A stretch of DNA of 64,000 bases from positions 806,001-870,000 of the forward strand of contig OZ287068.1 of the NCBI GenBank assembly GCA_965645245.1, written 5' to 3'. Shown in pieces: positions 1 through 64,000 of the stretch (position 1 is its first letter; every line of letters starts with the position of its first letter). The translations under genes and the position numbers were made by a program. This DNA is from Massalongia carnosa. Lineage: Eukaryota. Below the pieces are notes generated by a model. The model saw nothing but the letters and a program-made list of their open reading frames with translations. It did not search any database and was not told where the DNA came from.

Positions 1-372
1 CGTCTTTGGCCCCAAGGCCGTCCCTTCCCCACGGCGGTTCGTCCCCCACGGCGGTTTTTCCCCTACGGCATCTTTTCCCTAGGGCGGTTCGTCCCCTACG
101 GCGTCTTTGGCCCCCAAGGCCGTCTCTCCCCCAAGGCGGTTCGTCCCCCACGGCGTCTTTGGCCCTAAGGCGGCTTTGGCCCCACGGCGCTTCGTCCCAT
201 ACGGCGTCTTTGGCCCTAAGGCGTCTTTGACCCTACGGCGGTTTGCCCCCTACGGCGTCTTTGGCCCTACGGCGTCTTTGGCCCTACGGCGTCTTTGACC
301 CTACGGCGGTTTGGCCCCTACGGCATCTTTTGCCCTAGGGCGGTTCGTCCCCTGCGGCGTCCCAAGGCGGCT
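1..372. repeat. GC-rich imperfect tandem repeat array, ~19-21 bp unit (e.g. CGGCGTCTTTGGCCCTA / CGGCGGTTCGTCCCC variants); truncated by window start
   Basis: Unit variants are visibly reiterated from position 1 to ~370; ORFs 6..230 and 107..298 are translations of the repeat. Confidence 0.9.
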
Positions 373-700
373 TATATGCGCGTCATACAGAATATTGCTC
401 TACTTAAAGAGTGGGCGAAGCGGCGCAAGTGGACAGGCACGAATCCGTCTTAGCGGCTTCGTGGATGGGGGAGTTTGAAGACGCTGTTTAAAATTAGATA
501 TGCGAGGACGGTTGAATGAAAGTAGAAGGTAAAGCGGGAGGAGCAAATAGACCAAAGCCAGACCTATGTTTTTAGATGACTTGACATGCGAAAAGCAGCA
601 TATACTATATTATAAACGCCCATCGATATATGAAGAACCTAGTCCAGAATACTCGTGCTGCTAGCAATGGAAAAATATGCTCAGACTGCATGTGACATCG

Positions 701-3080
701 TTACAAATAAACACTGTGTACCGTAGCAGCATGGTTCTTGAAACGCATGACGCCATGAAGACTTACTCCAACACACGTTGGATGAGGACATAGAATCTCG
801 TCATCGGAGCGGATTGACTTTAAGCGGCAGCGTTGAACATGTCGTTGAAGGCAGTATTTATTCTTGTATTCGCGAAGCCGCTCGTCCAGCGCCAGGTCAG
901 GACTCCCGATACAGAAAATGCATTGGTAGGGCCTGCACTTGACCGGGAAAGCTTCTCGTTGTTCGGGCTCTGGCTTGCAGATATCCAGTTTGTAAGATTT
1001 AGATTCTGGTGGTGCGTTTTCTTGATACTCTAGAAATTCTAGAACGAGCTTCCGTTTGTTCGGTGTCGATAGTGAATCTCCTTGATCTCCCAAGGAGTCC
1101 AGTGTGGGCTTTTGCTTGGCGGATATCCGAGGGGCACGACGTTCTTGCAGCCTGCAGAGCGATTATCAGATCGTGGATTATTTTTAATCTCCAAGTATTC
1201 CCGTCCTTGGAGGCGAAGGCTGATTTATCGCAAAAGAAAGCCTCCGCTAGACGAGATCTCTCGATGAAGGCGTGTTTGGTGGTATTCGGTGTGGAAGAGA
1301 CGTTCTCGGAGAATTCGACTGATTCAGATAGTTGCTCCTGGATATCTTTCGTTGGAGCATTGACATCATAATCCGCCTGGGCTTGCTTCAATACAGCTCG
1401 TTCTCGCGTTCGAATCTTGCTGTGCATAGCACGATTAATAGCCATATAGTCATTGTATATGTCTTGTCCTTTCGCTTTTGAGACTGGGCCGTATTCTTCT
1501 CAAATTTCATCCAGCAGCCGATCTTTATAGTTGTAAAGGTCTTGTATATCCTTCTCGAGTTTGATTGCTCCTATTTGTTCGTTATTTAGTTTTTTGGGTC
1601 GTCGAGGATCCAACCATCTGCTCATTCGATTCGCCGCTCGAATAAAATCCGTCTAGCGAATTTCCAAGATATGCAGCCTGGGTATCATATCGAATAATAC
1701 GCGATAGGTAATTAAGCTCAAAGATTGCACTGTTACTATGGTCCATCACAAGATTGCGTACTGCTGGCTTGGAGTTAGGGTCGTCTAAACCCTATAATAT
1801 TAGCTTCAACTCCTTGCATGTTTTGATCTATGGAGAAGAGAGTATTTACCATTAACAGCGTTTCCGGCCCCACGCCGAAGACAATAGGTTGTTAGAACCT
1901 GCGCAAATCCTGTTTCTACCCCGAGACGTTTCAACCACCGATGGTACATCGCATACGTTAGAGCCTTACGAGGGAAAACTGGTGCGAAAAATATTGGGCG
2001 GTCAAGCTTCTTCCTTTTCCATGGAATAGACTGGCATCGGAGACCCGGTTTGACCTTAAGCTTGAATATGTCTTCGGGAGATGTTACACCGTTGGCGTTG
2101 AAAGCATCGTCGTTGAACGCCTGCGCAATGATATGAGATACAGGACATAGCATAGGGTTTTGGTCGATGTTGAAAGTGTAAGTTTTTCTATAAATTAAAT
2201 CAGTATAGTTTGCATCGAGTATAAGCTTCGGGTTGAACTTACGGTCGTCGCTGCTTGAGGCGAGACTTTGTCTTTTTAAGTCGAAGCTGCATCATAAGCT
2301 TTGTTTTACCTGTCTTGAGGTCCTGAAAAACGAAGAGGTCGACATCTCGGTATGTGACGGCAAGGAGAGCTCCTGGCCTAGAGCCAGTAAATGCAGCGAA
2401 AAGGAGAAGCGTAGCGAGCTGGACTCTCTGTCTTTCCTTTGGAAAGATATTTGTATCCAGGGCCCAATGGCATCGAAGAACTTCCAATAAGTCCTCCGCC
2501 TCAAGTATGGGCTTGTCTGTATCAGTAACCTCTAGGCCATGTTCCTTAGCTAAAGGCCCATTGATGAACTGGTCAATGTAAGTCGCAGCCAAAAAGTCGG
2601 ATGAGAGACACTGACAACATATGTCTTTTTTAATAGCAACGGTTCCATGCGATAACCCGTCCATTTGATATAGAGTTGGCTTAATTGATGCCAGTATGTC
2701 TCGACGGAACTAACTTTCTTAATATTATAATTTTGCAGCATCGAGTGCAAGAAATTCTCAGCTCGTGCAGGACAGCAATTAGCGAGTGTTGATTGAGGTT
2801 CGAGCTCGACAAGGCCACAATACCTAGAAAATATAGCTTAGCAAGTAGCCAAATATGAATAGGGAGTGACAAACTCTGTCCATAGCCGTTCCAGACGGTC
2901 AATATGGTACTCGGTTGTCTCTGCATAGAGCTTTGAATCCTGAGGGCCTTTGGAAACCCTCTCAAATCTTTCGTTCAAAGTCTCTCGAGTCGCCAGCGTG
3001 GCAAGAGCATCTTATTGCTCACGTTCTTGGAGCGAGCGACGTTGGAGTCGTTCTAAGATATTTGTCTTCTTGTAAGCCAT
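701..3080 (-). pseudogene. DUF3435-type tyrosine recombinase (Starship 'captain'-like) with C-terminal Cys/His zinc-finger region; disrupted
   Basis: Spliced pieces MAYKKTNILERLQ..., ERQRVQLATLLLFAAFTGSRPGALL, LCPVSHIIAQAFNDDAF, LTTYCLRRGAGNAV, TDFIRAANRMSRWLDPRRP, C-terminal QCIFC...CPHPTC...FKNHAATVH. In-frame stops at 3012-3014 and 1653-1655, plus frameshifts. Confidence 0.85.
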
Positions 3081-3557
3081 CGTGGATAGCTAGATAATAG
3101 AACGTTCGGAAGAAAAAATACTGTATAGAGAGAGAGATCGCGGTGATGGATGTCGCTAGGCAGAAAGATGTGAGAGACCGCATGGTGAAGAGAAGTGGAA
3201 AGGTGAGCCTTAAGTAGGAGAGGGCGTCTACTTTTGGCTCCCTTCGTGGCTTAGGCGCCAGGTGGGCTGGAGCTATCCTCGTCGGTATGCTCACCCGCCT
3301 TCCTCAATCGCATACCAGTATGCAAGGAAGAGATGGCTATCCAGCGGCGGAGAAGTGAGCCAATGGTCCATGATTGCGATATTGTTGGAATTGTGCGTGA
3401 TGTGGGAGCTATAGCAGGTGTGGGTGCGAGATCGTGGAGAGCGGCGACGAGAAGTGGTAGGTGCTGGACCAGCCGGTGTGCCGGTGAAAAAGGTGTCGAA
3501 GCAGCGCCGTGGGATGCTGGAAACGGCCGCCTTTTTACCGAGACAAAGTCACAATCT

Positions 3558-3831
3558 TGTCATGGTGTGAACATGAGACGTGGAGGTTCATTGAACAGGT
3601 CCATCTACGGCAGATGGACTTTAAGGTTTAGTGCCGGCAGATGATCGTTGTGGTTAGACTGCGAGCTTACCGAGTTGGGCTTAGTGTCCCTTTTCAGGAG
3701 TTATAGGAAATCTCTGCGAGCAGTTACTGTTTTCCTACTTGTGTTCGTTTCGTCAGATTATCATGTAGTATAGTCGATAACAAAACACTGTTCCACTACA
3801 TGGATAGGATCATTGGACTCCTACCGTGACA
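3558..3831. mobile_element. Solo LTR (TGTCATGG...CCGTGACA)
   Basis: TG...CA termini with 7/8 inverted match; flanks AATCT/GATCT (4/5 match); shares TCAGGAGTTATAGG with the adjacent LTR. Confidence 0.65.
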
Positions 3832-4292
3832 GATCTCGATGAAGAGACGTTTATTGGTGTCACGGAGTGACGAAGCATAACGGCTGGCTAGGTGGCTAGT
3901 TAGCTGACGGTCACAACGGAACGGGAAGAAGTAGTCTTCCGAGGGCGCCAAGTGCAGTCATGAGGTAATGGCAATGCAAAAGTGCATGCCGAAGGCATGA
4001 CGAAGTCGACATGACAATCAGGGGCAGGCGATGTCCGAAGGTGGACTGGCTCAGTTATCAGGAGTTATAGGCGTGTCTATTCGTTCTTCTGTTTCTTTTC
4101 TCCTTGTCGAACGTCTTGTCTATTTAGCTAGACAAGTCTCACGTTTGCACCACCTGAATTACTACACGCCCTCGCACCGTGACATAGAAGTAGCCAAGCT
4201 TCACGTCTTTTAGTCCGTGTATGCTCGATGAAATGACGAAGCCAATCTATGACTAGATCGTCATTTAAATAGCCGGTCTCGCTGGTCCCAAT
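3832..4292. pseudogene. Fragment of a pogo/Fot1-type DDE transposase, split by an LTR and partly inverted
   Basis: 3832-3857 (+) joined to the reverse complement of 4185-4292 reads DLDEETFIGTSETGYLNDDLVIDWLRHFIEHTRTKRREAWLLL, which resembles the segment before the second catalytic Asp of pogo transposases. Confidence 0.8.
3858..4184 (+). mobile_element. Solo LTR, 327 bp (TGTCACGG...CCGTGACA); strand is relative to the second copy
   Basis: Perfect 8-bp terminal inverted repeat; a near-identical reverse-complement copy lies at 4293-4514. Confidence 0.85.
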
Positions 4293-4514
4293 TGTCACGG
4301 TGCGAGGGCGTGTAGTAATTCAGGTGGTGCAAACGTGAGACTTAATTGTCTAGCTAAATGGATAAGACGTTCGACAAGGAGAAAAGAAATAGAAGAACGA
4401 ATAGACACGCCTATAACTCCTGATAACTGAGCCAGTCCACCTTCGGACATCGCCTGCCCTGATTGTCATGTCGACTTCGTCATGCTTTCGGCATGCACTT
4501 TCGCATTGCCATTA
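4293..4514 (-). mobile_element. Inverted second copy of the 3858-4184 LTR, truncated at the Fot1/pogo insertion
   Basis: Reverse complement of ~3966-4184 with few substitutions/indels; stops at the TA at 4513-4514. Confidence 0.9.
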
Positions 4515-7500
4515 GAAGAGTTGCGGGGGCAACCGCCCAAAAAGTGCCCCATTGCTCCTTTTTCATAATTTATTCAACAACCACACCATATAAATCGTTA
4601 TAAAAGCAATGGATCGAAGCGTACGCTCTGGGAGAGCCCTTTTCAGCTCTGGCGAGTGCTAAAAATCTAGAAGTCGTCCCATTCAATATCCCCGATTCGG
4701 TTTGTTTTGCACTCAACCACTAATACATCCTCAAATATCGCGAACCTACCTCTTCACGCCATAGAACCGGTATCTCTCTATGCGAGGTCGATTCTAAAAG
4801 CCATTTTGGGTGGATTTTGGTTCGGGACAGCCCAAAAATCGACTCTTGGATGCGGGCTGGAGTGGATATTTGGTGCGAAGTGGATTATAAAAGTGATGCT
4901 CTTTGGTCAGAGCGTGGAGGCAGAGAGTGGTGGACAGGGAGCGTCCTTTGGTGGTGCCAGGACAAAGGAACAAGTGGAGGGAGTACTACGGAAGGAGACA
5001 GCCAAGAAGGCGGGCAGGAGGGGGAGGGTTCAAAAGCTTAAGGCGTATCGAAGCTTTTGAGTGGCATTTGCAATTCACTCTTTTGAACGATGGCGGAGGT
5101 ACTTTTGGGGAGTTTTGCTAAGGAATTTGGTGTGTTTTTATCCAGAAATACTTGTTCGCCGTGGACGTCTTATGGCCACTTTATGTACCTACCTTCGCTC
5201 CTTCCTAATTTGACTTAAAGTTGGTTTAAAGTCTCACACTTATTTGATGTATTAAACCCGAGTGATATTCCCCGTTTTAAATAGAGATGAAAAGGAACAA
5301 AGCTTTTGGTACAACTACAGGCGAAATCTAAGTACTACTAGCATTACAATTTGAAAAACCCCCACCGCCCACAACCATCAATTGCCTTGTTAATTGCCCT
5401 TTGGTTCCCATATAACTCTGGCCTTAATAACTCTGCCACGCGTACTCTTGAGTGGTTCTTTTGGAGCTTCCTCTTGGCCACCTTGCGGAGGGTCCACCGG
5501 CCCTGCCTGTACTCCTTTGCCCTTTAAAACCTGCCTTTCTCATTGATTCCTTGGCCTTAGAGGCTTGCCTAAGGTTCTTTCTGATGGGTGAGAACTCAAT
5601 TTCGAGGCGCTCTCGAGCCGTAAACGTCTCCGTATCGGTAGGGTTAAGGGAGAGCTTGGCGATAGAGTTGATTATGTGGTTTTGAGTGCCAACCTGGGTC
5701 TTCTTTGGCGATGGTGGTAGTGTAACAGCCTCCCCTCCACATAGTCGAGGCGTCCACGAGAGGAACTGCTTCCAAAGAGTATTCTCTTGACGTTGGTTCG
5801 CTTTCTTCCATGACTCGCAAGCTTTGGCCTTCTTGGCCTGTCGTTTCTCCTGCTTTTCGGCCTCGATTCGCTCCGCCGTCTCCTTGTCCATAACCTTGGC
5901 CTCTCCGTAGGCCTCATGACTTCTCCCTTTCTTCTTCCCCTTTTGCTTTCCAGCCTCTACGAGCTCCGTAATAGTTTGCCCTTGAATCATACTTAGAGCC
6001 ATCTTCTGGCCACATGCTTTAGCAAGCTTAAGGGCAACTTGCTCCCAGTAGTCAAACTCCGCTTGAACGCTAGCTAGCTTTGCTCCGGCCAAAAGCTTGT
6101 CGATGTCCACGATATTAGCAGGAGTAGCGGCCGAAAGGGGTACGAGAGCAGTTCCATCTCTAGTTTTTGGCCTGCTTCCACTTGTAGACGTCGCCGAGGT
6201 TGAAAGGAGTATGACTTTAAACTCATAATTGAGGGTCCAGAGCTTGGTATCGAAGAGGGTATTTGTTGAAGGACGACAGACGGGTTGTAGGGCATATGGC
6301 CAGTAGCGTGCCACGCTTTAATGACATTCTCTGGTGTAATAGCCTTTACTCGAGCTTCTTGAATTAGCTCTAGGAAGTCGACTTTTGATATTTGATATGT
6401 AATATTGAATCGACTCCGTTCTCGAACCGCTGTCTTGTAGTAGTAAGCCAAAAGCCTAAATACCCCGACGTCGAGAGGCTGTACAAGGTGAGTAACGTGA
6501 GCTGGCAAGCAAAGACAGAGAATCTTATGCTCTAAACAAAAATCGATAGCTTTCCCTGTAAGATGAGACCCATGGCTGTCGAATATAAGAAGTCTCCACT
6601 TGCTAGGAGTCGTTGGACGAGTCTCTGGTTCAAAGCACCGCTTTAACCACTCAAAACAAAGCTCATTATCTGTCCAACCATTCTCCGAGACTGATATATG
6701 GCCGGTTTTAAAGGCGTCCCACCAAGCTTTCATCTGTTGTTTGCCCTTGAATATAACCCATGGTTTAAGAGACCTCCCACTAAGCCCAATAGCTTCAATA
6801 AGAGTCACCCACTCTCGATTCCCACAAGCCGTCATGTACTGAGATATCTCCTTTTTGGGTATTATAACCCTTGTCTTGCCAATGACCCCCATTGCAACTC
6901 CTTTGTCATCCATATTATATTGGTTTTCGGTGTCAATATCGTACTGATCCACAGTATTCTTATGGAGCTCGAGGTAGCGTAGAATTGTAGCGGGATCTGT
7001 ACCTAGAGTACGCTCTTTTTCGATAGGACTGACGAATTTTGACTTAAGGCTTGGGTGACGGTCCATAAACTGCTGGATCCAGGTGTGCCCTAGGGGGTTC
7101 ATGTCGCCCTTCGCTTGAAGGAGCTCGTACGCCATCTTTAGGAGCTGTTGATGGGTGGGTGGATATCCCCAGCTAGCTAGAACGACGATATAACTGACAA
7201 GAACGTCTTCCTCTAGCGGAGTGAGCTTTTGCATGGCTTGGTTGGCTGCTTTTTTTCGATATAGCACCATTTTTTCGATCCCGTAAAGTCTCCCATACCA
7301 CCCCTTGAAGCCTAGCTGCTTCACGAAGACTTATAGGCTTATTAGAAGCTTGCCCAATGGTCCAAATCTCTAGGGCACGTTCCATTCGAGTGTCGTAGTC
7401 GACGTCTGGTGGGGGAGCTATATCGTCAGGGTCGTCAAAGTACTCGGGGTTTGGACGTTTCGGCTTATAATTTCGAACCATGATGATAGCTAATGTTGAT

Positions 7501-7634
7501 AGAAAATTGATCGAATTTTCACCTGCAAAATCGTATGGAGAGTTTTCGGAAGTGGTTGATTTTCTATGATTTATTCACGATGGGGCTTTTTTTGGGCGGT
7601 TGCCCCTTTTGGGCGGTTGCCCCCGCAACTCTTC
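4515..7634 (-). mobile_element. Fot1/pogo-like DNA transposon (DD35D), 3.1 kb
   Basis: 28-bp TIR GAAGAGTTGCGGGGGCAACCGCCCAAAA at both ends; TA on both sides (4513-14, 7635-36). Confidence 0.92.
5424..7481 (-). pseudogene. Fot1/pogo transposase, frameshifted
   Basis: ORFs 7173..7481, 6074..7324 and 5424..6314: HTH/CENP-B-like N-terminus, YNMDDKG, LIFDSHGSH, VQPLDVGVF; 35 residues between the 2nd and 3rd Asp. Confidence 0.88.
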
Positions 7635-8568
7635 TAGACGAAAGGAACAAAGGGAGGCTAATAAGGCGAAAAAGGCCTCATCAACCCAGTTAGACAACGT
7701 CCGATTTTTACTAGGGCAGGGCCCGTTAGTAGAACAGACTGAGCCGTAGATATTGAACCCGAAATGAAGCTATTTGGACGTCTTTTCATGAAGGTCTGAT
7801 TTTTTTAATGTTGAGGTGTTGAAAAATGCGTCTTTGAGCCGGTAGCCCGGTAAGCACTGAGGGGTGCTCTCTCTGCATTCCGAAAGTAGTCTAGCACGAT
7901 TAGCTGCTCCAACTCTTGCTCCACCTGATCGAGTATCTCCATTGGGAACGGATTGGCTGCTCAAAATAACGAATGATGCTTGGCTGGCATAGTAGCTGCA
8001 ATCATATGGGGAGGCTCGCTGGGGAAACACGACTGTCGAGCGCTGCTAACGCTAACAGAGCGTAAGGGTGACCACTCATTATCGGCGGAAACGGCAGACA
8101 TGGTCATATTAATCTTTATGCGTTGCTGCTTTTTGTGGGCTTGAACGTCGTAAAATTGGAGAAGGAAATCAACAATTCTAGATTCTTGACCTATAAGGAT
8201 TTAAATGTATTTCTAGAGCTACGTACGTAATGCATAGCTATATCAAGCCTATCAATCATGCTTTCATTCATCTTTTATAATGTGAGCGCTATTCGAACCT
8301 CGGAAATCTCCATTTAGACCCACAGCAAAGATTGAGACAAGATGTAGAAGTTTTGTTATTTTCATACAGGCTGAGTTGATCAGCATAAATCCCATATATC
8401 TTGATTTAATGACGCTCGTATCCTTCGGCACGGAGTACCGCCTTCAAATCGCTCTTCATATTCGTCGTCACAACCAAGCACGCGACGAAAGATCACAAGA
8501 AAGGTTCTTGATGAAACCTTCTTTCTTGGAACAGGCTTACGTTCATGCCATTCAAGCTTGATCTTGCT

Positions 8569-9540
8569 TTACTCCTTTCCTACATAGTCTCCAGACCAAA
8601 CAGTATCAAAGCTCTTAATATCGATGGCAAACTCGCGAATGAACTGTCTTTCAAGGTCATGAGTTCTATGCCCTAGTAGCACTAAGCTATGCAATGGAGC
8701 CCCTAGCTCTATGTGACTCAACTGCTTGAGTGTCCCAGCCGCCATCTTCTGATCTTTAGAGCCGATTCTGGCGACTCCAACAGCCAGACTCCAAGGCCCG
8801 TATACGCTTTCCCCTCGACTTTCTTCGATTTCGAGCATCTGACTTGCACATTGGGCCACAGTCATGTACCTGGGCGGCTCATAGATCTTGCGGCCCCTGG
8901 CAAGATTCTCAAGCGATTGCTCCTTTACTTTGATATCCAGAAGGAGCAGAGTGTGAAGCCCAATTTGGCGGTTCTCTTTTACTCGGTCGTAAAAAGATGA
9001 TGGCTTCCATGTGTCGGTAAAGAAAACCATGCTGACAGTTTGGCCAAAATTGTACAGCTGGAGCCCTGTAGCACCAATTGCAGACATGATCGATGCATTA
9101 TGAATGCTTTGAACAGGCAGGCCAAGCTCTCGAGCCCGGAGGACGAGATCCGTATGTGTTGTCGCCCTAAATCGTATAAATCTACCAATCCTTACAACAC
9201 GATAGGGCTAGGTAAGGGAGTACCCGAACGGATCGCCGACAACTAGGAAAGCCACATCGTGCGTATCAGCACCTGCTAAGATTTCATCACTCGAGGATTC
9301 AACCATCTCGCGGTCGGCGATAATAACAGAGCGGCCATAGTAGGCTTCCTACTGCAGATTGAGTATTAGCGCTGCAGGTAGCATGCCAGGTCTGAGAAAG
9401 GCCACCAATTTCTCTCTGTCAACAAGTAGAATGCTGGTGTACGCTTCAAGATACACTCGATGCGCCGTTCGAACCACCTCAAGTCCTTTCACGGTGATGT
9501 CGGATTCGTCTGCTAACCCTAGCCCAACAAGGTAGAGCAT
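8569..9540 (-). CDS. DPH5: Diphthine methyl ester synthase (spliced)
   Basis: [24 protein letters not shown]...[70 protein letters not shown]. Confidence 0.96.
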
Positions 9541-11978
9541 GCTGAAGAGAACGTTGTCACTAATTAAACCTGAAATTTTTGGGTAGATACTCTAATTATT
9601 TACACCGTACTGGCTGTTTAAGCACAGAAATATTTTTTACTAGTTCGGGTAACTACCCCAGCTCCACGAAGTAAAATTTCTCGCAATCGATACGCCTAAA
9701 TGAGTTCAACGATATGTAGCTAATTAGGCGTTAAGATAAAACCTGGCCCAAACGTTCAATCTCTATTTATCACAAAATACTTCCAACGGTAGGGCGGCGG
9801 AGTGACAATCCGGAAATTATGATTTTCCGCGGTGGGTTGGCCTTACTCAAAAATTCTACAATTCAAACCCCTGCTAGCGCATGTCACCTCCTTAAGTTTA
9901 CTGACTAATGCTCTTTTATTCATGGCTGTTAGTCCTCTGAGCATATCCAAAATACGGTGGACATTCTACAATTCGGTTCGAGGGGAGTATCATATCCCAT
10001 GATGCGTAGCATCTACCACAAGCCTCTCCAGGAAGAGAACTCAAGGAGGCCCACTCCACAAAAATGGCAAAAGGGGTCATGTTCTTTAGCAACCCTGGAG
10101 GGAAAGCAAAACTTCAGGAGTTGAATTCCCACAACAGCCACAAGCCAGAAGGTTGATAAAGGGAGATCTTTATAATGGAGAATTTCAATATCGTCGAGGC
10201 GGCGAAAGACCAGAGTTTGTTATTCTGACGTTGCGTCTCAGGGGCTATTCTCAGCGATCTTTAGTTTACCGGACCAATGTTATCAAAGCACAGATACTAG
10301 AACCCGAATTTTGATTAAAACCTGGCATGTATTTATATTCCTTTCGTCAAAAACTATATTTCGGTATGACGAAAACCTGTGCTCTCTCCGCTTTTGCCTC
10401 TACCATCATCTTCGATATCTTCTCTGAATACTCTTCTATCATTCCTAGCCGTTCGGTCCGAAGATATTTTGTTAGGCGACAACAGCAGATATCGTATTTT
10501 TTTTATTAATTTTTTGAGCCTAGGCTATTAGAATGGAAGCTGCAGATAAGCACAACCACAGATTAGTGAATAATGCAGATATGCCATCAGCAGTATTACC
10601 GAAGTTATAGATGACAAGAAATGCTGACTCGATCGCAGATAGGCCTATCTCATGGACATGAGCCCATTGTTTCTTTTTACTTGGTTGTTAATCAAAGCGA
10701 ATAACAAACATTTTTTAAACTAGTAGATCGTTTGGATATTTTATCTACCAGATTTTTCTCATACCTTATTCAAGAACTGGTCACTCCGAATCAATTTATA
10801 TGTAGTCTTGAGAATAGTTCTATCAACTTTGTCGAAACCTGAACGAATTTTGTTTGCATGTAAGAGCTTGATGGATAAGTGAAATCTGAGTAGTACATGC
10901 CCTTTATCTGCTGATCTTTATTCGGGTTTCCTTTTCCTTTCTTCCTCCTACTCGACTTTTATCTCTTTAAACCCATGTCATTTAGCCTGCTTACTACCCT
11001 GATTCATATAAGCGTATCTCCCCTTCAACGTTTTCCTTCCACTCTCAATATCTACGCCCTTACCTCTTCTGGACTTGTCTTCCTACCTACCCTGACTTTT
11101 ATCTCTACTTGTGCGTCTTTTCTTTGTTTGTTTTCTCTTGATGTAGATTCGAGAAATCTCATAAATAAAAAAGGGGGATATGCGAGTAATAGCGGGAGTA
11201 GCTAGCATATGCATTTTATTTTCGGTTTTGAACAGAACCTTATATCAAGTATGAGTGGTCTTTTTCGGGTTAAGCTTCTATATAAATGTAACTATAACTC
11301 CTACTTTAAGAAATGCTTCACTCAAGACAGAATTTCATCAAGTCTCGTATATACTTTGCCAGTGTATTTCCAATAACAGCCCCAACGCCGTGAAGGAGAC
11401 AGTGCTATTAGCTACTAGCTGGGAGATCTCGTCTTGAGGAAGAATATGAATGCATATGCCCATTATCTAACCTCTGGAAATCGGATCTCACACGAGAGTC
11501 TCCGTACAACCCAACGAATGGCATTGAAGTTATTAGCTTAGCAATAACGGCGAACCCGATCAGATACCTTAGAGCAACGCTTAAGGAGATCTGAATAGAT
11601 TGGCATAGATGGCGAGAGATGATGAACGAGCGCAATTCCAGCAGAGATGTCTGGATGACGTTGCCCTTTAGGTTTTCCATCTGACCCGGGTTTAATCAAA
11701 CCACAAGGTCTTTTCCCAAGTCGTTGTAGGATTTTTTATATCTATCTATCGCATAATAGCCTTGATGAAGCTTAGATTTACGCCTGAGCAACCTGTCGAG
11801 GACGTTTCTCTGTAGAAGTTTGTCTTTTCGACTAGTATAGTTAAGCGACTGACACTGAATTAGCAACTGAGTAGTTTTGATTATTCAATAATTTAATGAA
11901 TAAATTTTATGATTTGCGAAATCTATTTTGTCAAAGACAAATGTGGCTGAAACAGTTCGAGATTGTCTCCTCATGTGC

Positions 11979-12081
11979 GATTCTGTGGTCTAGTCGTATG
12001 ATTGTCGCTTCGGGTATCGAACTCAGACGTGAAAACGTCTAAAATTGTGACAGGTCCCGGGTTCAAATCCCGGCAGAATCC
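11979..12081 (+). tRNA. tRNA-Pro (anticodon CGG) with ~31-nt intron
   Basis: Acceptor GATTCTG/CAGAATC; anticodon stem GTCGC/GTGAC with loop TTCGGG[intron]T; T-arm CCGGG-TTCAAAT-CCCGG; T5 run at 12085. Confidence 0.85.
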
Positions 12082-13521
12082 AGCTTTTTGCAGATTCTAC
12101 ACCTACTACTTACCTACCATAGCACTAGATGAGTTGAATGTTAGGTTTTTTTGTTTGTTTTCGGTGTGCGAAGTGCATTTCGCTCCTGCACGGAGTAGAA
12201 GGCAAAAATGGAATTCTCCCCTATTTCATCGTCCTAGCATTATCAAAGATGAGTAGACAAGTCGTGCATACGAGTACAGTAACTTTTTATTGGACTACAG
12301 CCCTAGTTACCATGCTCAATGTGTCGAACCCATAAGCGATATCTAAAATAACTTAACCTACATAGTTCATCCGTTTCATGAACTCGCTGCTCTTCTCATT
12401 AATTTTTATATTATGAAATTGGGACATTCAGAGGAAATGAAGTAGCCAACTTTTGGCAGACGCATGGATATCGGAAGACGAGGAAGATGCTGCTAGATGA
12501 TAGTGAGAATGAGATGACAGAAAATATTCCCTTGAAAAGCGCCGAGAAAGAAACCCAGCGGCACCTTAAGCTAATCACCAGAAGAAGATTTGTAAGGTAC
12601 CTTAAGGGCGGTTGGGGTTTTCGGACATGGTCATGGAATGGTCTCAAGATCCCGGACATGTCTTCGCTAAAATGGGTACACCGGCAGGTTCCCGGTTTGA
12701 ATGTTTTTTTGAGCGCTTTCCTGATTGAGATGACTCAACATTGTCCTGCACGTGTAAGATAGCTTAAAATTCTGCTTGTGTCTGATGAGAAATATCTGCG
12801 GATAATATAGAGTCTGAAATCATTTTGAAAATATTATAGTCTTGAAAAGGATATATCTTAGTGAACATTCATATTGGTATGAACAGTGCTTGCAGTAAAA
12901 AAGCATCTGGCAATGATTTGGAGACTGTCTCAGTTTTGACAAGATCTCAAGACCTTCAAGATCGTGTTCCGGATAAAACGATCAGAAAACAATCTTATAA
13001 AAGAGATATCACGTTCATGCAACCTCGTTACAGCTGAGTTGTATTCGGGTTCACATGATGTATTCGCCCAGTTGATGGTTAGAGAAACAAGTTATTGATT
13101 TAGTGACAGCTTCTAATCTACAGCTCTATGAATGCTATCATCCTCATGCCATGTTTCTCGTTCTCGTTGCTGTCTCGCACGATCTAGTCTTGAATCACTC
13201 CATCGAGTCCTTCCCGTACCTCCTCTCACAACATGTATGAAACTAATGAAACAAGGCAGACAAGAGACGTGCCTTGAGGATCTGAAGAATAAGACTGTTA
13301 GTCTGAATTGCAATATGCACAGAGAACATAACGTACCAAGTGCCTATGTAGAAGATAGGGTAGCCTAACGCAACAAATAAATTAGTCTCGGTCCTTTCAT
13401 ACAAGTTTGAATGCGAGAGATCAATCACCAAATTTATGATGGAGAGTGTCAGCAAAACTCAGCTGTTCTGACCTGACAAACCCTTCTCGCCTGAGGAGAT
13501 TCCAGAGGAGACTTCTAAGAC

Positions 13522-13577
13522 TGCCTTCTCGGGGGCGTCCTTCTCGGAGGCGTCCTTCTCGGAAACGGCCTTCTCCA
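13522..13577. repeat. 15-bp tandem repeat (CCTTCTCGG core), encoding EKAVSEKDASEKDAPEKA on the minus strand
   Basis: About four units visible. Confidence 0.7.
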
Positions 13578-13664
13578 ATAAAGCCTGCTTTGGCATGACT
13601 CTAGGTTCTCTATCGTCTGTTAGCTGTAGTTGCATCATCATCGTCAGCAGAATGGGAATAACTC

Positions 13665-16600
13665 TTACAAAACTCCAGCAGCATTGAGTATGCTCAAACA
13701 TTGCTTGACATGTTGTTCCTCCACCCGTAATTTAGCTTTGATGGCATTCGACACTTTGCTTGGTAATTTATCATAAGTGACCTGAGGACTAATCCTCATA
13801 TATTGCTGATCTTGACCGAACCGAGCATGAAAGAGCAGCCTCAACGCTCGATCAAGTACTTCGATGTCGTCCAAGTCCTCGACAGTGTAGACTCTTGTCG
13901 GTGACAAGCTCAACAAGTATCGTAAGTTCATTTCATCTTGATTGTATTGCTCCTGCTTGATGGAAGTTAGTTTGCTGTAATTTTGTCTCAACTTCTTGGT
14001 CGTTGTCGTCTCCAAAACAGTATCTTTCAAGGCAGTTATCTCATCTCCGTCTCCATCACTTTAAAAAGCATCATCACTATCATCCAATGTCACCTCGGAT
14101 TCCTCGTCATCGTTCTCCTCTTCGTTCTCACTGTCCTTAAATGACGAGTCTTCCTCAAACTGATCTGAAAATTCTTCGTCCACATCTTCATTCATGGATG
14201 CTTTGCCCTTCAACTTATGGCGCTTACCTTGACCATACTCTTGATAAACATCATCTTGCAGCATTGTATCCGCGAATCTGTCAAGTCTCAGACGTTTTCG
14301 GGGTGTAGGATTCGTGACTGTATCGAGATCAAGATCCAATGGATCTTGCACCGTGATAGCTAATCTACCGCCGGTCTCCTCGTCAAACTCGACATTCATC
14401 GAGTTATTTGAATCCTCTGTGGGAAGAAAATTCTTTTCCTTCAGAATCTCGTGTCCTCTCTGACTCTCGTGTGCCTCTTTTACGTATTTGTTTGACTCAT
14501 TTAACAAGTCAACTAGTAGGTTCTGCCCTCTGACGAGAAGGATCGAGTGGCTAAGTCCACCACGGCCTTGTCTGTTTTCTTGGAGTCTCGATATTGATCA
14601 TGAGAATTCTTTGTTACAACTCGAACAACCAACACGGGTTCGGTTTGAGAAACCTGCATGAAAATGCAACGATTAGACTTTCGTATCGGTACGAAGAAAG
14701 GTCACGCTCTTTTCAGATAACATACCCGGATTATTCGAGATCAAGCTTGAATTTCTGACGGTGCATTGATTGCTGGCGTTGCCACTAAAACCCGACAACA
14801 ACATCTATCCAGATTTACTCCTTGTGCCGACACCTGATACATTATTATCAAAATCAGTAAGGAATCTTTAGGATCGCTGAATCTTTTAACAAGATTCACG
14901 CGCTCTAAATCCGTCAATCCAGCGTGTAACACTTCGGTCTCCACGTATGTAAAATTACACACGCTATCCCAGAAAAAGGCGTTGAGTGGTACATCTTCTG
15001 TAATCAATAGCTTCCGTGGCTTGTCCGTAACGATATGAGGTAATACATAAGTATGAATTTGATATAGTATGGACTTCATGGTGGGAGAACCGTAGGTCAG
15101 AAATTTGAGTTTTTCCGAACCAGTAGTAACATCAGAGTCTCCTTCTCGTTTCACAAGATTAATGATATGATGAGCAGTCACGCCTTTTGCTCGAAATCGG
15201 TTGATATCGTTGACCAAGGTGTTATGGCCTATTTTTCGAAGCATGCGGTCGAGTCTACTGAGAAGAAGGGAGGCACTGGCGAGAGTTAAATGTCGTAATG
15301 GTGCTATGATGTGTGGAAATTATCGGCTCCAGCTTTCTTGATAGCTGTAATTTGTGGCTTCTCCGTCTTCTTGCCCTTCCAATCTTTTATGGCTTGAACA
15401 AATTCCCTGCATCCATAAATTAGCTTTTATCTGCTTCTCAGATTCATATCGATATGAAGAATAAGCTAACCGAGCGTGAGCTCTATGTACCCATTAGGAC
15501 TCCGCTGCTTCTTCTTCTTGATAAGTGAGCTCAACGGTTCTAACTTCGTGGCTTGGGATCATGGAGCGCATAGAAACAGTTTCATGATCATTGATCTTCA
15601 GGATGGAGGCAGTGGAGCGGCGAATCATTATCAGCTCGTCCATGTAGTGATAATGTTTTGCAATAAGCTGCACATCTTGAGTGAGCAACAAAGCTTCGAT
15701 TCTGTATGACAGTTAATAAATGACGAAAAAGAGGTCGAGATTCGATTGTGCATGCCTCTTAGGATCCATGACGATACGTCGTTTAGAATCCGTTTCGGAC
15801 AACGACTGAATCGCTTCAAGCTATGATAGGACTCCGCCGCCTGCTGCATCAGCCATTCGAAGTCGGATTCATCAATATGTCTTGTTTTACCCATGGCCAT
15901 AAGATTAATAAAGGTCCGAGTATGTCCTAACAGACTCGTTAGAGATCATCAGCCCTTTTCATATCAATATGAAAACATTACCAATTAATCGTTGATGACG
16001 AGTGTAGCGGTCAAAAACCAGTGTACCTCAGCCTCGAGCTGCTTGATACTGGCAAAGATCTTGGTGCCAGGATGTCGCAATTTGTGGCCCTCATCTAAAA
16101 GAACTGGTCCAAATACTCCTGTCCATTTAGAATTAAAGGTTTTCTTTTCTCTTCCACTTTTGCTCAATTTCGTATGTACAGAAAGAGTTCTGCTCGCAAA
16201 AGTATCGTAAGATGAAAGTATTACGACCTGTGAAGCGGTTGGATTGCTTTAATCAAAAATATACCGCAAATGCGGAGGCCAATTCGTCAGCTTTCTGGGA
16301 GCTTCACGCATCGCTGTTGCTGAAACCCAATTGATAGCAAATTTAGCGTTAATGGGTCTGTCTCCATGTGCGATTATTAGTGTAATGGTTGGGAACTGTA
16401 TAATTTCTTCTTGCCATTGATGCAAGACAATTCCACTCGGAGCAATGCAGAGTGCCGGTCGATGCGCAGCTATGATGTTCACGTCTCTCTCTGTCATGCA
16501 TCGCGCGTAATACGCCAGAAAAAGTAATGCTGTATAGGTTTTTCCAAACCCCATTGTGTCAACAACTATTCCACCAAATGTTTGAATACTCTCTAGTTTT

Positions 16601-17255
16601 TTTGCTGCCTTGGCCAGTTCGGGATCATTGACGCGTCCCGAGTCGATAGGTATTCTCCCACATGATCGCTGTAGCATGAAAACTGCTCCATTTATCTGAC
16701 TGTCAAGAAAGGAGACTTTGCAGTCTCCGATGAGGGTACAAACACTTCTGTCAAGCAGCTGTGCTTGACCGTGCTTCGAAATGAACTTCATGCCGAGTAT
16801 TAGCTTGCAGATAGCAATAGGTGGACCGGTCTGTGATGCGCTGCCTGTAAAGGCGTTTTGAATGTCGAAATATCGGTTGAGATCATGAACGGAATCGGGC
16901 TTTTCAAGACATGTTAGAGACAACTTCAAACTGATATGAGATTGAATAAATACCTCAGCTGAGAGAAGCGCGGTCTCGCTATCAGTTTGAGCTTGTTGTA
17001 GCTCTTCTCGCACCTTTTATTAAGCTTCAAGATACTATTATCCTTCAAGATACTATTATCCTTCAAGATACTATTATCCTTCAAAGCCTTCGGCATCTGA
17101 CCGCAGACTTTGTCCAGTACATGATGTTGCCAGCGTAGCAGACCTTCTTCGGTAAAAACATCAAAGTTTTCATGATATAGAAGCATTTCCGAGCGTTGCG
17201 TTGAGTCAAAATATGACTGCGGAATGGATTTTTTTTCGAGCAATCGTGGATCCAT
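13665..17255 (-). pseudogene. SNF2-family (SF2) helicase/ATPase, spliced, with stops and frameshifts; acidic C-terminal region; ends approximate
   Basis: Motif I GGIVVDTMGFGKT, Ia ALCIAPSGIVLHQWQEEI, II VLLDEGHKLR, III WFLTAT, V SAQGVNLD, VI QA*SRIIRVSQ. Confidence 0.82.
17025..17084. repeat. 18-bp perfect tandem repeat CTTCAAGATACTATTATC x3 (LKDNSI on the minus strand)
   Basis: Direct reading. Confidence 0.95.
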
Positions 17256-18678
17256 CAGACCAAAATTGCCGCAGTTTATTATGCAAAGACGGCGAATAGG
17301 ATCCTTCCATTAAGCTAGGGTCCATGTTTTCCGTGTCATTTTGCATTGGCATAGTGTCCTCGAGCGCTTGTGAAGTTTGTGACATCTTCTCGAAAGCTTC
17401 ATCAATAGATCGAGTGCTCACTGGATCGATCACAGATCTCACAGCTACATCGTTGTCTTCCGTCACCTGAATGTCTTTCAGAATTGCCAAGAGTGGTCCG
17501 TCATGCTCATAGATTCTACTTATCAAAGGACGAACCCTGACAAGAGTTTGACCTAGGGTCAGAGATCGCGATCTTTGATCACGTCCAAAAAATATGACCT
17601 GTCCGCAGTGACCATCATGAATAATCCCATATTTATCATTGCCACAGCGATACTGCACAATGTCAGAGGGGGAAATAGGGGATGAATCGGGAAATCTCGC
17701 AAAATCAGTGGAACATGTGCGAATAGAAGAACCCCAACTGTTTGAGTGCCAGTATTCCGAAGGACTATCAACGATCTCTGCCATACCGATATGAATGTTT
17801 CGTTGAGGCGTGGCTGAAAGTAAGATACTGATGACAGTTCGAGTATCAAAGTAATAGACGTTCGCTTGAGCCGGTCTTGGTGTTCCGGTGGGTTGTTTTT
17901 CTCGTCGTACTGATATCGCTGCCTTCTGAATGGATGGAAGGGGAAGGCGCTTACGGCACCAGGAGTGCAAAGTTGATAGTCGCTTTGGCAAATTTCGCAC
18001 TTCATGAATGTCTAACAGTTGCAAAACTTCGAGCAGGCCATCATAGGTGCGTCGCTTGATGCCTTCTTTATCACACCAGAGACCAAGAGCCAAGCAGAAA
18101 TCCGATATTTCTCCTCGTACTGGGCGGGAGGGCACCCGGATATCATCATCAATCGTGCTTTCAGAAGCAGAAGGGGCAAACTCGTTGAAAGACTCAGCGG
18201 TGTCTGTGCTTTCTATATCAAATTCCGCGAGTTGATTGGATGATAATGTCATGATAGCATTTGAAGATATTAAGCCGACAGCAAAGGCCGATGTATCAGG
18301 GATTGAAGTAGGTCGAGTATTAACCTTTTGAAACTCTTCATCAGTTTCCCGCTCATAATCACTATTTTGATCGAATGCCGTCTCTATATCGGCTGGGAAA
18401 TTATCTTGAACGTGTTGTTCAGGAATTTGATTAGACGATGATTGAATTTTATCGAGATTCTCTATGGTTCTCTTCTTATGCGTCATTGCTATTGGTTCTG
18501 AGCTCTGAGTCTGCTTTTGCTCCTCATGAATATGTGCAGAATTGTGTTGATATGAAGAACCGGCTTGCATAGACTCATGATCGGGGAAGTCTATCGGTTG
18601 ACTTTTGAAAGGCTGTGGGTTGGCCTGTGGGACACTGCTTTGAACAGTGGATGCTGAAACAATCAATGCCTTTTCCAC
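17206..18678 (-). CDS. Putative N-terminal portion of a fungal CMC/Plavaka-like transposase; no catalytic core recognised
   Basis: 490-aa ORF inside the TIRs with FCLALGLWC...LPKRLSTL, VYYFD, HIGMAEIVDSPSEYWHSNSWGSSIRT, ISPSDIVQYRC blocks. Family resemblance is from memory, not a search. Confidence 0.5.
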   Translation of the reverse strand: MEKALIVSASTVQSSVPQANPQPFKSQPIDFPDHESMQAGSSYQHNSAHIHEEQKQTQSSEPIAMTHKKRTIENLDKIQSSSNQIPEQHVQDNFPADIETAFDQNSDYERETDEEFQKVNTRPTSIPDTSAFAVGLISSNAIMTLSSNQLAEFDIESTDTAESFNEFAPSASESTIDDDIRVPSRPVRGEISDFCLALGLWCDKEGIKRRTYDGLLEVLQLLDIHEVRNLPKRLSTLHSWCRKRLPLPSIQKAAISVRREKQPTGTPRPAQANVYYFDTRTVISILLSATPQRNIHIGMAEIVDSPSEYWHSNSWGSSIRTCSTDFARFPDSSPISPSDIVQYRCGNDKYGIIHDGHCGQVIFFGRDQRSRSLTLGQTLVRVRPLISRIYEHDGPLLAILKDIQVTEDNDVAVRSVIDPVSTRSIDEAFEKMSQTSQALEDTMPMQNDTENMDPSLMEGSYSPSLHNKLRQFWSDGSTIARKKIHSAVIF

Positions 18679-18910
18679 AAGAGGAGGACCCTGGAAACTT
18701 AATTCATCAAGGTCCGGTTTATTCAGACTGATATGAAGAAGGCTTACTGCTGAGATGATTGAAGTAGTGTCAATGGTTTAGGCTTTCTTCTCTTCCTCAA
18801 AACATGACCTTCATCGATCATCATATTCTCCGTCACATCATCCTGAAATACATGACGAGGCATCGTGTCTTATGACTGAGTTCAATTCTGTGCGCAGGTG
18901 AGGTATTCTC

Positions 18911-20337
18911 ATGAAGAACTGCTTGTGCGTTGATATTTTAGTTCTTAGGGCTTTAGCACACTGTTTCAGAACATTACCATTCTTCAGGCTTTCTTCCGAT
19001 TGCACTATCGTTCATGCTGATATCACAAATACAATCATGAATATCTCATCCTCAAATGAAGAAGTCCTTGAACCTATGACACAATCCGAGATAGAATCAG
19101 GGCCAATAGCGGCAGAAATATCAACAAAAGAGGCGGAGAAGACACGCCATTACGTCGGAATGGAAAATAATAGCGATGCGGTAATTCGCGGGCTCCATCG
19201 TGTCAGCTGAACATATATAATTTCTATCTATGTTTGGGCAACTCTCCCCTCGCTGCTGCCCTGCTGGCGCTCAGTTTTGCTGAGGGCCCCTCCTATAATG
19301 GCTTTGTTTTGGCAGCAGTGAGGGGAAAAACTCCATCTACCTATGCGGCTGACTTAGGGAGTGGGTGGGTGGGCAAAAGACCTTTTGGTGCTGAACTCCG
19401 AATCAATGGTGATGATGAGGAGAAGAGTGCTAAAAGGCCATCTATTTATGCCCTTTCTTTCCCCTCCTTGTCCAACTATTTGGACATCATCCTCCTTCGG
19501 CCTTCGTTGGCTATCCACGGCCTGCCTCCACTCGGTCCCGTCATTACCTTTCGCCCTAGCCGAATTACTATTGGAGGCTGCTTTGCGGCCATTTGCGCTT
19601 CGTTATGGCAAGTTGGACGCAGATCAGATAGCGCATATCGCACGTACTGCAATCAAGGGAAATGTGGATGACGAAGATATATATTTCAGGAAAGGACTCA
19701 CCAAAGCGCAGTCCAACGTTTCAACGTGGAAACATCGCTCTCTGACCTGTATGGAAGTATGTAGCTTGCTATTAGCGTTTATACTCGACTTCTGAATTTT
19801 GTTAGGACTATGTGAAGTCTGCGATGAGGAGAGACAACCTAGGGCTGCTGGAATCCGAGCATGACTCGAGCAGATTATTCAAAGCTTTTGCACAGAAATA
19901 CGATCCTCACGATGCTGAAACTGTTTTTCCATGGGCTGCAAAAGATTTGATGTTTCATGAGTCTTCAAAAAAGGGCGTAATGCCTCGAGGACCCTATTGG
20001 ATTAAAGGTACGTGACAAGGCATGGGAGAACTGATGATATTTACATACTGATATGAAACAAGTGTTTTTTCTTAATTTAGCGGTGAAGACCAAGTTGTTC
20101 TTGGATGCCCCCAGAGCAGAAGGGACAGATCGAACCTCCCTGCTAGAGTTCTATGATACGTTTCCCCAAATGGCGAAATACCAAAACATCAAGCCACACC
20201 ATTTCAAATTGAAACCAGCTCGGACAAAACGTCTGAGAAAGGAATCATCAGACAAACCAGAGACGAAGGAATTTGGTACCATCATGGATGAGATGGGAGG
20301 TCACCGAGGCCGAGAACGAAGACGAGGATCAGTTTAG
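18911..20337 (+). CDS. Spliced gene of unknown function inside the TIR element (5' part uncertain or disrupted)
   Basis: ORFs 19361..19795, 19812..20015 and 20053..20337 appear linked by GTATGT (~19757) and GTACGT (~20008) donors and downstream AG acceptors. Confidence 0.55.
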
Positions 20338-20774
20338 CTCGTGAACGCTTTGCTTTTTTTGTACTGGTATGAAGAAAAGATGTTTTGCTTGAAGTTGTTG
20401 GTGCAATCCTATTTAGCTTCTCATAACTTGACCGAAGAAAATGTTTTGCTTGCACTTGGCTCTAACACAAACTGAAACTTGAAATCTTGTCAACCAAATA
20501 TCACACTGTTTCAAAGCACTCCTGATTCAAAAGAATCTTGAGCTAATCTGATGAAATTCTTCAAACGAAGATCGTCCTGAGATGATGTTGTTAGAAACAT
20601 GCATTCCACGTCATAAGATATCTTACATATAACAAAGTCACGAGATTGCAAAATATCTGAACACTTCTTGACTGACGTAATCACTATGTAGATAGACTAG
20701 GACAAGAACGTTCTAGTGGATAATATCTTGAGACCATCTCAAGACCATGTCCGAATACCCCCAACCGCCCTTAA

Positions 20775-22200
20775 GGTACTTAGGGTAAAGACAAATCACA
20801 AGGCTGAAGCAAGATCTTGACAATGCCAATGATGATGACGATTTCGAGGAAATGGTGAATAGCATAGCACATCTTTACACAAAATCCCCTAGCGACAAGC
20901 AAGAAAGACAAGATCGGTTGGCCACTACAAGTCGTGATGCCACAGTCCCCTCCCTGCCTTGCTTGACTGAAGTAGTTCTCGGTAATATTAGTAGAAAGGT
21001 ACAGCGGGATCATCAAGATAGACATGGAGCATGGTTCCAGAGGCATAGGATCGCAAAGACAAAGTCCGATCTAGTATCAATCCTCAAACCCGCAATGCAT
21101 GAGCTTTGCTTTAGTGTTGAAATGACTATGCAGGAGTAATTTCTTTTCGATAAGTGGGGAGTTTCATATATACTGCCTTCATTGAAGCTTCCTTGGTATT
21201 GGACGTGACCAGCATAGTTCTGGTTGGGCTAATTATGCCCATATCATTTAAGCAGTGCTAACCCCAAGAAATGCTATCTATATATTGGACAAGCCAAGTG
21301 CTTCTCTATCATAAAAACAACCCCTCTCTTCATTATCACGTAGCCGACTCTACCGGCATAACCTTTGCATTCATTACCTAACTTTAGCAAACCTATTGGA
21401 CGAGATAGAGGGATATGCTTTAAAAGTGGTAGAAATTTGGGGCTACCTTCTTCTCCAAACTCTTGTACTAGATAAATTGATGCAATTTTTACCTTCAAAC
21501 CTTCCCACTACTCATCCGGAGTACACGTTAACATAGCAGTACCTCTCTATCAATCATTTGGTGCTAATGCCATAAGTGACAAGGAAGACAGACTCGAACG
21601 TGAACCAACAAGGAGCCATCTCTGAATATTTTCCTCGTTCAAAGGATCCGTCCGAGTAAGGTTCTTCTTTGAGAAAAGGTGGCTTACGACGACCTCAGAG
21701 ATTCGGATGACCCTATTTTGAGGGCTTACTATTGCTTCTGGCACCTAAAGGCTACCAAAGCAACGGAGAGAAAGAAGTATGCTTGGTACCAGCGGCTGTT
21801 CAATGACGGGAAGACTGTAAGAACAGTGAGTAATCGACCGCGTCGCTTCGTCTTGAAATATATTCAATTCGAAATTCAGGACGGAAATTTTCACGAAATA
21901 TGAGTTGCAGGTGCCCGTACATCTGCACGCATGTTTTTATATCCGTCGGCTGATGATCTAACAATTTAGGATGGGGTATATATCTTTAAAAAGATAAACA
22001 TAGAGTTAAATTTAGCACGTAGCTCTCCTCAATGTCAAAGGGGTGTCCCACATTATGAACTGAATGCTTGCATAGATAGCGTTCGGGGAGATCGTGAAGA
22101 TGAAATTGTCAGAGATTGAAAAATCCTTTTAGGGGCAAATCGCAAAATGCTGAGAGACACACATTATTACTCAGGAGGCCTGGCTGGGAGAAAAATGGTC
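20775..22200 (+). pseudogene. Degenerate coding relic, apparently continuing the ORF at 12487 that the TIR element interrupts
   Basis: Short ORF fragments 20852..21139 and 21679..21903 with many stops; no recognisable family. Confidence 0.3.
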
Positions 22201-22422
22201 AAGGAAAGCGTGCGGTGGCAAGAGAACAGATGATAATTAAAAACTCAGTGTATTTTAGATATAAGTCGCGATATAATCTGCAAAAACGATAAAGATAGCC
22301 AAAGAGGCGTTGAAAGAACACTTATAGATATGATTGTATTGGTCGTAAATATATCGTTGGTTCTTAATTTAATATATTCAATTTAAATTAAATAAGTAAT
22401 AATGAATTAATTTTCAATTCCA

Positions 22423-22506
22423 GAGAGTGTAGTCTAGTGGTATGATTCGCGCTTTGGGTTCAATCTTGTCTGCGCGAGGTCCTGGGTTCAATTCCCAGCA
22501 CTCTCC
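22423..22506 (+). tRNA. tRNA-Pro (anticodon TGG) with 12-nt intron
   Basis: Acceptor GAGAGTG/CACTCTC; D-loop TAGTGGTA; anticodon stem CGCGC/GCGCG; T-arm CTGGG-TTCAATT-CCCAG; T-run at ~22517. Confidence 0.93.
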
Positions 22507-23240
22507 TCTACGTCACTTTTTGTATTACAAAGTTGGGAATTCTTCGTAATTTGAGTAAAGAGGTGGTCGTATACTAATACTGCATATCTTCTTTTATGTT
22601 GAGTAATTTACATGAAGTCTCCATGGAGAGAATTTCAATTTTTGGCTTTTCTCTTTGATGCCCTCTCTCGTTTTTCTCGAGGTTGCTGATTCGCTGCTAA
22701 ATCCAAAAATGAAACAGGACTTGATAAGAATTGAGCAAGACCCCCCAACTCGAGTAGGAATATTAGTTTGTGCTTCGACTGCCATGCCAGAGTGTCGAAA
22801 AAGGGTCAACTCTATAATTGATTGGCGTGCATGTGAAGGGAAGGGTGGCGCTACTTAAGGTTATGACCTTACTTGAAAGGTCATTGAACAATGGGAACGC
22901 AATGCGTAGGATGCTTGAATAACGCGCAAAGAAGTTTCCGCGTGCTAACTTAGGTTTTCTCGTTTCTATAAAATTCACCAAAGAAATCTTGCTTTATTTC
23001 TGTTTTCTTTTCCACCTCAATAACATCTCTTTAGTGATGATGCTTCTTTCTTATCCCTTACTATCTGAGCCTGGACCTAGATAGTCGGTTACAAGCAGGG
23101 CAAACTTTCAAGCTCCATCTGCAATAATTGTACGAGTATCAAACAGCGGGCCTGTTGCTAAATAGTAGGACCGTGAACGAATATATCTGGTGATAGAGCT
23201 TTATAGAAAAAGCTACCAACGGAACAGAGCATACTAGAAA

Positions 23241-24818
23241 ATGGCGGAGAAACCAGCCAAGTACCGGCAGGAGATCCAACAGGTGAGGAGCAGTTTTGTT
23301 ACAGTTGCAAAGCTGATATTTAAGCTGTTGTTCATATGCCTTGCAAAGCTGCGATCAGTCATGTCACAGAAACATAAATAGCCAGCTTTATTTCCTTGTC
23401 TTCCTTGACTTGAAAAGTTTTGCGTTGGCCTGGAAGAAGCACCGGTTTTGAAGTCTACAGGTGAAGGTGTAATGGTAGAGATAACACTCTGTATATCCTC
23501 TGACCTGGTGCTCTACATGAATGAATTAAGCAGATTTTAAGTCACTGCTACAAACAACAACCATTCTACATTCGGTCACTCATTTTCTAGTCGCTATTTA
23601 TCACATTTTTACATTGCATAAATTGTTTTACCCAAGACTTGTAGATTCCTCCTTAACTCAAATGGAGGCTCTCACTTCACCCAACGCTGGCATCGACACT
23701 GAGGAGACTCTGGCAGAATGGAGAGCTGGAGTACTAATAGACATTATCCGACAGATGATGTTCGTCTCTGGCGAGACCGCTGAGGCATCTGTTGAGACTA
23801 CCGGGATGATTGAAGAGATCGTACATGCACAAGTGGTGGAAATGGTGAGCCCCCTTCTTTGATGTTGACTCGGAAATTCCTTCTAAATTTCAATCACTTT
23901 GTAGCTGAGAAAGTCAACCGAGAGCGCTGCGCGACGTGGATCCCGCTCTATCAGCGTCAATGATCTCTTCTTTCTGATACGCCATGACAAGGCAAAGCTC
24001 TCCCGTCTCAGCACATTTCTTTCATGGAAAGATGTCCGCAAGACGGCGAAGGACTCAGACGATAAAGGAGGGGATGCAGCAGACATAGGAGCTGGTGATG
24101 ATCCCCTCGGTGGTGGAGAAGCCGCAGGAGGCGGTGCTGGCCCTGTAGTTGTTGACACGACGAAGAAAACTAAGCGGACCAAGGTCTTGCTGCCCTGGGA
24201 CGTTCATAGCTTCTACAGCGAGCAAGTGCCCGAGCGCGAAGACGACGAGGATGAGGATGAGGAAGAAATGAATTCGGCAACGGTTCAACGGCTCAAGATC
24301 GCCGATGACCGCACGAAAGACATGACAAGGGAGGAATACGTGCACTTCAGCGAATGCCGACAAGCCTCCTTCACCTTCCGCAAAGCCAAGCGGTTCCGCG
24401 AATGGGCAGGCTTCGGGATCGTGACTGACAGCAAGCCCAACGATGATATTGTCGACATCCTCGGCTTTCTGACCTTTGAGATTGTGCAGACGCTCACGGA
24501 AGAGGCCCTCAAAGTCAAGAACGAGGAAGATTTGAATAAGAGCCGCAACGGGAATGCGAACCCAACTGCCCAGACGCTGAAGCGAAAGAGAGAAACCGGC
24601 TTGTTTGACCCCCCGGAAGAAGGCAAAGCCCCCGTAGGTCCCAAGCACATCCAAGAAGCTTTCCGGAGGCTGCAGGAGAGGCCTATTCCCGGTAGAGGAG
24701 TAAGAGTCTGGATGGGAGGCCCTCGGGCTTTACACAGGAAGGAATTGAAACTGGTACGTGGAACGGAAGAGTTCTGTGCATGTTCTGAAAGTGCTAACAA
24801 TCGTAATGGTAGATATGA
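23241..24818 (+). CDS. SPT3: SAGA complex subunit Spt3 (4 exons)
   Basis: [98 protein letters not shown]. Confidence 0.95.
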
Positions 24819-25195
24819 GAGGTTGCAACACTTGATGTTCTCGGCCAAGGAATCAAACTGTAGGGTTTTTTGAGGGGAGTTGGGCGCTCTGGCATTAGTT
24901 AAAGGAGGCTCTCAAGCATGTGATATGGCTTTTGGGTGTGGATTAGGTACCACCACACGGTGTGGGCGGTTCGGATTGACAAAGAAACATCATGGCCAAA
25001 AGGAACCGACCTACCCAGATGCATACTTCCTGGCGCTGGCAGAGCCTAAGAGCGATTGTGCGGGCAATGCGGCTCTACTTTCCAGAGCATAAACTGGGTA
25101 TCTATCACCAGATATTTTACGTGGAAAAAAAAAGACACCCAACTCCCTAGCAGTGCCATCGCCCAAACGCTCGTTAATGGCCTCCCTCTACAACC

Positions 25196-25837
25196 TCAGC
25201 AAATGATACCGCCCCTCACCTCGTCCTCAACCTTAACCCCCACTCCACCTTCCGTCTTCCTCCTCTTCTCGTTCCTCCTCTGCCTCTTCTCCTCCCTTTC
25301 CCTCTCCTCCTCCACCGCCCTAACCTCCAACCTTCTCCCCAAATCCACCTCATTCCCCGGCGCCTCTATCTCCTCCCTCCGCTTGCATGCCAACCACTCC
25401 AGCCGCTCCCGCACCTCCTCCACACCCGCCCTCCTGACCTCCCCGCTCTGGCCCGTCGCTACCAAATGCTGCCGTGAATTCAAGTGATCCACAAACTGCA
25501 GGTTGTCCTTGAACGTCAGGTCGCAGTCTCCGCAGTAGAAGCCCGCGCCGCGGCCCCGCTTGCCTGTCGCCGCCCCGGCTGGTACTAGGCTGGTCTTGCC
25601 CACGTTGGCGCTGACGTCTAGCCGGGCGGTGCGGGAGGCCGTCTCGCGGGCGTCGGGCGGGGTGCCCGCGCGCGGGGGCGGGTGGTATTTGCGGCCGAGG
25701 AGCTTGGCGTCGTGCCGGGCTTGGGATTCAAGCTTCTCGGCCGTATCGCGCGCGCTCGCTTTCGCGGTGTATTCGGCTCGGTCCCACGTTTTGCGGAAGG
25801 ATGTGTCCGAGGGGGCGTTTTTGGAAGAGGCCGACAT
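25196..25837 (-). CDS. SNU23: U4/U6.U5 tri-snRNP matrin-type zinc-finger protein (Snu23/ZMAT2)
   Basis: FRKTWDRAEY; GAGFYCGDCDLTFKDNLQFVDHLNSRQH; VEEVRERL. Confidence 0.9.
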   Translation of the reverse strand: MSASSKNAPSDTSFRKTWDRAEYTAKASARDTAEKLESQARHDAKLLGRKYHPPPRAGTPPDARETASRTARLDVSANVGKTSLVPAGAATGKRGRGAGFYCGDCDLTFKDNLQFVDHLNSRQHLVATGQSGEVRRAGVEEVRERLEWLACKRREEIEAPGNEVDLGRRLEVRAVEEEREREEKRQRRNEKRRKTEGGVGVKVEDEVRGGIIC

Positions 25838-27035
25838 GATTGTGGATGAGTGAGTTTTTGGGGGAGGAGGGGGAACCTTACGGGAGGGAATTTGCGTAGG
25901 CAGGTTGGGTTAGTACGCTTGAAATGGATGGAAATGGTGGACGTTTTGAAGTTACATTGGCATAACTATCGGGTGGTGAGTTTCCCCGATACAGATCGGA
26001 CCTCGGTTCATATAATTCTTTTCGCAGAACAAAAGTAAAAATGCTACGGAGTACAGTCCACGGGATCGTGAACTTTAGATTCATCGTCGCTCTGAAACAA
26101 TACCAAGCGAAACGGCAGAATCAGCCGTTTCGATATTTACATCCCATTAACAAGGGAAGTTTTCAGAAGATAACTGTCGTCCCATTGCTTGGCCGCTCCA
26201 GCAGTCCTAACCATACGAGACCGTGCCATCTTCAGAACTGAAATTTTGGACCCGATTTCAAGTTTTTACGATCGATACAATTTGTAAAAGGTTGTAAAGT
26301 CAAAACCACCTATAGTTATTTAATTTAATATTCGCAGCATTGAAATCGAAAAATTGAAAACTTTTCTAAAATTTACGATACTTGCGAAATTAGCGGAAAA
26401 TGTCACACTTGATTACCCGGACGATAAATTTTTGATACAGCACAGCAATTGAATACAATAGTTACCACCAATCGAAGCGTGGCCCCACCCAAATTAGTAT
26501 GGGGCGGTGGCTCAAGTAAAGTTTTTCCGTCCCCGAACTTTGTTCTACCACCAACCACCTCCTCCAACCACCCCCATACCCGAGAAAGCGGTTGGGACAA
26601 GCACGAAAAACACGACAATGAAGGCCTAGATGCAGGCTATTTACGCATGTGCCTCTCAATTGCTCTCGATGCGAAACGTCATCGCTTCGAGATTGAAAAA
26701 GGTCGACGTGACTGCTTTTGCGACAAATCATTTACACTGAACTCTGTAAATTAATTACATGGAATTGAAGATTATTTATCATGATGATAGCACGTAAATG
26801 AATGCACTGTCTTTAGAATGCAGTATGAATGTGGAATAAATAAATTAACCTAACAAATCAACTCCAACTTATGTCCAAAATTCAACCTTCGTACTCCATT
26901 TCCTATCGAAAAAAGACGGTGCAAACAATGCAAAAACTGTTGTAAAACACCCATCACCTCCAAAAAATGCGGGAAAATAGGAAAAGCAAATGGTTCAAAG
27001 AAAATCTCAAACAAACACCAAAAATGCATAAAAAA

Positions 27036-29625
27036 TCATTCATCCACCCTTTCCTTCATCATTCCGATTCTCGTCACCCTCGCTTGCCCTTCTTGATCTC
27101 GTTGGCCAGCCCGTTCAAACTGTAGTACTCCTCGCTCGCTATCCAGCTGCTTTGCCATCTCTTCACGTGAACCTGCCCCAGCCCGGCGAGCGAGGTACTC
27201 GATGATGGTAAGTCTTTGGGAGTAATACTGTCGCTCTTTAGCAGGCCATCCTCGTCTCCAGCCGGAACCATAGCTGGAGTTTAACTTTCCCACAGCTGGC
27301 CCAGTGCCCAAACCAACAGTCCACTCCCTCCACAAATCCACCACAGAACAGACCTGTCGATTCAAAAAATAAGAAGACGAGGCCGGAGGTTCGACAGAGA
27401 CGTCAGCGTCGAAGGAAGTAAGTGCACGCTCGGATGGCGAGGGAGAGCGGGTGAGACTATGAGGCCGAGAGCGGGGGCGATGAGAGCGAGGGGTAGGAGG
27501 ATCGTGAGCGGAGGGCCTCGAGGAGAGTGAGGTGGTGGCCGCAGGGGGGTGAAGCAATGGATCGAGCATATTTAGTGGAATCGGTGACGTAGCTCGAGGC
27601 AATTGACGAATCTTGGAGGGGGTCAAGGTGAATGTGACCTTGCCTGTTAGAAAATCATCCAATTTGCCCTCCATCAGACTGAAAAGCTCCTTTGTTTCAA
27701 GAATCCAGCGTTCATCGAACTGGTGAGGCCCACATGCAAATTAAGCACCTGCTGACCCAAGTGAGGCAAGGCAGTACGAATCAAACTGTTTTGATCCATC
27801 TCCTTCTCGTCTAGATGAGCCAAAACATCCGCAGCAAAAACATCATACTCCGGCAGAGAAAACAAGCGATAATTCCACAAAGGATGCTGAGGATATTTCT
27901 GTCGAAGAAGCACGGAGTCCTGCAGAAAAACCACACGAAGATAGTCTAACAGCCTTACGAACTGAATAGTGGCTATATCATCGAAAGAATGCTTCAACCA
28001 CTTGTCTAGAGAAGGCCAGAAAGAAGACAAAAGCTCTGAAGATGGCGTGACTGCTGCTCGAGCGATATGATAGGTTCCAGGATGCTTTGGATCGAATCCA
28101 GCCATACCTCGCATGAATTCTCTAGGCAGGGACGTAAGATAGCCCTTGTGCATGGAGTCGGTAGTCCAATGAGCTGCACGACGTATCTGATCCTCCTGAA
28201 TGCCTTTCAGCTCGGCATACTTTGTTCCAGAACCTCGCCCAGCATGAGTGACCTTGCTATAGGTGAGGCCGAGGGGACTGTACACGCTGTGAATCCCTTT
28301 ACGCTGAGTGGAATCAGAGATTTCTTTGCAGCCGTCTTTAGGAGAGGCTATTAAACAAGAATCGTCAGTCGCATCATATCACTGAATTATTTCATCGAAC
28401 TGATAAAAACAATACAATATAATGAAGGCAGTTTCGAGAAAAAACGATAATTCATTCAAAAAAGGGGTCAAAAGCGGAAAACTTCGAAAGCAGATGGACG
28501 AATTAAGAGCAATTTAGTGAAATGGATTAAACTGAAAGAAAAACTGTGAGAAACGTCGACAAAACAGTGATAAAATGAAAGAAAATCTCCAAAACTCACC
28601 GATCAGGACTCGTGTATTATACCAGTCCTTATTGCTTCTAAAATTCGGAAAAGATTCACCCGATTGCTCCCAACGCTAGAAAAAATACACCGATAACGCA
28701 CTCATACCACAAAGCGAAAGGTCCTTGTGCCTCAGCATCCCATTGTACTCGATGCGCCCATTCTGATTGGTTTTACCATTGCCCATGAGGTAAAGCAATG
28801 CCGGGCAGGGCGAGGGACCCTCGTTGTCAAACATAAGTAGCTGTAAATCAGGAAGCTCGGCAAAGCGACGAGACTCACCCCGAGCAAGAAGAAGGTGTCC
28901 CATAAGATAATCTAGACGTCCTCGTAGGTTACCTCCGAGAATGGAGGTCTTGAAGGAGTGAGACTGCTTCCAAAACTCCTCCAATATTTCCCGAAGGGTC
29001 TTTTCATCATAGCCATCTGCTACCGTTCCTCGACCTCGATCCTCGAAGGCCAGCTTCTTCTTGATATGCTGATTTCGCGAAGAATCCTTCATAAGGGACT
29101 TCAGCGCATTGCCATTGGGATGAGAACGATTATGCTGGCCTCGGGAAACTTGATAGGACCACAGATCTATCAGCGCAGTCTTGTATCCCCTTATTCAATT
29201 GTATTTGAGAGTTTGAGAGTCCTGATCCTCGTCCTCGTCCTCGTCGAGGGCTTGAGCTTTGCGATTTTTCTTTGCCCGGTTCATGACCCTGTCCTGAAAA
29301 AATCGCACCACTTTGGCTTCATGCACAATCTCTCCATCATCATAGTGATGCTCTTCGCAGAAAATCTGTGCCTCAATTAGTCGATTAAAAAAATCCGCAT
29401 AACTTAATGAGAGTGAATTTTAAAAGAGGGATTATTTTTCATATTTTTGTTTCTTTTCTTTTCTTTTCTTTTTCTTTCTTACTTCCATTCCTTGACCACC
29501 CGAGTATACGCGTGATTGGTGTTTTTGGGCCTGCTAATTTGCGTCAAGGCCAGGGCAGAGTGCTGTGCACGAAAATTGGCAGTGTCATTGTCCAGATCAC
29601 GCTGAACTTGTTCGATGGTAGCCAT
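27036..29625 (-). pseudogene. CryptonF tyrosine recombinase (Ndc10-like YR domain plus GCR1_C domain), spliced; one stop and frameshifts
   Basis: MATIEQ...RPKNTNHAY..KEW; LDYLMGHLLLARGESRR; GKTNQNGRIEYNGMLRHKD; KVTHAGRGSG; YLTSLPREFMRGMAGF; GCR1_C-like SVVDLWREWTVGLG...ERQYYSQR. Stop at 28676. Confidence 0.88.
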
Positions 29626-29689
29626 TAGTAAATATTTGATAAAGGGGGGAGTGTGACTGCGTATTGGAGGACGTGTTCTGCGCGTGCGA

Positions 29690-29775
29690 CCGATAGGGCT
29701 GAAATCGAACGCGGGCGTAAAAAGCTTAGTGCGGTAGGGCTGAAAAGTGAGAATTTGGGCGGTAGGACTGAATAA
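29690..29775. repeat. Three short direct repeats (core TAGG(G/A)CTGAA), possibly Crypton subterminal
   Basis: GATAGGGCTGAAA, GCGGTAGGGCTGAAA and GCGGTAGGACTGAAT just upstream of the Crypton ATG. Confidence 0.5.
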
Positions 29776-30631
29776 TGAAGGCGGAGGTGAAATTTTGATG
29801 CTTAGTAAGCAAATGGCTATTTTTTAACCAGTAGTTATGTTGCGATCGCAGAATTACTTCCGGATATACAATGTTATCCGTTTTTCCGTCATTTCGTTCC
29901 GGAAACAACACACACAATCGAGACACATCCGTAACTCGAGATAATGCCACATATAACTGACCATGAGCAAAAGGAGGAGCTCACAAATCGACTCCTACCG
30001 TGTCCAATGATTGACCTTGCGACTTGTTGACAGACATAGCAAGCACAATCGTATGGGAAATTGTTTGCGACTTATGATCCAGGGCAACTCGCCTTCCGTG
30101 GTATTAAGAAGAATCCGGGGAATTAATCGCGTTTCACCGTTGAATTCTCCTCCCAAAATCTTTCCCTCTAGACAGGTCCGCGAAATGTGAGTAAGACGTA
30201 ATCGGGTGCCGTTACAGAGACCCAAGTTTGGGATATAAATTCCGCAACAAAATAATCGGAGCTCCAAGTTTCAGTTGCAATTGTGAAGGAGGTAAAGACG
30301 ATGTTTGCAAGGTTTGTAAAAACTCGGGAGGAAGAAAGTCTCCTCGTTCCTGCGCCGTATCGTTCTCTATTTGATCAATGGAATTCAAGGTGTGCGAATC
30401 GCCCTGCAATTTACTCAGTATTGCACCGTTTAACTTCACGACGATATCGTTTCGCAAAGTCAAAATTGCTCGACTTGCGGAAAAATCCGCATTCAGATGA
30501 GCTTGCCGCATGCGATCCGAAGGAAAACCGGTGTCCACGAAACTGTCTAAGTTGTTCAATTGATTGACTTGTTCCGGTAGCTGAACACGACCGTAAAAAG
30601 CAGGATCATAAGACATTTTCCCGATCCAGTC

Positions 30632-30998
30632 TGTCGCGGTTCAACCATATCCACCCAAGGCCAATCAAAGGAAAGTACGGCATCTGCCGGCGCACTAACC
30701 GCTTCCGTTACTCAACCCTTTTAGCAATCATAGGGGCAATCAACGGAGGTCTGAAAGGACTGAAAAGGACGCATCGGAACGACCTTCTAAAGGAAACACA
30801 AATGGATGAAAGGGACAAAGAACAGAAAGACTGTTTGACCAAACTGTTCACTTATTGATGAAGACACAAGCAGCTGGATCGGGCCAAGCGATTATCTATA
30901 TAGACCCTCAGAGAGGGCACCCTTTGCTTGTTTCCTTTCTGCATCTTTGATATTTCTAGTGCATAGCTTCCCAGTAGATAGTCAATTCCACATCCTGG
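30632..30998. mobile_element. 367-bp LTR-like insertion in the Helitron helicase
   Basis: Starts TGTCGCGG; flanked by AGTC (30628-31, 30999-31002); removal restores EAFADWIGKMSYDP. The right end lacks canonical CA. Confidence 0.7.
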
Positions 30999-33553
30999 AG
31001 TCCGCAAACGCCTCATTGGCGGCTCCGTTACGAATTCGCATGTTTTGACGCAAAAACAGTTTTTGAAATCGCGGCCACAGAAAGGTCTTTTGAATGTTCG
31101 CCGCAACGATGGCTTCCCGATTTCCACGGGGAACAACGGGCAAGATTTGAGCGAAATCTCCGCCTAACACCATCGGAATACCTCCGAAAAGATCGTCATT
31201 GCCTAAAAGGTCCGTAAAAGTGCGATGTACGGCCATGAAGCATTGTTTGTGTTGCATCGGCACCTCATCCCAAATGATTAATGCTGTGCGTTGCAAAAGA
31301 CCGTGTAAATGCGTGTTGCGGGTGATATTACACATGCTGTCCTCATTTAAAATCAAAGGAATTTTAAAATGGGAATGTGAAGTCTGTCCGCCAGGAAGAA
31401 GTAAAGCCGCAATGCCGGAAGACGCAACGCAAGGAACGATTTTATTCTCCGCCCGAAAATGATTGTAAAGAGTCTTATATAAAAAAGTCTTATCTGTTCC
31501 TGCAGGTCCGTGAACAAAAAAATGCGCCGTTCTAGGATGATCTCTAACTCCCGCAACAATGGTATCAAAACAGTATTTCTGATCCGCATTCAATTGAGTA
31601 TATCGTTCATTTCGTAACGTCGTTTCTTCGTTGAAATCGTAAGTCATTTCATTTGCGATCAACGGATTTCCAGTACTCCGGCCCCAATCGTATGTAAACA
31701 GCGGCATATTATAATCCTCTAAGCGTTTTCCTAAATCCGAAAGAACTCCGTTCAGCAAATAAAGGCCGTAATCTAAATGCGGACTCATTAAATCGTCAGG
31801 AACATCAGTCATTGATCGTAATCGATGGGGTAAATCGTCACATATATCATTTGCGTATCGATTCCATAAGGCCGTGGGATCCGTAACACGACCGTGAACC
31901 AAAGCCGTTCCAAATAACGCCCGCAATGCGTGTCCAGAAGAAAATCGCACCACTTCCGCAAAGCAACTAAACCATTCCTGATCATCTTCCAACAGTCCTC
32001 GAGCACTGCAAGCGGCCTGAAATGTTGAATACATCACTCCGTCAACAGTGCGCAGATCCTCAAAGGACTGCGGTCCCGGAACAACCGTTAAAAGCATCCG
32101 CAAATAATATTTCTCACCCGCCATGGGACTGCAGGCATAAATACGACCAACCGCAAATCCGCGTTGACGGGGTTGCCAGCATTTTTTCTTGGCTTCCCAA
32201 ACAAAACTGTTCGGGAAATCTTGATACAACAACTCGCGGCTGTCCGCGTGGAGTCTGTTATAATTGAAAAATGCTATTAACTTTGTAACGGATCGATTTA
32301 AGGTGTTATGCAAATCTATAATATCCGCCTCCGCGCTGAAATATACGGATAGTTGATCCGGCAAATGAATCGGAAGATGATAAACCGTAGGAAACTCCTC
32401 GTGCGAAGGATACTCCCATAACTGCCATGCGGCTTGAGTGGGACCGATATAACGACCGTTTAAATGTCTCGCGATTTCGTCTTCAAATCCGTCAATCTGC
32501 ACAGTAGCTCGATCTGCGCCTTTGTAAATATATTTATGAATATATTTGACCGCTTTAACGGTCGTGCAGACCTCGACATTAATATGAGCTTCATATTTGT
32601 GAGAAAGATACGGATTATACGGAACCACCCAGCGATTGTCGCAACGAAAAACCCGACCACCACTCATCGGAACCTCCCAGGTGCGACCATTATTGCGGCG
32701 ACGATATATCGGATAACCGTCCTCTTCAACAACAGTTGTTTCCTGAAACGGGCGAGGATAACACTTGGAACAGGTGGGAGATCCGGATTCGGTTTGCATA
32801 CAGGACCCGGTAGGCATTGCAGCTCCGCAAGGACCGTGAACCATTTGTTTAATGATGATCTGTCTTAAACTTCCATCCGTATCAAGAGCAGGATCCGGCA
32901 GTTCGGCGGAAATTATTTGATCAATACGATCCGCATCCATAAAACGATCATGCGGATGTAGAAATAACAGCAAATGCATATGCGGTAATCCTCGTTTTTG
33001 ATATTCGATGGTCCATACACATCCGCGAAATCGACCGAAAATGCTGTCCTTTTTCAATTCCTTCAATAAACTGCTCTGTTGCAGTCGAAAAGCGCGTGCC
33101 ACAATGTCCAGTCGATCCGTTGCGGTTTGTCCAGGAAAGTCCTTTAATGCTTCCTTGAGTTCCGGCCAGTTAGGATTTGCGGTAAACGTAATAAACAAAT
33201 CCCGCCGCCCAAAATGACGAACCAAGGCCATACTGTCCTGAAACAATTGCTGCATGAACCGATCTCCGCCCGTATATGTGGAAGGAAGAATAAATCGCTT
33301 TCCTAACGTCGCTGCAGAATCGACTTCATCCCGCCGCAAACTGTCCGCGAGTCCGTTATACAGCTCCGCTCTGATCGTTTTTTTATTTTTACGTAACCAT
33401 TGCAGTTTGTTAAGATCGCAACTGGCCCACGCATCAACTAAATATTGCTGAAACAATCGCTGAAAATGATGCATGATAGAGAATTCATTTCGATGGGTGT
33501 GCAAACGATATCTATAAAACGCCCGTTGACATAAACGATCTCGTTCTCTTTCT

Positions 33554-33825
33554 TGTTGAATATCCAATTCCTACCAGCACAATGAACACCTATCAGTTCA
33601 ATGAATATAGCACCTACGGCTGCCCTAGATTGATAGATCATCTACGGAAACCGTAGATGCCGCATTAGGCTTAGTTCCAAGATAAGATAAGATCACCTCG
33701 CTTAGAAGGGTGACCAGTAATAGGAAAAGATTGCTGCATAGCAACTCTTCATCCTTAACATCACGGTCATACATACCTTTATTATTACATAGCCATATAG
33801 CCATAGTCATATACCTATTTCAACA
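33554..33825. mobile_element. Solo LTR (copia-like TGTTG...CAACA) in the Helitron
   Basis: CTTTC on both sides (33548-52, with one extra T before the LTR, and 33826-30); removal restores WSMRLRSNARERERDRLCQRAFY. Confidence 0.88.
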
Positions 33826-34194
33826 CTTTCTCTAGCATTGGACCGAAGCCGCATACTCCAATCTCAGCCATGTTCGCCATGCGGAAATAAAAGAACGTAA
33901 TGTAAAGGCATATAAGCCGCATGATTTTGATCAATCCGCTTCAAAGAAGTTCCCGTAACTCCTGCAACACGCTCCGTCAAAATTATATCGCGTTTGCAAG
34001 GTTCTCCGTATTCATCAGGAATAATACCGGCAATCTCGTCGCTGATGGGAAGATTACTGCGTTGTCGATCCGTCCCCGCTTCCATGATCAATCGCATTTG
34101 CGGATTGAGAACAACTCACAGATCATCGGTTATGGCCGCATTCTCCCGCAAAGCCTCGCTAGCGGTTTTGTAAAGCCTAATAAAGGGATTCATA

Positions 34195-36056
34195 CAGAGG
34201 CGAATCTCAAAAGTAGTGATAATACGCTAAAAGCTAGTGCCGTAATTTAAATTTTCCGTACCGAGCAAATTTTCCCCTTTTCTTTCCCCTTTTCTCATCC
34301 CAAATCATTTACGAACCAACATTTGATCAAATCATCATCATGGTCAATAAATCAGCTGATATTTCTTTGCGGGCTCAGGTCTTGACGTTGTCTTATTGCA
34401 CCCCGGCCTCAATTGAATTTATTGCAGCTACTACAGGTTATTCTGTCCCCAACATTTATCGTATTCGTCGCATTGCCAGGGATCGAGGATTTGATCCCGC
34501 CATTTCTTTGCAGGTGCTTGATAAATACGCCCGTCATGAAGAAAAATCTGGTCGACCGAGAAAGGCTACTACTGAGAAAGAAGATGAAGTCATTGATCTA
34601 GTCATAAAAGACAGATACGCCCGTGAAAAAACCAGTGCCCAGTTGGCAAGAGAAGTTGGACTGTCCAGATGCACCGTGTGGAGAATCCTGAAACAAAGAG
34701 GCTATAAAAAAGTCAAACCGTCGTATAGACCAGGGCTTACTCCTGAAATGAAAGCGGCTAGACTGGCTTTTTGTCTCCTGTATAAAGACTGGACCGTGGA
34801 GGATTGGAAGCGGGTTATTTGGTCAGATGAAACAGCAATAGTGCTTGGTCACCGTCGCGGAGCTGTCAAACTTTGGCGTACAACCAAGGAAGGAAGAAGA
34901 CCAGTCAAATCCACCGTACGTGCCAGGTGGCATGGGGCTCATGAATTCATGTTTTGGGGATGCTTTTCCTACGATTGGAAGGGGCCATGTCATTGCTGGA
35001 AACCGGAGACAAAAGCGGAAAAAGCGGAAGCCAAAACCAAGCTTGACGAGATGAATGCTGCATTGGAAGCCAGTGAGAGATTAAATTGGGAGCTGACCAA
35101 TGGAATGAGACGTCTTTCAACTCGCAATTTACCAGGAAAAAAGCCGCAATGGAAATGGGATGAGGAACATGGAAAGATGATCAGAAAAGAAGGTAAAGGA
35201 GGCATTGATTGGTGGCGGTATCAAAACGTCATACTTCTGCCAAAACTGATTCCTTTTGCTCAGCAATGCAATGCAAAAAGAAGAGAAGCCGGATTGTCTG
35301 AAATGATCGTACAGGAAGATAAGGCTCCGTCTCATGCTTCCAAGCATCAGATTCCCATCTTCTCTCGTCATGGCATCGAGCGTCTTTTATGGCCCGGAAA
35401 TTCTCCTGATCTCAACATGATTGAACCCTGCTGGCCCTGGATGAAGCGACGTACAACTGCCAAAGGTCCTCCTAGTTCTCGGTTAATTGCTGAATCTATG
35501 TGGCATCGCACTTGGGACGATCTACCTCAGGAGAATATTCAGGCATGGATTGAAAGAATTCCACGTCACATTGCAAAAGTCATTGAATTGGAAGGTGGAA
35601 ATGAGTATTGCGAAGGACGTTTGGACGTTGATGGACGGACCAAAGAAGGAAAAATGCGACTTCAACAGCTGAGGGAAGAATTGCTCAGTAATACAGCAAA
35701 ACCAGCTTCTTCTTCTTCTTCTTCTGTAGCGTCAACGAGACCATCATCCAGACAATCAAATGATGATACACCCAGCCCGTTGAATGTCAGGGCAGTTACC
35801 CCTGAGCCCCCTACACAGAAGCCATTGACACCCCCCTTATTGAGAAAAAGAGCCGTTTTATCTCCGAAAAATCACCTTCCCCCACGCATTCAGAAGGTTA
35901 TTCGTACTGCAGCCAGTTTCAGACCAAAAAGACGTTGATTAGATGGTTGGTAATGGCATTTGTAGATAGTTGGTAGAATTTCAGGCTCGGTATGGAAAAT
36001 CTAAATTACGGCGCTAGTCTTTAGCGTATTATCATTACTTTTGAGATTCGCCTCCG
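34195..36056 (+). mobile_element. Tc1-like DNA transposon (DD34E) inserted in the Helitron
   Basis: ~70-bp imperfect TIR C(A/G)GAGGCGAATCTCAAAAGTA...; TA TSD (34193-94, 36057-58); removal restores EMLHNMNPFIRLYKTA. Confidence 0.95.
34340..35938 (+). CDS. Tc1-family transposase, intact 532-aa ORF
   Basis: Paired HTH region, KSGRPRK, VIWSDE, QEDKAPSH, SPDLNMIE; 34 residues between the 2nd Asp and the Glu. Confidence 0.93.
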   Translation: MVNKSADISLRAQVLTLSYCTPASIEFIAATTGYSVPNIYRIRRIARDRGFDPAISLQVLDKYARHEEKSGRPRKATTEKEDEVIDLVIKDRYAREKTSAQLAREVGLSRCTVWRILKQRGYKKVKPSYRPGLTPEMKAARLAFCLLYKDWTVEDWKRVIWSDETAIVLGHRRGAVKLWRTTKEGRRPVKSTVRARWHGAHEFMFWGCFSYDWKGPCHCWKPETKAEKAEAKTKLDEMNAALEASERLNWELTNGMRRLSTRNLPGKKPQWKWDEEHGKMIRKEGKGGIDWWRYQNVILLPKLIPFAQQCNAKRREAGLSEMIVQEDKAPSHASKHQIPIFSRHGIERLLWPGNSPDLNMIEPCWPWMKRRTTAKGPPSSRLIAESMWHRTWDDLPQENIQAWIERIPRHIAKVIELEGGNEYCEGRLDVDGRTKEGKMRLQQLREELLSNTAKPASSSSSSVASTRPSSRQSNDDTPSPLNVRAVTPEPPTQKPLTPPLLRKRAVLSPKNHLPPRIQKVIRTAASFRPKRR

Positions 36057-39000
36057 TATTATGCAACATTTCTATTAACGTCATACAATGTCGGGATCCA
36101 ATTCTGTATGTTGTCGAGTACGAATTGCGGTTGCTTCGTCGGGATCGTAAAAAAACAGTTGAGCAAAGCGAGGCGAATCGTCAACAGGATCCAAAGGACC
36201 TTGCAGGTGATACAGTTCTCCGTGAATTTGAAAACACACCGGTCCACGACCGTTGCGAGGAAGTCGGCGATCGGGTTTGTAGTTTACGGAGGTGAACGTC
36301 AACGCGGAATTATATTTTCGGAGGTTTTTGCGAAATGCATCAACTAACAGTTGCCGTAAAAAATCAGGAGGAGGCTAAAACGGTGGTACATACTCTGTAG
36401 CACAGGATATAAGAGCTATTATCCAGAGCATATCCTTTTGAGCAGGGTAATTAGATGTTTGTGTGCTCATGCTCGCCCACTCCTTCTTTCCTCCACCTCC
36501 CGATGGTTAACTTGACTAAAACGACATGACTACAGAAAAGGTTTTCCGGCTACAGTCTGAAGTATCCGTTCTTTTTGATCGCATTCTCGATACAGAGCAT
36601 AGAGTATGCTTCTTGGAACTAAAACCTGTACAATGGCTCTGATCGTTGGTGCGCTTTTCACAGAACTGCCACCTGTACAGAGGTTTGTTGGAGATTACAG
36701 AGTACTCTCTACTCTATACGTTGGCTGTTTCATGTGCCTGGAACTGTTCGACGTAACTAAGTTATACTTGGTTCTCATGCGATTTTCTATGTTTTCGGCT
36801 GTTTGCAGTTGTCAAGCAGCCTCTGAACTCGTTTCAACTTTATGTTCTGACAATCATCGAAAATTTCCAGTGCCTTGCAGCGAATTCGTCATGTTCCACA
36901 TGGGTTCTCATTCGCTCTTTCACAGCCTAGGCTTTTCCCTTTCTATGTTTTCGGAGGGTGTGGGTCGATGCTTCATGTTTAATCTACAGAGAATTCTTCA
37001 AAATCTGAACAGTAAAAGCCCAAATGGAACATGCAAACATACTACATGGATATTAATATGTTGCCTATCTACCTTGATCCAGAATTCGTTTCCTGATAAG
37101 CATAATAGAACGTCAAAGCATGATCGCCCATGTACTTGACTTGATACAGAGAGCTTATGACTGCTTTCTGTTGGCCACAATAAACACTTGCTGGCACTCG
37201 AGCTTTGAAACTCCAACTTGATATCAGCCGTACATGGTCTTAGAATGCCTTTGCTTTAGGCCATAGGTTTCTGGCTGAATGGATACCGCCCGTGTTTTGC
37301 TCTCCAGAAGCAGGGAGCATCCGAGACAACTACAACATGCACGACCCATGTCGACCTTTCAACAGGACTCTATAAAATAAACTCTTCATCGCCGAGATAC
37401 CTCAGTAAGCCTTGCACTATGGATCAAACATCTCAAGCTTTCAGTCTTCCTAGGTCTCATGATATCTTACCCATAAGACCATTCCGGGTATCCATCTTCT
37501 TGCAAAAGCTTTTCTGATCTCCACTCCATTGCTACCCTCAATCTGTCGGTATCATAAAGCCTACCAAGATCGCCCAGTTAATTGTCTCCCTCGCCACCAC
37601 CCTCGCGGTAGTCACAACAGCGCTATCTCAGTCCCCTCTTGATTTCGAACATGGCATGCTTAAAAGAGGAATTTATGTTCCCGAAGATCCTTATAGTAGG
37701 AAACCACCGGTGGGGTTTCTCGGCGTGGGCTCTATTCCTTACCACCAGGATCCTAAAACGAAGCTTGTAAGGCGAGAGTCTGAGGCAGCAGACACCAGCA
37801 CCGACATCCTTCCTCACAAACAGACTGGTATACCTTGTGAACTGTTGTCGGCGGTGGGCAAACCGATACGCTTGTCTTTCCCACCATCACGACCATGCGA
37901 TTGCTGTAGGACTTTGGGAGCATTGTCATCACTAATCAGCTCGTCAGGCTCATGCGAGTCAATCTAGGTGGTCAAGACCATGCAGTAGGGTAGGGTATGG
38001 CGATGGCACATCAGCTCCCGAACCTTTTCCTTCCACTGGCGGGCGCCACCTACTACATCTTGTTTTCCAGGCAATCAAATATCCAAATGACCTGGTGGTT
38101 TTCAGTAAGCTCCAGACGACTAGGTAGTTCCTGGAAGCGTATGTAGTGTTTCTCCAGCATCTTTAATCTATCGATTGCTAACTCTCGAGCAATAGGAGCC
38201 ATTTGGAGAGTCCCTGGTAGAGAGGAGACGTTGGTGATCACAGAAGAGAAAGGTGCGCCTTGGAAATAGGGAGATGATTTACCCAACGAGCTCTAAATCA
38301 GACGTTTATATTTTCCCTTCTCTGCATCACGGAACACTTCCCCGCCGTATTCTGTACTCGTAGAATATTACATCATATCCCGTGGTTTCGTACTCTTGAC
38401 AGAAACAACCGTGCGTGGTCATTGTGCATCATTTTGGGTCGACTTTGCACATGTCAAAAATTGATGGGAAATTCGCTTGCATGCATCCATGTCAAAGACA
38501 CTTATGTGCTCTTTGCGACGAAGTCTCAGTGACTGGAATTTCCATACCTCTTAGTCCCTGACATACCTAATGCCCCAAACCTCTCCACTTACCTCTGCCC
38601 TGCTTTTCTCCGACCCAGTGGCATCGCGGCACTCATAATTTAAAACGCTTCATCCGTGAGTCATGCATTTGTTGGACTTTCGTGCCTGTGCCCCGCGCCC
38701 CCATGTTTGACGCTGAGGGATTTCGTCGGAGTGAAGCTGAGAGGTGACGACTAAACGTGACGAAGTACAATTCATTACGAACAGAGTAGAGACTATGTAC
38801 CATCGGTCTTCGAGTGGTCATCGCTGCTCACGTGGTGTGTATTCTTGCTCAGGACTCATTGCTGGAGATTGAACATGTTTTGCCTCGATGATGAAAGGGC
38901 AGGCCAATGGAAAGCAACAAATTGATTTGTGAGCCCTAAACTGCATTATGCATCATTAGGGCTGGGACCTCTAGCCGTTCATTGGATGGAAATACTCCAT

Positions 39001-39520
39001 ACAGCAAATTTCATCGGACTCGATCGAGTTACGGAGTACTGTTTAGCGTCAGAGACACGAAGGTAATTGGTCAAGTGAAAGCTCTAATTTCGGATTCAAC
39101 AGATTAGCGTATATTTCCCGCGTTTGCGGAGATGAACCATGGCGATGTTCGGCAGGGAAAATAAGGGCTTGGATGACGCTGTAAATGGTGAGTGCTCGAA
39201 CGCCGCGCTCTGCCGCAAATTGTCTGCAGCAACTCCTTTCGGTGATGCTCTGCTCTTGCTCTCAGTCTTCCACACTCTCGCTGTCGTCACAGCCGTACAT
39301 TCTTTACGCTTTGAAGAGCATACACTCCTTCAGTTCTTGACGTCCTATAACAATCGGCTTGCTAAAAAGTACAAGCGCATTCAACCTCATTCATTCAATT
39401 ATCTTGTGGTGATTCATCCACTTGTGGCATACTGTTGACAAGCGCCCACCGAGTAGCGATAAATCAAGACCTCACATTCAATCGGCAAGATCAGGCCGTT
39501 AGCTGGTCCACCAAGATTAC

Positions 39521-41277
39521 ATGAGATTCATTCCATTTCGCACAGCGTTGAACGCAGCGTTGGTGCTTCAGCTTTCCACCACAAACGCAAAGCATGGCAA
39601 TGCTCATCTCAGCGCGCTGGAGCGACTTCATAAACATCATAGGACTCCCCACACTTCGATAGCTGAGTTAGGGCATGGCATTGAACTCAGGAGTTTGAAG
39701 TTGGAGACCAGAACAGGGAAATGCCAGTTCCCAAGCGCCGCAGGATTGGTGGCAGTAACGCCGAATGATGGGAATGGCGGATGGGCGATGAGCCCGGATC
39801 AATGCTGCGAGCCAGGTAACTACTGTCCATATGCTTGTCCCCCAGGACAAGTGATGGCGCAATGGGATCCGGATGCGACCTCGTACACCTATCCACAGTC
39901 AATGGTTTGTTTCCGCTGTTAACTGTTTCTTTCCAAGGGACGCTGACAGTAGCAGAACGGAGGGCTTTATTGCGATAAAAGCGGGGCGATCCAAAAGCCA
40001 TTCCCAAACAAGCCTTACTGTATGGATGGCACCGGAAATATAGGTTGCACGAATAAGGCCAAGGGTAACGTCGCATTCTGCCAAACCGTACTTCCTGGCA
40101 ACGAGGCGATGTTGATTCCCACCAACATTGAAGACTGGGCGCAACTTGCCGTACCAGGTCCTGATTACTGGGCTGGCACTGCTGCACAGTTAGTTGAATT
40201 TCTTGTGGACGACGATTTCTCACTTACCATTCTTGCAGCTTCTACATCAACCCCCCTGGCATATCAACTGAAGAGGCGTGTGTATGGGGATCCTCATCGA
40301 ACCCTTGGGGCAATTGGAGCCCATATGTCGCAGGAGCCAACACCGACCATAGTGGTATGACATTCATCAAGCTTGCCTGGAATCCGATCTATCTTGAACC
40401 GGCGACTCCATTCCGCGACAAGATGCCGACGTGGGGTGTCGAGATCCTATGCGATGGCGATTGTATTGGTCTTCCTTGCGCCATCGATCCCTCCAAGCAT
40501 AAGGTGAATGAGATTGATGGTGCAAGCACCGATGGAGCGGGTGGTGCAGCATTTTGCGTTGTCACCGTCCCTAAAGGTGCGACGGCCAATTTTGTGGTCT
40601 TCGAGGGCAGCAAGAATGAACCTGACAACGGTTCGGGGGGGAGCCAACCAGTATCTTCTCAAAAAGTCTTTACCCACGCGTCGTCCAGCTCTTTAATAGC
40701 CCCCCCCCCTAGCAGCTCGCCTTCGTCTACGCCAAACCCAACCCCGACACCAACTCCTACCCCTACGTCAACTCCCTCCCCGACATCGAACCCAACTACC
40801 ACACCAAGCACACTTCTATCAACCTCCTCGGCTCTGGAACCATCCAGCTCGCCCAGCTCATCCACCTCTGCCCCTCCCAGCTCAAGCCCAGTAGGTACCA
40901 CCTCGATCTTCACCCCTCTAGCCCTAAGTAGCATTTCGGCCAACATTACCGCTATCGAGCCCACCCAGACCGCCTTCCAGCAGACCTACTCCAAATACGA
41001 CCAAAAGGTGACTCCCTTGCCCTCACCGACCTTTTCCTACAAACCCCACATACTTGTCGAGAACAGCACCGCCACCACGTCTGTTGGCTCCAACAATAAG
41101 AAGAACAACAACGGCGCCGGTGTCGCCGAGTCCTCCGCTTCTGCCAACGCCACGCTGCGCAGTTCGTACACTGGCCCCATAGCGGCTGGGATCTCGGGCG
41201 CTGGCTTCGGCGCCCAAGTCACGTTCCTGTGCTTTGGCTTGACTGGGCTGGCTGCCATCGCTGCGCTGGCGCTCTGA
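39521..41277 (+). CDS. SUN-family (beta-glucosidase-like) secreted/cell-wall protein with Ser/Thr/Pro-rich stalk and probable GPI signal; 2 introns
   Basis: Signal peptide; CQFP..GLVAVTP..NGGWAMSPDQCC..YCPYACPPG; FCQTVLPGNEAMLIPT; GNWSPYVAGAN; hydrophobic C-terminus. Confidence 0.9.
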
Positions 41278-42038
41278 ACTATGCCCTATCTTTTTCCGAG
41301 TCCCTCGATGGATGCGGGATGTCTGGCATTCGATCTTGATTTCATGTTGGACGTGTCACCCTTTACCTAATTTCCAATAAAGCAGGCTCTTCCGTTTTGT
41401 ACAGTTGGTTTATCCCCGTACATATCATCCACCTCTTCCCCGATCTCCATCTTCTTCCTTCATCTCGGACACATCCCTTTTCTGCCGCCTGTGGATATGA
41501 GTAGCTGCTTATGGAACCGGCATTTTTCTCTTGTTCGTTTTATTTATTTTTTTGTGTAAAAAGCAAAGGGTCTAGGGGATGGGGGGGGATTGGGGTGATT
41601 TATGGACGTGCATGATGTTTACTTTATTACCCACTAGCCGTTTTATTTTTGTATTTGTTGTTAGAGGTGAAAAAGTAAAGAAGGGGGGGAAGGATTCGTT
41701 TCTTGTATTATAAGTATCTGGGTCATGTGGCGTCCCGTTTCTGGTGGACGCAGGATGTTTGGAGAACGGTTGAGGACATGGGGGAACGTAGGGAAGGGAC
41801 GATGATATGTGTCGGTGGATAGGGAGAAAGGACCAGATTAGCAAATTCGCAGATAAGACAACCCCGGAAATCTTTTGTCGCATCGTGAAAACCCGACTTT
41901 TTCATCATCTATGACCCTCGGCATAAACTGCCCGCTAAATTCCACACTCTTACTCCATCTTCGCTTTCTAGAACATTTTAGTTTCCACCCTTCCTATATA
42001 CTTACTTACTCCTCCTACTTCCCCGAGAAAACTAAAAA

Positions 42039-42902
42039 ATGGTCCTTTCATTCATCCTCATTCAAAATCGGCAGTTTGTTCCCCCTACCATAACCTCCAT
42101 ACAACAATAGTCTTCAAATCCCTCCCCCTTCACCTCTCTCCATCCCTTGCTTGACATTCAGCGCCTCCCTCCCTCTCGAAATCGTTTTTACTAGACCCAG
42201 CTAACCGACCTCAAAAACCCTAGAGGCAAAACCCGCCTGGCGAAATGGTATGCGCCGTACAGCGTAAGCGCCTCTTTTTCCCAGCCCGGGAACGGAAGGT
42301 CATTGACGGTACAATGGCTGACAAGATTGCCAGGATGAAGAGAAGATCAAACTCAAGGGCGAGGTGTGTTTTCCAGTCTCTTCTCCTCCCATTATCCCCT
42401 TTTCCCAAACGTGAACAAACTAACCCCCTTCCCCCTCTCTCCCATTTCCCAACAATAGGTTCACCGCCTCATCGCCCCCCGCGACCAAAAGCACCAGTCT
42501 AATTTTGTTGAGTTCCGCGCGCTGAAGATCGTATATCGCCGCTACGCCGGGCTCTTCTTCTGCGTCTGCGTTGACGCGAACGACAGCGAGCTGGCGTATC
42601 TGGAAGCCATCCATTTCTTCGTCGAGGTACTGGACAGCTTTTTCGGCAACGTATGCGAGTTGGATTTGGTGTTTAATTTCTACAAGGTGCGTTTTATTTT
42701 CTGTATTTTTTTTGGCCGTTCATGCGGTTGGTTTACGGACTTGGGAGAAGGGGGGGGAGTGTGGGGGGGGGACTTATTGGGCTAATGGGTGAGGAAATAG
42801 GTCTACGCTATTCTCGACGAGGTGTTTCTTGCTGGCGAGATCGAGGAGACAAGCAAGCAGGTGGTGTTGACCCGGCTAGAGCATTTGGACAAGCTGGAGT
42901 GA
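42039..42902 (+). CDS. APS2: AP-2 complex sigma subunit (multi-exon)
   Basis: [89 protein letters not shown]. Confidence 0.95.
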
Positions 42903-43575
42903 TACATAGGATACGCAACGGGTGTTGGCGGGGAGGGGGGGGGGGGCCTGCAAGCCAAAAAGGACAGGATGCCTTGCCTCTTTGCCTGATGAGCACGCGG
43001 TCTCCCCTTAGCGATCCCAGCACTCCGGCAAAGAGCGATTCCGGTTCTTCGGAGCTTTATAACTCCTTTCCTAGGATAGATACACTCCCGCAGCCCGGGA
43101 CGAGACTATCCGCGGAGGAGCACAAGCTTTGCTGATAACGGTTATGTTTGGGGGGGGGGGGGTTTATCTAGGGGGTAGGCTGAAAAAGGAAGCATTCGCG
43201 CGGGAAAGGGGGTTGAGGGTATCTGGAGTTGGGTTCTGCAAGAAAATCCGAAAGGTGCGAGGGTTTAGGGTATGGAGTTAGCAGGTGGGCTTGGGGCTAG
43301 GGCTGGGGATGGGAGCTAAGGGGAAGGGGAAAGGATATTGTCTCCAGGGGAGCTCGGGTGGCTATACTTTTACAGGAATTCACGGAGGCAGATGAACAAT
43401 CGAAGGTTGCGGTCTGAGAGGGATTAGGTCTCGCAACGACCCAGTGTGTATGTATGGATGGATGTATGGATTAATTGTAGATCCGATACTTGGTTCATGA
43501 TCATGCGCGCACCTAGAAGATACCCATCCATCTAGGGTGCGTCCGCCTTGGACGTAAGCATCCTTCTCCATACCC

Positions 43576-44880
43576 TCAAACATTCTGCCCCCGAAACCCC
43601 CTCCACCCCTCCCACACGTCCCCTCCGTCGTCTCCATTCCTCCATCCCCACACTACACAATAATGCGCCGCCAACAGCCGCCACTCCTCCAGCTCATCCA
43701 TCATCTCCAGAGCCGCCACTCGAGCTTTTTCATCCTCGTTTACGCCTTCCTCCCACAGGAAGCTTACATCCGCCACTCCTACTCCGCCACCCTCTCCTCC
43801 TCCTCCTCCTCCTCCTCCTCCTTCTCCTCCTCCTCCACCACCACCACCTTTGTCCCCACGTCCTTCCTCCCAGGTCTCGCCAAACCCCAACCCCTCCATC
43901 CTCGCCATCTGCGCCGCCAATGACCCCCACCTCTTCAACGTCCTCAGCTCAATCCCCCTTCCCGCTAAATTTGCTGCCATCACCTTCCCAAACGCATCGT
44001 CCGGCTTGGTAGGTTCGTATAACACCATTCCCAACGGCGTAGACACTGGAAACAGCGTGCAGGTAAAATAACGAGTGACGGCGTCCGCGGCGTCCGGGTC
44101 CAGGTACACGAGGCAGCATTCCGAGATTAGGAGCGTGGGCAGCGAGGGGTCAATGTATGGAAGGGGTGCATGGGTGGGACCGAGGGTACGCAAATCAAGT
44201 GGGTGGATATGGTAGGTTGGCGAGTGAAGAGATATTTCGGTTGTGGTGGTAGAGAGGGGGTGGTTATGAAGGAGGGCGGATAGGGCGGAGGAGTGGGCAA
44301 TAGTAGCGATTTTGTGGGCGGTGAGGGAGGGGAAATCAAGTTCGTGATAGGTGAAGGGGGATGGGGGGGGTTGAGCTGCAAGGCGGAAGAAGCGAGTGTC
44401 AGAGCCGGCGCCGAGGGAGATGATTTGTTTGCGTTGGTTGGGGGTTGAGGTAAGGAAGAGAGTGATTAAGTGGTCGAGGGCGCGGGTGCGGATGTAGGTG
44501 CCTGTGTGTATTTAGGGATTAGTCAAGATTGGCTCTGTAGGCTACCTCTATCGCTATTTGAAGATACGCTGGATGTAATTACCTCTGTTGATGATGGGGA
44601 ACCTCCTCCGCTGCGACTGTTCCACGCCAGTGCTGCCACGGACGAGGAGTTTTGCAAAAGGGTCATCGAGGTAGCCTACTTCCACGGCACTGAGGCGCGA
44701 CATGTTGGCGTCTTGGTCAGTTTGCTGTACGATATAGTCTTTGTCCTCTTCTTTGTTCGGCTGCGATGACCTTGAGGCACTTCCGACCAGCGGATTAGAT
44801 TGTCCTCCTCGTCCCATTCGGCCATGATTGCCACGCAAGGGTCGAAGAGTGGTGAGGTTAGGGATCTGCCGGGATACCAT
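43576..44880 (-). CDS. PPM1: Leucine carboxyl methyltransferase (PP2A methyltransferase)
   Basis: VQQTDQDANMSRLSAVEVGYLDDPF; FPIINRGTYIRT; QIISLGAGSDTRFF; PTLLISECCLVYL; DELEEWRLLAAHYC. Confidence 0.93.
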
Positions 44881-45463
44881 TTTTTTTGGAAGGTTGGGCG
44901 ATGGTGGATGTTCAATACACTCCACCGTCGCAACTTCTTTGTGTGGACGTCGGGGTATTTATATTCATGGAAGAAATTGTGATAGCAATCACATTGTTCG
45001 GTTTACAAAAATCCATTTCTCTTCCTAATCAGGGGCTTATATTTAGCTAGAGCAACAAAGTACGGCTTTCACCCATAGACGTTCACGTTAGCGTACGCTC
45101 TTGCGGATACTTTGTGTGTAGTAGACCGCGCATTTGTAGGCGTTTTGCATGAGTATTGCTCGATGTATTTCAAGAACTGAAGCTGGCAACAACTTACTCT
45201 ATGTGCGCTGAATGGAAGACAGACTGATTAATGGTAGCTTTGTTGTGGTGTGGAGATCGTCAAGAACATAAATACTTCATCGTGAAGAAAGTGAAGGAAC
45301 CACAATCTGATATCACGAGTCACGTGGCTCATCCTGAGTTTGGTATCGGTAGCATGATACTCTGTAACGACCTACATGAAGTAACTGCAGATTCAACTGC
45401 AGAGTACCGAGTATAGTAGACTCAGACCAGCCAGACCAGTTAGAGCCAGGAGGATCAATAACA

Positions 45464-46482
45464 ATGGCTCCATCATCCAATCTGGTGGTTAGTTGTCTGC
45501 AGAATCTGCGGAGACTCCTGCTTACCCAGGTTTAGTCGAAAATCAAGGTGCAGCTTAAGCTCTCAATAAGTAGGCTACGCATGGTGCAGCAAAAAGATAC
45601 AGCTATCGCAAAGCAGCAACGAAGAGTTATGGCACAACTGCTTGAGGTGCTTCCTAAGGATACATACCTGCAGAAGCGAGCTTGAGTCTGACCGCGCCCA
45701 AATAGCAAGGTAAAGAGGAATCTGCACGTATCCGGGTCGAAAACATTATTCGTTCCGACATCACCACGGAACTTCTCGAAATACTTGAGCTATATTGCGA
45801 ATTACTTCTCGCGAGGACAGGGTTACTCGAAGCTAAAGAATGTGATCCAGGGCTTGAGGAAGCAATCAAATCGATCATTTATGCCGCTCCACGAACTGAT
45901 ATCAAGGAGCTCCAGCAGGCTAGACAGCTATTGGTAGAGAAATACGGGAAAGATTTTGCGCTAGAGGCTGTTGAAAATAGTGACGGCAAGGTGGCAGAGA
46001 GAGTACTGAAGAAATTAAGAGTCCAGCCACCGGAGCAGGAGCTGGTGAATTTGTACTTGAAAGAGATTGCCAGGACATATGGCGTGGCTTGGCCTAAAAT
46101 AGACGAGTCTACGAATCAACATGACAATAACGATGAAGATGACGAGCCGGGCGGTGGGCAAGCATTAAACAGCCTCGAAGCGCCATTGTCAACAGAAGAG
46201 TTGAGCAAAGCAACGCCTCCACGAGATCTTGGACCAGCTTCTCCTGTTCGCGTTGCACCACCAAGCCCCAGTACCGACAATCTACATCCCAGAGTCAGAT
46301 TACCGGGACCTCCTGAGCTTAAACCTAGCTCTAGGATGAGTGCCCTGAAGAACAAGAACCCTGCAGCTGAAGCACCAAGATCTGGGACATCTACTGGCTT
46401 GAATGGGAAGAAAGATTTCATTGGAGGTAAAATACCAGATGTCGATGAGTTGTCAAAAAGATTTGCAGCGCTCAAGCGATAG
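45464..46482 (+). CDS. IST1: ESCRT-III-associated regulator of Vps4 (Ist1/DUF292), spliced
   Basis: KIKVQLKLSISRLRMVQQK; SARIRVENII; LEILELYCELLLAR; GLEEAIKSIIYAAPR; C-terminal MIM-like DELSKRFAALKR. Confidence 0.93.
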
Positions 46483-47257
46483 GAATAACGTAGTGTCAAC
46501 TGCTAAATCTTTCACATTTTTTTCAGATTCTTGAAGACACATCTGTGACCTAGCTATTGACTTTTGTTTCTAAGCCGGTGCCATTTTTCCATTGCAAAAG
46601 GAAAAAGATGCCGTGATTCTCTTATGACAAGAACAAGGTGCCTTTGTTATTTTGATTTGTCGATTCGAGTTATTCGTTTTCTCCGGAAAGGATTCCTATC
46701 AAGATTTATTGATGGTATGATTCTTGTATCACTTCTAGTGATAGTGTAAAATGGTGTTTTTACAATCATGAAGAAGGGCGATCCCTCAAATCTTCAAATA
46801 TGAAGCATATAATAGGATATTTTGATGAAACCCAGAAATTTTTCAGGTATAGGAGTTCGGTCGGATAAATCGATTCTCCAGATGAGTTAGAGCTATAGTC
46901 GATGATGAGACTACTGGTGGCTGACTTCAGGACATGAATATGCCTTTACAGCCTCATGAGTTTCTGTCCAATTCAGTGAATCAATCATGTCAAGGGAACA
47001 CTACTCTTCCTTCAAGCTTTTCATAGGAACTCACATCCTTCTAAGGAAATTTCCAACCCACGGCAGACTATAAGGTTTCATTGGTTGGGGTGTTGAGATA
47101 GAACTCGAAGCATTTCATGCTTTTTTGCTCCCGCAACACAGTCTAAATTCATAGTGGATAAAGAGTTATTCTCTTGTTTCAGTCCAAACGCAAGATTATG
47201 TTCAGGTCTTCCGGCCAACGAAAGCAGCCAATCGAAAAAATACTCACCCCTGTCGGG

Positions 47258-47348
47258 CTAACGACTCAGCGAAGAGAAGGTATAGTGAAAGCGACTTGTC
47301 GAACCTATCACCTCCATTGAACTAACGACTCAGCGACGAGGAGGTATA
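47258..47348. repeat. 27-bp direct repeat (47258-47284, 47322-47348), 25/27 identical
   Basis: CTAACGACTCAGCGA(A/C)GAG(A/G)AGGTATA twice. Confidence 0.85.
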
Positions 47349-47726
47349 AGATCACTTTTCAACCTTCGTTTCCGTTTTCTTTCTTGTCACCACAACCTAC
47401 CTCGTCTTCAAGCTTTCAGTAAGTACCCCATCTCAGATCCTCCCTTGGAGGGACTCCTCTCAATGATATCTACATACTGCTGAAACCCCTTGAGAGAGCG
47501 CTGACAAACCATAGGTCCAGTCTCACCACGCAAGTGACAAGGGTCTTGAACACATTTTCGAAGCCTAAGTTCATCCAAGCTCACATTTCAGATCAAAGAT
47601 TGCTAGCTCGCTTTGCTCACATACATCCTTTGCTATCGACCCAGATACCTCTTTAAATCAAATCCAAGTCTCACAGTACTCGATCACTTAGCGCGTACTC
47701 TAATTTAAATCGTTATCAGGGTTAAA

Positions 47727-49007
47727 ATGCCAAGCGCCTCTGGATGGTCCGAGGAGGAGAAGGTATATTTTCATTCCTCCAATAATCGATTCTCAACTTA
47801 GATCTCCGTCCTACTTACTCATATCTAGATGCGTTTGTTTATCTCTCTTATATATGTAGATAAGCCTCCCAACTGGAGCAATGTCACTCTTCCTGCAGGT
47901 CGTTCTTTGTGGGAATGTCAGCAGGTCTTGAGGCAAGCCAAGGCTATGGCAGCCGGCCAGGCCACGGACAATATTACCAATTTTGTTTCTGAGCCTACGG
48001 CTGATCCCAATGGCGCTGCTGTCGCTAATGGGAAATCTGACAACGCCATTGACCCTCAGAAGCGCAAGCGCGAGAAGCATGGTGGATCTAAGATGACCAA
48101 GGGTAAGGAACCCTACTTGCCTGAAGGCGAAATTGAAAATAGGGTAGGGGTTCCTGTCGTGGGTGGTCCAGCCAAAGGTGCTATTGTAGAGAAAGATGAT
48201 GACACCAACCTGGATGACTCGGCCGATGATGATACAGTTGAGATGATTAAAAAGCTCGCGAGCACTGAGAAGGTAGTTGTGATCGTGGTCGATAAGAAAC
48301 GTAAGGCAGCCGAGCAAGGGAGAGGTATTGAGGAGAAAGGGCTTCGGGAGATAGATGTAAAGGGGAAAGGTACTGTAAAAGAGACTGATAATGAGGAGCA
48401 AGGTCTTATGAAGAAAGGCCATAATGAGAATGCTGTCAAGGAGAAAGTCGTTGTGAACGAAAGAGTCGTTAAGAAAGAAAATCACGTTGAGACGAGCGCT
48501 GTTCAAAAATGGAAAGCTTTTGGGAAGGAGAGCGTTGGCCTAAGGAAAGCTGCCGCCGAGGAAAAAGCCGTTCAGGAATGGAAGGTATTCATGAATGGGA
48601 ACGCTAGTAAGAAAGAGCATACTTCCACGAAGGATAATGCTATCAAGAAGGAGAGTGCCAGCAAAACAGAAGTTGCTTTCAAGAAGGGTGATACTGCCCA
48701 GCAGGAGCAGGTTGTCACGAAGGAGAACACAGTCCAGAAGGAGAATACTGTCCAGCAAGGGCAGGCTGTCAAGAAGGAGAACGTGGTCCAGAAGGGGGAT
48801 ACTGCTCAGCAGTGGCACACTGTAAAGAATAAGACCACGTTCCACAATGGGAGAGGTGCCATGACGAAGAAAGAGGCCGTGAAGCAGCAAGAGAGGATGA
48901 GGCAGAAAGAAGCCATGAAACAGCAAGGCCGAAAGACGACCTACCCCTACGACGGGCCCCACTTGTTCCGAGAGGAGAGGAACCGATACTATTTCCCCAC
49001 GCCTTGA
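47727..49007 (+). CDS. Hypothetical protein: short Myb-like N-terminal domain plus Lys/Glu/Gln-rich repetitive tail
   Basis: Exon 1 MPSASGWSEEEK, intron, then MRLFISLIYVDKPPNWSNVTLPAGRSLWECQ; tail repeats KKENTVQ/KGDTAQQ. Confidence 0.6.
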
Positions 49008-50590
49008 TACTCCCCTCTTCCGTTTCGTTCTGGCTCTCTCCAGTATCGGTGACGGATGGAAAAAAGCTTCGTGATCTTTACCACCTATGTATGTTAACCA
49101 TCTTCCGATTGGAGGTTGTTTCCCCCCCCGGCTACACCTTGGGGGCAGGTGTAACTGTCTGTGTGAAGTAAGGCCTGTACGAATTCTTTTTGTAGGGAAA
49201 CGCGGTTTACAAGAACGGGGCAGGGGGCCAGCGAAGTCGGAGCTGTTATGTTTGGCAGGTGGAGGTTCGGTGTAGGTAGTTTAGTCCGCCAAGCAATAGG
49301 AGATTGATTGGTTTTACTGGACGGACATGATCTCCCAGTTTTTTTCCCCTTTCCTTTCTAAGCCGTTTTCCTCCTTCCCTTTGCGCGCTCTTCAACCTAT
49401 CTTTCCTCCCATGCTCATTTTTTTTCGGTTCCTATACCATTCATTCATTCATTCATTATCCTAGCCTCCTCCCTTCTCCAAAAAATAAAAAAGCTTAAGA
49501 AAAACAAACCGTTTTAAAATATATATATATATAATATATATACACACTAACTATGATGACACCTCCCGTAAAGCCATACTTGTACTGCTGCTCGACTCTA
49601 CATTTTCCATTTCCCAATCCGAGCCCCGTTTGTCTGCATCCGGTAGCTTTCTATAACTATGGGGGACGGGTTTTTTCTAGAACCTAGATCGAGTGCGTAT
49701 TTAGATAACAATGATGGATGTATGTAGACACATACATACCCTATTTCTTTCCTCATTTCCCTTTCCGTGAATGCTTTATTGCATGTACAAATACGTAGGT
49801 GCTTGTGGGGGGGGGGGGGGTTTGGTTGGTTCCAGATCGACCTTTCTAACCATACAAAGTAGGTACGATATAATTCGGCATGCTAGTGGTAGCGTCGGGG
49901 TCAATTGTAAAGTTGCCCCGTGCCCGTGGGGCAATCTGTCGATGCTGTTGTGTTGGGCTGAGTTGACTTGAGCGTAGCTGGGATTGATGGATAGGTAGAT
50001 ATAAGACCACTTGATAATATTGGCTGGTTGATGAGTGTAAGGGGGAGGGGAGAAGGGTTTAAAGTAAGGCACAATCAATGAAGCTATAAGATGGGGCTTG
50101 GATGCAGATCGCCTGAACCTCTGAGGACTCTGACGGTAGTTTGAAAATTGGCAGAGGGAAGTGGTGGGAAAAGGTGCTTGATTTCTCGCGCACGTGCACG
50201 TAAGGGTTTTCGCAGAGTTTTTCGTCTTCATTGTTTTTCAATATAAACCTTAATGGAAAGGAGTCGAAGAGTGGAGAGTGATCTAATAATGTTAAGTTCG
50301 TGCGATGAGGTCGAGGACCTTGCAGGAGGAAACGGTGGCAAAACCCAAAGACAACTTGACAGAGGAGTTCAAGGTTGGCTCCTTGTTTGGAAGAACGAAC
50401 GGCGGAAGAAATTTATACTTTTTGATAGCGACGCATACCAATCAATTCCCTATTCCCTCCCCTCTTGTCGCAAAACACCCTCACCATAAGCGTTGCTCGG
50501 AGAAGTCTTACACCCAAATTCAATCAACGCAAAAATAACGAAGCAGATCTCAGGATACTGAAGTATATAGGTATATCAGCCGTTTCGAAC

Positions 50591-52031
50591 TTATAGGATA
50601 GCCTTTCCTCGATAGTCCGGCCACAGCTTCTGCATTTTCAGGTACATGTCCCGCATGCCCTCTTTGCTGGAGGCCTCGCCGTCGTGAATAACCGGGGGAT
50701 CCATGATGGCGGGAAACTGAGGGATTGGTTGCTGCGGCTTACTGTGGTGCTCAGCAATGCTGGCGAGGTAGGCAAGATTGGCCTGTAGGCGACGCATATA
50801 TCTATTTCAAGAGGGAATGGGAGTTTAGAATATTATATACCTTGGGATTTGGAAGACTAATCAGAGGCAACGGAGAAAAGAGCATACTCTATAGCCGTTT
50901 TTCCAAGTGGTGGAAGTTTGGGCTGATCCGATGGCGTGGTAGAGGAACCATCCCCGGGGGGAGATGATTCCTGCACCTCTGCTGGCATGTCGGCCCTTGA
51001 AGCATTTTGTAGGTTGATGATTTCATGAAGCAGAACGTTGTTAATATCCAAGAGGGTGGTTACGCGCTGTGCTTCAAGAGTAGAGGGGCTGGAAATCTCC
51101 AAGGCTGGCTTTGAAGGTTCAGAGGCTGGGATGAGAGGCGTCGTTGCCGGCTGGGGTTGAGAGGAGGGCAAGGGAGCGGTCGACCTGGGTTGAGGCTGAT
51201 GTAGCGGCGGGGAGAAGGTGGAAACGGGAGCTGACGAGACGGTAGTCGCCATGTGCTGCTGCTGCTGCTGCTGCTGTGGATGCAGCGGCGGATTATAGTA
51301 AAGATTTGGTTGTGCTGAAAAGTACGAGAAGTTAATATAAACGAAGGGGTGAAAGAGATGAAAGAAAAAGGGTTCGATCCGAAAGATCTGCACGCACCGT
51401 GCTGGACATACGGCTCATGCATCTGACGCTGCTGCTCATCATTTGTGCCCAAGGGCCATCGATCTATGGTCCTTTGGGGTTGCAGGTAGGATCTTCTCGG
51501 GAAAGTAGCGTCAGGCACGGTGGATGGCGGGGCCATGGACGTTGGACGGCCATTGTTCGTCAAGTCATGGATCTGGCCCTGGCTATGGCTTTGGGTCTGG
51601 TTCGGATTCTGGGTTTGGGTTTGGTTTTGGTTCTGGTGCTGGTTCGGGTTCGGCACATGCGCATGAACACCCGCGGCCTGCGGCTGAATCAAAGAAGGCA
51701 GAGGCGAAGGCGACGGAGATGGATTATTTGTGTAGGGAGAAGGGTTCGGATAAAACTGCTGATGCTGCTGATGTTGCTGATGCTGGTGCTGTTGCTGGTG
51801 CTGGTGCTGGTGCTGTTGCTGGTGCTGGGACGGTGGCTGGCGGTACAAGGCGGGTAGTCCTGCATGGTTTGCAGCAGTAGCATGGACGAAGTTGGGGATA
51901 GGATTGGGATTGGGATTGGGGATGGGATTGGGATTGGGAATGGGCGTGGACGCGGGCGTAGGCGTTGGCGTAGGTGTGGGATTAGGAAGCTCGGCGAAAG
52001 TGGTAGGGGCGTAACTGCTTGGATAGGCCAT
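50591..52031 (-). CDS. Gln/His/Pro-rich protein with SS18/Snf11 (SSXT-like) SWI/SNF-subunit domain, spliced
   Basis: RVTTLLDINNVLLHEIINLQN...EY|MRRLQANLAYLASIAE; poly-Q/QH tracts. Confidence 0.7.
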
Positions 52032-52789
52032 TATAATACCGATAATAACAATAATAACAACAACCGTCGCAGGCTAAGCATTATGATACCGCAGGCATCC
52101 ACTCAGTCACTTCCGTGGCAGCGATAGGAACAAGGCGCAACAATAATCCGGGTGGTATGATCGAATGTTGGAAAAGGGGGGGGAAGAGGCAATCCGATCA
52201 CCTTCAACGATTCTCGTCCGTTCTCTCTGTACTGAGTTACAGGCCAGAGAGAGTGTGAGAGCGTGTACAGCGTACAGAGTACGTCGTGCGGGGAGTTCGG
52301 GTGGCACGGGGGACGAAAGGGAATGCGGACGCAATGCAGAGTTTGTGCATTTGTGCATGGTGCAGCTGCGTCGGAAAAGCGCATGGTCGATGCAGGTCAT
52401 TGATTGGTCATCAGATGAACCAAGAGCTCCTTGTGATTGGCCGTCAGTCCATCCTGGCATGCCAGCGTCCCCACCTGCCGCACGCCCATGCATGGATCTG
52501 ACTCCGCACTGGATACCCTGACCACCCAACACAAACTTTAAATCGATATTAAGGACAAAGAGGCCAAGGCATCGATGATCGGAACGATGGAAGGCATCGT
52601 ATAGAGTATCGTCGAACCATTTCTCCCGCGACAACCTAATTCACACGCAAAGCCAAATGCCACTTGGGCCAAAGACCTGAAGACCTGGAGGTGAAAAGGA
52701 GAAAAACATAGAGTAACCCGCTACAGATGTAATGGCTACTCCATATCGATAATATTTGATATGACTACTCGGGATGTTGACTGCAGTTA

Positions 52790-52955
52790 CCCTCTCGCTG
52801 GTGAATTGGCAACCATCCTTTTCAGGCCCTTTCAGACTGAACCCCAGATCAGGCTTAATAACTTTTATCAATAGCATCAGGTCTCCAACTCTAAACTAAT
52901 ACTAAGCCTGATCTGATTGGTTTGGAAAGGGGGTGCCAATCACCCAGCGAAAGGG
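52790..52955. repeat. Degenerate MITE-like inverted repeat
   Basis: Outer arms CCCTCTCGCTGG / CCAGCGAAAGGG; perfect inner 13-bp arms CAGATCAGGCTTA (52845-57) / TAAGCCTGATCTG (52903-15). Confidence 0.6.
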
Positions 52956-53020
52956 ATAAAGCCCCATCGAGCCTAGCTTGACTACTACTATGTACATAGC
53001 TATATTGCTGGACCCTCGGT

Positions 53021-55345
53021 CTAATCGTCGGCTCGCTTAGTGGGATCCGACTCGGAGGCCGTCATCTCCCGATTCGAAACCTGGATCGAAAGACACAAAA
53101 TCATCTCGTAGCCATGCTTCTTCTTCTGGAATGTCCGGAATGTTCGAAATGTTCGAAATGCCTCCATTTCTAGCTTCAGTCTCATCTACAATAAATGTGA
53201 CGTCTTCTTCAACATTGGCACGAGCAGATGCAGATGGATTCTTTCTGGCTTCTTTTTTCGCTTCCTCAGCTATCCACACCTCATTCGTCGCTTTCCATAA
53301 TGCCTCGGGGTCAGGAATCTCCTCATACATCTCAACTGAGATGGCACCGAGCCCTTTCTGCATCTCTTTTAGTCGTTTGACTCGATCCCTTTCTGCTTTT
53401 CGAGCAGTCACCCCTTTGACATGAATTTCGTCTCTTTCCGTTCTCCACAACTTCATGAAGTTATTATTCTCCTTCTTCTTCTCAATTTCCTGATCTTTTT
53501 GTAGCTTCATGGCTATAGCTTGCTTCGCATCTTCAGCGGTTATTCCCAATCTTCCGATTTCAGGTCTCAATCTTTTACGAGATATTCGTCTGTTGTTTAG
53601 CTGATTCGTTCTTTGCTGCTGATACATTTCAAGCTCCGCTTCTCCGAGTATAGACTTCGAAATGATCTCTTTCGTACCAGCTATAAAAGAATCAAATTCC
53701 CCTGCTCGGGCGGGATCACTCCATTGCATAGATTCTGAATTTTTGACCCTTATTGACGCAATCCATGTTCTATGTCGACTATATCCCTAGGTTGTATTTG
53801 ACGAGGTAGAGGAAGTGAGGGCTGATCAGTCAGATCAGAATTGTTCAGACTAGAATTGTCGAGAATGAATTGTTTCAGCTGACGAATGCATGCTTCTGGA
53901 TTGACCGGCCACATTCCCGAATTTTCAAATGCATGTCGGATTGTAGAAGCTTTGAATGTCTGGTTTCTAATTTTGATCAAATCCTGAAGAAACCGAGTCA
54001 GGGAATACTCGACAAATGACGATGCAACATTCTCCTCAATAGCCTGTTGATGCCAGTGTTTATAGGGCTGAAATACGCCGACATCCAATGGCTGCATGCA
54101 ATGAGTCAAATGTGGAATTAGTGGGTAGGGACGAATGTGATTTTCATTGGCCAGAAGTACAAATTCAGGAGTAACGTGACTGCCATGATTATCCATCAGG
54201 AGCAATTTCCAATCTGCATTAGGTCCTGCATCCGAATTTTGAATGAGATGCTTCAAATATTCAATTGCTATCTTATCAGATGTGAAACCACTGTCGGAAG
54301 GCACAATACGCGTGCCCACCGGCAAATCCTCCGAAAACCACGTCGCCATGATTTCCTGACCCTGTATGATGATCATGGGGGGAGGGGGATAGTCGCCAGC
54401 AGCATTGATCGTCTCAATGACCGTCGCAGATCTGCGATTCTCCGGGCTGACGGCGTAGAATTGCTTGATTTCCATAGGAACGTAGATTTCCTGACCCTTC
54501 ATGCATCCAATTCGAAAACCAGCTTCATCAAAGTTTAGAATGTTTCGTCTTCTTCTGATTTTCAATTCTCTCAATACCTCTTTGTAGCCATCAAACCATT
54601 TGATCACATCTGATTCTTCAGCGGCTTCAAAGCGAATCATTGGTAATGGTTTGGTCTTAATCTTGTGTAAATTGCTACGTTTCCACCAAGACCGAAACCA
54701 TCGTCTTGATGGAGCTTTTAATTTATGAGCCTTTCTCAGACTTACAATTGCATTAAAGCCCATGTGATGCGTAGGTGGAATTCCATGTATCAATAAGGAT
54801 TTAATGAATCCATCTAAAGCCCTAGCTTCATGCTCTTTCAGTATCTGATTTTCTCCCCCTTTTTTTTCCCTTCTTTTTTCTGTCCTTCTTTCGGATGACG
54901 ACGAACAAAAGACGTCAACGTTTTAACGTTGACATTGTAGATTTTTGACGCAGCAGCCTTGCTTTCTTCGGGATGATCAATCAGAAATTGCTTCGCTTCT
55001 TCCAATCTTTCCATGGGGCTGAGAGTGGAAACCAAGATTGAGGCATTATTTTCCATGGTACGAAGGGAGGTTGAAAACGTCTTTTCGAAAGTTGCAAATG
55101 CGATAATAAAGGATCGGAAATTGAGGGGGGGGGATAATTTTGATGACAACGATGACGATGACGATGCTTTCAAGCTTTTTACGATATTAAGTAATGATTG
55201 ATCAATGTGGTTGAGGGTAAAAGGTGAAAAATGGTCAAAATTTCAGTTTGAATGGATGCAAATCGCTTTCCGGATGCAAATCGCTTTCCCCGACTAGGAG
55301 GCGACGGCCTCCGAGTCGGATCCCACTAAGCGAGCCGACGATTAG
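53021..55345 (-). mobile_element. Fot1/pogo-like element (DD35D) with only its 5' TIR, enclosed by a 49-bp inverted duplication
   Basis: TIR-like GTCGGGGAAAGCGATTTGCATCCGGAAAGCGATTTGCATCC ends at 55294 next to TA; no counterpart on the left; 53021-53069 is the reverse complement of 55297-55345 (47/49). Confidence 0.8.
53037..55056 (-). pseudogene. Fot1/pogo transposase, frameshifted with an internal stop
   Basis: LNFDEAGF, LLMDNHGSH, MQPLDVGVF; breaks near 54850 and 53750. Confidence 0.88.
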
Positions 55346-55460
55346 CTGGTTATTCATCTTTTCATCTTTTCACACACCAACTAACCTCATATATATTTCA
55401 CGGAGTCATGACGACAGATGATAGATTACTGCCACGACAAAACACCTCTAAACCCCCACC

Positions 55461-56885
55461 ATGGGAAAAGGTCCTTCGCCGTTCAACTTGTCAACCTGTG
55501 CGAGACCCAATATATTAGTGTTGCAACCGTACAGATGTGCCAGGGAGTAAAATCCCACCAAGATCATTCTACTAAGGGGCGCGTTACTGACGAGCTAGTG
55601 ATTACAAAGATGATGGGTCCAATATTCTTCTGGACGCGAACGAAAATGCCTACGGACCTAGCTTGGATGTGAAGCAGCAGAGACGTCGCCATATTGAGGA
55701 TCGAAACGACCGTGACCGTGACCGTGCCCAGGTGGAGGTTGACTTTCTCGGTCTAAACAGATACCCTGATCCGTACGCAAATGATGAACGTTTACTGCGA
55801 ACCGCGTACTAATGACCAACAGGCATCAGTTGGAGCTCAAAGAGCGACTATGCAAGTTCCGCAACACGCACACTCATACGCCAAGGACCTTACGCCCAAA
55901 AAACATTTTTGTTGGCGTGGGTTCGGATGAAGTCATCGATGCTCTCTTGCGCTGTTTTTGCAGACCAGGTTATGAAAAGATCCTAACATGTCCTCCGACG
56001 TACGGGATGTATGCCGTCAGCGCTCAGGTCAACGATCTCGGTATCGTCAAAGTCCCCTTAGATGCCGCAACAGCATTCTCTTTACAGCCGCAAGCAATCA
56101 ACGCAGCGCTTTCGTCAGATCCATCCATCAAGATCGTATATATTTGCTCTCCTGGAAACCCCACTGGTGGTCTCATCTCCAAGTCCGATATACAGCAAGT
56201 CCTCGACCACCCTACGTGGAATGGCGTGGTCGTCCTCGACGAAGCTTACATTGACTTCGCTCCTGACGGATCAAGTCTGGCGGAATGGGTTACCGATTGG
56301 CCCAACCTGGTTGTCATGCAAACTCTCAGCAAAGCGTTTGGACTTGCCGGGATACGGCTGGGTGCGGCCTTTACGTCTCCTGAAATTGCTGGCCTTCTGA
56401 ACAATCTTAAAGCGCCCTACAACATCTCAAGTCCGACAAGCGCAGTGGCTAACGCTGCGCTGCAGCCAAAGAATATTGCCGTGATGCGAAGCAACAGGGA
56501 AAAGATTGTTAAGCAACGAGCCAGGCTGCTACGGGAGTTACCAAAGGTATCTGGCATTGGGAGATTCTTGGGGGGTTCGGAGTCGAACTTTCTGCTGGTC
56601 GAAATACTGGACAAGCCTCGAGAACGAGGCGGAAGGCCGAGCAACGAGACTGCATTGGCATTGTATGAGTCTTTGGCCGAGACCAGAGGTGTTGTGGTAA
56701 GATTTCGCGGAAAGGAGGTTGGATGCGAAGGATGCCTCCGAGTCACGGTTGGGACGTCTGAGGAAGTCGACAGGTTTCTACTTGAGACGCAGAAAACGTT
56801 GGCAGATATATTCCGAGGAGAAGGGAAGGTGAATGGGCTGGAGGGGGATGTGGAGGAACACGAAGCCAATGATGTGATGTCATAG
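55461..56885 (+). CDS. HIS5: Histidinol-phosphate aminotransferase (2 introns)
   Basis: ARPNILVLQPYRCARDDY; LLDANENAYG; GVGSDEVID; CSPGNPTG; VLDEAYIDF; QTLSKAFGLAGIRLG; CLRVTVGT. Confidence 0.96.
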
Positions 56886-57902
56886 ACGATCTCGCCATCC
56901 TCTCTCAATTCATCTGTCAAATGGTAATTGCATTGACACCTTTTTCCTCGTGCAGAAATATGCACATTCCATGTGAAGGCGTCGCATTCTGCACCAGTCC
57001 CCCCTTTCCCACCTGGACAATGTGGCACGTTTGGATGGAAGTTGGAAGCAGGAGTTCGTAGGTCGTGGTAGAATACGGAATATAACCAGACACGATTAAA
57101 AGATCGGGGTTATGAGGGAAAAAGCCTCATCGGGGCTAAAGAACGCTCCGGGTCTAGGTCGACGCGGGTAAACAGGGATCGTGGGAGCACCTTTATGATT
57201 TTCCCATTTCCATCTCAACAAGTGACAGCTCATCGATGTTGCTTGACTTCTTCAGTCGGAGCCCACTCAAATGGTTTTCTGATTTCCTGCTGAGCCGCTG
57301 CATTCATTCGTTGATGCTGCTTCCTACATTCTCCGCCATCTCTCGCTCACCGTCATCACCGTGGTCATCCGTCGTCAAACTCGTGATTGTGTGCGCTTTC
57401 TTCAGCTGACATGCCGACAGTTGGTGCAATTGGAATCGATAGCATCGTTGGATTCACTGCAAACTCAAAATAGTGATCTTTTTTAAACCTTACACTACCA
57501 GGCAGCTACTCCATCCTCATTCTGTGACTTGCGAACAGTGAGACAAGGAACCGGCGCAGGTACCGCAAGGCTGTTACGCCCCAAAGTCATTCTGAGTTGT
57601 TGCTGTGCGTCACAAGGGTCCGATTTCCGGTCTTGGACAACGCCTCCTAGAATTCATCACGCGAATGCTCATCATTTGTTCCTTGTTTGGTATTTCTGCT
57701 CTGCCTCGACCTCTGAATACACACAGCTTGTTGTTAAACAGCACGGCGGGAAACAGTACGCCCCTTGGGTACTACTTCGGCTGAAGTTCAACTCTAGCTT
57801 GATATCACGATAAGATGCGTTGACGGAGCAGAACCCCCGATCGCCAAGTGGTCTCAACGGTGTCTGAGGTCACCTCTCGCCCGACGACGACGCTGGGTCA
57901 AG

Positions 57903-60900
57903 ATGGTCAAAGCTGACCTTCACTGCGACTACTATGGGGATCTGGAGCTAAAACCTACAGCAGATGCTAATGAGATAAAAAAGCAATATAGAAAGCTTGG
58001 TATGATGACAGCTATCTTTGGGTTGGCCTGGTCTTTTACTAACTGCTAGGTTACAGCCCTCAAGTATCATCCAGATCGAAATCCCGGGAAGGAGGTGGAG
58101 TTCAATTCGAAGTTCCAAGCAATACAAGCTGCCCATGATATACTTGTAGACCCACAGCTTCGAGCCAAATATGATGCCGACCGAATCCGGGCTGGGATGC
58201 TCCATACCTACACTTCAACCTCACGGCCGAATATGCCTCCCAGATCCCCTAATACCAATTACCCCCCTCCCCCTCCCCCTCGGCCCCCCCCATCTTCTGC
58301 CCCGAAGCCCAACTATCCGCCTCCTCCACCACCACGAAACAACAGATACTCGAACTTTGGAAGATCGGCTGGGCATTCGTGGACCAGCGCGAGCGCAGAA
58401 GATATCAAGTCCAAGGCGGATGACTTCAAGGCTTGGGAACAGATGAGGCATGGGCAAGGACCCATACCAGGAAGAACTGTGCCACCAAAGGCCCCCAAAC
58501 CTGCTCCCTACTCTCCCGTTCGAGAGGCCGGAAGCGGCATGCCTAAAGACACTATACCGAAGAGGCCGGGTTGGGAGCAGTTTCACGACTCCTCCACAGG
58601 CACTCCTGGTATGTCGAGATCCAAAACTACGCGGGCGCCAAAAAGGACGGGATTTACTCCAGGGACTTTGGGCGGGGACGAGCCGCAGGCACGACATCAT
58701 TCGGCGTATTTCAACATCACAAAAGAACGATTCAGAGCTAGCGCTCAGTTTTCACCCCCACCACCGTCGAGGCCTATAAGTACCCCACAAAAGACCGATC
58801 CGGTGCACGGCTTCAACGGGCCAGCACCCGAAAACCCATTCTCCAAAACAGCTCGGGTGAGCACGCCGTATGCCACCGCAGGCGGGGAGAAAACATATTT
58901 CTCCAGTCATGGTCTCGGAACACCTGGCAGCTGGAGGGAGGGCAGGCGTGAATCCGAGTATGATGGCGAGTTTACCAACGCTGAGAACTTACGCCCACGG
59001 GCAACGTCTGCTAGGCCTTCTCGCAACCAAAGCGCAAGCCCACACGGGGCAAACGTTAGGCGCCAAACGCCAATATCGTCGTCGTCGTCATCAGCGTCGT
59101 CTTCTGACGAAAGCCTTCAGATGGGAGATGAAGCGAACTTCTACGCATCAGCTAAGCAATCGAACGAGGCAAAGCGCGCGCAGGCTCGCAATGCACCCGA
59201 CAGCCATCGACGACCCCCATTCCAGCCTTCGGCTAAAGCAGAAGATGTTGAGGATGAAGACAGAGCGCATCCCGGTCAGGGCAACACTGTCCACGGCGCT
59301 GCCAACGATTCGCGAAAGCGTCAAGCGTCAAATCAGATCCCTCGCGATGTCGGTGCGGATTTTCCGGAAGGCTTCATGGGACCTCGATTGAATCGTGATG
59401 CCGAGAAAACCCAACACCAACCGTTCCCAAATTTCGCCTCCAAAGCGTACACCCCGTCGAACCAGAAAGCTTCACAGCGTCCTCTACCCCGGCCCCGAAG
59501 CTGGCATGATAGTAACGGATTGACAGAGGGTCTCATTAGCCCGAGGAGTCGCGCTCGCCGTTCGCCTGACGATCAGAATGGCAAACCCCCCATGTATGAC
59601 CCCCTTGGGACCAGCCCATCTCCTTCTACCCCTTCTTTAAACAAATGGTCTGATCAATGGCCTTTTAACTCTCCAAAGAAGCCCAGGATTTCAACGGCGG
59701 GTTCTCCGCCGTATTGGGCAATTCCTTCGAGCCTAGCTCCTTTGAAACAATCCAAGCTCCCGAACAATCCACCCAAGTATTTTCATTCGCATATCAAGAG
59801 CCAACCTCCGGCTTCGAATATCGCTAATCGTGCCTTACCTCATAGCTTTACCTTTCCTAAAACCGATGCCCAGAAAACTTTCCAACCCACGCCACCCCTC
59901 CGGAGTCAAAGCTCGGAAACGATCAACTTGAACTTCTCGCCTACTGAATGGCATGGTAAGTTTACGAGTAGCACGAATGAATACTTTGTTGCTCCATCAT
60001 CGGCTCGAGGGACTGCGGCGCGCGGAAGGACGTCGCCCGGCAAGAATCGAGTTTTGCATAACAAGCCGCAGTTACCTCAACGAGTCAAGCTGAGCCATAG
60101 GCAAAGCGCCTCAGAAGAAGTTGCAAGCGGACCTGTACCGCCAGCAGCACCCGGCCCACCTCCCTTGGACGATGAAAATAAGTATTCTACGGAGGAGTGG
60201 GCTCAACACTTCAAACCCGCAACGTTTGCGTACCCACCGCCACCTCAACGATCGCCGGCCCGAGGCCCAAGTCGTAAACGTCCCATAGCTTCAAGGAATT
60301 ACCTCAAGCCCGCTAACAAGCGGCCGTCCGTGCCAAAACCTGCTAGCGTGTCAACCGCCGTCGACGATGAGGGAGAGGACCCAGAGGTGACAAGCACTGC
60401 CGAGAGTTTGAGTAGTAAGGCTAGCGATAGCAGCGCTATGGATATTGATCCAGCCTTGACCCCGCCGGCTACTGGTCCCCGGATAAATGGAGAAGTTAAA
60501 ACACCACCGTCCGGCCGCTCGGATAGAACGCCTCGGCCTGCAGTGCCATCGAAAACCAACAATGAGACCAGAGCGGACGAGTTCGATCCTCGCTTGAATC
60601 TTGACGACTTTAAGAACGTTGCCCCTTTTGCCCCTAGCCACGAAGGTCTCACCAATCTTGACGATCTCTCGACCACGTTACCTTTTGAATCGCGTGCGGC
60701 GAGAGGTCGCGTAACCCACTCTCCGCCTCTACAGCTTTTAGCCCTTCCCAATCCGCCCAAAGCGCCACTTGTTCCCAGCAACCTTACGCAAACCGCGTGG
60801 GAGCGCTACATCGCGCAGATGCGCGGATACATGTTCGAGTGGAACGCCTTCAACACGAAGATGCTGAATCACTTCAACGAGCGGCAGGCATCGGTCGAGA

Positions 60901-61100
60901 ACACGCTGAAGCCAGAGTGGATGAGCGCGGTAGGCGAAGGGACGGAGAAGTGGGGGGGATTCCGGACCTATATGCAGGGCGTGGAGGAGGATTTCCGCGT
61001 GCGCGAGCATTGGGATGTCAGCTGGGAGAAGCATCGTCAATGCATGAGGGGCTTGGGCGGGGTTAGGGAACGCTTGCTGGGAAGTTCGGTGAGGGTTTGA
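57903..61100 (+). CDS. DnaJ (J-domain) protein with a long disordered Pro/Ser-rich body
   Basis: MVKADLHCDYYGDLEL...IKKQYRKL|ALKYHPDRNPGKEVEFNSKFQAIQAAHDIL; C-terminal WNAFNTKMLNHF...VREHWDVSWEKH. Confidence 0.9.
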
Positions 61101-61574
61101 TATTTCCGGCTGGTTAGGTCATATGGCTCTTAAGCTCGTGGGCTTGTGGGCTCTTGGGGACTCGGGCATGTTTTCTTTTCAGCTCCATTGATTTTCCACC
61201 GGGCAGGGCAGTGGTCATGCTGGCTCTTACGTTACTGGGATACCTAGCTTTGGTTCCAAGCATTTAGACTTGATTGTCCTCCCGAGTTTAGACATGTCTA
61301 TTCTTGTTATTAAGAGATGCACGAAGTTTGTATTTTAGTTTGTTTGGTTTTTTTTTTTGTTCAATCCAATGACAAAACCCTCTGCTTCCTTCATCATCTG
61401 TTCTTTACGGACTGAATGGACTGAATGCAGGACGGACGGACGGTTGGATCTCGTCGATTGCTTTTTCCTATACGGAGCATATCTATCTATCTACCTGTCA
61501 CTCGGGACAAGCGTCTACTGCTTACCGATTTACATGTTTTTACTTGCTTGGCAAGCTCAAAGCTAACTACCTAC

Positions 61575-62905
61575 CACGCGGGTGACAAAATAAATTGCAA
61601 CGTGTAAGCGAATTTACCCCTGAATGCCCTATCAAAACACCCTCCTTTTTTTCAACTTTTTATCTCATCATCAATGTCTCGACCCAAAAAGCCTCATTAT
61701 GATACTCCCACAAAGGCCAAAGTTCAAGGAGCTTATCAATTTCTCATCTCACATGCAATTCCATTCGATCCACGGGCCATTTTTCAGGAATTTGGCGTGG
61801 CCGAGCGCGCGGGCTATAACATCATCAAAAGCGGAGCTTCTTCTCGCACACGTCACAATTCTTCTCTCGTTGAGACTCGGGGTCGAAAGCGAAAGATTAG
61901 TGATGATCAGCTGAAGGAGGCAGATCACATTCTGCAGGATCAAGATCTACAATTGGAAGGAAAACGCTACACATGGGATGCTTTAGCACAGGAGATTGGG
62001 GCCGACGTGATGGGACGTACAATGAAGAGAACTCTTACAGCTGCCTTGAATTATCACAAATGTCTAGCCTGTGTCAAAGGGTGGCTGGCAATGGCATCAG
62101 AAGAAAGAAGAGAAGAATTTGCTACAGTTATGTTAAATAAATATCCTCGGTCCGAAGACTGGCATCGCGTACGATTGATTCAGCGATGAGATTCATTTTG
62201 GCTACGGGCCTGAAGGACAGTTACGAATCATTCGTAAGCCCGGAACAAGATATCGTTGGGATTGTATTCAGCATCGTGATGCACCACCTGAGAAAGATCG
62301 TAAAAGAAAGCACTGCTGGGCAGCAGTTGTTTACAACTTCAAGTCGGATATCTACTTCTACGATGTGCCCAGCAATAGCAATGGAAAATGACTCATCAGG
62401 TGTATATTGACGCTATTCTTGATCCCGTTGTCAAGCCCTGGTTGGAGCGTGGAGATGACTTCGTACTTGAAGAAGATGGAGACTCTGGTCATGGCACGGG
62501 CAAGACACGAAACGCGGTCAAAAAAGTGGAAGTTAGATCACGATTTAGAGCACTATTTCAATTGTGCTTCATCTCCTGATCTAGCCTCCATTGAAAATTG
62601 CTGGCAGCCCGCAAAGCAGCATGTTCGTAAATTTCCTCATTGGGACGATGCAAGTTTGGAGCAGCTGATTAGGGAGGGATGGGCTCGAGTCAGTCAGGAA
62701 TTTATCAATGAAAGGGTGTTATCCATGCCCAAAAGATTGAAAGAGGTAAAAGATGCAAAGGGGGCGATGACTGGTTATTGATCTCATGTAATTTAGATGA
62801 ATTTTATCAGCTATGCAGATGATGGTTGATGATGAGATGAAAATTTGAATAAAAAAGGGGGGGTAAATTCGCTTACACGTTGCAATTTATTTTGTCACCC
62901 GCGTG
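61575..62905 (+). mobile_element. IS630-Tc1-mariner-type transposon, 1331 bp, 46-bp perfect TIR, flanked by CCTAC
   Basis: TIR CACGCGGGTGACAAAATAAATTGCAACGTGTAAGCGAATTTACCCC; CCTAC at 61570-74 and 62906-10. Confidence 0.93.
61674..62781 (+). pseudogene. Tc1-like transposase with two frameshifts
   Basis: RGRKRK; RV[R]FSDE after removing a duplicated GATT at ~62173-62180; LEEDGDSGH; SPDLASIENCW; extra A in the run at ~62520. Confidence 0.88.
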
Positions 62906-63410
62906 CCTACCTGCCAACAATATACTATACTACTCTACTCCACTCTACTCTATACTGAATGATTTCAAAGCAATGTGAGGGGGGAAGGGGGAAGTGATGA
63001 AGGTGCCGGGGTGGATTACCTAGCCAGCCAGCTCAATCTCTTCTCCTCTCGATATACGATACGCTCTGAGAATGTGGGGTTTTTTCTTTATTGGATTGGT
63101 AGATACTTCTGGGCTTGACGCGCTAGGGATAGGGGCTTAGATGAACGCAAGGGCTCGAGTCGAGGGAACGTGTCTATCTCTATCTCTGTATGGACTATGA
63201 TGTGTCTGTATGGGGGAGGACTTCGATGCACGAAGTTTTGGGGAGGGGGGTCGTAGGTAAACAAGGAATGGAAGAGGTTGAAAAACTACAAGGGGGTATT
63301 TCCTAGGGAAAAGAAGAGAAAAAGGAATTCGAAAATCGCAACGCAATGCATGCATGCAAGCACGCTCGCTTAACCGGCCAGCTTCCGCTCGCAGCGCAAT
63401 TCGCGCTGCT

Positions 63411-64000
63411 TTATTCACTTCCACCCTCCTCCCCGCCACCCACTCCCTCTCCATCTCCCCCTACCTCGCCAGCCCCCACAACTCCACCAACACCCCCGCC
63501 TAAACCCTCAGCGCTAAACCCTCGCCTAACCCATCCGTTCCGCTCCCCCCGGCCTTCGCTACCTTTCTCCTTGACGAACTCCATGGTGGGGAAGTAGTGC
63601 TCATTTTTCTTCATGGTAGCAACCCACGGGACGTTGTCAAAGGTGACGACGCGTAGGCGGAAGTAGGTGTTATCTGGGATCTTGGTGACCTGAGCAAGGA
63701 AGTCGGAGAGCGTTGGGGTCGGCACGTCGTTGACGGCTGTAAGGAAGTTGGTGGGTGCGAGACCGTACTGATAAGAGGGGGAACCGCGTGTCTATGGAGA
63801 GTTGAGGAAGTTAGCTGGTTTCCAGGAGAGGTGCAAAAGTAAAAAGAGAAGAAGTAAAATTGAACGCAGAACGTCAAAACTCACCCTGGCGGAAACGTAT
63901 ACTTCGCTATGCAGCTTACTGATCTGCTGGCGCACGGCATGATGGGGCCGATGTAAAACCGCGCCGCAAAAGATGACCGCACGATCGGTTTCCAAATCCT
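63411..64000 (-). CDS. NMA111: 3' part of the HtrA-like PDZ serine protease Nma111/Ynm3 (partial, one intron)
   Basis: [84 protein letters not shown]. Confidence 0.93.

Follow-up and report, generated by a model that had tools for sequence, protein, structure and literature searches.

The segment between positions 12606 and 20770 of the window, the whole stretch of 64 kb analysed here, is best explained as a copy, mutated and with an internal deletion, of a cut-and-paste DNA transposon that is present many times in a fungus from lichen samples; the copy would be non-autonomous, and its family would carry a RAG1-like transposase together with its own SNF2 ATPase. We give this reading a probability of roughly 0.75. 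The gene content of the window is fungal, and the copy itself is dead and, as a locus, ordinary.

The unit measures 8,165 bp, with TTAA on each side and imperfect terminal inverted repeats of 46 bp. The left repeat (12606-12650, plus strand), which begins GGGCGG, and the right repeat (20725-20770, minus strand) can be aligned with a single 1-base gap and agree in 41 of the 46 columns, confirming the imperfect inverted ends of about 45 bp described in an earlier note on this DNA. When flanking sequence was included, a perfect inverted match of 21 bases was found between 12597-12617 and 20759-20779, for which our own estimate of the chance expectation in 9.5 kb is about 1e-5. The tetranucleotide TTAA stands at 12602-12605 and at 20771-20774 (no strand assigned in either case), so that its presence on both sides, as previously stated, was upheld, but not as an established target-site duplication, as the symmetry extends past it. 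Beyond TTAA the sequence reads GGTACC on the left and GGTACT on the right, and the inverted symmetry goes on outward through GGTAC to approximately 12593 and 20782. For this reason, the true ends are ambiguous when read from one copy: the target duplication could be TTAA (4 bp) or a 6-bp GGTACC/GGTACT (5 of 6 bases), or the repeat could be longer and have no clean duplication. Thus, judged from the sequence of the ends, TTAA may be a target-site duplication or else part of a longer terminal repeat, and the termini would be GGGCGG..CCGCCC or, if the repeat is longer, would begin TTAAGGG or GTACC.

Within the 64-kb window no further copies or fragments of the element were found. A signature of RIP was absent, with a TpA/ApT ratio of 0.60 and a (CpA+TpG)/(ApC+GpT) ratio of 1.39 in the element and similar values in other parts of the window. 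The idea that both flanks are parts of one interrupted host exon was dropped, as a stop separates the left and right flank ORFs in every reading.

The abundance of the element was assessed in three sequencing runs (X1, X2 and X5), in all of which it was detected at tens of times the depth of the single-copy flanks. Contig depth was 816-862 in the flanks versus approximately 42,000-62,000 inside the element in X1, 24-27.5 versus approximately 360-945 in X2 and approximately 2-6 versus 27-118 in X5, these being rough contig depths and not copy numbers. The single-copy flank contigs end inside the terminal repeats: the left flank contig of X1 enters the repeat up to 12643, and the right flank contigs begin inside the right repeat, at 20751 in X1 and at 20750 in X2. 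As the flank contigs run into the repeats, the insertion is present in X1 and X2. Assuming k = 31, these contig ends fit the start of shared sequence only if sharing reaches approximately 12592-12595 on the left and 20779-20780 on the right. No empty site was detected in X1, X2 or X5, the flank contigs of X5 being short and none of them bridging the site cleanly.

Internal-deletion variants in which both ends were kept were also detected, for example one with a joint from 13048 to 20325. The left end, the 3′ half of the SNF2 gene and the right end were present at equal depth, and the region 3′ of this gene (12651-13664, minus strand), which is without recognised coding content, was as deeply covered as the other parts of the element. 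The 5′ half of the SNF2 gene (15468-16709) was found in X1 at about one-third of the depth of the rest, implying that many copies are without it.

The remnant of the SNF2-family ATPase gene extends over 13665-17512 on the minus strand, with its first approximately 293 codons missing. Its assignment to this family, already made in the earlier note, was corroborated by the Pfam profile PF00176 (SNF2_N), which matched two ORFs above the cut-off of 24.9 bits (32.9 bits on ORF 16249-17016 and 26.1 bits on ORF 15985-16248), and by the motifs that can be read along the gene. These are motif I (GFGKT, 16537-16551), DEGH (16084-16095), motif III, a motif V-like SAQGVNL (14810-14830) and, by eye, a motif VI-like QAxSRIIR.. 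split by a candidate intron of 72 bases (14654-14725); a second candidate intron lies near 15940-15990. Helicase_C (PF00271) reached 13.8 bits, below its cut-off of 23.5. Searches of PDB with single SNF2 ORF sequences gave no matches, and those with an SNF2 profile gave weak ones around motif I (E approximately 1e-3), to DDM1, Ino80, ISWI and Rad26; as the profile matches are weak and located around motif I, no SNF2 subfamily was assigned. An Atlas pointer to a 'SHPRH family' cluster (score 0.91) is taken as a lead only, and the predicted structure of the relative P0153 was poor (pLDDT 33.7). The protein is so divergent that PDB and Helicase_C matches are weak or absent, an observation that speaks against the preferred reading.

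In this copy, the SNF2 gene is interrupted by two nonsense codons, TAA at 16249-16251 and TGA at 14741-14743, and by single-base frameshifts at ~17229, 17014, 15817, 15316 and 14526, which together with a large internal deletion bear out the view that the copy is decayed. The sequencing runs revealed a different state in other copies. At 14741, most or all other contigs have TGG, every contig of X1, X2 and X6 has the frame-restoring base at 14526, and bases that restore the frame at 17229, 17014 and 15817 were present in some of the contigs. Open codons at the sites broken here, an intact transposase and the full SNF2 N-terminus are retained by other copies of this genome, and therefore SNF2 belongs to the element family there. 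With the jump in depth at the repeats, these results support a multi-copy DNA transposon that is bounded by TIRs and belongs to a family with an SNF2 ATPase gene in this genome, as had been proposed.

The second recognisable gene is represented by the N-terminal remnant of a transposase (17515-18862, minus strand), of which the first approximately 420 residues are kept and the whole DDE core is absent. The remnant includes a helical part resembling the RAG1 DDBD (approximately 18111-17800) and the first half of a BAH-like domain (approximately 17790-17515), and it is interrupted by TAA at 18778-18780, where the relative P0002 has Leu. Upstream of it, the region 18863-20724 (minus strand) contains plus-strand ORFs without detected relatives. 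As regards the ORF at 17206-18777, which had been described as transposase-like and N-terminal, sequence comparison indicates that it is indeed transposase-derived: 506 relatives, counted as cluster representatives, were found at E<=1e-3, and the long ones extend into the core that is missing from the window. An alignment of 24 of these sequences revealed D421, D505, C524xxC527 and HxxxH (columns 1372/1376), followed by GExKH.

The fold was analysed in a model of the relative P0014 (pLDDT 77, pTM 0.75), which matched the mouse RAG1 core with a Foldseek E of 4.6e-7 and gave VIA-align Z scores of 16.2 against RAG1 (rmsd 4.9 over 467 aligned residues), 12.6 against BbRAGL and 11.2 against HzTransib. 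Judged by the motif layout and predicted fold of its full-length relatives, the transposase is of the RAG1/Transib/EnSpm/Plavaka (CMCT) kind. In the same model, residues 254-446 aligned with the BAH domain of ORC1 (Z 11.5, 137 of 152 residues, rmsd 3.3, VIA-align), and more than 10 further BAH entries were matched at Z 9.6-11.4, those of AIPP3, EBS, SHL, ASI1, PBRM1 and DNMT1 at Z 9.6-11.3; by this prediction, the catalytic core is preceded by an inserted BAH-like domain. The Pfam BAH profile had no match in the 67 transposase relatives scanned, and a PDB sequence search with the transposase profile returned no matches.

Both remnants meet at an internal deletion junction (17512-17514, minus strand), at which transposase residue ~421 is fused in frame to SNF2 residue ~294. 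Homology to P0001 and P0003 ends at 17515, and homology to P0152 begins at 17511. P0001 (89% identical) runs on as transposase past 17515, and P0152 (96-98% identical, from a cluster of 18 sequences) has 293 extra N-terminal residues upstream of the junction. In X1 and X2, the sequence beyond loose contig ends at 17512 and 17514 is that of these two unbroken parents.

The presence of a third, divergent and spliced gene on the plus strand, suggested in the earlier note, was not supported. No Pfam family was matched by any of its five ORFs, and the one at 20038-20337 had no Atlas match. The largest (19174-19671) lies almost wholly within a nested high-copy repeat of 389 bp (19181-19569, no strand assigned) that is missing from some copies of the element, as revealed by a joint from 19180 to 19570 in four contigs of X1, one of X2 and one of X5. 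The bin depth of this repeat in X1 was 379,429, compared to approximately 53,000 in the neighbouring bins, or about seven times the depth of the element.

From the chimeric copy and the depth data we infer that transposase and SNF2 stand together in autonomous copies. The autonomous form would be approximately 11-12 kb long, with two genes in the same orientation between inverted ends of about 46 bp. The first gene would encode a DDE transposase of approximately 1,000-1,300 residues, of the CMCT kind and with the BAH-like insert before the catalytic core, and the second a divergent ATPase of the SNF2 family, roughly 1,500 residues long, in which the N-terminal region is family-specific. In the copy analysed here, the deletion would have taken transposase codon ~421 through SNF2 codon ~293, including the entire catalytic core, and with this core lost the copy could move only with transposase supplied by intact copies. 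By analogy with RAG1/Transib, the transposase would bind the terminal repeats, excise the element and insert it through a short staggered cut, with TTAA as the 4-bp duplication provided that the first reading of the ends holds.

The SNF2 ATPase would most likely be an element-encoded helper acting on chromatin or on DNA-protein complexes, for example by clearing nucleosomes at the ends or at the target, or by opposing silencing. That its role is specifically remodelling for access can be suggested only tentatively, with the odds slightly against it. A wider proposal, which we consider rather doubtful, is that a lineage of RAG1-like transposons in lichen-forming fungi is chromatin-equipped twice, with a BAH-like reader of histones or nucleosomes in the transposase of a large family and an SNF2 remodeller in this lineage, so that the element would read chromatin state to choose or reach its sites and remodel nucleosomes to transpose or to resist silencing. 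In this same proposal, the BAH-like domain is taken as common to a fungal family without Pfam annotation, of at least 506 representative clusters, and a parallel is drawn with RAG1 working with the histone-reading RAG2.

Alternatively, a host SNF2 gene could have been captured once, or recently, as a passenger of one transposon subfamily and amplified passively, without any role in transposition. This reading is favoured by the dead state of the gene in this copy, by the lower depth of its 5′ half and by the absence of SNF2 beside distant relatives of the transposase. The latter was assayed at 34 metagenome loci encoding such relatives (29-50% identity), found with a 6-sequence alignment: SNF2 was detected by tblastn at none of the 34 loci and by Pfam in none of the 64 ORFs of the nine longest loci, nor in any of 67 long proteins homologous to the transposase. 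The absence of SNF2 beside these distant relatives indicates that the gene is lineage-specific and not common to the whole transposase family. Against capture, the frame is open in other copies where this one is broken, and SNF2 with its special N-terminal region has persisted, at 37-52% identity, in the MAGs of two further lichen fungi, named Peltula sp. (52%) and Variospora velana (37-42%). Moreover, only three proteins with this N-terminal region were found when a very large protein collection was searched by word index, unlike what an ordinary conserved host SNF2 subfamily would yield, and we therefore hold capture to be improbable. Among the 34 metagenome loci, only L025 had a convincing terminal repeat (46 nt), with no clear target-site duplication and no likeness to the ends of the element in the window; a candidate terminal repeat at L006 was rejected as low-complexity.

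The possibility that the element is TTAA-specific, of the piggyBac or Kolobok kind that framed its first description, or that it represents a wholly new superfamily, appears very remote. It would fit the TTAA on both sides, the GG..CC ends, which suit the RR..YY rule quoted for Kolobok, and the fact that the transposase ORF of the window matched no Pfam transposase family, Plavaka included. Against it, full-length relatives of the transposase share a D, D, CxxC, HxxxH, E order of motifs and a predicted RAG1/Transib-like fold, and Plavaka (PF18759) was the sole Pfam family matched among the 67 relatives of at least 500 residues, at E<=1e-3 in 11 of them and at or above the 26.3-bit cut-off in four, with matches covering only profile positions ~190-320. 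The piggyBac family DDE_Tnp_1_7 was absent from the Pfam results for the window ORFs and for these 67 relatives. In addition, TTAA itself may belong to the terminal repeat, considering the outward reach of the inverted symmetry and of the shared sequence implied by the flank contigs.

Hardly credible either is an accidental chimera in which SNF2 came from another multi-copy element or gene family and recombined with a one-gene transposon, since, although both 'parents' of the junction exist separately and the transposase and SNF2 parts differ in depth, the 3′ end of SNF2 and a left repeat matching the right one are about 1 kb apart, both ends are equal in depth, the variant with the joint from 13048 to 20325 retains just these two ends, and the junction resembles an ordinary internal deletion in one element with two same-direction genes.

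As a rule, a cut-and-paste transposon encodes one or two proteins. Transposons with genes for chromatin enzymes, such as the TET/JBP genes of fungal KDZ, Plavaka and EnSpm elements, reveal how mobile DNA deals with the chromatin of its host and with silencing, and the fungal elements named Entons would be another case. Under the preferred reading, that of a deleted copy from a two-gene family, the locus offers a concrete fungal example, in which a RAG1/Transib-like transposase with a predicted BAH-like insert is linked within a family to an SNF2 ATPase that is divergent and known to date only from assemblies of lichen fungi. If this pairing holds in full-length copies, it would constitute a natural system in which to study whether a RAG1-like enzyme on nucleosomal DNA is aided by a remodeller, and it would give many unannotated fungal proteins a named home. 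No printed description of a RAG1-like element with both a BAH-like reader and an SNF2 remodeller was found in literature searches.

The closest known kind of element is the unpublished Enton of Kapitonov, compared here by description. Fungal Entons, derived from En/Spm and encoding 5-6 conserved proteins, were reported by Kapitonov at the 2012 Asilomar meeting, according to the part of PMC3520738 available to us, and an SNF2 helicase was ascribed to them by Bao and Jurka in 2013 in the accessible part of PMC3627910. The family can thus no longer be called wholly undescribed, as the earlier note had it, although literature searches found no fuller published description of Entons beyond these two articles. 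Like an Enton, the element is a fungal DNA transposon with a transposase of En/Spm (CMC) stock, in this case of the CMCT type, and an SNF2 helicase as an extra gene; against the 5-6 conserved proteins said of Entons, only two genes can be recognised in the present copy with its internal deletion.

In the CMCT clade, termini are 5′-CA..TG-3′ in most cases, according to the available part of PMC12730594. The D, D, CxxC, HxxxH, E layout and the predicted RAG1/Transib-like fold of the relatives agree with this clade, the window copy itself being without that core, whereas the ends of the element are GGGCGG..CCGCCC and not CA..TG, a difference that also counts against the preferred reading. Target-site duplications of the clade are 2-5 bp, a range that would include the 4 bp of TTAA, with ends that are ambiguous from one copy.

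In the same available text (Kojima 2025, PMC12730594), Plavaka termini are given as TGT..ACA with a 2-bp duplication or CATCA..TGATG with one of 2-3 bp, and Plavaka and fungal EnSpm elements of the CMCT clade are described with TET/JBP dioxygenase genes. As far as that text goes, these elements share with ours the RAG1-like layout, the C(2)C and H(3-4)H motifs, a fungal host and an accessory gene related to chromatin or epigenetics, and some relatives of our transposase also have weak Pfam matches to Plavaka, most relatives scoring below the cut-off. They differ in that the accessory gene here is an SNF2 ATPase and the host an ascomycete from lichens, in the ends (GGGCGG..CCGCCC here versus TGT..ACA, CATCA..TGATG and CAC..GTG in the text available) and in the possible 4-bp TTAA duplication here, compared to the 2-3 bp reported there.

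Similarity to Transib, RAG1 and ProtoRAG resides in the modelled core fold of the transposase and in the order of its catalytic and zinc-binding motifs, but the identity is only 9-10%, the BAH-like insert is present here without a RAG2-like partner, the termini are different and the 5-bp duplication was not seen here. With piggyBac and Kolobok, the element has in common TTAA on both sides and, for Kolobok, ends that suit RR..YY, but its transposase is of the RAG1/Transib/Plavaka type by motifs and predicted fold, a placement that sets Kolobok apart. Finally, the integrases with chromodomains in fungal Gypsy elements and the TE-SNF2_N fusions (bioRxiv 10.1101/2021.11.30.470311, in the part available) resemble the element in having, respectively, a fold of the histone- or nucleosome-reader type in a transposition enzyme and SNF2 linked to a transposable element, while here the reader is predicted to be BAH-like and to lie within a RAG1-like DDE transposase, and in intact copies SNF2 would have a gene of its own.

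The TTAA-flanked element at 12606-20770 is real and belongs to a little-known kind, CMCT-type transposons (EnSpm/CACTA-Mirage-Chapaev-Transib-Plavaka clade) that carry an SNF2 gene of their own and have a BAH-like insertion in the transposase. The transposase remnant, the transposase-like N-terminal ORF of the earlier note, is the 523-residue ORF at 17206-18777 of the minus strand. No Pfam match was obtained with it, and its residues ~180-420 matched 506 cluster representatives at E<=1e-3 (35 of these at E<=1e-30). The long relatives (684-1,315 residues) run on into a core that is absent from the window, and at E<=1e-5 no portion of the 150 listed relatives had a match in any other part of the window.

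When 23 long relatives were aligned with the window ORF, the core began with a D that is invariant or nearly so (FxDxFG), followed in order by another D (GDMxQQ), CxxC, HxxxH and GExKH. Kojima (2025; PMC12730594) describes this order, D, D, CxxC, HxxxH, E, in the CMCT clade and RAG1. Among the 67 listed relatives of at least 500 residues, Plavaka was matched at E<=1e-3 in 11, four of them reaching the cut-off (26.3 bits or more), and no other Pfam family was detected. A model of one relative, P0014, built from 25 sequences (pLDDT 77.3, pTM 0.75), had RAG1 core structures as its top Foldseek matches (E 4.6e-7), and its residues 137-979 aligned with RAG1 by VIA-align with Z 16.2 (rmsd 4.9, 467 residues); Z was 12.6 against amphioxus RAG-like and 11.2 against HzTransib. 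The segment 254-446 of the same model matched the BAH domain of ORC1 (Z 11.5, rmsd 3.3, 137 of 152 residues aligned) and those of AIPP3, EBS, SHL, ASI1, polybromo and DNMT1 (Z 9.6-11.3). Therefore, as judged from the motif order and the modelled fold, the family is a RAG1/Transib-like DDE transposase with an inserted BAH-like domain, and we regard family membership and fold as established. By pairwise alignment, the window remnant retains the helical part ahead of this domain and about its first half. A literature search turned up no transposase described as carrying a BAH domain, and the term "BAH" is absent from PMC12730594.

The ORFs downstream of the transposase remnant, on the same strand, matched SNF2_N above the cut-off, confirming the SNF2-type ATPase of the earlier note. 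GFGKT, DEGH, LTATL and SAQGVNL could be read, as could a motif VI-like stretch that reads across a candidate intron of 72 bases. Only three relatives were found in word-indexed protein searches: P0152 (ENA, a cluster of 18 sequences), 96-98% identical to the window SNF2; P0151 from a Peltula sp. MAG, 52% identical; and P0153 from a MAG of Variospora velana, which shares 37% identity with P0151 and ~42% with the window.

Both genes meet at a junction close to 17512. In P0152, 293 residues precede the start of its window match (17511), the transposase relative P0001, 89% identical to the transposase part, remains transposase past 17515, and contigs of the sequencing runs X1 and X2 matching either side of 17512-17514 diverge, in translation, into the P0152 and P0001 continuations. 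Thus, the window copy is a deletion derivative in which transposase codon ~421 was fused in frame to SNF2 codon ~294 and the entire catalytic core was removed; we take this deletion as established. As the earlier note had proposed, this copy is decayed: besides the deletion, it carries nonsense codons at 18778-18780 (TAA; Leu in the transposase relative P0002), 16249-16251 (TAA; Pro in P0153) and 14741-14743 (TGA), and single-base frameshifts near 17229, 17014, 15817, 15316 and 14526. Nearly all other contigs read open at 14741 and 14526, and part of them at the remaining sites. A 15-base unit coding DNSILK is present three times at 17020-17085 vs. once in the near-identical P0152, and X5 contigs have a 5-base gap close to this repeat. 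In run X6 (organism C), ~97% identical contigs span the SNF2 3' half (12694-15646). The terminal letters of the X6 contig are presumably a template-switch cDNA adaptor; this contig retains the 72-base candidate intron and, if it derives from RNA, is unspliced.

Six of ten public sequencing runs carried the stretch or part of it, one being labelled as a lichen metagenome, and contigs of four were placed on 10500-22900 at an identity of at least 80%. The flanks had single-copy depth (816-862 in X1, 24-27.5 in X2 and ~2-6 in X5), whereas the element interior was tens of times deeper (~42,000-62,000 in most bins of X1, ~360-945 in X2 and ~27-118 in X5), a summed contig depth that is not a copy number and reads as "many copies". 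Internal-deletion variants at about single-copy depth joined 13048 to 20325 (retaining little beyond both ends), 14874 to 15471, 15495 to 16664, 16779 to 16986, and 19975 to 20585. Depth, contig ends and deletion variants are the usual pattern of a cut-and-paste element family, and the multi-copy state is established. No RIP signature was detected.

Depth over the 3' half of SNF2 and at the left end equalled that at the right end. The gene is enclosed by matching ends and remains open in other copies; within the limits of contig evidence, SNF2 belongs to the family in this genome, and its presence in other copies is established. Several results speak against a wider claim. The SNF2 5' half reached ~1/3 of the depth of the remaining element. 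None of 34 metagenome loci encoding distant relatives of the transposase matched eight SNF2 queries, and no SNF2 domain was found in 64 ORFs from the nine longest loci (chosen from 98 of at least 150 residues, leaving out 34 that overlap larger ORFs) or in the 67 long homologous proteins. Therefore, the SNF2 gene is an acquisition of this lineage. In one of these loci, L005, a piggyBac-type transposase (DDE_Tnp_1_7) within perfect 63-nt inverted repeats (1795-5105) lies directly upstream of the RAG1-like relative.

The third, divergent spliced gene of the earlier note was rejected. The plus-strand ORFs at 18902-20337 matched no Pfam family, that at 20038-20337 had no Atlas match, and the largest (19174-19671) falls within a segment of 389 bp (19181-19569) that is missing in some copies (19180 joined to 19570 in X1, X2 and X5). 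This segment, at ~7 times the element depth (379,429 in X1, far above everything else), is a nested short repeat. It looks like a separate high-copy repeat whose 8-base inverted ends are weak and which lacks a clear duplication.

The imperfect TIRs of ~45 bp stood up to alignment: 12606-12650 and 20725-20770 agree in 41 of the 46 columns of their alignment, which contains a single 1-base gap, and TTAA lies immediately outside each end, leaving 8,165 bp between. A perfect 21-base inverted match including flank, 12597-12617/20759-20779, has an estimated chance expectation of ~1e-5 in 9.5 kb. With 31-letter words, a flank contig is expected to stop 29 bases past the start of shared sequence, and flank contigs terminated within the repeats, at 12643 and 20751 in X1 and at 12621 (plus 3 unaligned letters) and 20750 in X2. 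The X1 left end supports this method, since 12643 is exactly 30 bases past a G-run variant at 12613 private to the window copy. The right ends place shared sequence out to ~20779-20780 and the X2 left end to ~12592-12595, both beyond TTAA, which indirectly favours longer terminal repeats, to ~12593 and ~20782, without clean duplication. Alternatively, TTAA could be part of the ends, next to a 6-bp duplication, GGTACC/GGTACT, identical at 5/6 bases. A 4-bp TTAA duplication around GGGCGG ends would fit as well, but would leave without explanation the next five flank bases per side, also an inverted match (chance ~1e-3, and even lower if a further three bases are included with one gap). A contig joining 12619 to 20742 at single-copy depth (770 in X1, 26.8 in X2; shorter side only 22 letters) could represent a tiny end-to-end derivative elsewhere or a footprint, or could reflect how the inverted ends align.

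The gene content of the window is fungal with many mobile elements, pogo/Tc5-like, Tc1-like and Helitron genes lying alongside SUN, Ist1, TFIID subunit and aminotransferase genes. A complete-looking Tc1/mariner-type element (34192-36059) has 75-nt inverted ends (91%) flanking a 566-residue ORF with HTH_Tnp_Tc3_2 and DDE_3, and a pogo/Tc5-type element (53021-55345) has 49-nt inverted ends (96%) and DDE_1 ORFs split over two frames; a second DDE_1/HTH_Tnp_Tc5 gene is at 5424-7330. An 862-residue Helitron Rep/helicase ORF (Helitron_like_N and PIF1) occupies 30982-33570, and NDC10_II and GCR1_C ORFs overlap in two frames of the minus strand at 27036-28378. Perfect 46-nt inverted repeats 1.2 kb apart at 61575-62905, enclosing an ORF without Pfam match, may be a small non-autonomous element. 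Nested near-perfect inverted repeats of 114, 58 and 51 nt form a foldback structure of ~550 bp (3966-4514), and a 17-base unit repeated in tandem opens the window (1-378).

Intact copies would transpose by RAG1/Transib-like cut and paste and could mobilise in trans deleted copies such as that of the window. The BAH-like domain may link the transposase to nucleosomes or a histone mark, with the SNF2 ATPase assisting at chromatin. The leading candidate role of the ATPase would be to give access at the ends or target (a probability of roughly 40%); countering of silencing is less probable, a passenger gene without role slightly less so again, and repair after excision is the least probable. A chromatin survey (bioRxiv 10.1101/2021.11.30.470311) describes TE-SNF2_N links in gene models.

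Regarding known systems, the piggyBac and Kolobok framing of the earlier note fails on transposase type, which is CMCT by motif order and fold. The element itself was correctly spotted, and its superfamily is more ordinary than proposed. The agreement with the CMCT clade lies in motif order and fold, whereas its usual CA..TG ends differ from those of the element; with Plavaka, profile agreement is weak and the termini disagree. Searches of the literature for the names Enton and Inton yielded nothing beyond a 2012 meeting report and a remark by Bao and Jurka (2013; PMC3627910), who attribute an SNF2 helicase to Entons. According to the meeting report (PMC3520738), the fungal Entons and Intons of Kapitonov have 5-6 conserved proteins and derive from En/Spm and IS3EU, and Enton is the nearest named kind to the element.
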